Below are positions 1 through 30,553 of a stretch of DNA of 30,553 nucleotides, in pieces. This DNA comes from Clostridia bacterium (GTDB lineage Bacteria; Bacillota; Clostridia; Christensenellales; Borkfalkiaceae): NCBI GenBank assembly GCA_017503885.1, contig JAFVSF010000204.1, positions 1 to 30,553 on the forward strand. Reading direction: 5' to 3'. How positions within the stretch are numbered: the stretch's first letter is position 1; every line of letters starts with the position of its first letter. A program made the position numbers and the translations under genes. The notes beneath the pieces were generated by a model. It saw only the letters and a list, made by a program, of their open reading frames with translations, was not told where the DNA came from and searched no databases.

Positions 1-1385
1 CTATAAGTAATTAAAGTCGTAACAAGTTCGTCGTAAGCATCTCTGGATGCTTGTGAGAGAGCTCTGTTTTGTGCTTTAGTTTGTTCACTGCCGGAAATAC
101 CGGATATTACACCTACGATTGTACCAACGATTGCACCGGCTAATGCACCCCAACCTCCGCCAAATTTAGCACCAATTAATGCTCCTGAGCCTATAGAAGC
201 ACCCGTAGTTAAAATACCTTGCCACCAAATATCACCGTTACTTACAGCAGCAGATGCGTTGTTTGCAAGATACTTACCTAAGTCGTCTAAACTCATACCG
301 AGCTCGTCCTCAATGTCTGCAGTAATGCCGAGTTGGTCAGTAAGTTTTCCAATTTCCTTAGTTAAATCAGTAAACTCAGTTGTAATTTCCTTAGCATCTC
401 TGCCGGAACTTTGAGCAACTTTGCGATTTAATTCCGTTAACTTACTAGTAAATCCAGAATACATTTTATCTACTTCCGATTTGCTCAAACCGCCAAATCT
501 TTCCATAAACGTATACTTTTCGTCAGTAGAAGTTAAACCGACCATCGTCTTAAACGAACCGAGATTACTTCCTGCTTCGGTATAATCATAAGGATTGTAA
601 GATTGAGACCAATCGTAAAGTTCTTGATTGTTTTCAGCAAGCCATTGTCCAAAACTTATACCTCTGCCTTCATATGCAAGTTGGTTAATCATTTGGTCGA
701 AGAAGTCTGCACCTTTAATAGTTAAATTACCGGACTCGTCATACAAGCCAGTCCATTGCTTTTTAGTATTACCAAACTCGTCAGTAATTTCTTCGTAAGC
801 ACCGTAATTAGCAATTTCTTCCCAGGATTTAAGCTCTCGTTCGCCAGTAAGATTTCCTACCTCGTCCTTAACTTCCTTCGTATAACGTTTCCACATTTCT
901 TCGTTATAGAAAATGTTTTCGGATTGTTCGCCTTCTCCGTATTGTTCAAATACGTATTGCAAATATTGGTAAGGAGTGTTAGCAAAATCTCTAATATATT
1001 CTGCCTGTTCTGTTAAAGCATCGGTAACAGTTTGAGTTTGTTTTGCGGCGGCAGTTTCTATTTCTGCTACGCCGGACAAATAATTTTGTTTATAAGCGTT
1101 ATATGCCTCTTCTAATGCAATGTCAGTTTCTTCCATTGCTGCAGCTTTATAACCTTCACCTAAATTACTTGCTGCGATTCCTTGATTAGAACGATAGGCC
1201 GAAGCATAAGCCTCAGCCATCGCACCGGAATAATCTTGCTCAAGTTGTCCTAATTGTTTTTGTTTTGCATAATCAATAGAGCCGTATAAGTCTTCCCAAG
1301 TTTTACGTCCGTAATAATCTCGGTTGGCCTCAGCAAGTTGTGATTTAATACTTCCAGTATCATATATCATACCGTATTGAGCCAT
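1..1385 (-). CDS. Probable internal virion / DNA-ejection protein; partial, at least 461 aa, runs off the window start
   Basis: Not in the ORF track; read by hand. The ATG at 1385-1383 overlaps the upstream TAA (TAATG coupling), and the frame is open to base 1: MAQYGMIYDTGSIKSQLAEANRDYYGRKTWEDLYGSIDYAKQKQLGQLEQDY...WWQGILTTGASIGSGALIGAKFGGGWGALAGAIVGTIVGVISGISGSEQTKAQN... It is helical and Ala/Gln-rich with a glycine-zipper hydrophobic segment. It lies directly after the tail tubular genes, where podoviruses place ejection proteins. Confidence 0.7.
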   Translation of the reverse strand, partial: MAQYGMIYDTGSIKSQLAEANRDYYGRKTWEDLYGSIDYAKQKQLGQLEQDYSGAMAEAYASAYRSNQGIAASNLGEGYKAAAMEETDIALEEAYNAYKQNYLSGVAEIETAAAKQTQTVTDALTEQAEYIRDFANTPYQYLQYVFEQYGEGEQSENIFYNEEMWKRYTKEVKDEVGNLTGERELKSWEEIANYGAYEEITDEFGNTKKQWTGLYDESGNLTIKGADFFDQMINQLAYEGRGISFGQWLAENNQELYDWSQSYNPYDYTEAGSNLGSFKTMVGLTSTDEKYTFMERFGGLSKSEVDKMYSGFTSKLTELNRKVAQSSGRDAKEITTEFTDLTKEIGKLTDQLGITADIEDELGMSLDDLGKYLANNASAAVSNGDIWWQGILTTGASIGSGALIGAKFGGGWGALAGAIVGTIVGVISGISGSEQTKAQNRALSQASRDAYDELVTTLITY

Positions 1386-4300
1386 TATCTTACTTGACCT
1401 CCTATTTTATATTTTATAGTTATACTATTCAAACTTAACGGTATTTCGATAGCATTTTCTTCGTCGGAAGATAATTGATATTGGAACTCGTTAACTTTTG
1501 AATAATTAAGTCTTTGTACAAAAGTTCGTATAGTTTCTACTTTGTAATTTACATTTACAAAATCGTCAGGTTCATTTATGTTGCCATTTACTTTCTTACG
1601 ATAACAATTAACCTGCAACTTAAAATCTGGCTCATTTATATTATATTCCGTATTTTGCAAAATGTTACTGTCGTGAACCGATACAAAAGTTATGTTACTT
1701 ACATGTTTGTAATTATTTAACGCACTTAAATGTAACTTTTGACTTTTAACAAACCAGTCTATCTTTATACGTTTTTTACCGTCGTAATCAAAATAGTTAG
1801 TATCAAGTTTATTTAATTCGTATATTTTACCGTTGCTAAGTAATTTGACTGAGTCGTTGATATTTACAAATTTGACTGAGTCGTTGATACCACTAACAGG
1901 CCACCAAGAATTATTTCGTATGTCAAAAATAAAACCTTTATTACTATCTTGCTTGTAAATAACAATCCAATAGCCGAACTTAAACAGTTTGATTTGGTTA
2001 GTAGATTTAGGTTCAGTAATATAATTTATAAATACACCGTAAATAGTATCGGACAAATAGGTAAGTGACTGTTCAGTACTTGCAATAAAGTCTTGATAAC
2101 TCATAGCAACAAGACCACGACTACTTGCAAAGACTGTATACTTGCCGTCAAAAGTAGTTAATACGTCGGAGCCTTTTTTGCAACCTACTTGCAATTTTGA
2201 CTTATAGTATCTGTATACACCTTGCTCGCCTGCGATAACTGTTTCCGTATCAAATAGTGAATACCAAATTTCGTTTTCAAAAAATACTGCGACTTCAGTA
2301 TTAGAGATTGGTTGCAAATTAGTAATACTGTTATCAAACGTTTGTTTGGAAACTTCAGGAAAATACCATTTGAACTCGCCAGTTTCACTATTTACAAGTT
2401 TAGAAACATAAAGTTCGTTTCCTTTTCCTAAGTAATAGTTTTCTAATAAAGCATCTACTTCCGGCAAAATGAAATTAGTTTCGCCTTTCGTAGTTTCAGT
2501 AACTTCTATTACTTGTTCAGTATTTGAAACATACAATGCATTTTCAGTCGCAAGATAAATACAGTCAAATTTGTTTCCTGAGTAAAAATGTCCTACTGGT
2601 AAACAGTTAAACAATAATTTTATAGGAGTATATTCCGCCGAAGTATTAGTATAATCTACAAAATCAAATAAATATTTGTTTGTCAGCAAATAAGTTTGAG
2701 GGTCACTTAAAATTAAGCTTTGATTATAAAAGTCTTCTGCAGTAGTATAGTCCTCTGTAAAAATCGGGTTAGTTACTTTAGTAGCATTTGCAACAAGATT
2801 GCTAGTTTCACTTAACTGAATTGTATATACGTAAATAGACTGCTTGTCATCATCTCGTATAAATCTTACAAAAGTATATCTACCATCGTATGTTATACAA
2901 GTATCACGAATAGGAGTTCTTACATTAGTTCTGGAACCGTAAGTATGGTAATCAAGCATTTCTGCAGTTTCTCCAGAGCCGTCTCGTTCTATATGATAAA
3001 TTGCTCTGTAGTATGGAGCATATGGAGCACAATCTTTAAGTTGAACCATAAAGTCAATTGCTACGGATAGCTTTCCTTGTTGCATATTAACATATAAGTT
3101 AGGCATATAGTTATCAGTGTTTGCAAAATAAGCTTTATTTCCAAAAGACGTTGGCAATTTTACGCCTGTGTCCGACGTAGAACCGGAAATACTTTTAGCC
3201 GTAATTACAATATTTTGATAATACTTATAATATGTAATGCCGGCGATAGTGTAGCTGCCGTCTGCTTTGGACTCTATTTTATAAGTAAAATACGAGTCGC
3301 TAAAAGTATGACTATTGTAAGCAGTAATATTTGTAGACGTTCCGCTTATTGGCTCGTATTTAGTTTTTGTAAATGAAATATCTTTATTTACAATAGTATT
3401 TCCTTCACTATCAGTTATTGTCAAATGACCTTTCAAAGTCATATCGCCCCAAGTAGGACCTAAAACGGAAGATGTAGTCGTAGTATACTTTTGAGTTACT
3501 ACAAGGTTAGTTAATGTCGCGGTGGCAGTTATACTTGAACCATCGTTACGAGTGTAAGAAAAAGTTTTGTCTGTTATATTGTTAGATGTTGCAGTATGAT
3601 TTATAGTACCCAGACCAGTATTTGTCTCAGTAAATGCAAGTTTAGTAGTACTTGCAGAAGTTTTCGGAGTATACGAATATGATGTTCCTGCAATAGTATA
3701 AAAAATTTGCTTTCTATAAATTCCTGAGCCATTGCCGTATACACAATAAAAATTCCTGTAAGTTGGGTCGCCGGAACTATACGCTAAATTATCTGCATAA
3801 GTGAATGCAAAAACAGTATCGTCACGGAAATAACCATTTACCTGAGTAGTTTGGTTAAACGTTGTTCCAGACGTATTAGTGCTATTCAAATGAAAGCCTG
3901 CCGAAACCCAGTTATCATAAGTACTTTCACTTATTGTTTGCAATAAGTTAGTCCAAGCATTGTACTTTTTAGTTCCTGCCAAATCTCCGGTTGTATCTAA
4001 CAAACTGTAAACCCAAGGACCATCGTCACGGAAAATAAAAGCATAAAAACCATCCCTGCTTATTTTAGGCATGCCAATTATGCCATCTTTAACAGGAACA
4101 CGATTAAAACTTATGCCGTCTATCGTATGATAAATAGTCCACTCAATAGTAGGTTTCTTACTGTCTTCGTCAATGACGTAGTTGTATGAACAAATTAACA
4201 TACTCTCGCGTTCCGATACTTGAACGAGTGGTGTGCCTTCGCCATAACGTCCAAATATTTTGTCGTCTGCAAAATTGTATTTTGACAGTCCAGTGTATCT

Positions 4301-5029
4301 GCCTACGAAAGCAATTTCATTATTATATGCAAAGTTTATAGTATAGGTTGTTCCGTCTATTTCTACCGTTACGTCCTTTCCTACAAGATTGTTAAAGTTA
4401 ATATCCGTAGTTTTATTGTACAAATATTTAGTAGCATAAGATTTAGTTAAAACATTAGGACTTTCTAATTGTTTTGTAGTATCACCAGACACAGCTGTAG
4501 TAGTAGGAACATAAATAAAATCTTTTGCACTTGCGTAAATATTTTCTTTAATATCGTAGTAATTAAAGTCATGCTCTGCAAAAATGAATATTTTATTGTC
4601 TGCAAGAATAGGGCGAATTTCCTTGTATACTTGCTCGTCTCCGTTATCGTCAGTATACTTTAGTTCTACTTGAATATGGTCCTCTACGTTTTTATTTACA
4701 AAAGTTAAATAATACTTTCCGTTTGAAGTAGATTTATAAACGACCACGTCACCAAACGTCCAAATATTTACGATGTTAGATAACGTATATTCTTCGCCTG
4801 CGTTAGTATATTTTACAGTTTTTACTTTCAAAGAAGGCCTACTTCTAAGTAAACCTTCGGAGTCAATATAGACGTTTTTACAATCGGAAAAAGTTTCTTG
4901 GTCTACGGCTAAAACATTTTTGTTGTCAGTCAAACCTTTCCAGTTGTAATGATTAAAAAAGTAATTTTTAACATCATTGCCGCTAGGAGTATTTACTTGA
5001 ACTGGCGGCCTATTAAAAGTTCTTGCCAT
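1385..5029 (-). CDS. Tail tubular protein B / nozzle (stabilisation-protein-like), ~1214 aa
   Basis: The N-terminus NWKGLTDNKNVLAVDQETFSDCKNVYIDSEGLLRSRP fits the N-terminal pattern of podovirus nozzle/stabilisation proteins. The protein is beta-rich throughout and follows a tubular-A-like gene. The start is moved to ATG 5029 (GGAG 7 nt upstream, TAATG overlap); the track start at 5035 is a TTG. Confidence 0.65.
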   Translation of the reverse strand: MARTFNRPPVQVNTPSGNDVKNYFFNHYNWKGLTDNKNVLAVDQETFSDCKNVYIDSEGLLRSRPSLKVKTVKYTNAGEEYTLSNIVNIWTFGDVVVYKSTSNGKYYLTFVNKNVEDHIQVELKYTDDNGDEQVYKEIRPILADNKIFIFAEHDFNYYDIKENIYASAKDFIYVPTTTAVSGDTTKQLESPNVLTKSYATKYLYNKTTDINFNNLVGKDVTVEIDGTTYTINFAYNNEIAFVGRYTGLSKYNFADDKIFGRYGEGTPLVQVSERESMLICSYNYVIDEDSKKPTIEWTIYHTIDGISFNRVPVKDGIIGMPKISRDGFYAFIFRDDGPWVYSLLDTTGDLAGTKKYNAWTNLLQTISESTYDNWVSAGFHLNSTNTSGTTFNQTTQVNGYFRDDTVFAFTYADNLAYSSGDPTYRNFYCVYGNGSGIYRKQIFYTIAGTSYSYTPKTSASTTKLAFTETNTGLGTINHTATSNNITDKTFSYTRNDGSSITATATLTNLVVTQKYTTTTSSVLGPTWGDMTLKGHLTITDSEGNTIVNKDISFTKTKYEPISGTSTNITAYNSHTFSDSYFTYKIESKADGSYTIAGITYYKYYQNIVITAKSISGSTSDTGVKLPTSFGNKAYFANTDNYMPNLYVNMQQGKLSVAIDFMVQLKDCAPYAPYYRAIYHIERDGSGETAEMLDYHTYGSRTNVRTPIRDTCITYDGRYTFVRFIRDDDKQSIYVYTIQLSETSNLVANATKVTNPIFTEDYTTAEDFYNQSLILSDPQTYLLTNKYLFDFVDYTNTSAEYTPIKLLFNCLPVGHFYSGNKFDCIYLATENALYVSNTEQVIEVTETTKGETNFILPEVDALLENYYLGKGNELYVSKLVNSETGEFKWYFPEVSKQTFDNSITNLQPISNTEVAVFFENEIWYSLFDTETVIAGEQGVYRYYKSKLQVGCKKGSDVLTTFDGKYTVFASSRGLVAMSYQDFIASTEQSLTYLSDTIYGVFINYITEPKSTNQIKLFKFGYWIVIYKQDSNKGFIFDIRNNSWWPVSGINDSVKFVNINDSVKLLSNGKIYELNKLDTNYFDYDGKKRIKIDWFVKSQKLHLSALNNYKHVSNITFVSVHDSNILQNTEYNINEPDFKLQVNCYRKKVNGNINEPDDFVNVNYKVETIRTFVQRLNYSKVNEFQYQLSSDEENAIEIPLSLNSITIKYKIGGQVR
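1842..1889. repeat. 21-bp direct repeat with a 27-nt period (in-frame INDSVK duplication)
   Basis: aatttgactgagtcgttgata occurs at 1842-1862 and 1869-1889. The protein reads GINDSVKFVNINDSVKLLS. Confidence 0.9.
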
Positions 5030-5634
5030 TACCAATCTCCTTCTATCTTAATTGTTTTAGTATTCTTAAAGTTAGTATTATCTATTCTTGAAAGCATTAT
5101 TTCGTATTCATTTCTAAATACAGATGCTTTATACTCATCGTCAATCTTGTAACATTGACTTGCAATATAAGAAGGAATACATTCAAGTATATCGTTAGGA
5201 ATATCTATTACTTCGTTATCCGATAAACTTTTGTTAAATGTATACCATCTTGCATTGTAGGAAATAAAGTAATTTCCAGGGTGCTTAAATACAAGTTGAT
5301 TATATCCTAAGTATTCATAATCGTCGTCGTGAAGTTCTTGTTTTACAGCTCGAATATCACCTTGCCAATTACGTTCTTCTACAAGTTGATAACAAACGTC
5401 GTCACCAAAACTTACAAAGTCCGAAGGCATAGATTTTGCTACTCCTACGTCACTTGCAGTTATTACAAAATTTGCAAAAGTATATTTAGGTTTAATAGAC
5501 GAGCAAACTTGTGTAATTACTTCATTTGCATAAAACGGAAATCGACTGAGCAAATTTTGCACAGTCGCTTCAGGTTCCTCTAAATCTAACTTTGATAAAC
5601 TTACGTCTTTTATATATCCCCAAGTATATGCCAT
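5029..5634 (-). CDS. Tail tubular protein A / head-tail adaptor-like, 201 aa
   Basis: Likely start is MAYTWG at 5634, with GGAGGT 5 nt upstream; the track's 23-aa extension runs through a hairpin. The position between MCP and nozzle, the size, and the helical N- and C-terminal segments are typical of adaptors. Confidence 0.6.
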   Translation of the reverse strand: MAYTWGYIKDVSLSKLDLEEPEATVQNLLSRFPFYANEVITQVCSSIKPKYTFANFVITASDVGVAKSMPSDFVSFGDDVCYQLVEERNWQGDIRAVKQELHDDDYEYLGYNQLVFKHPGNYFISYNARWYTFNKSLSDNEVIDIPNDILECIPSYIASQCYKIDDEYKASVFRNEYEIMLSRIDNTNFKNTKTIKIEGDW

Positions 5635-5691
5635 ATTTACCTCCACACAATTGCCGGAATTGAACCGGCTGTTTCCTTTATTGTGATATAA

Positions 5692-5721
5692 ACTTACCGC
5701 CATGTAAGTATAGCGGTAAGT
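5692..5721 (-). terminator. Hairpin just downstream of the major capsid gene (terminator/attenuator or stabilising hairpin)
   Basis: Perfect 9-bp inverted repeat ACTTACCGC / GCGGTAAGT (5692-5700, 5713-5721), followed by TTTAT on the minus strand. Confidence 0.55.
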
Positions 5722-5732
5722 CTTTAGTCAGC

Positions 5733-6941
5733 TTATGCTTGTTCTTTAGTAGCTACAGTACCAACAACAGATACGGGTTTTACGATAGTTGCAGTAGGAG
5801 TAATTCTCGTGTAGTTAGCCACGTTATCCCAACCTGCAGCATTACCAGGAGTACCGAGTCTTACGTAAGTAATACCTCTCCAGCTAGCACAGTTGATGTC
5901 AAATCTTTGTCTACCTTCGTATTTAATACCTTTAGGAGCTTCTCTCTTTTCAAAAGCATCAAGAGTGAAAGGAATACGTTCGGTAAGTTCAAGACCGTGA
6001 TTTTCTTCGTTGTATGCTTTATCTACAATGAAGAAACCGTTGCCATCTTTACACATGTCAATGTCAAGATAGTAAGGCGAAGTTTTAACCATTGCACGAG
6101 ATTTTGCAGGGTTCGGGAACTTCGTTTCGCCTTGCATAAATACATCAGTAGAAACTGCAGTTTCAAGAGCTGCTTTAAGATGTGCATCGTTACCTGCAAC
6201 AATGGTTTTAGCACCGAGAACACCTGCACGTTTGCCGTTGTCGTCTCTGTAATTTTCCATAGTAGTGATAACTTGGTTAATTACGTCTGCAAGTTTGGAA
6301 ATTTGGCCTGCGTCATTGCCGCCAATTTCAAGGTCTTCAGTTGCAACATAGAACAAGTTAGATTGAGTAACAGGAGTACCGCCTTCTCTCTTAACAGTCT
6401 TGTGATTTTTAGTGAACAACGGGTTCTTCGTAGAGTTCATTACATCTCCGTCAACAGTGTCTGCAGAGTTCAAACGAAGTCTGGATTTACCGTCGCCGTT
6501 TTCCCAGTAGTAATCTTCACCAAAACCGCCTGCAAGGGATGCAATAGCATATTCTACGATATCGCCGTGCCATCTCTTAACAAATGCAGATGCGTCGTCT
6601 TTAACTCTACGAACTTGACCGTCTTCGAGAACTTGCTGAGAAATAATAAAACCGCCCTGGAAAGTTCTCGTTCTGTAAGTTGCAGAGAAACCTTCAGCCG
6701 TATTGAAAATAGGACCTACGGAATAGTCTGCAGTTTCTGCAAATGCATGGTCAAAACCGATGCTGGAAGTATAAGTTTCTTGGAAACTTGCAAGAGAACC
6801 TCTGCTAAAAATGAAGTCGATGGGGTTTTCTTTTTCCCAAGCTTCTTGCTGATTACGCATCATAGCGTGGAGAGGTTCTTTCAAAATGTTGTAATCGGAA
6901 CGAAGTTTAAGAGCTTCGTCAATGTTAATAATCATACCCAT
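5733..6941 (-). CDS. Major capsid protein (HK97 fold, Mu gpT-like), 402 aa
   Basis: AAGGAGG RBS and strong high-expression codon bias. The segment YRTRTFQGGFIISQQVLEDG resembles Mu-gpT-type capsids. It sits in a scaffold-decoration-capsid-adaptor context. Confidence 0.75.
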   Translation of the reverse strand: MGMIINIDEALKLRSDYNILKEPLHAMMRNQQEAWEKENPIDFIFSRGSLASFQETYTSSIGFDHAFAETADYSVGPIFNTAEGFSATYRTRTFQGGFIISQQVLEDGQVRRVKDDASAFVKRWHGDIVEYAIASLAGGFGEDYYWENGDGKSRLRLNSADTVDGDVMNSTKNPLFTKNHKTVKREGGTPVTQSNLFYVATEDLEIGGNDAGQISKLADVINQVITTMENYRDDNGKRAGVLGAKTIVAGNDAHLKAALETAVSTDVFMQGETKFPNPAKSRAMVKTSPYYLDIDMCKDGNGFFIVDKAYNEENHGLELTERIPFTLDAFEKREAPKGIKYEGRQRFDINCASWRGITYVRLGTPGNAAGWDNVANYTRITPTATIVKPVSVVGTVATKEQA

Positions 6942-6960
6942 AATATAAATGCCTCCTTAA

Positions 6961-7479
6961 TTATGCTTCGTCGTCGTAAACAATTACGTCGTTTTCTACG
7001 ATAGCAAACAATGCTACCTTTTTAATTTCTGCAGTTACGTTAGAATTGCTCCAAGTGCTACCGTTGGAAGTATACTTGGTATATTTGCCATTCAACTTAA
7101 CCAAAATCGTGTGACCACTCGTGCCGTTTCCGAGTTCAGTCGTTGCTGCATCAAGCGAGTCATAGAAACCATCAAAGTTAGCAAGAGGGTCTACACCGTC
7201 AATACTTGCTTTTACTTCAGGATTGTATCTATAATCTCTGTCCTCAACAGGAATGTGACCATACTCCATCGTTTGGTCAGACTGTGCAATAATGTGGCTG
7301 CCGAGTTCTTTTGCTTCACCTACAGTATTTGCAGATACTGCTTCTACTACTGCAAGACCGTCCTGATAGAAGTCTACAGTTACTACTTGGCCTACTTCCA
7401 AAGGGTCGCCTGCAACAACTACTGCGCTAACAGGAATTTCACGTTGGTCGTATGCCGTTCTAAATTTTGCTTTGTACAT
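6961..7479 (-). CDS. Probable capsid decoration/cement protein, 172 aa
   Basis: Lies between scaffold and MCP with an AAGGAG RBS. It is beta-rich and has a LEVGQVV...HIIAQSDQT pattern typical of small head proteins. Confidence 0.5.
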   Translation of the reverse strand: MYKAKFRTAYDQREIPVSAVVVAGDPLEVGQVVTVDFYQDGLAVVEAVSANTVGEAKELGSHIIAQSDQTMEYGHIPVEDRDYRYNPEVKASIDGVDPLANFDGFYDSLDAATTELGNGTSGHTILVKLNGKYTKYTSNGSTWSNSNVTAEIKKVALFAIVENDVIVYDDEA

Positions 7480-7496
7480 ACTTTATATTCTCCTTT

Positions 7497-8246
7497 TTAA
7501 TTATTATCTACGGTCATTTTATTTAACTCATCGTCCGTCATATGAGGATGGAACTGTTTCCAGATAGCTTTTTCCTTGTCAGTCAATAAACGTTTAGTGT
7601 CTTGGCCTGGAGTGCCACCGCTCGGGTTTTGCAAATGTCCCGTGGAACCCTTACTCTGTTCACTTCTTATTTTAGTAATAAGTTTTTCTCCTTCCAATTC
7701 TAAGTAGGCAGCTTTTAGTGAACCTTTCGTTTTCCATAAATCAATAACTTCTTTTGGTAACTGAGCCAAGCTAGTTATTTCTCCATTAGTAAGTTTGTTG
7801 ATTTCAGCGAGTTCTCTTTCGCCAAACTCTTTAACTCGTTGTTTTCTGTATTCTTCTAACTCCTTAATTCTCGGGTCAGCCTCAATACGTTGTTTAACGA
7901 GTTCGTCAATGACTTCGGAACCTTGTTCCGGGTCAATTCCTTTTTCTTCAAGTTTCTTCGTTTCACGTTCCTTTATCATTTGTTCGTAAGACTCGTAACC
8001 TAAAGATTTAGCAATTGCCTCTCGCTCTTCTTGTCTAACTTTATCTGTAGACTCCTTCAAACGTTTAGCAAAAGCCTTAGTTTTGTCCACTTCCGGTTCA
8101 GCAGGTTTTTGTTCCTTACCTTCACCTTCGTCTGTTTGAGCTCCTGTTCCCTCCGCTGCAGGTGGTGTTTCCTGCTCCAATTCACCGTTGAACAATAGCT
8201 CAAGTTCAGCAACAGTGAATTCGTTAGCACCGTCAATTCCTGGCAT
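7497..8246 (-). CDS. Capsid scaffolding protein, ~249 aa
   Basis: Acidic flexible N-terminus (EQETPPAAEGTGAQTDEGEG), a KAFAKRLKE...REAIAK coiled coil, and a C-terminal LTDKEKAIWKQF...MTDDEL capsid-binding-like helix pair. Start is ATG 8246 behind GGAGG (the track start is 8285). Confidence 0.7.
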   Translation of the reverse strand: MPGIDGANEFTVAELELLFNGELEQETPPAAEGTGAQTDEGEGKEQKPAEPEVDKTKAFAKRLKESTDKVRQEEREAIAKSLGYESYEQMIKERETKKLEEKGIDPEQGSEVIDELVKQRIEADPRIKELEEYRKQRVKEFGERELAEINKLTNGEITSLAQLPKEVIDLWKTKGSLKAAYLELEGEKLITKIRSEQSKGSTGHLQNPSGGTPGQDTKRLLTDKEKAIWKQFHPHMTDDELNKMTVDNN

Positions 8247-8317
8247 AATAGCCTCCTGTAATGTTTTTAGGCGAGTTTCGGACATTACCCGTTTTGCAGC
8301 CTTTGTTGTATCATTAT

Positions 8318-8349
8318 ATTATATAAAAATAGAAACCTAATTGTTACCT
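8318..8349 (-). promoter_or_regulatory. Candidate late promoter, copy 3: AGGTAACA-N18-TATAAT (scaffold/capsid operon)
   Basis: AGGTAACA at 8349-8342, an 18-nt spacer, then TATAAT at 8323-8318. The same architecture occurs upstream of portal and terS. Confidence 0.65.
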
Positions 8350-8362
8350 TAGGTTTCTATTT
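8327..8362 (-). terminator. 14-bp perfect inverted repeat overlapping the upstream stop codon and the scaffold promoter
   Basis: aaatagaaacctaa (8327-8340) / ttaggtttctattt (8349-8362) with an 8-nt loop. The minus strand ends in a T-run (CTATTTTTAT). Confidence 0.55.
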
Positions 8363-9263
8363 CTTCTGTTACTGGAACGGGAGGCACATAGTCTAAATAC
8401 ATTTTAAGAATATCCGTTTTTCTCGTAATGTGATTTGCAACTGAAACTGTCATATCGTCATAACCATTGAAATAACTCATAAAGCTTCTTGCAAACATAT
8501 AAATTACTTTAAACAATACTCCAATTAACGACGCCCAACCCCAAGTAGTGATGTCTTTAATTACAATTAGCGACATAAGCATAGTAGATACGAGGTACTT
8601 AATAATTGACGAAACTAAAATACGTTTCTCCAATTCACTTTCGCCTCTACCGATATTCGTCGGGTCGCTAATATTTATGCTACTTAAAAGAATATTTACG
8701 TTTATTCCTTTAACTTTTGCTTTCTTTGCCAGTCTAATAGCTTTAATTTGTGCTTTAGTATATTTACCATCTATAAGTTCTTTCTTTGTCCAAGTTTTAA
8801 GAGCTGGATATTTTACGTCGTTTACAATAAATTCGTCGTTGAAATCGTCATAAGATATGCCTTCTTCTTTAAGTATAGACGTTCTTAAATTAACTAAAGC
8901 ATCTTCGTTATACTTTTCACAAAAAGGACCTAAATCTCTAATTTGTTTGCCGGATAAGCTATTTGCCAAATCACTGTAAGACTTGGCAATAGCTCCGAAC
9001 TTCTCAGTAGATTTACCTACGAATACCCCTTTTTTATACAAGTCCAAGGTAAGCAAAATCGTAGCAAGAAAGTAAGGTACCCAACTTACTACAAAGTCGC
9101 CTATATTCATAGTATTTAAGTCAATCAAATTAAATACGTCTAAACTTGCAAGAACTAACGCTGCTACTATTACAACTACAATAAAGTCAAAAGCAGATTT
9201 TTTAAGTTCCTTCATAGTTTGAGATTTTCCATATTGAATCGTATCTTCTACTGACTTTTTCAT
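8349..9263 (-). CDS. Integral membrane protein with ~4 TM segments, 304 aa
   Basis: Two hydrophobic pairs (FIVVVIVAALVLASL / FVVSWVPYFLATILL and ILVSSIIKYLVSTMLMSLIVI / WASLIGVLFKVIYMFA) flank a charged soluble domain. Confidence 0.7.
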   Translation of the reverse strand: MKKSVEDTIQYGKSQTMKELKKSAFDFIVVVIVAALVLASLDVFNLIDLNTMNIGDFVVSWVPYFLATILLTLDLYKKGVFVGKSTEKFGAIAKSYSDLANSLSGKQIRDLGPFCEKYNEDALVNLRTSILKEEGISYDDFNDEFIVNDVKYPALKTWTKKELIDGKYTKAQIKAIRLAKKAKVKGINVNILLSSINISDPTNIGRGESELEKRILVSSIIKYLVSTMLMSLIVIKDITTWGWASLIGVLFKVIYMFARSFMSYFNGYDDMTVSVANHITRKTDILKMYLDYVPPVPVTEEIET

Positions 9264-9697
9264 TTGTTATTTATTGCCTCCAATTTTTTAGTAGTTGTAA
9301 ATATAAAACCTACATGCTTAAATGCTTGAGCCTCCTGTGGTAAGAGTAGCTCTATTTGCTTATAAAACCTCTTAAATGTCAATTCGTCTACGCCTGTGGA
9401 AATCATAGTTGCTATACAAACGTATTTCATAGGCAACATTATTTTTTCCACCATTATTAACAAAATAAACATTAATAAGGACAATATAAATGCAGATGGC
9501 ATTTTCCATTTTTCTGCAAATTTATCCTTAAACAAAAGAAGTACTATAAACAACGAAAACATACCTGCTGCAGAAATTGCTGTGTCGGAACGATGAACGA
9601 AAAAATCTCCGCAACAAGCAAGAGTAACTATAGGAGTACCTATAGTCAAAGTTGTAGATACTCCTTTACATGTATTGTACTTCGCTACCTGTTTCAT
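9260..9697 (-). CDS. Membrane protein with ~3-4 TM segments (holin-like candidate), 145 aa
   Basis: Hydrophobic segments AISAAGMFSLFIVLLLF and AFILSLLMFILLIMV, with a basic C-terminus. It is ATGA-coupled to the next gene. Confidence 0.6.
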   Translation of the reverse strand: MKQVAKYNTCKGVSTTLTIGTPIVTLACCGDFFVHRSDTAISAAGMFSLFIVLLLFKDKFAEKWKMPSAFILSLLMFILLIMVEKIMLPMKYVCIATMISTGVDELTFKRFYKQIELLLPQEAQAFKHVGFIFTTTKKLEAINNK

Positions 9698-9698
9698 A

Positions 9699-10277
9699 TT
9701 AGTACCTCGGAATTGAACTCTTATTATTGTTAGTCACTTTTCTCACTTTTACTGCAGTATCTTCTACTACATCTTTAATGACTTCAATTTTTTCGTTCAC
9801 TTTTTTCCTAAGAATTTCAACTTCTGCTTCAAGAGATGCTCTCGTCGCAGTTTCAGCATATTTAGCATCCATTAAAATACCGTTCACATTTTTTCTAATG
9901 GTTTCGTCCTTAATCGTAGAATATACTAACGATTGAACCTCTAATACTGCGTTCATTTTTTGAACAATCACATCTAATGCATCATAAGTTTCCTTCTTAA
10001 ATTCCTCGAAGTCAGTTTGAACAGTTAAAAGTTGGTCATTTGTAGCTGCACTATTGTCACGGATACTAACTACGTCGCTTGCAATAGAAACTGCATTGTC
10101 CAAAGAAGATTTAAGTCCTTTGTTAGTTTCATTGTTAGCTTTGTTAGACTTTAATTGTTTTACCAACATAACTATAGTTGTCATAAATGCAACGAAGTTA
10201 CTTGAAGTGAAAAACAATACTATTTCGTCTTTGTTCAAAACAAACCAATTCCAGATATTTTGAAAAAACTCTACCAT
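9699..10277 (-). CDS. Membrane-anchored coiled-coil protein, 192 aa
   Basis: GGAGG RBS. An N-terminal hydrophobic helix (IVLFFTSSNFVAFMTTIVMLV) is followed by a long heptad-rich region. Confidence 0.65.
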   Translation of the reverse strand: MVEFFQNIWNWFVLNKDEIVLFFTSSNFVAFMTTIVMLVKQLKSNKANNETNKGLKSSLDNAVSIASDVVSIRDNSAATNDQLLTVQTDFEEFKKETYDALDVIVQKMNAVLEVQSLVYSTIKDETIRKNVNGILMDAKYAETATRASLEAEVEILRKKVNEKIEVIKDVVEDTAVKVRKVTNNNKSSIPRY

Positions 10278-10504
10278 GTTATCTCCTCCCTGCTTAATTT
10301 TTTATCAAGCCATTCCGGTTTAGTCGGAATAACTTTTGTTTCAGTTACGTTTAACCAGGCAAAATACCAATCGTTTAATTCCGAAATTTGTTCTGCTGTT
10401 AAACAATCATACCAAAGTTTGCCCCTATTTACAATAGGAAAGCATTCCTTTGTTCGAAGCTCTCTTAAAGTATTTAACTCGTTTTTAGTATCCACTGTAA
10501 TCAT
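10271..10504 (-). CDS. Tail-fibre assembly chaperone-like small protein, 77 aa
   Basis: The pattern LR..R..ECF....RG.LWY..L...Q..EL..WY.AWL.VT....IP.KP.WL resembles phage tail-assembly-chaperone families that end in P..P.W. Confidence 0.5.
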   Translation of the reverse strand: MITVDTKNELNTLRELRTKECFPIVNRGKLWYDCLTAEQISELNDWYFAWLNVTETKVIPTKPEWLDKKLSREEITW

Positions 10505-10510
10505 AATTTA

Positions 10511-10798
10511 CTACTCCATTTCAAATATTTCTTTTACTTTTCTACGGAGTGACATTATTTCCGAATTATCGTGAATATGATAACCTCTTTCCGATAGCAA
10601 TTCAAAAATAGTTTCTGCATGTTCATATTCTTGATTTGCAATATGCTCGATTTCCTCGGCATCTTCGTGCATTCCGTGAGATTTTAAGGACTCATAAAGC
10701 AAATTATAACTAATAACGTCATTAAGCTCTTCTTTTGCTTTTGAAATTAAATAGTTTAAGCACTCTTCGTTAGTATACAATTTGTCAATTTTTTCCAT
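10511..10798 (-). CDS. Half-ferritin (two-helix ferritin-like) protein, 95 aa
   Basis: Helix 1 is KAKEELNDVISY (EExxDxxxY) and helix 2 is IANQEYEHAETI (ExxH). This is one half of a ferritin-like di-metal site. Confidence 0.65.
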   Translation of the reverse strand: MEKIDKLYTNEECLNYLISKAKEELNDVISYNLLYESLKSHGMHEDAEEIEHIANQEYEHAETIFELLSERGYHIHDNSEIMSLRRKVKEIFEME

Positions 10799-10809
10799 AA
10801 TTATTTACC

Positions 10810-11151
10810 TCACATAATGTATCGCTTAATTGTTTGAATATCAGCTGCAGAGAAATGCATATCAAACGTGCTAGTGAATACTTTAAACGACAATGTAAAT
10901 TCGTTAGAACCCATGCCGTCCGTAAGTATTTTACAAAGTGCATCTACGTCTACGTTATCTTCTTTGTCAATAATATCAAACATAGATATGATTGAGTTGT
11001 TTTTAATCGCTTCAAATACTTTATCCGATTTATGATTTATTGCAGCTTTAGCAATTCCCAAAATTATTTTGTAATTACCTTCTGCTTTAGGCAACATATC
11101 ATTGTCAATAAATCTATAAATTGCTTTAATAAGTTGTTCTTTGTTTGCCAT
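10810..11151 (-). CDS. Hypothetical protein, 113 aa (middle gene of the accessory cassette)
   Basis: GGAGGT RBS and an intact alpha/beta ORF. It resembles a protein I recall next to the flanking genes in gut Firmicute phages; this is unverified. Confidence 0.7.
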   Translation of the reverse strand: MANKEQLIKAIYRFIDNDMLPKAEGNYKIILGIAKAAINHKSDKVFEAIKNNSIISMFDIIDKEDNVDVDALCKILTDGMGSNEFTLSFKVFTSTFDMHFSAADIQTIKRYIM

Positions 11152-11171
11152 ATTTTACCTCCTGATTTTAA

Positions 11172-11195
11172 TTAGGCGAGATTTCTCCCGCCTAA
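11172..11195 (-). promoter_or_regulatory. GAAA-tetraloop RNA hairpin inside the accessory cassette
   Basis: The minus strand reads TTAGGCGGGA-GAAA-TCTCGCCTAA, a 10-bp stem with one G-U pair. That pair is a mismatch on the other strand, which supports the minus-strand transcript. There is no strong U tract. Confidence 0.6.
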
Positions 11196-11202
11196 CCGTT
11201 AC

Positions 11203-11772
11203 TTAGTTACAACATCTGCCGCAATTAGGCAAAGGATTGTAAACGTTTTGTGCCGTAGTAGTGGCACCAGTGGTAATGTCTGCAACCATCTTAGGATAGA
11301 AAGTAGCATTCATATAAGTTACAATAGAGTTGTCTGCACAACAACGGTCGTCACGTTCTCTGTTAAGAGCCGCCATAAACTCGTTCTTGCAGCAAGCAAG
11401 TCTTTCACCTACAAGTTCGAATGCGTCCATCGTCTTTTGGTTTTGAACAGCTTGATTAGCAATAGACTGGTGGATGTTTTCAATTTTTCCATTAAAATAT
11501 GCAACAACATCACTAAGTTTTTGGTCTACATAAACTTGCGAATCGCGAAGAGAGAGTTGCTGTTTAAGAGAACCGTTTTCTTGAACGAGTCCCATTTCAT
11601 AACGATTTACGGGTTGATTTTCGTGACAAACGTTATTGTTGCCAAATAAACCGCCGAAAAGTCCGTTACCTTGAGAGAGAACTCCTGCGAGTGCTGCGCC
11701 GCCAAGTGCTGTGCCAGTAGCTGCTAAACCGGTAGTACCTCTACCTGCATAATTTCTTTCTTCCATTCTCAT
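11203..11772 (-). CDS. Gly-zipper / coiled-coil / Cys-rich protein, 189 aa (first gene of the accessory cassette)
   Basis: GGAGG RBS. N-terminal GTTGLAATGTALGGAALAGVL, a central coiled coil, CC pairs (ACCK, RCCAD) and C-terminal NCGRCCN. Confidence 0.75.
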   Translation of the reverse strand: MRMEERNYAGRGTTGLAATGTALGGAALAGVLSQGNGLFGGLFGNNNVCHENQPVNRYEMGLVQENGSLKQQLSLRDSQVYVDQKLSDVVAYFNGKIENIHQSIANQAVQNQKTMDAFELVGERLACCKNEFMAALNRERDDRCCADNSIVTYMNATFYPKMVADITTGATTTAQNVYNPLPNCGRCCN

Positions 11773-11831
11773 TGTTTTAATCCTCCAATAAAATTTTTAA
11801 TAGTTTGGAAAAAGTATTATAAAAACCTAAA

Positions 11832-11882
11832 CTAGCCCAAGGGAACCACCTCCTTATTAAAAACATTTATTGTTATAACAAT
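11832..11882 (-). promoter_or_regulatory. Cassette leader: 14-bp palindrome with an extended -10, then a strong SD and a TTG-GGC-TAG mini-ORF
   Basis: The palindrome attgttataacaat (11869-11882) contains TGTTATAAC. AAGGAGGTG lies at 11855-11847, followed by a 6-nt spacer and TTG GGC TAG at 11840-11832. Confidence 0.45.
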
Positions 11883-11883
11883 T

Positions 11884-12249
11884 TTATTTTGAAAACCAAT
11901 ATTGTTTTGCAAATGACTTACAATCATTTACGTATGAAAGATACGTTAAGTATTCTTCGTCATACTGATTAGCCGAACCTTTTCTCATAAGAGCAAACTC
12001 ATCGCCATAACTGTATTTAAGACTTACAAATGCCGATGCAAGTTCTTCATAACTTTTAATTTTGTGAACTTCCAACGTCAAATTGTACTCATAAACTTTT
12101 TCTACAAGTTCTTCGCCATTTACGTCATTTACTCGTTCAACTTCTACAATGTTTTCACAAAGAGAGAGTTCTAACTCTCCGTTTGGAAGCTCGTTAATTA
12201 AAAACTTCTCAGGCTGTACAGTTGATTGGGTTTTTGTTCCTACTTTCAT
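11884..12249 (-). CDS. Hypothetical tail-associated/chaperone-like protein, 121 aa (not Avd-like)
   Basis: AAAGGAG RBS; overlaps the RT 3' end by 41 nt. It has an acidic beta-rich N-half and a KYSYGDEFALMR...Y..Y...CK..AK C-terminal pattern seen in small fibre-associated proteins. Confidence 0.6.
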   Translation of the reverse strand: MKVGTKTQSTVQPEKFLINELPNGELELSLCENIVEVERVNDVNGEELVEKVYEYNLTLEVHKIKSYEELASAFVSLKYSYGDEFALMRKGSANQYDEEYLTYLSYVNDCKSFAKQYWFSK

Positions 12250-13309
12250 TTCTTATAATCTCCTTTAATTTATTTAAGTTTATTTTACCGTCAATGTACT
12301 TATTAGTTACACCGACGCTATTTGTATGTTGAATATATCCGTTATAAGAATAAAATGCATGTGCTCGTTTGCTAGTATACTTTCCATTAACTAATTTTCT
12401 ATAAAGTCTTAGCATTCTTAAAAATATACTTTTACGAACAATTATTTTATACCTATAAAACTTATATCCTACGAAATCAGTAAATCGCTGATTAGTGATT
12501 TTGCCTTTCTTATTGTCATACGGCATCCTATAAACTTGCCAGTTAGGTTTATAAAACAAGGAGAGAGGTTTCAAATATTCTTCCGAAAGAGTTTTAACTT
12601 TATGAAGTAAACGTTTATTTCCGCCATACATTACTACATCATCCATATATCTTGCCATGTACTTAACTTTCAATGTTTCTTTTACATATCTATCATATCC
12701 GGTTAAATAAAAGTTTGCAAGATGTGCAGAAGTATAATAACCAAGTGGAAGTCCATCACCTTTGTATGCATAAATTACTTTTGATAGCAAATCTACGATA
12801 CGCTTATCCTTAAACTTATTATGCAACATAGATATTAAAGTTTCTTTATTTATATGTTTGTAAAAGCCTTTAATATCTACTTGCAAACAGTACTTAGTAT
12901 TTTTAGTATCTTTTAGAAAGTGTTGAACGGAATACTTAGCATAGTGTGTACCTCTACCTTTAATAGAGGCACAACTATACTTGTAAAAAGACTTTTCTAA
13001 CAAAGGAGCTATTTGAAGCATTATAGCCCAATGAGTACATTGCTCAGGATAATATCTTGGCTTGCAAAGAGTTCTTAACTTTCTGCTCACTCCTTCTATT
13101 ACTGTATCTACATTGCCTTGTTCTAACTCTTTTGTTCCGTCTAATACTTCCTTTATAAACTTGCTTAAGTCTTCTGCATATTTATCGACGTCCGTCAATA
13201 CACGTTTAACGTCACGTCTATGTTGTTTTCTTTTAGAAGCTTTAAGTATAGCTTTCTTACAGTTCTCGATGCTTGTTATTTCTTCATGCTTTATTTTGTA
13301 TCGTTTCAT
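12209..13309 (-). CDS. DGR reverse transcriptase, ~366 aa
   Basis: RT motifs: KLRTLCKPRYYPEQCTHWAI, SCASIKGRGTH, YCLQVDIKGFYKHI, GLPLGYYTSAHLANFYL, catalytic RYMDD and DFVGY. It is adjacent to the TR. The likely start is ATG 13309, because the track's TTG start at 13354 lies in the structured spacer. Confidence 0.95.
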   Translation of the reverse strand: MKRYKIKHEEITSIENCKKAILKASKRKQHRRDVKRVLTDVDKYAEDLSKFIKEVLDGTKELEQGNVDTVIEGVSRKLRTLCKPRYYPEQCTHWAIMLQIAPLLEKSFYKYSCASIKGRGTHYAKYSVQHFLKDTKNTKYCLQVDIKGFYKHINKETLISMLHNKFKDKRIVDLLSKVIYAYKGDGLPLGYYTSAHLANFYLTGYDRYVKETLKVKYMARYMDDVVMYGGNKRLLHKVKTLSEEYLKPLSLFYKPNWQVYRMPYDNKKGKITNQRFTDFVGYKFYRYKIIVRKSIFLRMLRLYRKLVNGKYTSKRAHAFYSYNGYIQHTNSVGVTNKYIDGKINLNKLKEIIRNESRNKNPINCTA

Positions 13310-13339
13310 ATCAAAGTAGTCTGTATCTTTCTCTTTTGC

Positions 13340-13437
13340 CACACGCGCTTTCAATTTTTAATTTACTAACACGCCTTTGAATTCGGCAATATTTTCAGCA
13401 AGGGCTGAGGTTAAATGTATGCTAATTTTTCATTACA
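13340..13437 (-). ncRNA. DGR spacer (TR-RT) structured RNA segment
   Basis: The noncoding segment between TR and RT contains the hairpin TCAGC-CCTT-GCTGA (13408-13395) and a GCGTG-TTAGTA-[AATT AAA AATT]-GAAA-GCGCGT element. In BPP-1 the spacer 3' of TR is known to provide the priming structure. Confidence 0.55.
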
Positions 13438-13540
13438 GAGAATTACGGGCACCGTTGTTCCAGTTAGAATTACCAACGTCATTGTTCAAATTCCAATACC
13501 AAAGGCCATCATTATCGCCATTGTTCAAGTTGCCACCGAT
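13438..13540 (-). repeat. DGR template repeat (TR), 103 bp
   Basis: Aligns ungapped to the VR at 13631-13733 with 16 mismatches, all at TR adenines. It contains 29 A and 12 AAY codons in the VR reading frame. Confidence 0.97.
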
Positions 13541-13568
13541 GCATACAAGTCCCTAATTATTCAAACTG

Positions 13569-13609
13569 TAAGTCGACTTATAAGATACAGTAGGGGGAGG
13601 GCCCCCTAC
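13569..13609. promoter_or_regulatory. DGR retrohoming hairpin/cruciform (GC-rich 8-bp stem) plus an adjacent 12-bp palindrome
   Basis: gtaggggg-aggg-ccccctac at 13590-13609 lies 7 nt past the target stop codon. The palindrome taagtcgactta is at 13569-13580. Confidence 0.8.
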
Positions 13610-13616
13610 AACCCCC

Positions 13617-15035
13617 CTACAAAGACCTGTGAGAAAGACGGGCACCGCGGTTCCAGGAAGAATTACCAACGCCAAGGTCCAAATCCCAATACCAAAGGCC
13701 ATCAGTATCGCCATAGTTCAAGCGGCCACCGAAATAAGCCGTCCTAGCCCCTGCAGAAATGTAGAAGTAATCACAATAGTAAGTACTTGACGAGCCGCCA
13801 ACTTCAATAGGAAGAATAGCATCGTGATTTTCAGCATCAAAGCCTACTTCTTTTACGTAAGAATTCGTTTCTGCAAGTTTGTAAGAACAACGAATAAAGT
13901 TGCTGTTAGTTTCAGGACTAGTTGTATCCGTCCAATTCTCAAGGTTTTGACAAACATAAGGAACATAGTCCTTAATAGTTAAGTCTAAAATTTGTTTCCA
14001 AATATTTCCGTAAATGTTTTCAATCGTAAATACTTTAAACGAAGATTTACCTGCATTAGATGCAGAACCGGATGTTGCGACGATGCTGTCGGTATCACCA
14101 GTAAAGTTAGGTCTAACTGCAAGAGACGTAACAGAAACCGTAGGAGTTCTATCAAGTTCTACATAGAAACCTGCTCCATCGGTACCGGTAGATACAATTT
14201 TATAGTATTGTGCATTATCAGTAGAACCGTTTGCACAAACACAATACCCTGCTGCAAATGCGATTTGCTCACTCGCAAAATAGCATTTAGTTCCTGAAAC
14301 ACTCGATACGTTAATTGCATCTGTTTTATGACTGACAACACCGTTATAAATAGATTGAGAGTTTTTAGTAGCAGTCATAATAGTGAATAGCGGCTGTAAA
14401 ACCTCAGTAATTTCACTCATAGTGCTAATCAAATAGTATTCGCTAGTCGTATTTTCCAACGTATTATTCCAAGCTTTAGCATTGTTAAAGAATGCAGTTC
14501 TCGTTTTATTATGCGAAGGAATTTGTCCAGATTTAGATGCAAGGTATGAAGTACCGTCCATTGTTTCGTCAGAGCCTTCATAGCATCCGATGTCAACGTA
14601 ATTCCAATACGGTTGACCATTTCTATAAAATGCTTTAGGCAAATTGTAAAAAGAATAAAGTTTCTTTCTACATACCCAAATGTATTCGTAAGTTCCAAGC
14701 GTTTGTCTTGCTACATAAAAACGTTTGAACCTAGCAAATACGTTTCCGTGAACGTCGGTGAATTTTTGAGGGCTAAACAAATCAATATAGTCAAACGGGT
14801 TATCGTGAACTTCGCCAACGTTTGCCGTATAAGAAATGTCCCACGTAGAAATAGCACCTTTATAACGAGTTACTCGTTCACAGGCAGGAGAACTTGCTCC
14901 TTTTGTCCATCTAACGCCGTATTCAATATCGCTTTCAACTTTTCCACCTTGCGCATCAAGTAAAGATAACAAAGTTCCGTTAAGTTCGTCCATTTGGCTG
15001 TTAAATGAGTCGTCAGTTACTACTTTATAAGACAT
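13617..15035 (-). CDS. DGR target: receptor-binding/tail-fibre protein with a C-type-lectin (Mtd/FGE-like) C-terminal domain, 472 aa
   Basis: Contains IENIYGNIWKQI and ends GG......G...GLWYW.L......S.WN.GARLS, the typical CLec-fold DGR target signature. It contains the VR and has a GGAGGT RBS. Confidence 0.9.
   Translation of the reverse strand: MSYKVVTDDSFNSQMDELNGTLLSLLDAQGGKVESDIEYGVRWTKGASSPACERVTRYKGAISTWDISYTANVGEVHDNPFDYIDLFSPQKFTDVHGNVFARFKRFYVARQTLGTYEYIWVCRKKLYSFYNLPKAFYRNGQPYWNYVDIGCYEGSDETMDGTSYLASKSGQIPSHNKTRTAFFNNAKAWNNTLENTTSEYYLISTMSEITEVLQPLFTIMTATKNSQSIYNGVVSHKTDAINVSSVSGTKCYFASEQIAFAAGYCVCANGSTDNAQYYKIVSTGTDGAGFYVELDRTPTVSVTSLAVRPNFTGDTDSIVATSGSASNAGKSSFKVFTIENIYGNIWKQILDLTIKDYVPYVCQNLENWTDTTSPETNSNFIRCSYKLAETNSYVKEVGFDAENHDAILPIEVGGSSSTYYCDYFYISAGARTAYFGGRLNYGDTDGLWYWDLDLGVGNSSWNRGARLSHRSL
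13631..13733 (-). repeat. DGR variable repeat (VR) at the 3' end of the target gene
   Basis: Encodes FGGRLNYGDTDGLWYWDLDLGVGNSSWNRGARLS, whereas the TR encodes IGGNLNNGDNDGLWYWNLNNDVGNSNWNNGARNS. Confidence 0.97.
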
Positions 15036-15046
15036 ATTTTACCTCC

Positions 15047-15595
15047 TTAGTCTTTTCCATAAATATATCCGTCCGCTCCTACGAAGAACGGTACGTTGTC
15101 AATGTTTTGTTGAAGTTCCTCGTCTTTTGCCTGCCTCGTTTGAGCTTCTGCAGTAATTCTTCCGGAAAGAGCAGCATCTTGTGAACTTCTCGTTTGAGCT
15201 TCTGCAGTGACTAAACCTTTAATCTCGTTATCTGCAGCTTGTCTTGCTTGAGTTTCAGCATTTAACTGAGCCGTAGTTGCAAGACCATCAATAACTTGTT
15301 CAATAGGAATTACTACCTTATTTCCGTTCTTTAACGTAAGTACGATAGATTTGTTATTTACGTCATACGTTCCGTTAACTACTACACTTTCTAACGGTAA
15401 ATCTATAGCATAACTGCTTAAAACTGTTCCGTCTAAAGCTTTTAATGTAAACGTATATTTGTATTCCTCTTCATTAGTTATTATATCTAATTCTTTAGCT
15501 AAATTATGACCTAAATGTGAAATCATTGTCTTGACTAACGAATTTAATTCGCTAAATTTTGACAAAAATTGCTCATCTGTAACTACTTTTAACAT
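15047..15595 (-). CDS. Tail-fibre stalk-like protein, 182 aa
   Basis: Three repeats of an AE.Q.R...D..(L/I) coiled-coil unit (AETQARQAADNEI, AEAQTRSSQDAAL, AEAQTRQAKDEEL) and a C-terminal FFVGADGYIY. Confidence 0.6.
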   Translation of the reverse strand: MLKVVTDEQFLSKFSELNSLVKTMISHLGHNLAKELDIITNEEEYKYTFTLKALDGTVLSSYAIDLPLESVVVNGTYDVNNKSIVLTLKNGNKVVIPIEQVIDGLATTAQLNAETQARQAADNEIKGLVTAEAQTRSSQDAALSGRITAEAQTRQAKDEELQQNIDNVPFFVGADGYIYGKD

Positions 15596-16110
15596 TAGTC
15601 ATTACCTCCTACTTCATTTATATATACATAACCATGTTCGTCTTTTGTCAAGTAAACTTCGGTACGTTTTTGCAACGTTTGAGAAATAGGTGTAACAATC
15701 CTGTTTACTTTCGATAAGTTAACTGCAGAATGTTCATTTCCACTGTCGTCAGGAACTAATATTCCTCCGTCTTCCAATCTTTTAACTATGTTGTCAGGCG
15801 TTGCATTAGTAGATACTGCAATTTCTTCTTGAACATCTCCAGTGTGTGAATATACATGTTCTCCTGCCGTAGTCAATTTATCCAGTTTACGACTGTCCAA
15901 CGGTTGAACTTTCACATCAATTAAATCGTTAACATACTTGTCGTTAACTGATGCTACGCCTGCAACCACGTTAATAGAATTAGCATCAAACGATGCAATA
16001 CCTTTAGTCGTATTAGTCGCAACAGGAACATATACGTAAATCTCTTCGTCCGATACTACTTTAGGTACTTCCGGAACAACTATAACTTCTATAACATTTT
16101 GTTCACTCAT
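15595..16110 (-). CDS. Tail-fibre segment-like protein, 171 aa
   Basis: Contains ATNTTKGIASF and NATPDNIVKR...G.I.V....SAVN fibre-type repeats. It is TAATG-coupled on both sides. Confidence 0.5.
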   Translation of the reverse strand: MSEQNVIEVIVVPEVPKVVSDEEIYVYVPVATNTTKGIASFDANSINVVAGVASVNDKYVNDLIDVKVQPLDSRKLDKLTTAGEHVYSHTGDVQEEIAVSTNATPDNIVKRLEDGGILVPDDSGNEHSAVNLSKVNRIVTPISQTLQKRTEVYLTKDEHGYVYINEVGGND

Positions 16111-16901
16111 TATAAACCTCCATTTATACTGCTAAGTACAGACATTTTAGTAGGTACAAGTATTGGCATAACTACATCGTATTTACCAATAACTCTGCTA
16201 ACGTTAAATTCCTTTGGAAATACGTGACCTGCTTCTACAAGTTTATCGTATTTTTCCTGGTTACTAATACCTACATAATCAATACCTTTACTTATACAAA
16301 GTCCATTTAAGTAATCACTCATTAGCTGTCCAGATACAAGTTTTATGCTATAAATATAACTTTGCTCTACCCACTCACGAGTGTCTTCTTGTGAAAATGC
16401 TTTTGTAATTTTGCATTTATAATTTAACCATCCGACTCTATCGCCATTTACTACAGAATCGTCCCAGTATTTATAAGTTCTATTTCCTTCGTCGTCTTCT
16501 ACATAGAATACACAGTCATCGTAGTCTAAAAATACAAGTTTACTTCCAATATATCCGTATGCAAGATAGTCCGTTCCGTTAACGCCTGTGCTACTTCTTG
16601 CAGTAATATCGTAAAATCCGTTAGGATACATCGGAGTAGAGCCGTTAGCAGTAGACATCAATGATTTTAAGTCAAACGCTTGAGTAGATAAAAACTTAGG
16701 AAAGTTTGAAAGGTCTAACCAGTAATTTTTTAAGTATCTATCTTCTTGTTCGTATCTAGTAGTAGATACTGTTAACAAAAAATACGGGTTGTTAAGTTTG
16801 CTGCTTATTACATAAGGAGAACCGTCCTTGTTTTGGACGGATTTGTCAATACTAAATGTTTCTCCTCTATGAACGTTTATTTCATTGTTAAACGTTTTCA
16901 T
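16110..16901 (-). CDS. Probable virion structural protein (fibre/baseplate adaptor-like), 263 aa
   Basis: An N-terminal I.V.RGETF......DGSPY beta-sandwich pattern. It lies between portal and fibre genes and is ATGA-coupled to the portal stop. Confidence 0.45.
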   Translation of the reverse strand: MKTFNNEINVHRGETFSIDKSVQNKDGSPYVISSKLNNPYFLLTVSTTRYEQEDRYLKNYWLDLSNFPKFLSTQAFDLKSLMSTANGSTPMYPNGFYDITARSSTGVNGTDYLAYGYIGSKLVFLDYDDCVFYVEDDEGNRTYKYWDDSVVNGDRVGWLNYKCKITKAFSQEDTREWVEQSYIYSIKLVSGQLMSDYLNGLCISKGIDYVGISNQEKYDKLVEAGHVFPKEFNVSRVIGKYDVVMPILVPTKMSVLSSINGGL

Positions 16902-18955
16902 TGAATTCCTCCTTTAACTTGTGCTCCGGAGTTTTGTGCATTACCTACGACTTCTCTGTTTTGTGCGCGGTTTTTCTCGTTGGTTTTTTCAACTTCACCT
17001 GCATGAGTTTCTCCGGATGCTTTAGGTCCGCTACCAGGTCTAGCACCACCTCTTTGCTCTCCAGATGCCTGAAGCGTTTGAATTATAAGTTGTTGCAACT
17101 GAGGATTACTCATAATCGCTTTCTCAATGTCAGGAGGCAAGTGTTGTTCATTTTCAGTAATGCCAGCAAGAACAGTTTTTGCAAGAGGATATTGGAGCGA
17201 GTCCATAATATTCCAGAAAAGTTTTAACGTTCTCGGGTCTGCTACGTTGCCCATAGCACCTTGAATAAACTTATCCTGGGTTTCTTGCCACATTTGTGCT
17301 CTGTTTTGACTTAACGTTGCTGCAGGGTCGCTGTCAAATCGTAAATCGTCACGATAGTAAACTTGACCATACTTATCTTTGTCAAGAAACATATATTTAT
17401 TCCAAGTTTCTTCCTTTTGAGAACCGTCAGGAAGTACTTTAACAAATCTACGAGGTTCGTCGCTAAATGCAAGTAAATACTTAAGTACAAGTTCATAAAG
17501 TCCTGCAAATGCTGCAGACTTCATAACTCTCAAGCTCTCAATACGTCCTGCTGTCAACGCAGCTGCAAGTTGTTTAGCTTTACCGGAAGTAGCTGTAGTA
17601 TCTCTTGCACCTTGGAAAGAGTCAGTAACGCCGGACGAAGCTTTACCGCCTTCGTATAATGTAGCAGCCATTACAAGGTCTTGGGAAGTGTCCGCTGCCA
17701 CAGCTCTACTTTGAACCATTGCCGCCTCTTCCGAACTTCTTACGCCAAGAACTTTAATTGTGTCGTCCGTATCGCTAATTTTAACTTTTTCCGGTTTAGT
17801 TAAAATTGTACCGGACTTCATAGTTTTTTCAAGAGCTTTACTTAATAATTTGTTAATTGCGTCTTGTGACTCCAATGTAACTTTAACTTCACTCGTACCG
17901 TAAATATTGTCAAGTGAACTTATAGCAGGACGAGGAATAAAAGGAAGTTGAGTAATTTTATAAAAAGGTATTTTAGTACCTGCAGTTAAAAATACTCTGC
18001 TCTTATAATGGTCTCGTTCTTTTTCATCGTCAGTTTCACCTACGTCGTAAGGATTGTAAATCTCTTCTAAGTCACTATCAAGAATTTCTTCTGTAGCATT
18101 TTCATACTTAAACTTTTTGTTGCCGCAGTTTCTACAAGTATCACCCATAGGATTGATTGTTCCGCAAGTAGTACAAGTTCTAAGTTTACGAATTTGCCAA
18201 TACTCTTCGTTGCAAATAACTTGTCTGCTATGTGCAGCATACATAAATAAGCCTACAACTCGTTCGTCGTTTAAGTAATAGCAAGAAATAACTTCTATTA
18301 CGTTATTTGCACTTGAAGGAGTAATTCTACGTCCATACAAGTCCCAAATTCTTGTAAGTGAAATTTCCTTTCTTTCAAAAATGTATTCAAGTTGATGATA
18401 GTCGCTAACGCCAGGTTGAGGAACTACTTGGTCAACTGTACAAAGGTCAATTTTTACGTTGCCGGAACGTTCGTGAGTGTTGTCAAGAGAGTCCCACCAC
18501 ACTTTGTACCAGCTGGTACCGTCTACATACGTTGAACGTTCACTCTTATCGTTTAAGTATTTAGTAAATATACCGTCTACTTCAAACTTCAAATAATTTT
18601 CAGTTACAGAAACAAGAGGCAAATCCGTCTTGTATCTTGGTCTAATTTTAGGCATCGGGATAGAGTTATCAATTTTACTTTCAATAAGCTCGTATACCAT
18701 CTTACGTAAAGAACGACTTTTACGAGTGCTCTCTTTGCCATCTTTAGTTAATGCGTTAAGAGTTCCGTAATAAGCCTTACGCCATTTAGCCAAGTTTTCA
18801 GGATTCGCCTCTTCGGTATTCTTTTGTGCAGATAATGCAAGAGAATACAATTCTGCAAATTTGCCTACGAGTTCGTTTTCCTCTTCAGTATTAACGTACT
18901 GTTCAGCAGTATTTGACTGTAAATACAAATCTAATCTCGTCAATTTTTTCGCCAT
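16898..18955 (-). CDS. Portal protein (P22/T7-like) with an internal CxxC...CxxC insertion, 685 aa
   Basis: Directly follows TerL. It has portal-like segments (DGTSWYKVWWD, IYGTSEVKVTLESQDAINKLLSK, ASSGVTDSFQG...ATSGKAKQL) and a Gln-rich C-terminal barrel-like region. Confidence 0.8.
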   Translation of the reverse strand: MAKKLTRLDLYLQSNTAEQYVNTEEENELVGKFAELYSLALSAQKNTEEANPENLAKWRKAYYGTLNALTKDGKESTRKSRSLRKMVYELIESKIDNSIPMPKIRPRYKTDLPLVSVTENYLKFEVDGIFTKYLNDKSERSTYVDGTSWYKVWWDSLDNTHERSGNVKIDLCTVDQVVPQPGVSDYHQLEYIFERKEISLTRIWDLYGRRITPSSANNVIEVISCYYLNDERVVGLFMYAAHSRQVICNEEYWQIRKLRTCTTCGTINPMGDTCRNCGNKKFKYENATEEILDSDLEEIYNPYDVGETDDEKERDHYKSRVFLTAGTKIPFYKITQLPFIPRPAISSLDNIYGTSEVKVTLESQDAINKLLSKALEKTMKSGTILTKPEKVKISDTDDTIKVLGVRSSEEAAMVQSRAVAADTSQDLVMAATLYEGGKASSGVTDSFQGARDTTATSGKAKQLAAALTAGRIESLRVMKSAAFAGLYELVLKYLLAFSDEPRRFVKVLPDGSQKEETWNKYMFLDKDKYGQVYYRDDLRFDSDPAATLSQNRAQMWQETQDKFIQGAMGNVADPRTLKLFWNIMDSLQYPLAKTVLAGITENEQHLPPDIEKAIMSNPQLQQLIIQTLQASGEQRGGARPGSGPKASGETHAGEVEKTNEKNRAQNREVVGNAQNSGAQVKGGIQ

Positions 18956-18975
18956 TATCTTTACCTCTCGTTATT

Positions 18976-19007
18976 ATTATATTACGATTATGTTCAAAAT
19001 GTTACCT
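18976..19007 (-). promoter_or_regulatory. Candidate late promoter, copy 2: AGGTAACA-N18-TATAAT (portal operon)
   Basis: AGGTAACA at 19007-19000 includes the TerL stop codon. An 18-nt spacer follows, then TATAAT at 18981-18976, 20 nt before the portal ATG. Confidence 0.65.
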
Positions 19008-20651
19008 ACTTTTGTATCTCTTATTTTGAACGTAATCGTCAGGTGCCCACTCTAATGGAGCTCCGTATCTTTTTATGAACTCTTCTTGCTCAGCAGAATT
19101 CATTTGTTCGTAATCCTCCCACATATCCGGATACCATTTGTTAAATACAAGATAGTTCCTGTCAGGCATAGCCTCTTCACCAGTTACAAGTTTAATCAAA
19201 CGAGTCAATGCTTGTGTATCGGCGTCAACCATATCGTCGTGTTTCATAAACGGAAATTTACTATGTTGAATTACAAATTTGTCAGTCGCAGTTAATGGTT
19301 CGTTAGTGTCCCACTCTACTTCAGCATTTTCGCTTTCAGTAAAGTCATTAGGAATATGAACAACTAATGTTGCAATGAATGGCGATACCGCTTGTGCACG
19401 TGAATACTTGCCGCCCATCGGGTTAACTCCTACAATAGGAGGTACTCCGTCAGTATATCGCAATGTATCAATGATTGCGGAACCGTTTGCCTTATCTTCT
19501 ATGATGAGCTCGTCTATTCCAGGAAATTGTTCAAGGAACTTTTTAATTCGCGATACTGTGTCTACGAAACCCATACGTTTGTTTACGAGTTTATATAAGA
19601 ACACGTGATTTTGTCGAAGTCCCCAAAGTTCCATTGCGACCATGTCCGACGTTTCAGTCTTTTTGAACGTAGCGTCTATTGATAAGCAAGTATACTCAAA
19701 ATCTTCAAACCTTACGTCACGTCTACTATACAATTGCCACCAGCTCTCACGGAATAAATTACCGTTTTGTGCCGACGGGTGACCTTGATACAATGCGTTC
19801 CAAGTATATTCACCGTCACCTGCAATAACGAGTGCCTTCTTACTTTTAAGCCACTCGTTGTCGTTCCTAATCTTAGGAGGAATGTTCTTGTCGCCAAGAT
19901 GTTCACCCATCAACGCTTCACCAACTTTACGACCGAGTGGGTCGTTTTCAGCGTTCTCGCATTCGCAAGGAAGGTTAATAGTTTTCCAGATATACTCAGA
20001 CCATTTTTCCTCAATATAGCCAATTACGTCGTTTTCAACCCATCGAGTTTGTATTACAATTAACTTGCCACCGGGGTGAATACGAGACTGAACTGAAGGT
20101 CCCATTTCACCATGTATTTTTGCAAGGATTGTTTCCGACTGAGCTGCTTCTTTGTTCTTAATAGGGTCGTCAATTATGAACAATTCTGCACCGTATGATG
20201 TAATACCTGCCTTAAGACCTGCAGCACGACATCTACCGCCATCTTTTGTTTCCCATAATGCAACACCTTGTACTTGGTCGTTAGGAAGAACTCTAAATAC
20301 GTCCGTTGCATATTCGTTGAACTTGTCTCTGTTCTTACGGCTAAAACCTTCTGCAATAGTACCGTCGTACGAACAAATAATTACTGCGTCTTGAGGATGT
20401 TTGCCAAGGAACCAGGAAGGTAACGTTTCAGTTACTGTATATGATTTGCCGTGCTGAGGAGGCACCGACAAGAGAAGGATGTCCATTGCTTTGCCAGTAG
20501 GAGGCATATCGAGGAATTCTTGTATCTCTCCACATAAGTATCTATGAAATGCAGTCATACAAAAGCCTGGGTTGGCGTATTGAACATATGCTGCATAATT
20601 TTTTTGCAATTTACGTCTAAATAATTCACCGTCTAATGTATTAGCTATCAT
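19002..20651 (-). CDS. terL: Terminase large subunit, ~549 aa
   Basis: Walker A LLLSVPPQHGKS, Walker B LFIIDDPIK, coupling motif VIQTRW, and RNase-H nuclease motifs LSIDATFK and HDDMVDA. The likely start is ATG 20651 (GGAG RBS, ATGA overlap); the track start is a TTG. Confidence 0.95.
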   Translation of the reverse strand: MIANTLDGELFRRKLQKNYAAYVQYANPGFCMTAFHRYLCGEIQEFLDMPPTGKAMDILLLSVPPQHGKSYTVTETLPSWFLGKHPQDAVIICSYDGTIAEGFSRKNRDKFNEYATDVFRVLPNDQVQGVALWETKDGGRCRAAGLKAGITSYGAELFIIDDPIKNKEAAQSETILAKIHGEMGPSVQSRIHPGGKLIVIQTRWVENDVIGYIEEKWSEYIWKTINLPCECENAENDPLGRKVGEALMGEHLGDKNIPPKIRNDNEWLKSKKALVIAGDGEYTWNALYQGHPSAQNGNLFRESWWQLYSRRDVRFEDFEYTCLSIDATFKKTETSDMVAMELWGLRQNHVFLYKLVNKRMGFVDTVSRIKKFLEQFPGIDELIIEDKANGSAIIDTLRYTDGVPPIVGVNPMGGKYSRAQAVSPFIATLVVHIPNDFTESENAEVEWDTNEPLTATDKFVIQHSKFPFMKHDDMVDADTQALTRLIKLVTGEEAMPDRNYLVFNKWYPDMWEDYEQMNSAEQEEFIKRYGAPLEWAPDDYVQNKRYKSR

Positions 20652-20836
20652 TTCTTTTTCTCCGTTATCCAAGCAAGATTAAATGCAGTCAAAACTATGA
20701 CGTTTAAACAATTAAATATAAGTCCGATGTAATCAGTAACAGTAAACTTAGTAGAACATGCGAGTCCGACGCTTACGACGAATATTACTATAGTAATTAT
20801 CCAAAAGATTATGCTTATAATTTTAACTATCCTCAT
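20648..20836 (-). CDS. Small two-TM membrane protein, 62 aa
   Basis: MRIVKIISIIFWIITIVIFVVSVGL...YIGLIFNCLNVIVLTAFNLAWI, with an AAGGTG RBS before ATG 20836. Confidence 0.6.
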   Translation of the reverse strand: MRIVKIISIIFWIITIVIFVVSVGLACSTKFTVTDYIGLIFNCLNVIVLTAFNLAWITEKKK

Positions 20837-21161
20837 AGTATTTACACCTTTCCGTAAGTATTTCTGCAAAGTCCTCTACAAGTTGGTGAACAAGTTTGTC
20901 TTGCAATGCGTTGCCGCTGTCGTCCAACGAAGCGAACTTACAATGAAGAAGCTCGTGAACTAAAATATGCTCGTATTCCATTGGTAGAATGTCCCGTTCT
21001 CTATCCTTTTTAGAAATAATACGTATTTTAGCATGTTTATAAGTAAAGTTATAATAGTTCTCACCTTGAGCATCCTTATCGAAAAGCTTCTTAGGACTGC
21101 AATCATTATATACCTCTATATGCCAATCTTGTAGTCCAAGTATGTTTATCCATTTTTCCAA
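20823..21161 (-). CDS. Zincin-like (HExxH) metallopeptidase-fold protein, 112 aa
   Basis: EHILVHELLHCKF motif after a beta-rich segment. The TTG start has only a weak RBS. Confidence 0.6.
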   Translation of the reverse strand: MEKWINILGLQDWHIEVYNDCSPKKLFDKDAQGENYYNFTYKHAKIRIISKKDRERDILPMEYEHILVHELLHCKFASLDDSGNALQDKLVHQLVEDFAEILTERCKYYEDS

Positions 21162-21165
21162 TAAC

Positions 21166-21465
21166 TTATCTCTGTTTCCAATGACGTCTCTCCTTTATTT
21201 TGTCCCGTAACTTACGTATTCCTAATGTAATAGCAATACATAGCGGTAGGAACGGTGTGAACGGAGCTAACCAAAATGCCCAGCACGCAGAACCGATTGC
21301 GAACCAGTAACCATCTCCTGTTATTGCTCCGATTAAGTATGGCACCCATACCTCACAAGATACTACCAAGAATACTATTACAAATATTACTAAGTTATGC
21401 CAGTCCTTTAACTGTCTCCATATCCATTTCCAAACGGATACGATTTTATTCCATAACCATCTCAT
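21166..21465 (-). CDS. Membrane protein with ~2-3 TM segments, ~99 aa
   Basis: LVIFVIVFLVVSCEVWVPYLIG and FAIGSACWAFWLAPFTPFLPLCIAITLGI, with a basic C-terminus. The likely start is MRWLWNK at 21465. Confidence 0.6.
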   Translation of the reverse strand: MRWLWNKIVSVWKWIWRQLKDWHNLVIFVIVFLVVSCEVWVPYLIGAITGDGYWFAIGSACWAFWLAPFTPFLPLCIAITLGIRKLRDKIKERRHWKQR

Positions 21466-21469
21466 TTGC

Positions 21470-21547
21470 TTACCACAATAATGCAAAGCAATCTACGAAT
21501 AATATCGCAGCACTTGCAAGCACTATCTTAATCGCCAGTCGTTTCAT
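21470..21547 (-). CDS. Possible 25-aa hydrophobic micropeptide (MKRLAIKIVLASAAILFVDCFALLW)
   Basis: Read by hand. It fills the gap between terS and the next gene and has a single hydrophobic helix, but its RBS is weak. Confidence 0.35.
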   Translation of the reverse strand: MKRLAIKIVLASAAILFVDCFALLW

Positions 21548-22046
21548 TATCGCTCGGTTCTACAAGAGGAAGTGAAGCCGAAGGCTCCTGCGCCTCGGAC
21601 TGTGCAGCTTCTAACGCCTTCTTTTCTCTCATTGCCTGCAATACTTCAAGTTCCTCGTCGGTGAGTTGCTCGTAAGGATTGCTGAGTTGTGCGTCTACTT
21701 TCGTCTCGTCAACAGGTTTAGCGCCTAACGTGTCGCGGATAAATACCGCTGCTGATGTGTCAGTTCTTGCCTTAACCATTTGACAATGAAGTATCATTTC
21801 GAGCTCAGTAGGTTCACGCTCTTCACATTGCAAAGACTTAATATCTTTTGCAAGCTTATTATAAGAGTAGCTTTCTACTTGACTGTTGAACGTTTCGTTG
21901 CCGTCTTTGTCAAACGTTTGGATAGGTTTAACTGCAGGTTGCATTGCAATAGCTATGCCGACCGATTTCCATGCTTGACGAGAAAACTTTGGATCGGAAA
22001 ACAAATTTTTCATTTCCGCCCAATCTCTATGCTGTTTGTTTGCCAT
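21528..22046 (-). CDS. terS: Terminase small subunit (probable), 172 aa
   Basis: AAAAGGAG RBS. It has a KA..D..AA.FIRDT.G.KP.D...V oligomerisation pattern and a YEQLTDEEL motif typical of TerS-like proteins. It is the first gene of the late arm, upstream of TerL. Confidence 0.65.
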   Translation of the reverse strand: MANKQHRDWAEMKNLFSDPKFSRQAWKSVGIAIAMQPAVKPIQTFDKDGNETFNSQVESYSYNKLAKDIKSLQCEEREPTELEMILHCQMVKARTDTSAAVFIRDTLGAKPVDETKVDAQLSNPYEQLTDEELEVLQAMREKKALEAAQSEAQEPSASLPLVEPSDNETTGD

Positions 22047-22078
22047 ATTGTTGTCTCCTTTTATAAGTATTCATTAGT

Positions 22079-22110
22079 ATTATATTCCGGTTTGATTAAA
22101 AATATTACCT
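22079..22110 (-). promoter_or_regulatory. Candidate late promoter, copy 1: AGGTAATA-N18-TATAAT (terS operon)
   Basis: AGGTAATA at 22110-22103, an 18-nt spacer, then TATAAT at 22084-22079, 32 nt before the terS ATG. Confidence 0.65.
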
Positions 22111-22339
22111 TATTTTGCCATTTACAGGAGATTTCGGCTATTCATTATATAATATATAGCGATTTTCTACGAAATTTTTAGATTTTTTGGAGGCGAATTA
22201 GTTTAAATGGCAATGTGCAGGAAAGCTTAATATAGTTCAAAATGTTTTGGATGTAATGTGTGGAAACTCAACTATACCGATTATAGGAGCGGCCCCGGGC
22301 CACCGATTTTTAATATTATTCAAAAGTATATTATTGTCA

Positions 22340-22835
22340 GGAGGAAACAACCCAGGGCCAAAGTCCCATTGAATAACGAAAACCTCGCCGGTCCTTTGTG
22401 GCCAGGAGTGGGCCTCCAAGTCCAGTCCAGCCCTCAGGAAGGCATCCAGAGTCGGCCTCACGGCCCGGAGTTTGGAAGGCTCCCATCGTACTCTGGTATC
22501 CGACGAGACGGACTTGCCCCGCGAGTGGGTGGACTTTCCGGAACAATCCCCGGCCACGTGACCAGTGAGCAATAACTGGCGTCAGCAAAGACGAATAGAA
22601 ACGTGCGAGCGCGTAGGCTACGACTGCAAAGACTGGCAGTATAACGCGCGAATGGTAGCCAAAGCGCCTAAACTGGTGGGCGCTGTGTAGTACACCATCG
22701 GTAGGCATATCAAAGCCGAGCCCGTAAAATAGAGCAGCAGGGAGGTTGACTTGTCCCTCTCTGCAAATATGAGCACCCGGATGGCAAAGGATAGGGTCCG
22801 ACTCCCTTGAGGCTCAACACCGCAATAGCGGCATA
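22340..22835 (+). ncRNA. Candidate large structured noncoding RNA (~500 nt), family unassigned
   Basis: 58% GC over 22381-22800 (243/420 by hand count), against roughly one third in the coding regions. It has nested long-range stems, hairpins and a pseudoknot, and the G-U pairs favour the plus strand. No credible RBS-led ORF is present. Confidence 0.65.
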
Positions 22836-22847
22836 AGGAGTACCATT

Positions 22848-23288
22848 ATGAAGGTATTAGTAAGAAAAAACAGCAGCACCAACACCGGCTACGAACTCGT
22901 AACCATCGACGACGCAGGCAAAGAAGTCGCAGTAGCAATCGACAAGACTTATCCAGGCGAACCGTTCACCCTTGTACTTCCAGCAAACGAAGTCAACCGC
23001 AAATACTTCAACAGCAAGAAAGTTGACGCTGCAGGCGGCTCTATTGAGCTCACTTTCAAGGAAAGCAAGACGTTAGGTCCTCGCACTGAGTCAGCTCCTC
23101 GCAAAGGCCTTGAGGAATACTTGGAAGGCGAAGACAAAGCAATGTACCTCGCACTCGTAGAGAAGGCTAAGGCAAATCGTGAAGCAGCTAACAAGAAAGC
23201 ACCTATGACTGAGTATGAAAAGCGCGTAAGAGCCGTTGAACGTGCTCAAGCTAAACTCGCAGAGCTCCAAGCTCAACAAAATGCATAA
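22848..23288 (+). CDS. Early protein, paralog family member A, 146 aa
   Basis: TAAGGAG RBS and strong codon bias. It shares both N- and C-terminal motifs with 25104-25607. Confidence 0.85.
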   Translation: MKVLVRKNSSTNTGYELVTIDDAGKEVAVAIDKTYPGEPFTLVLPANEVNRKYFNSKKVDAAGGSIELTFKESKTLGPRTESAPRKGLEEYLEGEDKAMYLALVEKAKANREAANKKAPMTEYEKRVRAVERAQAKLAELQAQQNA

Positions 23289-23305
23289 GGACGGAGGCTA
23301 ACACA

Positions 23306-23467
23306 ATGGCAAAAGAATACTGTAAATGCTGCGGCATAGAAATGCACGACGATTACGAATATGAATGTCCAGTTTGCGGCAACATCGTCTGCTCAATTTG
23401 CTTTGATGGCGAAATGTGCGACGACTGCCGTCAAGCTTTCAACGAAGGACATAGCGAACTTAACTAA
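23306..23467 (+). CDS. Small zinc-finger protein with four CxxC pairs, 53 aa (below the ORF-track cutoff)
   Basis: GGAGG RBS; MAKEYCKCCGIEMHDDYEYECPVCGNIVCSICFDGEMCDDCRQAFNEGHSELN. Confidence 0.75.
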   Translation: MAKEYCKCCGIEMHDDYEYECPVCGNIVCSICFDGEMCDDCRQAFNEGHSELN

Positions 23468-23479
23468 GGAGCACAAACT

Positions 23480-23872
23480 ATGACAAAAATAATGCAATGG
23501 ATGGCCTTGCCGGAGGAGTTGAGGCCGTCCAACTACGACTTAAAGCACATATCCTTACAAGATACGGAACTCTTGTTCAAAAAGGCTGACAAATTAGGCG
23601 TCCTTGACCAATTCGCAGAGTTGTTTTGGGACGCTATAAGCCTTGCTCGTCAAGAAAAGCCGTCTCTGCAAGAGTGCTTGAACCTGCTCGAGGAGCAAAA
23701 ACGCCTAATGGGCAGGCAATACGACAAAATGCCGTCAAACACGTTCGTTAGTAAGGCTCGTAAGCACTACGTAGCTACAAAATACAACGAAATAGAGCAC
23801 CAAATTCGCTGGATGGTCGATACGTTCAAGCTCACACGAACATCCGAGCCATATTTATTGGAGGTTAAGTAA
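23480..23872 (+). CDS. Hypothetical helical protein, 130 aa
   Basis: TAAGGAG RBS; TAATG-coupled to the next gene. Confidence 0.75.
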   Translation: MTKIMQWMALPEELRPSNYDLKHISLQDTELLFKKADKLGVLDQFAELFWDAISLARQEKPSLQECLNLLEEQKRLMGRQYDKMPSNTFVSKARKHYVATKYNEIEHQIRWMVDTFKLTRTSEPYLLEVK

Positions 23873-24090
23873 TGGAATACAGAATAAACGTTGCAAAACT
23901 TGAGCAACATCAAGGCAAAATGAAATACGTATATGTATTTTGTACTAAACAGCTCGGAATGTACAGCGCCAAACGAGCTTACGACGAGATTAAAGCTAAA
24001 TTTCCCGAGCCTGAGTATCAAGTAACGCTTGAAGTTTGGGAATACAGTGGCCGCGAGGTCGATGCAGCTGAGTATTTTGCAAAAGTTTAA
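23872..24090 (+). CDS. Hypothetical protein, 72 aa
   Basis: GGAGGT RBS and a TAATG overlap with the upstream gene. Confidence 0.75.
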   Translation: MEYRINVAKLEQHQGKMKYVYVFCTKQLGMYSAKRAYDEIKAKFPEPEYQVTLEVWEYSGREVDAAEYFAKV

Positions 24091-24153
24091 TTCGCAATAT
24101 GGCAGCTGAACCACCGCCGAGTCAATTTTAAGATAATTTTGGTCAGGCGAGAC

Positions 24154-24457
24154 TGATAACTGATAATCATTTTTATCAGTCACAGCATTTTTTCTAAAAG
24201 ATTTTATAATTTTAAGAGGCCCCCCCTGAAAATAAAAGTTATGGTAAAGAAATTATGCTATCAAAAAGATAGGTAAAAATTAGATTATCAGTCGCAAGTA
24301 TCAGTCTTAACTTGTTTCATCCTAAATAAGGAAACAAAAAACAAAAATTATTTTTATATATGTATATAATAGAAATAATTATGGGGGGGGGCCTCATTTT
24401 TTTATAAAAAGATTGAAAAATTTTGCTGTGACTGATAATTTTTTTTATCAGTTATCA
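24154..24457. repeat. Nested inverted-repeat AT-rich element (candidate replication origin or recombination/operator site)
   Basis: The 34-bp arms at 24154-24187 and 24424-24457 (TGCTGTGACTGATAA-N6-TTATCAGTTATCA) are identical outside N6. Inner arms GAGGC7 (24216-24226) and G9CCTC (24383-24395) each lie 28 nt from an outer arm. Extra TTATCAGT/GTATCAGT half-sites are at 24285 and 24298. Confidence 0.85.
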
Positions 24458-24517
24458 CTCTAACCACCAATCGTCATTTAATCTATAAACCTACCAATCA
24501 AAAAGGAGTATAAAAGT

Positions 24518-24955
24518 ATGAAAATCGGTAAATCAGTAGTCAACTTTTCTCTCACAGCATCGTCCGGCTGCCAGTATACCTCTCTTGCAGACGTCCCTTA
24601 CTGGTCCTTGTACAGTCGTCCAGGTGACTGTGTGCAAGAGGACATCGGCAATCAATGGCGTAGCGACCGAGCACTCACCTTTGCAGAACTCAAACAATAC
24701 CTTGAGCATTACCCTGGCCGTCGACTGCTTAACGCATATCCTCGCAAATCGCCTAACATTCGCATATCATACGCCATAAGTAAGCGAGGCAACAACATAG
24801 ACATATTCAGCAAATGGACAGGAGAGATTTATGCCACCTTTGCAATAGAGCAACCTGACAGTATCGCCGGCCTTCGCTTAACCTACCTTGCAAACAACGC
24901 ACCTTGCAACAAAACATACTACTATCTCAAGGCAGCAGCATACCTTACACGGTAA
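24518..24955 (+). CDS. Hypothetical protein, 145 aa
   Basis: AAAAGGAG RBS and an intact ORF just downstream of the inverted-repeat element. Confidence 0.7.
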   Translation: MKIGKSVVNFSLTASSGCQYTSLADVPYWSLYSRPGDCVQEDIGNQWRSDRALTFAELKQYLEHYPGRRLLNAYPRKSPNIRISYAISKRGNNIDIFSKWTGEIYATFAIEQPDSIAGLRLTYLANNAPCNKTYYYLKAAAYLTR

Positions 24956-25103
24956 ATCTTAAAAATCAAGGTGGAACAATCTTACCATTCTTTTCATATA
25001 ATATAATAGAACCGGCCGATAGACCGATAACCTATAATTTAATCAACTGATGGAGCAGTTGTTAGATAAAACAATAAATATAATTAAAAGGAGACTATTT
25101 ACA

Positions 25104-25607
25104 ATGAGTAAAAACACCAACGCAGTAGAAACTGTAGAAGAAGTAGCAGAAGTTCTCGTTGAAGGCGAAGCTTATGCAAAGATTATTAAAGACGACGAAG
25201 GCAACTTCCACGTAGTAGACTTTGACGGCACCGTAGGTCCCGCTTGTAAGTTCTGCGACGCTGACGACAAGACTATCGTCCTCACTAAAAACAAATCGAA
25301 CCGTCAATGGTTTAACAGAAAGAAAGCTGATGCTGAAATCGCTGAAAAAGGCTTCGTTGACCTTTGCTATAAACCTAGCCGTCACATCGGCAGTGTAGGC
25401 AGCAAACTTCCTAACGAGAAGCTTATTAGCTACCTTCCTGAAGCTGAACAGGCTGAATACAAGGCAATCATTGAACGTGCTATGAAGGCTCGTGAAGATG
25501 CTAAAGCTAAGCCTATGACTGAGCTTGAAAAGGCTCAAGCTAAACTTGCTAAAGCAAAAGAAGCTCTTGCTAAACTTGAAGCTCAAGCAGCAGAAGGCAA
25601 TAACTAA
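25104..25607 (+). CDS. Early protein, paralog family member B, 167 aa
   Basis: Start MSKNTNAV at 25104 behind AAAAGGAG; the track start at 25050 has no RBS. It is a paralog of 22848-23288. Confidence 0.85.
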   Translation: MSKNTNAVETVEEVAEVLVEGEAYAKIIKDDEGNFHVVDFDGTVGPACKFCDADDKTIVLTKNKSNRQWFNRKKADAEIAEKGFVDLCYKPSRHIGSVGSKLPNEKLISYLPEAEQAEYKAIIERAMKAREDAKAKPMTELEKAQAKLAKAKEALAKLEAQAAEGNN

Positions 25608-25678
25608 TACTTGCAGTGACCGTGAGCTCCATCTCTCAGTCAAGCAAAACAAATTAAAACTATAAGGAGTAAATAACA

Positions 25679-25894
25679 ATGAGTAAATCTTTAATCGACT
25701 TTATCCTCCCTGAGGACTATGACCGTTACAACGAACTTCTTTCTATGGCAGAAGAAGCTAAGGCTAATGCACCTAAAGCTCCTAGAGCAAAACGTGCTCC
25801 TATGACCGTAGAACAAAAGAAGAAGATGGCAGAAGGCAGACTTGCTAAAGCTCAAGCTGCTCTCGATGCATTACTTGCTTCTCAAAACGGCTAA
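25679..25894 (+). CDS. Early protein, paralog family member C (stand-alone C-terminal module), 71 aa
   Basis: TAAGGAG RBS; LIDFILPEDYDRYNELL...APMTVEQ...LAKAQAALDALLA. Confidence 0.85.
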   Translation: MSKSLIDFILPEDYDRYNELLSMAEEAKANAPKAPRAKRAPMTVEQKKKMAEGRLAKAQAALDALLASQNG

Positions 25895-25919
25895 TCTTTG
25901 GCCGCATTCTCATAAGTGT

Positions 25920-25945
25920 AGGCGGTGTCTTAACTGATGCCGCCT
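25920..25945 (+). terminator. Hairpin after paralog C
   Basis: AGGCGGTGTC-TTAACT-GATGCCGCCT, a 10-bp stem with two G-U pairs and a weak U tail. Confidence 0.45.
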
Positions 25946-25996
25946 CTAACTTAAATGCTAATATAAATATATTTATATAATAAAGGAGTACCTAAA

Positions 25997-26257
25997 ATGA
26001 CAGAACTATTGCAAAAACATCCAGACTTAAAAGACATCTTGCGTTCAAACCCTAACACGAAGGTATACAAAGTACTAACAGAGTCCGGTAAGATTAAGGA
26101 ATACTGGGAAAAAGACGAAAACGGTCACTGGACTGACCAAACCGCGAGAGAAAAACTCCGAGAACAAATTGAGGCTGAAAAAGAAGAGCTTGAACGATTG
26201 AAACGAGCGGCAGCAAAGAAAGCGGCTAAAAAGCAAGAGGAGGACGACTATGAGTAA
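25997..26257 (+). CDS. Hypothetical protein with a charged C-terminal helix, 86 aa
   Basis: AAAGGAG RBS. Confidence 0.75.
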   Translation: MTELLQKHPDLKDILRSNPNTKVYKVLTESGKIKEYWEKDENGHWTDQTAREKLREQIEAEKEELERLKRAAAKKAAKKQEEDDYE

Positions 26258-26684
26258 GCTATATACAGCAGAACTTAAAGCAGAGGACGTTCCAGCATAT
26301 ACTCTTGCAGGCAACGCAACAATCACATTGCAATCCGGCAACACTAATAATCACTTTACTTATAAGATTAAAAAAGCTAAAGGCAAAGAGAGCTTATACT
26401 TTATTGACTTGCTTAGTGGCTCGGACAATGAGAAGGACTACCAATACATTGGCTGTTATTACAGCGACACGGAATATTTCCATGCAGCTAAACCTTGGAA
26501 GGACCGAGTGACTATTGCTTGGCCGCCTTCCTTGCGAGCAATTCGTTTCTTTTTGAGCAAGCTTTATAATATACCTGCTAACTTACACGTATTTCACGAA
26601 GGTAGATGTGGTAGATGTGGCAGACGACTTACTACTCCAGAAAGCATTCAACGAGGCTTAGGTCCTGAGTGCTACAAGAGGTGA
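26250..26684 (+). CDS. DUF6011-like zinc-binding protein, 144 aa
   Basis: The C-terminal CGRCGRRLTTPESIQRGLGPEC matches the DUF6011 pattern; GGAGG RBS. Confidence 0.75.
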   Translation: MSKLYTAELKAEDVPAYTLAGNATITLQSGNTNNHFTYKIKKAKGKESLYFIDLLSGSDNEKDYQYIGCYYSDTEYFHAAKPWKDRVTIAWPPSLRAIRFFLSKLYNIPANLHVFHEGRCGRCGRRLTTPESIQRGLGPECYKR

Positions 26685-26687
26685 CAT

Positions 26688-26888
26688 ATGGACGATAGAC
26701 ATTTAGAAGCTCCGTGGGTTGGCAAAACTCCAGAGGAATATTACGGTTACAAAGAACAAGTCGCAGACAGATGTCAGTGCTGTGATGGCGACATAATGGT
26801 CGGTGAAGAATATTACGACATCGACGGAACTATTATATGCGAAGAGTGCATTGACGAATATAGAAAGACTGCAGAGTCAAAGGAGTAA
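26688..26888 (+). CDS. Small zinc-ribbon protein, 66 aa
   Basis: CQCCDGDI...EEYYDIDG..ICEEC; GAGGTG RBS. Confidence 0.75.
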   Translation: MDDRHLEAPWVGKTPEEYYGYKEQVADRCQCCDGDIMVGEEYYDIDGTIICEECIDEYRKTAESKE

Positions 26889-26890
26889 TT

Positions 26891-27103
26891 ATGGAAGATA
26901 AAAAAGGTTTTGTAGAAGGTTTGAGTAGTTTACTTAGTAAGCATTACAGCGGTATTGAGAGTTTGGAGTACTTTCGTCCGGGCAATGATTATAACGAAGA
27001 GGTAGTCGTAACTTACCGAGGCGGCTATCAACAACCAATTAACGTATCTTGTGACAGCATACCTGCAATGCTCCGTGATATCGCAAGGCATTTAGAGATA
27101 TGA
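26891..27103 (+). CDS. Hypothetical protein, 70 aa
   Basis: AAGGAG RBS; intact ORF, ATGA-coupled to the next gene. Confidence 0.75.
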   Translation: MEDKKGFVEGLSSLLSKHYSGIESLEYFRPGNDYNEEVVVTYRGGYQQPINVSCDSIPAMLRDIARHLEI

Positions 27104-27570
27104 TACAGAGCATTTATTTGCATAAGTACATTGTAGATACTTTAAGTTTATTCGGTGATTTATCAGTTGTTGTGAATAGAATATTGCAAGAAGGTGCAGA
27201 CGGTAAAATAGACATACTTGACAGACCTGCTTGTATGAACCGTGACGGTGCAGGAAGATACAACATAACTATAACTCAACCGGAATACTTAGAGCTATTA
27301 CAATGTTACTCGGTTAACAGTCCTAAAATATCTATACGCAGGATAATATATTGGTTCGTAGATTTTGCAATTTATGAACAGTTAGGATGGAGACCGACAA
27401 GAAAATACGAAGACAAAAGCTTACAAACATTATGTAGGCATATTGACAAAGCAAGAGCATCTATTGCAAGAATAGCATTGCTTAGGAAATACGACGAAGA
27501 AACTATAAAAAGAACTTCGTCAATAGACGATTTAATCGTTAAGTTAAAGGAGTACCTTGAGAATGGCTGA
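27100..27570 (+). CDS. Hypothetical protein, possibly a tandem ribbon-helix-helix DNA-binding protein, 156 aa
   Basis: Two beta-alpha-alpha-like units (QSIYLH-KYIVDTL-DLSVVVNRIL and RYNITIT-PEYLELL-SIRRIIYWF). The fold is an inference only. Confidence 0.55.
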   Translation: MIQSIYLHKYIVDTLSLFGDLSVVVNRILQEGADGKIDILDRPACMNRDGAGRYNITITQPEYLELLQCYSVNSPKISIRRIIYWFVDFAIYEQLGWRPTRKYEDKSLQTLCRHIDKARASIARIALLRKYDEETIKRTSSIDDLIVKLKEYLENG

Positions 27571-28390
27571 GAACATAACAAACAAATTAGTTCAACGAAT
27601 ATCCGTCAATCATACAGACGAAGAAATAAAAAGTCAATTACATACTGTTCTTGACGAACTTGAAACTATTTACTCATACTTAATATACGCTAAATATAAA
27701 GCAGAGAAATTAGTTTGCTGGCAAATAGAATACACTATTAGTCAAACCGACAAATACAATACTTTACATAGCTGTATTGTTGTAGAAGAAATATTTGCTA
27801 TACTTAAGGAAAGTAATGAGAAGAAGGTTTCAAATGTAATTGGCTATAAACAACCGTCACTTGATATACAAATACAGTTATTTGAACCGCTAATTAACAA
27901 ACTAGCATTAAAACAAATACAAAGATGGCCGCAAATAGAGTACGAAGATGCTTGCCAAATTTGCAGAATGACTATGCTAAACTTGTATCGCAAAGGCTAT
28001 TATTTGCATCCAACTCTCGTAGAACGATGCTATAATAACGATATTTTATCCTCAATTAAAAAGGACAAAAACAAACCGGAAATTATTAGTATTGACAAAG
28101 TTGTCCATCACGACGGTGATAATACTCCGTTAACGATTGGCGATATGCTTCCTGATACTCAAGCAGAGGAAGATGCTGAGCAAAAAGATGCAGAAGAGTT
28201 TATTCAACTCGTATTTGGACAAGTAAAAGAAATAATCATAGAACTAATAGGAGAACGACAGTTTGAGCAACTTATGCGTGATTATGGTAATAAACATACT
28301 ACGTCTTGGTCTCGCAAGAAAATGCAACAACTTAAAGATAAGTTTAAGCAAATGGACATAAACTGGGAGTCGTTTAATAGATACAAATAA
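27563..28390 (+). CDS. Sigma-70-family-like protein (divergent phage sigma factor), ~275 aa
   Basis: A region-2-like segment FEPLINKLA...IEYEDACQICRMTMLNL and a region-3-like segment ISIDKVVHHDGDNTPLTIGDMLPD, the latter resembling SLD..DGD.L.L.D.L.D in sporulation/FliA-type sigmas. The start is ATG 27563 behind AAAGGAG. Confidence 0.55.
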   Translation: MAENITNKLVQRISVNHTDEEIKSQLHTVLDELETIYSYLIYAKYKAEKLVCWQIEYTISQTDKYNTLHSCIVVEEIFAILKESNEKKVSNVIGYKQPSLDIQIQLFEPLINKLALKQIQRWPQIEYEDACQICRMTMLNLYRKGYYLHPTLVERCYNNDILSSIKKDKNKPEIISIDKVVHHDGDNTPLTIGDMLPDTQAEEDAEQKDAEEFIQLVFGQVKEIIIELIGERQFEQLMRDYGNKHTTSWSRKKMQQLKDKFKQMDINWESFNRYK

Positions 28391-28401
28391 GGAGAATAAC
28401 T

Positions 28402-28662
28402 ATGGAAAGAGAAAAGAAACAGTTTAGGTTGTTTGATGTATACAGACAATCATTTACAGGAACGTCAAGTAGAATTAGAGGCATAAAGAGTTATAAGTCT
28501 GGCAAATACTTTGACGAAATTGAAATTAGTATTACTTACAGTAACGGTTCGACTGCAAAGTTTATGGCAAAGAACGAAAACGAACTTAGAGAAGTAATTA
28601 AGAAAGTTAACAAAGAACTTAAAAACTGCTGCAAACCTGGCAGAAAATCTAAAAACTATTAA
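28402..28662 (+). CDS. Hypothetical basic protein, 86 aa
   Basis: TAAGGAG RBS. Confidence 0.75.
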   Translation: MEREKKQFRLFDVYRQSFTGTSSRIRGIKSYKSGKYFDEIEISITYSNGSTAKFMAKNENELREVIKKVNKELKNCCKPGRKSKNY

Positions 28663-28677
28663 ACGGAGGTATAAAAC

Positions 28678-29685
28678 ATGTCCCACAGTAACTCATCACT
28701 TAACAGCTTTGCAAATTGTATGGCAAGATACGAGCACAATTACATCTTGCATACTCCACCTTGCAAACCTGTTTCACCACACTTGACATTTGGTATTATG
28801 GCTCACGATTGCTTGTATAGAGCAGGTAAACTTCGTGACGAGTCCGACGACGGAGTAATTAAAGCAGGTGATTATCAACGAGTAATTCCATCGGAAGTTC
28901 TTTACGGAGAACTAAAAGACGAATTTGGAATTCCTAACTGGCAAAACTATTTTGTTCCAGTAATTAAACAAACCGCGGTTTATGAACGACAACTTGTAAA
29001 AGAACTTATTGATAGTCAAACTGGCAATGTTAGAGTAGAACGAGAAGTAAAACTTCAACTTACAGTAGAACAACTTAAACAACTCGGTTATACAAACATC
29101 AATCAACCTATCGTAGGTGTAATTGACTGTCTTATGTATACTGAAACTAACGCAATTATTCTTGACTATAAGTTTAGTTCAAGCAAGAAAACTCAGGACG
29201 ACTTTGATATGAACAGTCAGTTGCCTTTGTATGCATTGCTTGTTCATATTAACTACGATATTCCTTTGCATAACATTAGATACGGTTATATTGATATTCC
29301 TAAAAAAGCATTTGACAAACCTACTATTTTAAGTAACGGAACATTATCTCGTTCTAAATCACAAAACGTATCGCAAGAGTTTTATGAACAATGTGTAATC
29401 GCTATCCACGGAGACGACCCATACTACCATTGCAAAGAAGGCGGTTATTACTATGATATTTGGAACAATCTTGCATTAAACAAAGCCGCTTATTTGTCCA
29501 TCCAGTATTTAGATACAGAAGTATATTGCGGCGTACTTAACGACTTAATCGACGCAGCAAAAATGATTGACTTTATGGTTGAACATAAGATGCCGTTCTT
29601 GAAGAAATATGACGCATATTCTTGTAAAGGTTGTGAATACTTGAACGCATGCAAACCGTGGCTTACAGTAGAAGGTGACTTCTAA
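28678..29685 (+). CDS. PD-(D/E)XK nuclease, RecB/AddB/Cas4-like, with a probable Fe-S staple, 335 aa
   Basis: SHSNSSLNSFANC (N-terminal Cys), FGIMAHDCL, GVIDCL...ILDYK, QLPLYAL and C-terminal CKGCEYLNAC. Confidence 0.85.
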   Translation: MSHSNSSLNSFANCMARYEHNYILHTPPCKPVSPHLTFGIMAHDCLYRAGKLRDESDDGVIKAGDYQRVIPSEVLYGELKDEFGIPNWQNYFVPVIKQTAVYERQLVKELIDSQTGNVRVEREVKLQLTVEQLKQLGYTNINQPIVGVIDCLMYTETNAIILDYKFSSSKKTQDDFDMNSQLPLYALLVHINYDIPLHNIRYGYIDIPKKAFDKPTILSNGTLSRSKSQNVSQEFYEQCVIAIHGDDPYYHCKEGGYYYDIWNNLALNKAAYLSIQYLDTEVYCGVLNDLIDAAKMIDFMVEHKMPFLKKYDAYSCKGCEYLNACKPWLTVEGDF

Positions 29686-29813
29686 TGTTGTGGGCAGCAA
29701 TAATAGGAATACTTGTACCTATAGTTTGTATGGGTATTCCTATGATATTAGATTATAAAGCAGAAAAAAAGGAGCGTGAAGAAAATGACGATAGAAACAA
29801 TACCAATAATTAA
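29685..29813 (+). CDS. Small single-TM membrane protein, 42 aa (below the ORF-track cutoff)
   Basis: TAATG overlap with the nuclease stop; MLWAAIIGILVPIVCMGIPMILDYKAEKKEREENDDRNNTNN. Confidence 0.55.
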   Translation: MLWAAIIGILVPIVCMGIPMILDYKAEKKEREENDDRNNTNN

Positions 29814-30129
29814 CTCAGTAGTCCTTGGAATATCAGCAATTGCATTATCAGTTTGTGTAAGTATTTGGCTTAAAGCAGAAAAGAAAGCCGCGTATTACAA
29901 ACAACGAGAACTTGTTCTTAAAAAAGAGTTGGATAATGTAGCACAACACTGTTCCGAATTACAAATTCAAGTAGATGTTTGCGAAGACAGAGTTAAAGCA
30001 GCGTATGAACTTGGTTATAAAGGAAGCAAAATGTCCATCGTAAATGAAATATACGAACAATGTTGCAATCATAAATTGGCAACTGTTAAAAAGTGGTTAG
30101 TTGAAAAATACAATATTGAAACAAAATAA
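29785..30129 (+). CDS. Membrane-anchored coiled-coil protein, ~114 aa
   Basis: AAAGGAG upstream of ATG 29785. An N-terminal TM (IINSVVLGISAIALSVCVSIWL) is followed by a coiled coil. Confidence 0.65.
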   Translation: MTIETIPIINSVVLGISAIALSVCVSIWLKAEKKAAYYKQRELVLKKELDNVAQHCSELQIQVDVCEDRVKAAYELGYKGSKMSIVNEIYEQCCNHKLATVKKWLVEKYNIETK

Positions 30130-30150
30130 ATTAAAAGGAGATAAATAACT

Positions 30151-30456
30151 ATGAAAACTACAGAAAACAAAAAGGAATTTTACATTGTAAGAGGCGATAG
30201 AAGTGGCGTATTCTTTGGAAACATTAAGGAAAGAAATGGACAAGAAGTTACTATGACGAACGTTCGTAGACTTTGGTACTGGGACGGAGCAGCATCTATT
30301 AGTCAACTTGCAAAAGAAGGAACTGTAAGACCTACTAACTGTAAGTTCACCGTAACTGTAGACGAAATTCTTGTCCTTGATGCTATTGAAATTGACAAAT
30401 GCACGGATAAAGCGATTAAGTCTATCAAAGAGGTGGCAGAATGGAAAAGGAACTAA
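30151..30456 (+). CDS. DUF6948-like protein, 101 aa
   Basis: YIVRGDRSGVFFG...VRRLWYWDGAASISQLA..G...CKF...V..I.V.DAIEI matches the family pattern as I recall it; AAAAGGAG RBS. Confidence 0.75.
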   Translation: MKTTENKKEFYIVRGDRSGVFFGNIKERNGQEVTMTNVRRLWYWDGAASISQLAKEGTVRPTNCKFTVTVDEILVLDAIEIDKCTDKAIKSIKEVAEWKRN

Positions 30457-30553
30457 TCTTAAAATGGCTTAACGTTCCAGTTATTACAAATCAAGAGGAT
30501 GGCTCTGGCTATGGCGATGGCTCTGGCTATGGCGATGGCGATGGCTCTGGCTA
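30441..30553 (+). CDS. Gly-rich GSGYGD-repeat protein; partial, runs off the window end
   Basis: GAGGTG RBS and ATG 30441: MEKELILKWLNVPVITNQEDGSGYGDGSGYGDGDGSG... Confidence 0.65.
   Translation, partial: MEKELILKWLNVPVITNQEDGSGYGDGSGYGDGDGSG

What the first reader, a model, noticed from the sequence alone, without database searches (positions are those of the whole stretch)
10511..11772. Self-contained three-gene cassette: Cys-rich glycine-zipper protein, 113-aa protein and half-ferritin
Seen: three genes with their own leader and an internal GAAA hairpin, wedged between two tail-chaperone-like genes. Gene 1 has a GxxxG hydrophobic N-terminus, a coiled coil and CC-rich motifs (ACCK, RCCAD, NCGRCCN). 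Gene 3 has only two ferritin helices (EExxDxxxY and ExxH). Known: two-helix ferritin-like proteins must oligomerise to form a di-metal centre (encapsulin-associated EncFtn), and ferritin-like and Cys-rich proteins are typical of Firmicute spore coats (CotF/CotJC-type). Inference: an uncharacterised phage accessory system acting on host sporulation or spore coat, or on iron/redox handling. I recall similar trios in gut Firmicute phages but cannot verify this.
Basis: partly seen in the sequence, partly recalled or inferred. Interest (0 to 1): 0.7.

Follow-up and report, generated by a model that had tools for sequence, protein, structure and literature searches.

The report
Widespread unknown gut-phage three-gene cassette
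The three genes are real and belong to a very widespread but undescribed gene cassette of gut phages, also present in the prototype crAssphage; its constant core is a coiled-coil cysteine-rich protein plus a small partner, the half-ferritin is only one of several interchangeable third genes, and its function is unknown.

Summary
Three minus-strand genes (G1 11203-11772, G2 10810-11151, G3 10511-10798) follow a 111-nt leader, and a strong GAAA-loop hairpin separates G1 from G2.

The co-occurrence test passes for G1+G2: 136 of 138 loci from IMG/VR and species-level genomes. It passes only partly for G3. The third slot holds an erythrin-type half-ferritin with complete ligands in 85 of 133 loci (19 of 53 in the species-level set). 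Elsewhere it holds ligand-less homologues, the unrelated DUF7841, or other proteins.

- G1 has over 1,800 clusters and no Pfam or PHROG family.
- G2 has about 1,400 clusters at 50% identity and no match to a solved fold.
- The G1-G2 hairpin recurs in 30 of 33 diverse loci.
- A GerE-like HTH gene precedes G1 in 99 of 130 loci, but not here.

Homologous cassettes (G1, coiled-coil protein, G2, DUF7841) occur in Bacteroides phages, including p-crAssphage gp61-gp58 and cultured BF1-TP2. This argues against a spore-specific role.

My best guess, at low confidence, is a late, envelope-acting or lysis-associated module with an exchangeable cytoplasmic partner.

The scan had already noted this cassette in four other genomes, as first-reader notes only.

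The parts
11773..11883 (-). Leader / intergenic region upstream of G1, with a -10-like TATAAT (11816-11821), an RBS GGAGG (11782-11786) and no recognisable -35
   Evidence: Read from the sequence. The consensus promoter scan reports nothing above chance here. It does not match the phage's AGGTAAYA-N18-TATAAT late motif, which occurs only at 8318, 18976 and 22079.
11203..11772 (-). G1: 189-aa protein. It has a Gly/Ala-rich, weakly hydrophobic N-terminal segment (about residues 12-46), a roughly 100-residue helix (57-158), a highly conserved C-terminal region (RCCxDN-IVxY-NATFYPK-VAD-TxGT-TTAQ-YNPLP) and a variable Cys-rich tail.
   Evidence: ORF. AF2 model mc9ec7176d068. Conservation. 1,875 homologous clusters, none with a Pfam domain or an informative name (one carries a stray 'DUF917 family protein' label). 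No PHROG, PADLOC, NCBIfam or PDB hit.
11170..11197 (-). Intercistronic GC-rich stem-loop (12-bp stem, GAAA loop) between the G1 stop and the G2 RBS, without a clear U-tract
   Evidence: RNAfold -17.2 kcal/mol, z = -4.8. A positionally equivalent hairpin with unrelated sequence occurs in 30 of 33 diverse loci.
10810..11151 (-). G2: 113-aa acidic alpha/beta protein without signal peptide or TM segment. It is the invariable partner of G1 and has a conserved D-E-x-G-x-[VI]-D-[VI]-[DE] loop.
   Evidence: AF2 model ma94f3c8f0ce0, pLDDT 88.6. No PDB fold match (Foldseek E >= 0.67, VIA Z <= 4.3). Only uncharacterised phage proteins match in BFVD and the Atlas. 1,398 clusters at 50% identity. Conservation.
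10511..10798 (-). G3: 95-aa acidic erythrin-type half-ferritin (ligand candidates E24, E57, H60; Y31). It occupies the exchangeable third slot of the cassette.
   Evidence: Pfam sub-threshold hits. Profile hits to both halves of erythrins and bacterioferritins. Invariant residues. Variability of the slot.

Best explanation
What it is (well supported). This is the Bacillota-phage form of a mobile, horizontally exchanged late-operon cassette found in thousands of gut phages.
- Its constant core is G1+G2.
- G1 is made in excess over the downstream genes, which I infer from the conserved intercistronic hairpin.
- G1 consists of a Gly-rich membrane-anchoring or membrane-inserting N-terminus, a roughly 15-nm coiled-coil stalk, and a very conserved C-terminal knob with 3-6 cysteines. 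The knob probably folds only in an oligomer.
- G2 is a small cytoplasmic alpha/beta protein of unknown fold.
- The third slot is exchangeable. Here it holds an erythrin-type half-ferritin that should pair into a four-helix bundle with a shared di-metal site.

How it most likely works (inferred, low confidence). It acts on the host cell envelope at the end of the lytic cycle, as a lysis-timing or envelope-disruption accessory. G1 would be the stoichiometric membrane effector. G2 and the third protein would be cytoplasmic regulators or chaperones. In this phage the third protein could add an iron, oxygen or redox input.
For: Cassette and core:
- G1 is followed by G2 in 136 of 138 loci.
- G1 stays 45-57% identical in phages with no other detectable similarity and with GC from about 32% to over 60%. 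G2 and G3 fall to about 20%.
- The G1-G2 hairpin occurs in 30 of 33 loci. A terminator-like hairpin follows gene 3 in 14 of 31.

G1 architecture:
- AF2 gives a long helix with an N-terminal helix.
- The Crassvirales homologue cr52_1 gp23 has an unmistakably hydrophobic WWWIWIILIFF segment at the same place.

Late or lysis context:
- In the window the cassette lies inside the portal-to-tail transcription unit and is followed by three TM/coiled-coil proteins.
- L129: a Phage_holin_4_1 gene lies directly upstream.
- L073: GH25 endolysin, then Hol44 holin, then HTH, then the cassette.
- L098: Amidase_3 lies 566 nt downstream.
- L103, L104, L108 and L138: GH25 lies 0.9-2.3 kb upstream.
- cr118_1: the cassette follows a multi-TM protein and a TM+coiled-coil protein, the cr52_1 counterpart of which is annotated LysB/FtsL-like.
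- p-crAssphage: a multi-TM protein, gp57, follows the cassette.

Distribution fits a virion-independent, host-phylum-independent function. It occurs in temperate and probably virulent phages of Bacillota and Bacteroidota, but not in all members of a lineage.

Half-ferritin nature of G3.
Against: - No protein of the cassette matches any holin, spanin, endolysin or antiholin family.
- Recognised endolysins lie within 6-8 kb in only 9 of 138 loci. The seed set was limited.
- In the largest group (L005-like) the cassette follows early-type genes and HTH regulators rather than lysis genes.
- The G1 N-terminus is only weakly hydrophobic, so a true TM anchor is not shown.
- Phages that carry the cassette usually have ordinary holins of their own.
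- Lysis does not explain a dedicated GerE-like regulator upstream (99 of 130 loci), nor a role for Cys clusters and a metal centre.
- Expression timing is unknown.
Confidence: 0.3

Rival explanations
1. Host-fitness 'moron' for iron or oxidative-stress handling in anaerobic hosts. G3 would be a miniature di-iron ferroxidase or peroxidase. The G1 Cys clusters would form a rubredoxin-like or Fe-S electron-transfer or iron-binding site. Together they would work as a split rubrerythrin-like system.
For: - G3 is erythrin-like with intact ligands here.
- G1 has conserved RCC and C-G-x-C-C motifs.
- Gut phages are already known to carry ferritin-like Dps and Mn-catalase genes, interpreted as oxidative-stress protection (PMC8008677).
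- The cassette often sits at moron-type positions beside integrases or prophage ends (L103, L130, L129).
Against: - The metal ligands are absent from about 40% of third genes overall and about 60% in the species-level set.
- Ligand-less homologues exist, and the unrelated DUF7841 replaces G3.
- The invariant parts (G1, G2) have no similarity to any redox protein.
- Cys49 of G1 is missing in a whole subgroup.
Confidence: 0.15
2. Membrane-located superinfection exclusion, defence or counter-defence module. G1 would be a surface or membrane barrier, and the variable third gene a specificity or sensor component.
For: - The architecture has a variable third slot beside a conserved core.
- Positions beside integrases and prophage ends.
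- Other first-reader notes place it beside toxIN and att/int.
- It has its own promoter-like leader and, in many loci, its own terminator.
Against: - No PADLOC match.
- G1 is far more conserved than is usual for exclusion or defence proteins.
- It is present in crAss-like phages, which are not known to be temperate.
- It lies inside late structural operons in the window and in p-crAssphage.
Confidence: 0.15
3. Virion or tail-associated component, as the p-crAssphage gp61 annotation 'putative tail protein' implies. G1 would be a trimeric coiled-coil fibre or membrane-penetration protein with a foldon-like, metal- or disulfide-stapled C-terminal knob. G2 and G3 would be its assembly chaperones.
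For: - It lies among tail genes in the window (after the DGR-diversified tail protein), in p-crAssphage (between gp62/63 and gp55/54) and after tail fibres in L098, L100 and L115.
- The long helix plus an unmodelled but highly conserved C-terminus resembles a fibre that folds only as an oligomer.
- The hairpin implies that G1 is made in structural amounts.
Against: - G1 is 45-57% identical between phages whose capsid, portal and tail proteins share no detectable similarity, and between sipho-like and crAss-like virions. That is hard to reconcile with a part that must dock onto the virion.
- In L005-like and L087/L091 phages it lies outside the tail module.
- It was not detected in the cultured phage crAss001.
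- The 'tail protein' label appears to rest on position only.
Confidence: 0.15
4. Sporulation or spore-coat module. A GerE-type regulator would drive a Cys-rich cross-linkable protein and a CotF-like ferritin fold in the mother cell.
For: - A GerE/sigma-region-4-like 72-91-aa HTH lies directly upstream in 99 of 130 loci.
- The window's bin encodes SpoIVA and Spo0A, and 4 of 5 other host bins encode SpoIVA.
- An earlier agent reported sigma-E/K-type late promoters in this phage. I confirmed that the motif has 3 sites.
- There is a weak Coat_F hit.
Against: - Homologous cassettes occur in Bacteroides phages (p-crAssphage, BF1-TP2, cr118_1), whose hosts do not sporulate.
- The Coat_F score is below cut-off (17.8 against 25.7).
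- No CotJA/CotJB-like partners are present.
- The HTH is absent from this window.
- Small LuxR-type HTHs are common phage regulators.
Confidence: 0.06
5. Precursor-plus-modification operon of RiPP or bacteriocin type. G1 would be an abundantly made precursor whose variable Cys-rich C-terminal tail is the product. The hairpin would be the usual attenuator before accessory genes.
For: - The operon grammar (structural gene, attenuator hairpin, small accessory genes) is conserved.
- The extreme C-terminus is a variable Cys-rich tail after a conserved recognition-like segment.
Against: - No maturation enzyme, protease or transporter family is present.
- G2 and G3 are small non-enzymatic-looking proteins.
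- The conserved coiled coil is not leader-like.
Confidence: 0.04

Closest known systems
p-crAssphage (Carjivirus communis) gp61-gp60-gp59-gp58, and the same block in cr118_1 (gp88-gp91) and cultured Bacteroides phage BF1-TP2 (gp40-gp36)
   Same: These are homologous cassettes.
- G1 homologues: BF1-TP2 gp40 has HMM E 4.5e-9 and the same YASKGV-NAGL-GIIGTALG N-terminus. cr118_1 gp88 is 38.8% identical to the G1 of L139.
- G2 homologues: p-crAss gp59 has E 8e-9, and cr118_1 gp90 is also matched by Foldseek.
- The gene order is the same and the blocks lie in late or tail regions.
   Different: - The Bacteroides-phage form has an extra acidic coiled-coil gene between G1 and G2.
- It carries DUF7841 (Pfam E 9.8e-38 for gp58) instead of a half-ferritin.
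- None of these genes has a tested function. The 'putative tail protein' label is an annotation only.
Rubrerythrin / sulerythrin / symerythrin (erythrin branch of the ferritin-like superfamily, Pfam PF02915)
   Same: G3 has the E ... ExxH helix-loop-helix ligand motif with the conserved Tyr. The family profile aligns to both halves of these bundles (E about 2e-6). One relative (L098) passes the Pfam gathering score (24.5 > 22.8).
   Different: G3 is one half-domain of about 60 residues plus a short C-terminal helix. It has no rubredoxin domain. The window protein itself scores below cut-off (20.7). Many orthologous-position proteins have lost the ligands.
Encapsulated ferritin (EncFtn)
   Same: Both are two-helix half-ferritins that must oligomerise to complete a di-iron site. 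G3 has the same E-x6-Y and ExxH pattern from my reading, and EncFtn-like clusters are among its distant language-model neighbours.
   Different: TIGR04535 scores 15.2 bits against a cut-off of 125. The PDB EncB hit has only E 0.1. There is no encapsulin shell gene and no cargo-loading peptide. The sequence is closer to erythrins.
Phage envelope and lysis proteins with one N-terminal membrane segment and a large coiled-coil or Cys-containing ectodomain (lambda i-spanin Rz, T4 holin T with its partners RI and RIII) - recalled from general knowledge
   Same: The overall architecture of G1 (N-terminal anchor, long coiled coil, conserved cysteines), its recurrent position next to holin and endolysin genes, and its pairing with small soluble partner proteins.
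   Different: There is no sequence or profile similarity. The hosts here are mostly monoderm, which do not need spanins. No lipoprotein partner is present. The resemblance is functional analogy only and is untested.
B. subtilis GerE / LuxR-type stand-alone HTH (for the gene usually upstream of the cassette)
   Same: The upstream proteins are 72-91 aa and consist of the HTH alone. L066 scores Pfam GerE E 7e-13. The gene is present in 99 of 130 loci.
   Different: It is absent from this window. Several members score only weakly. Nothing links them to sigma-K-dependent coat genes.

Membership tests
Ferritin-like superfamily, rubrerythrin type (PF02915) | Sequence match above the curated threshold | tested here: inconclusive
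   Window G3 scores 20.7 bits against a cut-off of 22.8. The relative L098 scores 24.5 bits and passes. The family profile hits sulerythrin and rubrerythrin chains at E about 2e-6.
Ferritin-like superfamily, rubrerythrin type (PF02915) | Carboxylate/His ligand motif E ... ExxH on a helix pair | tested here: met
   E24, E57 and H60 (plus Y31) are present and invariant among six close-to-moderate relatives. The motif is complete in 85 of 133 third-slot proteins.
Ferritin-like superfamily, rubrerythrin type (PF02915) | Four-helix bundle with two E/ExxH pairs in one chain | tested here: not met
   There is only one pair in 95 residues. The profile aligns separately to each half of full-length erythrins. 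G3 is therefore a half-domain that would need to dimerise.
Ferritin-like superfamily, rubrerythrin type (PF02915) | Binds a di-metal centre and has ferroxidase or peroxidase activity | not testable with these tools
   Needs purified protein.
Encapsulated ferritin (EncFtn, TIGR04535 / PF22277) | Family model score | tested here: not met
   TIGR04535 scores 15.2 bits against a cut-off of 125. PF22277 is not among the Pfam hits.
Encapsulated ferritin (EncFtn, TIGR04535 / PF22277) | Encoded next to an encapsulin shell gene and carrying a C-terminal cargo-loading peptide | tested here: not met
   The neighbours are G2 and a 77-aa protein. No encapsulin family was found among the window proteins. 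No Gly/Leu-rich C-terminal tag is seen in the alignment.
Spore coat proteins CotF / CotJ operon | Coat_F or Mn-catalase (CotJC) domain above threshold, with CotJA/CotJB-type partners | tested here: not met
   Coat_F scores 17.8 bits against a cut-off of 25.7. G1 and G2 have no Pfam hit. Homologous cassettes occur in Bacteroides phages.
Holin / spanin / antiholin lysis proteins | Match to a holin, spanin or lysis-regulator family | tested here: not met
   No Pfam, PHROG or NCBIfam hit for G1, G2 or G3.
Holin / spanin / antiholin lysis proteins | Transmembrane segment | tested here: inconclusive
   The G1 N-terminal segment is Gly/Ala-rich with mean hydropathy of only about 1.0-1.2. AF2 gives a low-confidence helix at residues 15-32. 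The distant homologue cr52_1 gp23 has a clearly hydrophobic segment.
Holin / spanin / antiholin lysis proteins | Genetic linkage to an endolysin | tested here: inconclusive
   Adjacent holin or endolysin genes were verified in L073, L129, L098, L103, L104, L108 and L138. That is only 9 of 138 loci with the seeds used. No endolysin is recognised in this window.
Known anti-phage defence systems (PADLOC-DB) | Any component matching a defence-system model | tested here: not met
   No hit for G1, G2 or G3.
DGR accessory genes (Avd-type) | Small basic helical protein next to the RT and required for retrohoming | tested here: not met
   The cassette follows the RT in the window and in cr52_1, but most cassette loci have no RT nearby. 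G1, G2 and G3 are acidic.

The most novel reading that the evidence does not exclude
G1+G2 define a new, pan-gut-phage envelope-acting system shared by phages of Bacillota and Bacteroidota, including the prototype crAssphage. An abundant membrane-anchored coiled-coil protein with a cysteine- or metal-stapled tip would control or execute host-cell exit (or entry exclusion). A swappable cytoplasmic partner (half-ferritin, DUF7841 or others) would tune it to redox, iron or another signal. That would be a lysis or exit mechanism not covered by the holin-endolysin-spanin scheme.
Probability: 0.2. Interest if true: 0.85.

Novelty: categorically new. Interest (0 to 1): 0.66.

Why it matters
Two very large protein families have no Pfam or PHROG family and no paper that I could find: G1 (over 1,800 clusters at 90% identity) and G2 (about 1,400 clusters at 50% identity). 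They form a conserved operon with its own expression grammar in phages of the two dominant gut phyla, including p-crAssphage. G1 is much more conserved than the capsid or tail proteins of the phages that carry it, which implies a strong and general constraint.

A cultured carrier exists (Bacteroides phage BF1-TP2), so the function can be tested directly. Whatever that function is (exit, exclusion, metal handling or virion assembly), it would fill in a block of 'hypothetical' genes present in a large share of gut viromes. It would also correct the 'tail protein' label in crAssphage records if that label is wrong.

Tried and rejected
- **G1-G2 binding.** Complex prediction on G1+G2 with alignments A5 and A4 returned 'no answer' (score 0.00). 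This is not evidence either way.
- **Expression.** No RNA holder is listed for the region. The four runs I laid were DNA contigs and give no information on transcripts.
- **Fold searches.** G2 has no match in the PDB by Foldseek (best E 0.67) or by VIA-align wide (best Z 4.3). The G1 model is a single helix and was not searched.
- **Sequence and profile searches that found nothing.**
  - PDB with the G1 profile, the G2 profile (only E 0.035 to a designed Ca-binding protein), the DUF7841 profile and the 189-aa class.
  - PHROGs for all members of A5 and A4.
  - PADLOC.
  - Atlas named clusters for G1.
  - Fused or longer forms of G1 and G2.
  - blastn of the region against phage records.
- **PPR hits for G3.** The pentatricopeptide hits in the PDB are sums of weak repeats and were discarded.
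- **Rejected ideas.**
  - L073 and L135 third genes as full-length ferritins: only one weak Pfam hit (E 0.025) and hhalign probability 0.2%.
  - G1 as a lipoprotein: residues before Cys49 are G/N-rich rather than a lipobox, and Cys49 is absent in a subgroup.
  - DUF7841 as a diverged half-ferritin: hhalign 0.2%.
  - G1's own promoter as one of the phage's AGGTAAYA-N18-TATAAT late promoters: no match.
- **5'-UTR palindromes.** Enrichment is only moderate: 8 of 31 loci have a perfect palindrome of 10 nt or more, against 2.9 +/- 1.5 in shuffles. With one mismatch allowed it is not different from shuffles.
- **Literature.** No paper mentions DUF7841, BF1-TP2 or crAssphage gp61. A Crassvirales review does not mention the block.
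Full report
**Observation.** The three ORFs lie on the minus strand as described: G1 11203-11772 (189 aa), G2 10810-11151 (113 aa) and G3 10511-10798 (95 aa).
- The leader is a 111-nt gap with TATAAT at 11816-11821 and a GGAGG RBS.
- Between G1 and G2 a 12-bp stem with a GAAA loop (11170-11197) folds at -17.2 kcal/mol, z = -4.8.
- G1 has the stated Gly-rich N-terminus and the ACCK, RCCAD and NCGRCCN motifs. AlphaFold2 with a 71-sequence alignment gives one continuous helix over residues 57-158 (pLDDT 80-94), a low-confidence N-terminal helix, and an unmodelled C-terminus.
- G3 carries E24-x6-Y31 and E57-x2-H60.
- Two details do not hold. The flanking 121-aa and 77-aa genes match no family. The next gene starts 6 nt after G3 with no terminator, so in this window the cassette is bounded only at its 5' side.

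**Context in the window.**
- On the minus strand the order is terminase (Terminase_6N), portal (phrog_156), three unknown genes, a 472-aa tail protein (phrog_5302) and a reverse transcriptase (RVT_1 and phrog_1423).
- These are followed by the 121-aa gene, the trio, the 77-aa gene, three proteins with TM or coiled-coil features, and then a capsid block.
- The phage's AGGTAAYA-N18-TATAAT motif occurs only at 8318, 18976 and 22079. The trio therefore lies inside the portal-to-tail unit.
- The window is a whole 30.5-kb contig of a 1.8-Mb MAG. That MAG encodes SpoIVA and Spo0A.

**Co-occurrence test.**
- G1 has 134 confirmed relatives in IMG/VR, 59 in one-per-species genomes and 1,875 clusters at 90% identity in the protein collection. 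None has a Pfam domain or an informative name.
- The genome hits are mostly 35-45-kb contigs binned with Oscillospirales, Christensenellales and other Clostridia. A few lie in large contigs.
- I extracted the genes after G1 in 138 loci. A G2 HMM matches the next gene in 136 of 138.
- The third gene varies.
  - 93 of 133 match a half-ferritin HMM, and 85 of 133 have the complete E-x6-Y ... ExxH pattern (19 of 53 in the species-level set).
  - A group of 91-102-aa proteins without ExxH is nevertheless homologous (hhalign 95.9%, E 5.6e-9).
  - About 20 loci carry DUF7841 (PF25223, E about 1e-22), which is unrelated by profile comparison.
  - Four loci carry a 184-194-aa protein that I could not show to be ferritin-like.
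- The unit is therefore G1+G2 with an exchangeable third gene.

**The proteins.**
- G1 is the most constrained. It is 45-57% identical in phages that share nothing else detectable with the window and whose GC ranges from about 32% to over 60%. It has a near-invariant C-terminal block followed by a variable Cys-rich tail. The Cys before the helix is absent in one subgroup, and the residues before it are not a lipobox. No PDB, PHROG, PADLOC or NCBIfam match exists, and no longer fused forms were found.
- G2 folds confidently (pLDDT 88.6). It has no counterpart among solved structures and matches only uncharacterised phage proteins in BFVD and the Atlas, including two crAss-like phages. A full HMM search finds 1,398 clusters at 50% identity, all about 110-130 aa.
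- G3 is sub-threshold for Rubrerythrin, Ferritin and Coat_F on its own. A 29-sequence profile hits sulerythrin, rubrerythrin, symerythrin and bacterioferritin at E down to 2e-6, aligning to each half of those bundles, and one relative passes the Pfam cut-off. It is closer to erythrins than to EncFtn (TIGR04535 15 bits against 125).

**Operon grammar.**
- A GC-rich hairpin directly after the G1 stop and before the G2 RBS is present in 30 of 33 diverse loci, although the sequences are unrelated. I read this as an attenuator or stabiliser that makes G1 more abundant than G2 and G3. That reading is an inference.
- A terminator-like hairpin follows gene 3 in 14 of 31 loci.
- A 72-91-aa HTH gene lies directly upstream in 99 of 130 loci. 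One example scores GerE at 7e-13, and others score weakly as sigma-70 region 4. The window and its close relatives L001-L004 lack it.
- Many loci show a -10-like element and a short GC-core palindrome 20-37 nt before the G1 start. The enrichment of perfect palindromes is only moderate.

**Position in genomes.** The cassette sits at module boundaries.
- After tail fibres and before an Amidase_3 endolysin (L098).
- After a GH25 endolysin and before an integrase (L103).
- Directly after a Phage_holin_4_1 gene at a prophage end next to host genes (L129).
- After GH25, a Hol44 holin and an HTH (L073).
- Before the large terminase (L087, L091).
- After giant 1,800-2,350-aa proteins (L066, L092, L101).
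- After early-type genes, convergent with the late operon (L005 group).
- With my limited seeds, an endolysin lies within the locus in only 9 of 138 cases.

**Extension to Bacteroides phages.**
- DUF7841 proteins occur in many crAss-like genomes.
- In cr118_1 the order is a multi-TM protein, a TM+coiled-coil protein, gp88, gp89, gp90 and gp91.
- L139 carries a canonical G1 (HMM 3.7e-57), and I suspect it is a mis-binned crAss-like genome. Its G1 is 38.8% identical over 85 residues to gp88 (E 1.3e-17). Its next gene matches gp89 (E 1.7e-11). G2-like and DUF7841-like genes follow.
- tblastn with gp88 finds 28 records, including p-crAssphage and the cultured B. fragilis phage BF1-TP2.
- p-crAssphage gp61/gp59/gp58 and BF1-TP2 gp40/gp37/gp36 match the G1, G2 and DUF7841 HMMs. 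gp58 scores 9.8e-38 in Pfam.
- In cr52_1 the block follows an Mtd-like tail protein and a reverse transcriptase, as in the window.
- gp61 is annotated 'putative tail protein'. I found no paper on any of these genes.

**Interpretation.**
- It is firm that this is a real, mobile and very widespread cassette. Its core is G1+G2, and the half-ferritin is an optional partner.
- The function is not shown. I favour a late, envelope-acting or lysis-associated role with about 0.3 confidence, for four reasons:
  - the G1 architecture;
  - its inferred abundance;
  - its independence from virion type and host phylum;
  - its recurrent neighbourhood of holins, endolysins and tail-end genes.
- The rival readings are:

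| Reading | Confidence |
|---|---|
| Iron or redox host-fitness module | 0.15 |
| Exclusion, defence or counter-defence | 0.15 |
| Virion or tail component | 0.15 |
| Sporulation or spore-coat module | 0.06 |
| Precursor-type (RiPP or bacteriocin) operon | 0.04 |

- The spore reading is weakened most by the Bacteroides-phage homologues. The iron-centred reading is weakened by the loss and replacement of the ligand-bearing gene.
- Ferritin-like genes in gut phages have a precedent: Dps and Mn-catalase in 'Gratiaviridae' (PMC8008677). Those belong to different families.

**Earlier notes of this scan.** First readers flagged the same kind of cassette in four other genomes, and no follow-up verdict was shown. 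Those notes are not independent evidence. Their descriptions agree with what I measured: an HTH plus a Gly-zipper/Cys protein plus proteins of about 111 aa and about 106 aa at the end of a late operon, or beside int/toxIN.

Noticed in passing
window 12209-15035: A diversity-generating retroelement lies directly upstream of the cassette. The RT has RVT_1 and phrog_1423. The C-terminus of the 472-aa tail protein is echoed by a short ORF at 13433-13528, which looks like a VR/TR pair. crAss-like phage cr52_1 has the same order: Mtd-like tail protein, RT, then the cassette analogue.
   Followed up: partly
window 8349-10277: Three consecutive minus-strand proteins downstream of the cassette have membrane features: 192 aa (N-terminal TM plus coiled coil), 145 aa (multi-TM) and 304 aa (TM segments, weak SLATT_4 hit at E 0.003). 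They may be this phage's holin or lysis genes. No endolysin domain was recognised anywhere in the window.
   Followed up: partly
window 11832-11854: A strong RBS (AAGGAGG) is followed by a minimal ORF (TTG GGC TAG) in the G1 leader, upstream of the TATAAT. L001 has the same element (TTG GGC TAA) and L098 has AAGGAGG-N6-ATG GGC TTT ACA TAT TGA. The meaning is unknown.
   Followed up: no
L065, L074, L090, L095, L096, L099, L100, L106, L124, L135 (20-37 nt upstream of the G1 start): Short GC-core palindromes such as AGGTGGCCACCT, TTCCGGGCCCGGAA and AAGTCGCGACTT lie between a -10-like element and the G1 RBS. They could be operators for the upstream GerE-like HTH. Perfect palindromes of 10 nt or more occur in 8 of 31 loci against 2.9 expected.
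   Followed up: partly
L139 (contig CAZQDA010000001.1, 97 kb, labelled Christensenella) and L103 (bin labelled Akkermansia muciniphila): L139 has crAss-like size and gene content, and its cassette matches cr118_1. It is probably a crAss-like phage genome binned with a Christensenella MAG. The 'Akkermansia' bin holding L103 encodes SpoIVA, so it is probably mislabelled or contaminated.
   Followed up: partly
L145 (BK010471.1 65695-66468, p-crAssphage gp61): The public annotation 'putative tail protein' for gp61, and for its homologues in cr85_1, cr106_1 and cr111_1, covers a G1 homologue. I found no experimental basis for the label.
   Followed up: partly
L144 (cr52_1 gp20-gp25): Several late genes of this crAss-like phage contain in-frame stops under table 11, consistent with the stop-codon recoding reported for crAss-like late and lysis genes.
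   Followed up: no
window 11200-11800: G1 is about 40% GC against 31-33% in the flanking genes, including G2 and G3. This may reflect its Gly/Ala content or strong conservation rather than recent acquisition.
   Followed up: no

What the first reader, a model, noticed from the sequence alone, without database searches (positions are those of the whole stretch)
22340..22835. Candidate large ornate noncoding RNA at the early/late divergence point
Seen: a ~500-nt island at 58% GC in a roughly one-third-GC genome, with no credible ORF. Nested long-range helices: GTGGCC/GGCCAC (22398-22403 / 22552-22557) encloses CAAGTCC/GGACTTG (22417-22423 / 22510-22516), which encloses CCAGAGT/ACTCTGG (22446-22452 / 22490-22496). 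That last stem closes a junction with hairpins GGCC-TCAC-GGCC and GGAGTT-TGGAA-GGCTCC. Then follow hairpins CCAGT/ACTGG (22562-22579), CGTC/GACG (22580-22593), AGCGCCTA/TGGGCGCT (22663-22684) and AGGGA/TCCCT near 22739-22758. G-U pairs favour the plus strand. Known: Firmicute phages carry large structured RNAs such as GOLLD and ROOL. Inference: a member of such a class or a new one, transcribed first, ahead of the early genes.
Basis: partly seen in the sequence, partly recalled or inferred. Interest (0 to 1): 0.85.

Follow-up and report, generated by a model that had tools for sequence, protein, structure and literature searches.

The report
New pseudoknotted phage leader RNA family
The GC-rich gap in front of this gut phage's first early gene encodes a real, evolutionarily conserved folded RNA of about 450 bases, with a pseudoknotted core and a tRNA-like 3' end, that matches no catalogued RNA family and whose function is unknown.

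Summary
The island is real: 56.9% GC against 37% for the rest of the window, with no conserved ORF on either strand.

It is a conserved structured RNA on the + strand. Eight homologues in five diverged clades of about 53-kb gut-metagenome phages sit in the same slot. That slot lies between a conserved promoter-like motif and the first early gene.

A covariance model built from one clade alone found the window copy at E=8e-16 and all other clades. It found nothing in sister phages that lack the island.

On the model alignment, 96% of cells pair, against 75% when shuffled and 34-43% when slid. 25 of 38 pairs show compensatory changes. Five of these are in the six pairs of a pseudoknot helix that was not part of the model.

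The conserved core runs in this order:
- closing helix P1
- two small hairpins
- a variable stem
- an H-type pseudoknot
- a hairpin with a tentative second pseudoknot
- a tRNA-like domain (7-bp acceptor stem, D-like mini-hairpin, canonical T-arm, no anticodon arm)

The 5' domains differ between clades.

Rfam 15 gives no match, including GOLLD, ROOL, tmRNA and HDV. ARAGORN calls nothing.

Three long-range helices proposed for the 5' half are not supported by the nearest homologue.

Best reading: a new RNA family made as the first part of the early transcript and probably cut free at the tRNA-like domain.

The parts
22227..22242 (+). First copy of the conserved promoter-like motif TTAATATnnTTCAAAA
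   Evidence: Read from the sequence. The same motif occurs twice in the terS/early intergenic region of every relative, with or without the RNA. Its function is inferred. It does not fit a sigma-70 consensus.
22307..22325 (+). Second copy of the motif (TTTTTAATATTATTCAAAA), directly upstream of the RNA; probable early promoter region
   Evidence: In all eight homologues the RNA starts 25-65 nt downstream of this motif. The left border of the cassette swapped in L002 lies at about 22336.
22384..22507 (+). Clade-specific 5' domain, closed by helix P1 (22384-22391 pairing with 22500-22507)
   Evidence: RNAalifold on window plus L067 gives P1 and an arm at 22393-22440 with 5 compensatory pairs. 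The P1 equivalent is CCATTAT/ATAATGG in L003 and CTCGT/ACGAG in the L010 clade. L003 has only a 5-nt loop here.
22511..22553 (+). Conserved GACTTG motif; hairpin a (22516-22519 / 22527-22530, loop ending in AGT); hairpin b (22538-22541 / 22550-22553, loop AACAnYCC)
   Evidence: Hairpin a is 96.9% paired, with GCCC/GGGT, GCCT/AGGT and GACT/AGTC variants. Hairpin b is 100% paired, with CCTG/CAGG in L003.
22555..22605 (+). Stem g (CACG 22555-22558 / CGTG 22602-22605), enclosing two clade-specific hairpins (22562-22579 and 22580-22593)
   Evidence: All 5 aligned pairs of stem g show compensatory changes across clades (helix 3). In other clades the loop is 4-12 nt.
22609..22660 (+). H-type pseudoknot A: P 22609-22614 / 22644-22649; Q 22616-22621 / 22655-22660; inner hairpin h 22624-22627 / 22636-22639
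   Evidence: Helix P has 4 of 7 pairs compensatory. Helix Q has 5 of 6 compensatory and was not in the model. Helix h has 4 of 4 compensatory. There are five different sequence versions across clades. L067 carries an expansion of about 100 nt in h.
22663..22696 (+). Hairpin d (22663-22668 / 22679-22684) and tentative pseudoknot K (d-loop 22675-22678 pairing with 22693-22696)
   Evidence: Hairpin d is 97.5% paired with compensatory changes (helix 8). K is GGTG/CACC here, GGGT/ACCT in L003, AGGTA/TACCT in L006 and the 7-bp GTACGAC/GTCGTAC in the L010 clade. The 4-bp versions could arise by chance.
22699..22764 (+). Stem i/j (22699-22724), conserved single-stranded TAAAAT (22725-22730) and hairpin e (22734-22764, loop with GACTTGT)
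   Evidence: These are present in the window/L067, L003 and L006 clades, partly in L126, and absent from the L010 clade. The helices are short, so this is the weakest part of the model.
22771..22816 (+). tRNA-like domain: acceptor stem 22771-22777 / 22809-22815, linker with GG, T-arm 22793-22807, discriminator A at 22816. This copy is eroded.
   Evidence: Alignment A13: acceptor pairs 1-5 and three T-stem pairs covary. The positions matching tRNA G53-C61, T54, C56, A58 and T60 are invariant. MFE folds of L067, L126 and L010 give acceptor stem, D-like hairpin and T-arm. L003 has a perfect 7+5 bp stack. The window copy has two acceptor mismatches and T-loop TCCGACT, and it does not fold this way. 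The domain is kept in L002, which lacks the big RNA.
22820..22850 (+). Small hairpin CCGC-aata-GCGG, Shine-Dalgarno AAGGAG (22835-22840) and the ATG of the first early gene (22848)
   Evidence: The stretch is 87% identical in L002.

Best explanation
Window 22384-22816 (+ strand) encodes a member of a previously uncatalogued family of large structured phage RNAs.

Shown: the RNA has a conserved core of about 200 nt. The order is P1, hairpins a and b, stem g, H-type pseudoknot A with an inserted variable hairpin, and hairpin d. The core is decorated with clade-specific 5' domains and ends in a tRNA-like domain with an acceptor stem, a D-like mini-hairpin and a canonical T-arm, but no anticodon arm. 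It is an exchangeable cassette. In sister phages the same slot, between the same promoter-like motif and the same tRNA-like domain, holds small protein genes instead. RNA-type libraries contain the island and the early genes but not the leftward late side.

Inferred: the RNA is the first part of the early transcript. Host RNase P, and RNase Z on the 3' side, cut at the tRNA-like domain, as they do at MALAT1/mascRNA and at tRNA-mRNA co-transcripts. That would release the folded RNA as a discrete, stable, trans-acting early RNA and leave the early mRNA separate.

What the released RNA does is unknown. Because it is an optional first-expressed cargo, I favour a host-takeover or anti-defence role, or a GOLLD/ROOL-like role, over a housekeeping one.

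My confidence differs by layer:
- real conserved structured RNA and new family: about 0.93
- co-transcribed early leader: about 0.75
- released by processing at the tRNA-like domain and acting in trans: about 0.4
For: Homologues. Eight loci in five clades occupy the same slot.

Model searches. Model R1, built from the L010/L079/L064 trio only, finds the window at 62 bits (E=7.7e-16), L067 at 1e-7, L003 at 3.5e-6, L126 at 2e-4 and L006 at 3e-4. It gives no significant hit in the seven relatives that lack the island. Model R2 raises the scores to 117, 110, 101, 29 and 27.5 bits.

Covariation. 96.2% of cells pair, against 74.9% shuffled (0 of 500 shuffles reach it) and 34-43% slid. 25 of 38 pairs show compensatory changes. 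Pseudoknot helix Q, which was not modelled, has 5 of 6 compensatory pairs.

tRNA-like domain. The covariation score is 0.76 against 0.24 shuffled (0 of 500). The G53-C61 equivalent and the T54, C56, A58 and T60 equivalents are invariant. MFE folds agree in L067, L126 and L010. A structural scan finds one such domain per locus, each at the homologous place.

Cassette exchange. L002 keeps both flanks, 22051-22336 and 22770-22850, but replaces the middle with ORFs of 107 and 77 aa.

Transcription. In runs X15 and X16, contigs cover 22376-24065 and 22657-24228. Both have zero depth at 21400-22300. One X16 contig, 22657-23071, bridges the RNA, the tRNA-like domain and gene A.

Precedent. Bacterial RNase P tolerates heavily truncated tRNA shapes. 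RNase P and RNase Z cut tRNA-like structures at the 3' ends of MALAT1 and MEN-beta. The phage P1/P7 c4 RNA precursor is an RNase P substrate (PMC4919922).
Against: - No 5' or 3' ends were mapped. The RNA-run data are low-depth contigs (3-5x), and such libraries can carry DNA.
- The X16 contig that bridges the tRNA-like domain shows that unprocessed read-through exists, or that the signal is DNA.
- The window's own tRNA-like domain is eroded: it has two acceptor mismatches, the U55 equivalent is C, and its MFE is not tRNA-like. Processing may be inefficient in this phage.
- No CCA is encoded.
- MFE z-scores for the island are unremarkable.
- The family is small. There are about ten contigs, and no match in 300 bacterial genomes of the host's family and class. 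Covariation therefore rests on five lineages.
- Helices K, i, j and e are short.
- No functional data of any kind exist.
Confidence: 0.5

Rival explanations
1. It is a purely cis-acting leader. The folded RNA stays on the early transcript. It would modify RNA polymerase as a put- or EAR-type processive antiterminator, or block 5'-exonuclease decay, or tune translation of the early operon.
For: It sits directly after the promoter-like motif and before the first early gene in all eight loci. An RNA-run contig bridges the RNA and gene A. Sister phages carry small proteins in the same first position, which recalls the N-protein versus put-RNA alternative in lambdoid phages (my own knowledge). Earlier notes of this scan describe pseudoknotted early-leader RNAs in enterobacterial phages; these notes are unchecked.
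Against: Sister phages with the same promoter motif, the same tRNA-like domain and a 73%-identical gene A do without it, so it is not needed for early-operon expression. At 300-500 nt it is far larger than put (about 70 nt) or EAR (about 120 nt). The tRNA-like domain between the RNA and the mRNA looks like a cleavage module. The RBS is not sequestered. No + strand terminator-like site was found in the 21900-23400 and 22800-30553 scans before about 24381, so nothing inside the first transcription unit needs reading through. There is no Rfam match to EAR or other leaders.
Confidence: 0.27
2. It is a diverged member of a known large RNA family: GOLLD, ROOL, raiA, OLE, tmRNA or RNase P RNA.
For: Like GOLLD and ROOL, it is phage-borne, contains pseudoknots and lies next to a tRNA-type element. 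Like GOLLD, it has a conserved 3' part and a variable 5' part (preprint 10.1101/2024.12.08.627333). Pseudoknots followed by a tRNA-like domain recall tmRNA.
Against: No Rfam 15 model matches the region even at E<=10 in the window, nor at E<=1 in six homologous loci. ARAGORN finds no tRNA or tmRNA in the window or in seven loci. The acceptor stem of the tRNA-like domain is formed locally, not by the RNA's two ends. It has no conserved G3.U70, and no tag reading frame is conserved.
Confidence: 0.03
3. The pseudoknotted core is a self-cleaving ribozyme. Its helix order P-Q-h-h'-P'-Q' matches the P1-P2-P3-P3'-P1'-P2' order of HDV-like ribozymes.
Against: Hairpin h is a variable-length stem with a 100-nt expansion in L067, unlike the short 3-bp P3 with its L3 loop. 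There is no P1.1, no P4 and no conserved C at the J4/2 position; the linker is (N)AATG. The first pair of P is not a conserved G.U. No HDV-family Rfam model matches.
Confidence: 0.04
4. It is not an RNA element at all, but a DNA-level site (pac site, origin or terminal repeat) or a decayed or unrecognised protein gene.
For: It lies next to terS, where pac sites often lie. The GC-rich composition differs from the rest of the genome. A 158-codon open frame exists on the - strand.
Against: Compensatory base-pair changes, including conserved G.U pairs that would be A.C on the other strand, point to a single-stranded + strand transcript. The open frame is absent from all homologues. Close relatives with the same terS lack the island. 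No repeats or iterons were seen in it.
Confidence: 0.03

Closest known systems
GOLLD (RF01998) and ROOL (RF03087) large ornate phage/prophage RNAs
   Same: All are several hundred nucleotides long, rich in pseudoknots, phage-encoded and of unknown function. GOLLD and ROOL are often next to tRNA genes; here the neighbour is a tRNA-like domain. Like GOLLD, this RNA has a conserved 3' part and a variable 5' part.
   Different: No sequence or structure match to either covariance model. It sits at the start of the early operon rather than in a tRNA island. It is smaller: the minimal L003 form is about 300 nt. It is known only from one phage group. Oligomerisation was not tested.
MALAT1/mascRNA and MEN-beta 3'-end processing; tRNA-mRNA co-transcripts; the phage P1/P7 c4 RNA precursor (RNase P substrates)
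   Same: A tRNA-shaped module lies directly 3' of a long noncoding RNA. It could be cut by RNase P and RNase Z to define the end of the long RNA (PMC4919922).
   Different: Cleavage here is only inferred. The module lacks an anticodon arm and an encoded CCA. The system is bacterial and phage-borne, and an mRNA follows the module.
tmRNA (SsrA)
   Same: It combines H-type pseudoknots with a tRNA-like domain that has a canonical T-arm and a D-loop analogue and lacks an anticodon arm.
   Different: Here the tRNA-like domain is a local, closed module rather than being formed by the 5' and 3' ends. There is no G3.U70, no conserved resume codon or tag ORF, and no call from ARAGORN or Rfam.
HK022 put RNAs and the Bacillus EAR RNA (cis-acting antiterminator leader RNAs)
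   Same: Each is a folded RNA transcribed first from an early or operon promoter. Sister phages use proteins in the equivalent position.
   Different: This RNA is four to six times larger and has a different fold. It is dispensable in close relatives with the same downstream genes. It is followed by a tRNA-like module, and no Rfam match exists.
Pseudoknotted early-leader RNAs of enterobacterial phages noted earlier in this scan (for example e1-202806, e1-220650)
   Same: According to those notes, a double-pseudoknot RNA sits at the start of early transcripts and is often followed by a tRNA gene.
   Different: The notes are unchecked. Model R2 finds nothing in phage P1, which those notes name as a carrier, at E<=10. 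Any relation is therefore analogy, not detectable homology.

Membership tests
GOLLD (RF01998) / ROOL (RF03087) / raiA / OLE / HEARO | Match to the family's Rfam covariance model | tested here: not met
   cmscan at gathering threshold on the window. cmscan at E<=10 on 22100-23000. cmscan at E<=1 on six homologous loci. None of these families appears.
GOLLD / ROOL | Homo-oligomeric nanocage assembly | not testable with these tools
   This needs cryo-EM or native gels of the transcript.
tmRNA | tRNA-like domain formed by pairing of the molecule's 5' and 3' ends | tested here: not met
   Both acceptor strands lie within 39-47 nt of each other at the 3' end.
tmRNA | G3.U70 alanine identity pair, and a conserved resume codon with tag ORF | tested here: not met
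   The acceptor stems differ between clades and none keeps G3.U70. Reading from the TAAAAT motif gives no conserved short ORF, by inspection of the sequences.
tmRNA / tRNA | Recognised by ARAGORN or by the Rfam tRNA/tmRNA models | tested here: not met
tRNA-like element (RNase P/Z substrate type) | Coaxial stack of a 7-bp acceptor stem and a 5-bp T-stem, with a 7-nt T-loop and equivalents of G53-C61, T54, C56 and A58 | tested here: met
   L003 has a perfect 7+5 stack. The T-loop positions are invariant across nine sequences. The window copy itself is eroded.
tRNA-like element (RNase P/Z substrate type) | Actual cleavage by RNase P and RNase Z | not testable with these tools
   The contigs of the RNA runs do not map ends.
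tRNA | Anticodon arm and full cloverleaf | tested here: not met
   Only 9-18 nt lie between the acceptor 5' strand and the T-stem.
HDV-like ribozyme | Nested double pseudoknot with a 3-bp P3, L3/P1.1, P4 and a catalytic C in J4/2 | tested here: not met
   Only the helix order is similar. Hairpin h is variable and expandable. The linker is (N)AATG. No HDV model matches.
put / EAR processive antiterminator RNAs | Match to a family model, or a two-stem put architecture of about 70 nt | tested here: not met
   No Rfam match, and the size and fold differ. Antitermination activity itself was not testable.

The most novel reading that the evidence does not exclude
This is the founding member of a new class of large phage RNAs that are delivered as 'RNA cargo' of an early-operon cassette and released by a tRNA-like punctuation module. 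The released pseudoknotted RNA would act in trans on a host machine or defence system, doing as an RNA the job that small early proteins do in sister phages.
Probability: 0.35. Interest if true: 0.85.

Novelty: new variant of a known kind. Interest (0 to 1): 0.66.

Why it matters
Large structured noncoding RNAs with unknown biochemistry are rare in bacteria and phages. GOLLD, ROOL, OLE and raiA are the known examples, and each has led to unexpected biology. This family adds several things:
- a new fold with covariation support
- a natural minimal version, L003, of about 300 nt that is suited to structure work
- clear modular borders
- natural 'knock-out' relatives in which proteins replace the RNA

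Together these make its function directly testable by cassette swaps.

The tRNA-like domain between cargo and mRNA would, if it is cleaved, be a phage example of tRNA-type punctuation defining the 3' end of a long noncoding RNA.

Tried and rejected
- Rfam at gathering and at permissive thresholds on the window and six homologous loci: nothing at the island. The only hit is RT-18 by the DGR.
- blastn of the island against 50,697 GenBank phage records: no match.
- The pattern AATGGTNNCCAANGCGCC in IMG/VR gave 49 loci, nearly all chance hits.
- The pattern TCCGGAACANTCCCCGGCC in genome contigs gave only chance hits in high-GC bacteria. In metagenome contigs it gave the useful loci L067 and L079, plus duplicates.
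- Two further IMG/VR patterns found no new clade. The weak model hit in L139 lies inside a 909-aa ORF and was rejected as false.
- Model R2 was not found in 150 genomes of the host's family or in 150 of its class.
- Model R2 against phage P1, named in earlier scan notes as carrying a double-pseudoknot leader RNA: no match at E<=10.
- MAFFT alone misaligned the pseudoknot region, so alignments were made through the covariance model.
- A long-range pairing of the hairpin-a 3' strand with the region after hairpin d was considered. It was dropped in favour of pseudoknot K because the L010 clade supports only K.
- The conserved TAAAAT as the -10 box of an internal promoter: the -35 spacing is 11 nt in L003 and L006, so this was rejected.
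- attP or tRNA-gene fragment for the tRNA-like domain: rejected, because both acceptor strands covary and no integrase is nearby.
- PHROGs and Pfam on the flanking early proteins gave no function.

Full report
**Setting**

The window is a whole 30,553-bp contig of a metagenome-assembled genome and looks like part of a phage.
- Structural and packaging genes run leftward. TerL is at 19002-20672 and a terS-like gene at 21528-22046.
- A DGR is present. Its reverse transcriptase is at 12209-13354, and an Rfam RT-18 RNA lies at 13328-13407.
- A rightward block starts at 22848.

The flagged island lies in the 800-bp divergent gap. Its GC content is 56.9%, against 37.0% for the rest of the window.

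Every + frame has six or seven stops. The one long open frame, on the - strand, disappears in the 85%-identical homologue. The region is therefore not coding.

**Known families excluded**

- cmscan against Rfam 15 finds nothing at the island at the gathering threshold.
- It finds nothing at E<=10 on 22100-23000.
- It finds nothing at E<=1 on six homologous loci.
- ARAGORN finds no tRNA or tmRNA in the window or in seven related loci.
- blastn against GenBank phage records gives no match.
- Minimum-free-energy z-scores are unremarkable, at -1.1 and -0.9. Stability alone proves nothing here.

**Homologues**

The neighbouring proteins led to a group of 51-55-kb IMG/VR phage contigs.

The closest, L002, keeps both flanks of the island: window 22051-22336 at 71% identity and 22770-22850 at 87%. 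It replaces the middle with 637 AT-rich bases that encode ORFs of 107 and 77 aa.

Other relatives (L003, L006, L010) do have a GC-rich noncoding stretch at the same place. They share short motifs with the window.

Pattern scans added L064, L067, L079 and L126. L067 is 85% identical to the window and carries an insertion of about 100 nt.

In total there are eight sequences in five clades. Each lies between a conserved promoter-like motif (TTTTTAATATnnTTCAAAA) and the ATG of a conserved gene of about 146 aa. Seven relatives lack the RNA and mostly carry small ORFs there instead.

**Structure**

By inspection the clades are collinear. The order is:
- closing helix P1
- a GACTTG motif
- hairpin a, with a loop ending in AGT
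- hairpin b, with loop AACAnYCC
- stem g
- an H-type pseudoknot (P, one A, Q, inserted hairpin h, TATA, P', AATG, Q')
- hairpin d

The helix sequences differ between clades yet stay complementary.

To test this without hand alignment, I built a covariance model from the L010/L079/L064 trio only. It used nested helices and left the pseudoknot strands unpaired. It found:
- the window core (22514-22695) at 62 bits, E=7.7e-16
- L067 at 1e-7
- L003 at 3.5e-6
- L126 at 2e-4
- L006 at 3e-4
- nothing significant in the seven relatives without the island

A second-round model raised the scores to 117, 110, 101, 29 and 27.5 bits.

On the resulting alignment:
- 96.2% of cells are standard pairs, against 74.9% in shuffles (0 of 500 reach it) and 34-43% when partners are slid
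- 25 of 38 pairs show changes on both sides
- helix Q, which the model did not know, has five of six compensatory pairs
- a G.U pair kept in 7 of 8 sequences, and 13 wobble cells in all, fix the + strand

A second pseudoknot, K, pairs the 3' part of the d-loop with a downstream segment. It has 7 bp in the L010 clade but only 4-5 bp elsewhere. I regard it as tentative.

The stem i/j, the TAAAAT motif and hairpin e are present in only some clades.

**The 5' half**

- CAAGTCC changes while its proposed partner does not.
- CCAGAGT/ACTCTGG acquires a G.A mismatch.
- GTGGCC/GGCCAC never varies.

RNAalifold on the pair gives a different fold. It closes the domain with 22384-22391 pairing to 22500-22507. 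This helix is perfect in L067 and has one C.A mismatch here. The fold contains an arm at 22393-22440 with five compensatory pairs. L067's A-to-G change at 22450 becomes a G.U pair in this fold.

Other clades have quite different 5' domains on the same P1 position. L003 has just a 7-bp hairpin. This pattern of conserved core and variable periphery is usual for large RNAs.

**The tRNA-like domain**

The 87%-conserved stretch before the RBS folds into four parts:
- a 7-bp acceptor stem
- a 9-18-nt linker that often forms a small D-like hairpin with a GG loop
- a T-arm with a 7-nt loop of the TTCGAGT type
- a discriminator base

L003 has a perfect 7+5 bp stack.

Across nine sequences, five acceptor pairs and three T-stem pairs covary. 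The equivalents of G53-C61, T54, C56, A58 and T60 are invariant.

There is no anticodon arm and no encoded CCA.

A structural scan finds exactly one such domain per locus, at the homologous place. Two extra hits are about what chance predicts.

The domain is also present in L002, after its two ORFs. It therefore belongs to the slot, not to the RNA cargo.

The window's own copy (22771-22816) is eroded. It has two acceptor mismatches and T-loop TCCGACT, and its MFE is not tRNA-like.

**Transcription**

Two RNA-type public runs contain the region. Their contigs cover 22376-22759 plus 22813-24065 (X15) and 22657-24228 (X16). Both have zero depth over 21400-22300, on the late side.

Two runs that are probably DNA cover both sides. 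This fits rightward transcription of the island together with the first early genes.

One X16 contig bridges the RNA, the tRNA-like domain and gene A. Depth is low and no ends are mapped.

A + strand terminator-like site lies at 24381-24397.

**Interpretation**

Shown: this is a conserved, pseudoknotted RNA family that is new to Rfam. It is carried as an exchangeable cassette at the head of the early operon and is bounded 3' by a tRNA-like module.

Inferred: RNase P and RNase Z cut at that module and free the RNA. Bacterial RNase P accepts truncated tRNA shapes. MALAT1 and MEN-beta 3' ends and the P1/P7 c4 precursor are precedents (PMC4919922).

The RNA's function is unknown. Its optional presence, its swap with small early proteins and its first-expressed position suggest an accessory host-takeover or anti-defence role.

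The main rival is a cis-acting leader, acting by antitermination or mRNA stabilisation. The RNA's dispensability in close relatives weakens that rival.

**Distribution**

The model found nothing in 300 bacterial genomes of the host's family and class. No further clade turned up in IMG/VR pattern scans.

Earlier notes of this scan describe double-pseudoknot early-leader RNAs before tRNA genes in enterobacterial phages. Model R2 does not match phage P1, so any link is by analogy only. The scan did not find this family on other DNA.

Noticed in passing
window 13328-13407 (-): Rfam RT-18 RNA (RF03021; 52.3 bits, above the gathering score) lies directly upstream of, and overlaps, the annotated TTG start of the DGR reverse transcriptase ORF (12209-13354). 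The true RT start is probably further downstream.
   Followed up: no
window 22227-22325: The two copies of TTAATATnnTTCAAAA bracket a conserved unit of about 80 nt, with the core ACTATAnaCCGA. It ends in a GC-rich hairpin plus a T-run (22290-22311). The same arrangement occurs in all relatives. It could be a short leader RNA with its own terminator, or an operator region.
   Followed up: partly
L002 3394-3913; L009, L012, L125 upstream of gene A: In sister phages the RNA slot holds small ORFs. Several of them (L009, L012, L125, L011) have a CPxC...C.C zinc-ribbon-like motif. They are candidate functional alternatives to the RNA.
   Followed up: no
L067 about 2070-2190 (-): An expansion of about 100 nt lies inside hairpin h of the pseudoknot. 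It forms its own long stem (CCTTGATA/TATCAAGG). A wastewater run (X18) carries the same variant, shown by a loose end at window 22626.
   Followed up: partly
L126 1140-1160 and 1430-1445: A 12-nt direct repeat, CAGTCGGTGAAA, which resembles a tRNA D-loop, occurs in the 5' domain and again in the linker of the tRNA-like domain.
   Followed up: no
window 5646-5685 (-) and L126 2017-2059 (+): Two more matches to the structural scan for the tRNA-like domain. About 0.6 chance hits were expected, so these are probably chance. The window hit lies inside ORF 5029-5703.
   Followed up: no
L003 3626-3680: A tandem duplication of a 26-nt AT-rich unit (TTATTATATTGAGAGAAATCTCAAAA) lies between the promoter-like motif and the start of the RNA.
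   Followed up: no
window 24381-24397 (+): A terminator-like hairpin with a T-run lies inside the 24154-24457 gene-free element. It may end the first early transcription unit. Contigs of the RNA runs stop at 24065 and 24228.
   Followed up: no

What the first reader, a model, noticed from the sequence alone, without database searches (positions are those of the whole stretch)
24154..24457. 304-bp mirror-symmetric element of nested inverted repeats and iteron-like half-sites
Seen: the outer 34-bp arms are themselves palindromic (CTGATAA-N6-TTATCAG). The inner GAGGCn / GnCCTC arms each lie exactly 28 nt inside the outer arms. The core is very AT-rich, with two more TATCAGT half-sites and a CTATC-N5-GATAG palindrome. 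The spacers keep T-tracts on the top strand, so protein-binding positions are symmetric while the spacers are not. Inference: a bidirectional replication origin with initiator or helicase-loading sites on each side, or a site-specific inversion/resolution locus containing a TATAAT (24365-24370). No recombinase or initiator is recognisable in this window.
Basis: partly seen in the sequence, partly recalled or inferred. Interest (0 to 1): 0.65.

Follow-up and report, generated by a model that had tools for sequence, protein, structure and literature searches.

The report
Phage origin-like dyad control element
A conserved, one-per-genome, mirror-symmetric 312-bp non-coding module in an uncultured gut phage is most likely its replication origin, with a promoter for the replication genes built into it; the design is already known from staphylococcal islands, so it is a well-documented but fairly ordinary find.

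Summary
At 24150-24461, two ~84-nt inverted arms (62/84 complementary; shuffles 40±1.7) flank the least stable 150 bp of the contig. Six of the window's ten exact TTATCAGT boxes lie here.

The window is a fragment of a ~52-kb virulent DGR-bearing gut phage. All 15 relatives examined with this region keep the module at the same place, ~2 kb after the late/early divergence point, once per genome.

Across lineages the outer boxes change (TGATAAC, GATAAT, CACAT, GGTTT). The architecture stays: boxes, an A/T-tract spacer with AAAAGATT, a pure G/C 9-13-mer, an 87-190-bp AT-rich core, then the mirror image.

Relatives encode a primase-SF3 helicase homologous to SaPI5 PriRep5 (E 1.8e-24), whose known origins have this layout.

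- **Best reading (0.45):** a replication origin that also carries a conserved rightward sigma-A-type promoter (TTGAAA-17-TGaTAATTT).
- **Main rival (0.33):** a pure early/middle promoter-operator switch.
- **Against the origin reading:** the helicase gene lies 15-17 kb away, and its C-terminal domain does not co-vary with box type.

Inversion switch, MITE and RNA-stem/terminator readings are rejected. This scan has already reported the same design on other phage DNA.

The parts
24150..24461 (.). Whole dyad module: two ~84-nt inverted arms around an AT-rich core
   Evidence: 62/84 matches against 40±1.7 in shuffles; z -8.3. Conserved in 15 relatives.
24152..24187 (.). Left outer site. TTATCAGT boxes at 24152-59(-), 24159-66(-) and 24173-80(+), plus the conserved ACAGCA tail. 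Palindrome CTGATAA-N6-TTATCAG at 24160-24179.
   Evidence: alignment of 18 arms.
24188..24215 (.). Left 28-nt A/T-tract spacer containing AAAAGATTTT
   Evidence: (D1). The AAAAGATT/AATCTTTT motif is kept in all lineages, in either orientation on the left.
24216..24232 (.). Left G/C block GAGGCCCCCCC plus TGAAAA
   Evidence: Invariant in the window clade. In other lineages it is replaced by other pure G/C 9-13-mers.
24227..24382 (.). AT-rich core, 156 bp, 79% A+T; candidate DNA unwinding region
   Evidence: 24232-24381 is the least stable 150-bp window of the 30.5-kb contig. Core length is 87-190 bp and A+T 78-90% in relatives. In six complete genomes the cores rank 1, 3, 4, 5, 13 and 22 among least-stable windows.
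24285..24305 (+). Two direct boxes in the core (TTATCAGT, GTATCAGT), 13 bp apart
   Evidence: AAAGTATCA is kept in 7 of 9 close relatives.
24321..24335 (+). Conserved core motif CCTAAATAAGGAAAC
   Evidence: Alignment. Function unknown.
24347..24370 (+).
   Evidence: There is no -35, and the distance to the G-run varies from 7 to 25 nt.
24383..24395 (.). Right G/C block GGGGGGGGGCCTC
24396..24423 (+). Right 28-nt spacer: a T7/A5 UP-like tract plus the -35 TTGAAA (24413-24418) of a predicted rightward promoter
   Evidence: AAAAAGATTGAAAAA is conserved in all lineages.
24424..24459 (.). Right outer site. Boxes at 24431-38(-), 24445-52(+) and 24452-59(+, 1 mismatch); palindrome at 24432-24451. It overlaps the extended -10 TGaTAATTT (24433-24441) and the predicted start near 24448.
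24460..24517 (+). Conserved leader CTCTAACCAYCAATCGTCATTTAA and the AAGGAG ribosome-binding site of the next gene

Best explanation
The module is the phage's replication origin, built like the origins used by self-loading Rep/PriRep helicases of staphylococcal islands, and it also carries the promoter of the replication-gene operon.

**Shown**
- It is a unique, positionally conserved dyad.
- Each arm carries short lineage-specific boxes: two in tandem, plus one inverted across a 6-bp A/T spacer.
- Each arm also has an A/T-tract spacer and a 9-13-bp pure G/C block.
- The arms enclose an easily melted 87-190-bp AT-rich core.
- The phage family encodes a PriRep5-like primase-SF3 helicase.
- The right arm holds a conserved sigma-A-type promoter. 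Its -10 lies inside the outer boxes and it points into the 20-kb replication operon.

**Inferred**
- A box-reading protein occupies both arms, either the helicase's C-terminal winged helix or an early protein that recruits it.
- One helicase hexamer is loaded on each side and the core melts.
- The G/C blocks act as strand-independent clamps that limit the bubble.
- Box occupancy at the right arm throttles the promoter, giving autoregulation as in iteron plasmids.
- Outward transcription may help unwinding through negative supercoiling.
For: **Unique cis site.**
- Box palindromes and G/C blocks occur nowhere else in about 51.8 kb of composite genome.
- The rule 'two pure G/C stretches of at least 8 nt flanking 60-260 bp of at least 75% A+T' hits exactly once in each of six complete relatives.

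**Conserved place and architecture, changing boxes.**
- TGATAAC, GATAAT, ATGTG/CACAT and GGTTT/AAACC lineages keep the same layout.
- This is how replicon specificity families look.

**Physical properties.**
- The core is the least stable 150 bp of the contig.
- Cores rank 1-5 in four of six complete genomes.
- The cumulative GC-skew minimum lies at 24-26 kb and the maximum at the convergence point near 44 kb.

**Candidate initiator.**
- Relatives encode Prim-Pol + D5_N + SF3 helicase.
- It is homologous to SaPI5 PriRep5, PDB 7OLA (E 1.8e-24).
- Its C-end models as helix-turn-helix plus a beta hairpin.

**Published layout.**
- SaPI origins span about 300 bp, with 5-7-nt iterons oppositely disposed around a central AT-rich region.
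- They have inverted iterons separated by short AT-rich DNA on each side.
- One hexamer is thought to load per side (PMC9371898; bioRxiv 10.64898/2026.10.17.759575).

**Not just the next gene's promoter.**
- The module is kept intact where the downstream gene (24518-24955) is deleted (G201; contig joint 24466>24941).
- No other intergenic region in the genome has iteron-like repeats.
Against: - The presumed initiator gene lies 15-17 kb downstream, whereas SaPI origins abut rep.
- The helicase C-terminal domain does not co-vary with box type. Its identity to the window type is 53% in G209 (same boxes), 53% in G202 and 53% in G206 (different boxes).
- The recognition-helix region is nearly the same in all lineages.
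- A good promoter with its -10 inside the right boxes is conserved in 9 of 11 relatives. That by itself could explain the right arm.
- GC skew is confounded by the switch of gene strand.
- The winged-helix fold matches are all non-significant.
- There are no replication, binding or coverage data; only assembled contigs were available.
Confidence: 0.45

Rival explanations
1. It is a pure transcriptional switch between the immediate-early genes (22848-24090) and the middle/replication operon.
- The right arm is a sigma-A promoter with an UP-like tract.
- The outer palindromes are operators for a lineage-specific phage regulator.
- The left arm is a second operator set, and in some lineages a leftward antisense promoter. 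It cooperates with the right arm by looping across the bent AT-rich core, as in the phi29 p4/p6 region or the coliphage 186 flanking sites (from memory).
For: - TTGAAA-16/17/18-(TGn)TAATTT/TAAATT/TAAAAT/TAAACT sits at the same place in 9 of 11 relatives, with its -10 inside the outer boxes.
- L010 and L011 also have the mirror promoter on the left.
- The AAAAAGATTGAAAAA motif is lineage-independent, as expected for a signal read by host RNA polymerase.
- Box type tracks an adjacent early gene. A homologue of the 130-aa protein (23480-23872) lies just upstream in every TGATAAC-box genome, including G209 at 32% identity. It is absent from the G204, G205 and G206 lineages.
- The helicase C-terminal domain does not track box type.
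Against: - No DNA-binding family was found among the early proteins.
- The 130-aa protein models as an all-helical bundle (pLDDT 87) with no DNA-binding match.
- The reading does not explain the strand-independent G/C blocks, the conserved core length, or the core boxes.
- In the window clade the left-arm promoter is weak (TAAAAA, no T at -7), and there is no leftward gene to drive.
Confidence: 0.33
2. It is another single-copy cis site of the phage, such as a terminase recognition (pac/cos) region or a partition or dimer-resolution site. Protein-binding boxes would flank bent AT-rich DNA.
For: - The module is a unique, conserved, symmetric box array.
- The TerL gene is about 3.5 kb away.
Against: - The module sits inside the early operon, across the divergence point from the terminase genes.
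- Contig ends of the relatives flagged as having terminal repeats fall at different map positions, so no fixed end maps here.
- No Par or recombinase family hit appears in the gene tables.
Confidence: 0.07
3. It is a ~185-nt structured RNA, or a long-stem intrinsic terminator. GAGGC7 would pair with G9CCTC, followed by a U-run.
For: - The 11-17-bp GC stem is possible in the window clade (RNA fold z -4.8).
- A T-run follows the right block in 8 of 9 close relatives.
Against: - G204 and G205 have G-runs on the same strand on both sides, so no stem can form.
- L020 has a 3-nt mismatch in the stem, and its T-run is lost.
- The interior is 79-90% A+T and poorly conserved.
- There is no Rfam match.
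- The arms show no compensatory changes.
Confidence: 0.04
4. It is an invertible promoter switch or a MITE-like mobile insertion.
For: Inverted repeats flank a TATAAT-bearing segment.
Against: - The core has the same orientation relative to the genes in every assembly, including the distant G206.
- No recombinase family hit appears in about 52 kb.
- It is single-copy in the phage and absent from the rest of the 1.8-Mb bin. The downstream 145-aa protein, used as a probe for the phage, was not found in 200 genomes of the host family.
- It is present at the same site in relatives whose neighbouring proteins are only 47-57% identical.
Confidence: 0.02

Closest known systems
SaPI/PICI replication origins used by self-loading Rep or fused PriRep5 helicases (PMC9371898; bioRxiv 10.64898/2026.10.17.759575; Ubeda 2007 and 2012 as cited there)
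   Same: - About 300 bp of non-coding DNA.
- Short boxes oppositely disposed around a central AT-rich region.
- On each side, an inverted box pair across a short A/T spacer.
- The replicon encodes a homologous primase-SF3 helicase with a C-terminal helix-turn-helix plus wing.
   Different: - The origin is not next to the helicase gene; it lies 15-17 kb upstream.
- The boxes form 7-6-7 palindromes with a 7-bp tandem neighbour, not arrays of 6-12 iterons.
- Pure G/C 9-13-mers bracket the core.
- Two boxes lie inside the core.
- A promoter is built into one arm.
- Helicase C-terminal domain and box type do not co-vary here.
Phage P4 ori/crr with the alpha primase-helicase (from memory; no open paper was retrievable)
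   Same: The same protein family (Prim-Pol/D5_N/SF3 with a C-terminal DNA-binding domain) reads short repeats at a site that is not adjacent to its own gene.
   Different: P4 uses octamer direct and inverted iterons at two separated sites. No second site was found here.
Phage T4 oriF/oriG, T7 primary origin and lambda ori with pR (from memory): origins coupled to promoters
   Same: A promoter is part of, or activates, an AT-rich unwinding region.
   Different: In those systems the unwinding element lies downstream of the promoter. Here the AT-rich core lies upstream, behind the outward-facing promoter(s).
phi29 early/late switch region (A2c/A2b/A3 with p4 and p6) and lambdoid operators (from memory)
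   Same: Palindromic sites overlap promoters in a bent AT-rich region of 200-300 bp in a phage of a Gram-positive-like host. Site sequence is lineage-specific.
   Different: No p4-, Cro- or CI-like protein was found. G/C clamps and a core of conserved length are not features of those switches.
Fur box (7-1-7, TGATAATnATTATCA; from memory)
   Same: The half-site TGATAA(T) is the same. The left site even contains GATAATCATT.
   Different: The spacing is 7-6-7, not 7-1-7, and TCATT is not conserved in relatives. Rejected.

Membership tests
SaPI/PriRep-type iteron origin | About 300 bp of non-coding DNA with short repeats on both sides of a central AT-rich region, the two sides in opposite orientation | tested here: met
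   The layout is kept in five box lineages.
SaPI/PriRep-type iteron origin | At least two repeats per side, including an inverted pair separated by short AT-rich DNA | tested here: met
   Three boxes per side. CTGATAA-N6-TTATCAG has A/T-only or A/T-rich spacers.
SaPI/PriRep-type iteron origin | The replicon encodes a self-loading SF3 (or MCM-like) helicase with a C-terminal winged-helix origin reader | tested here: inconclusive
   Homology to PriRep5 (7OLA) is clear, E 1.8e-24 over residues 279-632, and the domain content fits. However, the gene lies outside the window and is seen only in relatives. The C-end model has pLDDT 68, and only non-significant winged-helix matches were found.
SaPI/PriRep-type iteron origin | The origin lies immediately downstream of the rep gene | tested here: not met
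   The helicase gene starts 15-17 kb downstream, and no intergenic DNA flanks it.
SaPI/PriRep-type iteron origin | Repeat sequence matches the specificity of the helicase C-terminal domain | tested here: not met
   C-terminal domain identity to the window type is 53% in G209 (same boxes), G202 and G206 (other boxes). Only five lineages were compared, so the test is weak.
SaPI/PriRep-type iteron origin | Binding, melting and autonomous replication shown | not testable with these tools
   No raw reads or cultures are available; the runs are held as contigs only.
Sigma-A promoter with overlapping operator | -35/-10 hexamers at 16-18 bp, positionally conserved, pointing at genes | tested here: met
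   TTGAAA(24413-18)-17-TGa-TAATTT(24436-41). Equivalent sites occur in 9 of 11 relatives.
Sigma-A promoter with overlapping operator | A cognate DNA-binding regulator encoded by the phage | tested here: inconclusive
   No HTH, RHH or similar family was found in the early genes. The co-occurring 130-aa protein has no DNA-binding fold match.
Invertible promoter switch | Both orientations present in populations, and a site-specific recombinase nearby | tested here: not met
   One orientation in all assemblies. No recombinase family hits.
MITE / small transposon | Multiple copies, target-site duplication, presence/absence polymorphism | tested here: not met
   Single copy. No flanking duplication. 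Present in all relatives at the same site.
Intrinsic terminator / structured RNA | Base-pairing of the G/C arms conserved or compensated | tested here: not met
   G-runs lie on the same strand in G204 and G205. No compensatory changes. No Rfam hit.

The most novel reading that the evidence does not exclude
The module may be a 'clamped' origin/switch of a kind not yet described. In this reading:
- A melting region is delimited by strand-independent homopolymer G/C clamps.
- It is opened by negative supercoiling from outward-facing promoters in the two arms.
- Lineage specificity is set by a small all-helical early protein (the 130-aa family next to it), not by the helicase itself.

That protein would recruit a PriRep-like helicase whose conserved winged helix reads the lineage-independent AAAAGATT spacer motif.
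Probability: 0.12. Interest if true: 0.6.

Novelty: new variant of a known kind. Interest (0 to 1): 0.38.

Why it matters
Replication origins of uncultured gut phages are almost never mapped. This module gives a concrete, testable candidate for a whole family of ~50-55-kb DGR-bearing phages.

A simple sequence rule finds it once per genome: two pure G/C blocks bracketing 60-260 bp of at least 75% A+T.

The lineage-specific boxes in an otherwise constant scaffold offer a natural specificity-swap series. That series could identify the box reader, whether helicase or early protein.

If the G/C blocks act as bubble clamps, that would add a design element to iteron-type origins.

If the module is instead only a promoter-operator switch, it marks the early-to-middle control point of the family. 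Either way it is a variant of known designs, not a new principle.

Tried and rejected
**Searches that found nothing useful**
- No nucleotide match in INPHARED phages.
- The exact outer-arm pattern is absent from IMG/VR.
- The flanking small proteins gave no IMG/VR relatives.
- The metagenome scan with the 19-mer CTAAATAAGGAAACAAAAA returned 67 loci, none with the flanking box and G/C-block signature, so they look like chance hits. That scan was wasted.
- The protein atlas gave nothing for the 145-aa and 130-aa neighbours.
- A literature search for P4 ori/crr found nothing open.

**Read-level test**
- Only Logan contigs were available. They show collinear DNA (X1) and fragmentary contigs of relatives in a metatranscriptome.
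- They hold no inversion joints and no start or end pile-ups, so they say nothing about transcription or copy number.

**Fold searches**
- The 130-aa protein gave nothing.
- The helicase C-end gave only winged-helix-type hits with E>1.

**Readings rejected**
- MITE, invertible switch and RNA stem/terminator.
- Fur box: the spacing is wrong.
- DnaA box: TTATCAGTC is not TTATCCACA.
- Protelomerase site: the centre is not palindromic.
- N4-type hairpin promoter.
- Small ORFs in the core: not conserved.

**Other checks**
- Helicase C-terminal domain against box type: tested and not supported.
- Several contigs break just after the right G-run (L012, L019, G203) or elsewhere in the element (L009, L017). 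I read this as a homopolymer or coverage artefact, not biology.

Full report
**1. Context**

The window is the whole 30,553-bp contig C211 of a 1.8-Mb, 81%-complete metagenomic bin. It is a phage fragment.
- Late genes lie on the minus strand: TerL 19002-20672, portal 16898-18955, a tail protein, and a DGR reverse transcriptase at 12209-13354.
- Small early genes lie on the plus strand from 22848 onward.
- Strong AAGGAG ribosome-binding sites suggest a Firmicute-like host; this is inference.
- The 145-aa protein just downstream (24518-24955), used as a probe for the phage, was not found in 200 genomes of the bin's family, so this is not a common prophage there.
- Homologues of that protein lie on 50-54-kb contigs from animal gut metagenomes.
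- Walking along those contigs gives the full map. The plus-strand operon carries a PD-(D/E)XK nuclease, ligase, ThyX, dUTPase, AAA_24, an SNF2 helicase, a 678-aa Prim-Pol/D5_N/SF3 primase-helicase and a 634-aa protein.
- That operon converges at about 44 kb with the minus-strand late operon, which includes a 2738-aa protein.

**2. The observation**

- The inverted repeat spans 24150-24233 / 24378-24461 (84 nt, 74%).
- It gives 62 of 84 ungapped matches, against 39.9±1.7 (maximum 47) in 200 shuffles.
- The strand folds on itself with z = -8.3.
- The 7-6-7 palindrome occurs only at 24160 and 24432.
- GAGGCCCCCC occurs only at 24216(+) and 24386(-).
- Six of the ten exact TTATCAGT boxes in the window lie in the element.
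- 24232-24381 is the least stable 150-bp window of the contig.

**3. Comparative anatomy**

Nine Logan/ENA relatives keep the module in the same intergenic gap and in the same orientation. Their neighbouring protein is 47-95% identical to the window's.

Aligning 18 arms gives this consensus: GGT.AG.GAGAcTGATAAcTGATAA-N6-TTATCAGTaACAGCA, then about 28 A/T-rich nt, then GAGGCCCCCCCTGAAAA. Cores in this clade are 154-178 bp.

IMG/VR genomes found through the primase-helicase extend the series.

| Genome | Helicase identity to window type | Outer boxes | Notes |
|---|---|---|---|
| G201 | 93% | same as window | lacks the downstream 145-aa gene |
| G209 | 73% | tandem CTGATAACTGATAAC / GTTATCAGTTATCAC | |
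| G206 | 71% | GATAATGATAA | |
| G202 | 70% | ATGTG/CACAT plus GCCCTTGGCC inverted pairs | |
| G204/G205 | 63% | GGTTT x4 against AAACC | |

Features constant in all of them:
- position about 2 kb after the late/early divergence point;
- an A/T-tract spacer with AAAAGATT(G/T)AA;
- a pure G/C 9-13-mer on each side;
- an 87-190-bp core of 78-90% A+T with a (TA)-rich stretch next to the right block.

The rule 'two pure G/C stretches of at least 8 nt flanking 60-260 bp of at least 75% A+T' hits exactly one place in each of six complete genomes. Box palindromes and G/C blocks occur nowhere else in about 51.8 kb of composite genome.

One decisive detail: in G204 and G205 both blocks are G-runs on the same strand. 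In L020 and G202 the blocks are GnCm mixtures. The blocks are therefore conserved as G/C-only duplex segments, not as complementary arms.

**4. What this excludes**

- **RNA or single-strand DNA stem (terminator, sRNA).**
  - No pairing is possible in G204/G205.
  - There are no compensatory changes.
  - There is no Rfam hit.
- **Mobile element.**
  - The module is single-copy.
  - It is present in all relatives at one site.
  - It has no target-site duplication.
- **Inversion switch.**
  - The core orientation relative to the genes is the same in every assembly. This includes G206, once its strand is read in the early-gene sense.
  - A DNA-run contig is collinear.
  - No recombinase family appears in the gene tables.
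- **Fur box.** The spacing is 7-6-7, not 7-1-7.

**5. Origin reading**

The family's primase-helicase is a clear homologue of SaPI5 PriRep5 (7OLA, E 1.8e-24). Its last ~60 residues model as helix-turn-helix plus a beta hairpin. The fold hits are nearly all winged-helix proteins but are not significant.

Published SaPI origins have these features (PMC9371898; bioRxiv 10.64898/2026.10.17.759575):
- a span of about 300 bp;
- 5-7-nt iterons oppositely disposed around a central AT-rich region of about 100 bp;
- inverted iterons separated by short AT-rich DNA on each side;
- one hexamer thought to load per side.

The present module fits that layout. It is the only iteron-like intergenic region in the genome. 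It lies at the broad minimum of cumulative GC skew, at 24-26 kb, with the maximum at about 44 kb. That signal is confounded by the switch of gene strand. In six complete genomes, cores rank 1, 3, 4, 5, 13 and 22 among least-stable windows.

**6. Evidence that cuts the other way**

- The helicase gene is 15-17 kb away, not adjacent.
- A sigma-A-type promoter is conserved in the right arm: TTGAAA (24413-24418), 17 bp, TGa, TAATTT (24436-24441). Equivalents occur in 9 of 11 relatives. Its -10 lies inside the outer boxes, and its -35 lies in the lineage-independent AAAAAGATTGAAAAA. L010 and L011 carry the mirror promoter on the left.
- I tested the prediction that box type follows the helicase C-terminal domain. 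It does not: identity to the window type over residues 601-678 is 53% in G209 (same boxes), G202 and G206 (other boxes). The putative recognition helix is nearly invariant across lineages.
- A homologue of the 130-aa early protein (23480-23872) sits just upstream of the module in every TGATAAC-box genome, including G209 at 32% identity. It is missing from G204, G205 and G206. However, its confident model (pLDDT 87) is an all-helical bundle with no DNA-binding match.
- No early protein hits a DNA-binding family.

**7. Verdict**

| Reading | Probability |
|---|---|
| Replication origin of SaPI/PriRep design, with the replication-operon promoter built into its right arm | 0.45 |
| Pure early/middle promoter-operator switch | 0.33 |
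| Other single-copy cis site | 0.07 |
| RNA stem / terminator | 0.04 |
| Inversion switch or MITE | 0.02 |

Under the best reading, the G/C blocks would act as strand-independent clamps around the unwinding region.

Shown: the architecture, its uniqueness, its conservation, the promoter-like signal and the helicase homology. Inferred: binding, loading, melting and autoregulation.

The scan has already reported iteron dyads around AT-rich cores beside primase-helicase genes in other phages. This is therefore a variant of a known design. It is distinguished by its distance from the helicase gene, the G/C clamps, the palindromic box arrangement and the embedded promoter.

Noticed in passing
window 12209-15035: A DGR is present. 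The reverse transcriptase at 12209-13354 hits phrog_1423 at 1.7e-78, and it sits next to a tail protein at 13617-15035 (phrog_5302), which is the likely variable target.
   Followed up: partly
window 22340-22835: A ~500-bp island of 50-58% GC with no credible ORF lies between the divergent late and early operons. An Rfam search at E<=1 found nothing there.
   Followed up: partly
window 24518-24955: The 145-aa gene right after the element is dispensable. G201 has only a 17-codon remnant with the same ribosome-binding site. A contig in a metatranscriptome run joins 24466 to 24941.
   Followed up: yes
L011:1850-1925: One relative carries a 35-bp tandem duplication of the left inner arm (TTTTAGATTTTWATGAGGCCCCCCCTGAAAATATT). 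That gives it two left G/C blocks.
   Followed up: no
window 24091-24130: A non-coding block, CAAGATGGCAGCTGAACCACC, lies just after the 72-aa gene. It is conserved even in distant relatives (L010, L020) and is unexplained.
   Followed up: no
window 24971-25002 and G201:14585-14625: The phage-specific motif GG(T/A)A(A/T)(C/T)A...N18...TATAAT precedes the 185-aa gene in both genomes, downstream of the element. This suggests a separate phage-specific promoter class.
   Followed up: partly
L021:7880-7995: Relatives carry what looks like a tRNA gene in a 205-bp gap of the replication operon, ending ...GGTTCGAGTCCGACCTCTTGCACCA. It is not in the window and was not checked with ARAGORN.
   Followed up: no
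L021:13941-14054: A 17-nt perfect inverted repeat, GATTTTAATATATAATA / TATTATATATTAAAATC, with 44 nt between the arms. It lies in the gap after the 634-aa gene at the end of the replication operon in relatives.
   Followed up: no
window 30502-30553: The contig ends in a GGCTCTGGCTATGGCGATGG-type tandem repeat. That repeat matches the start of contig C78 of the same bin at 89%. A relative's contig (L004) ends at nearly the same map position, so this is probably an assembly break at a repeat.
   Followed up: partly
L021:14302-22037: Relatives encode a 2738-aa protein at the end of the late operon. Its first ~461 residues are the ORF that runs off the window's left end (1385 to 3, minus strand).
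   Followed up: no
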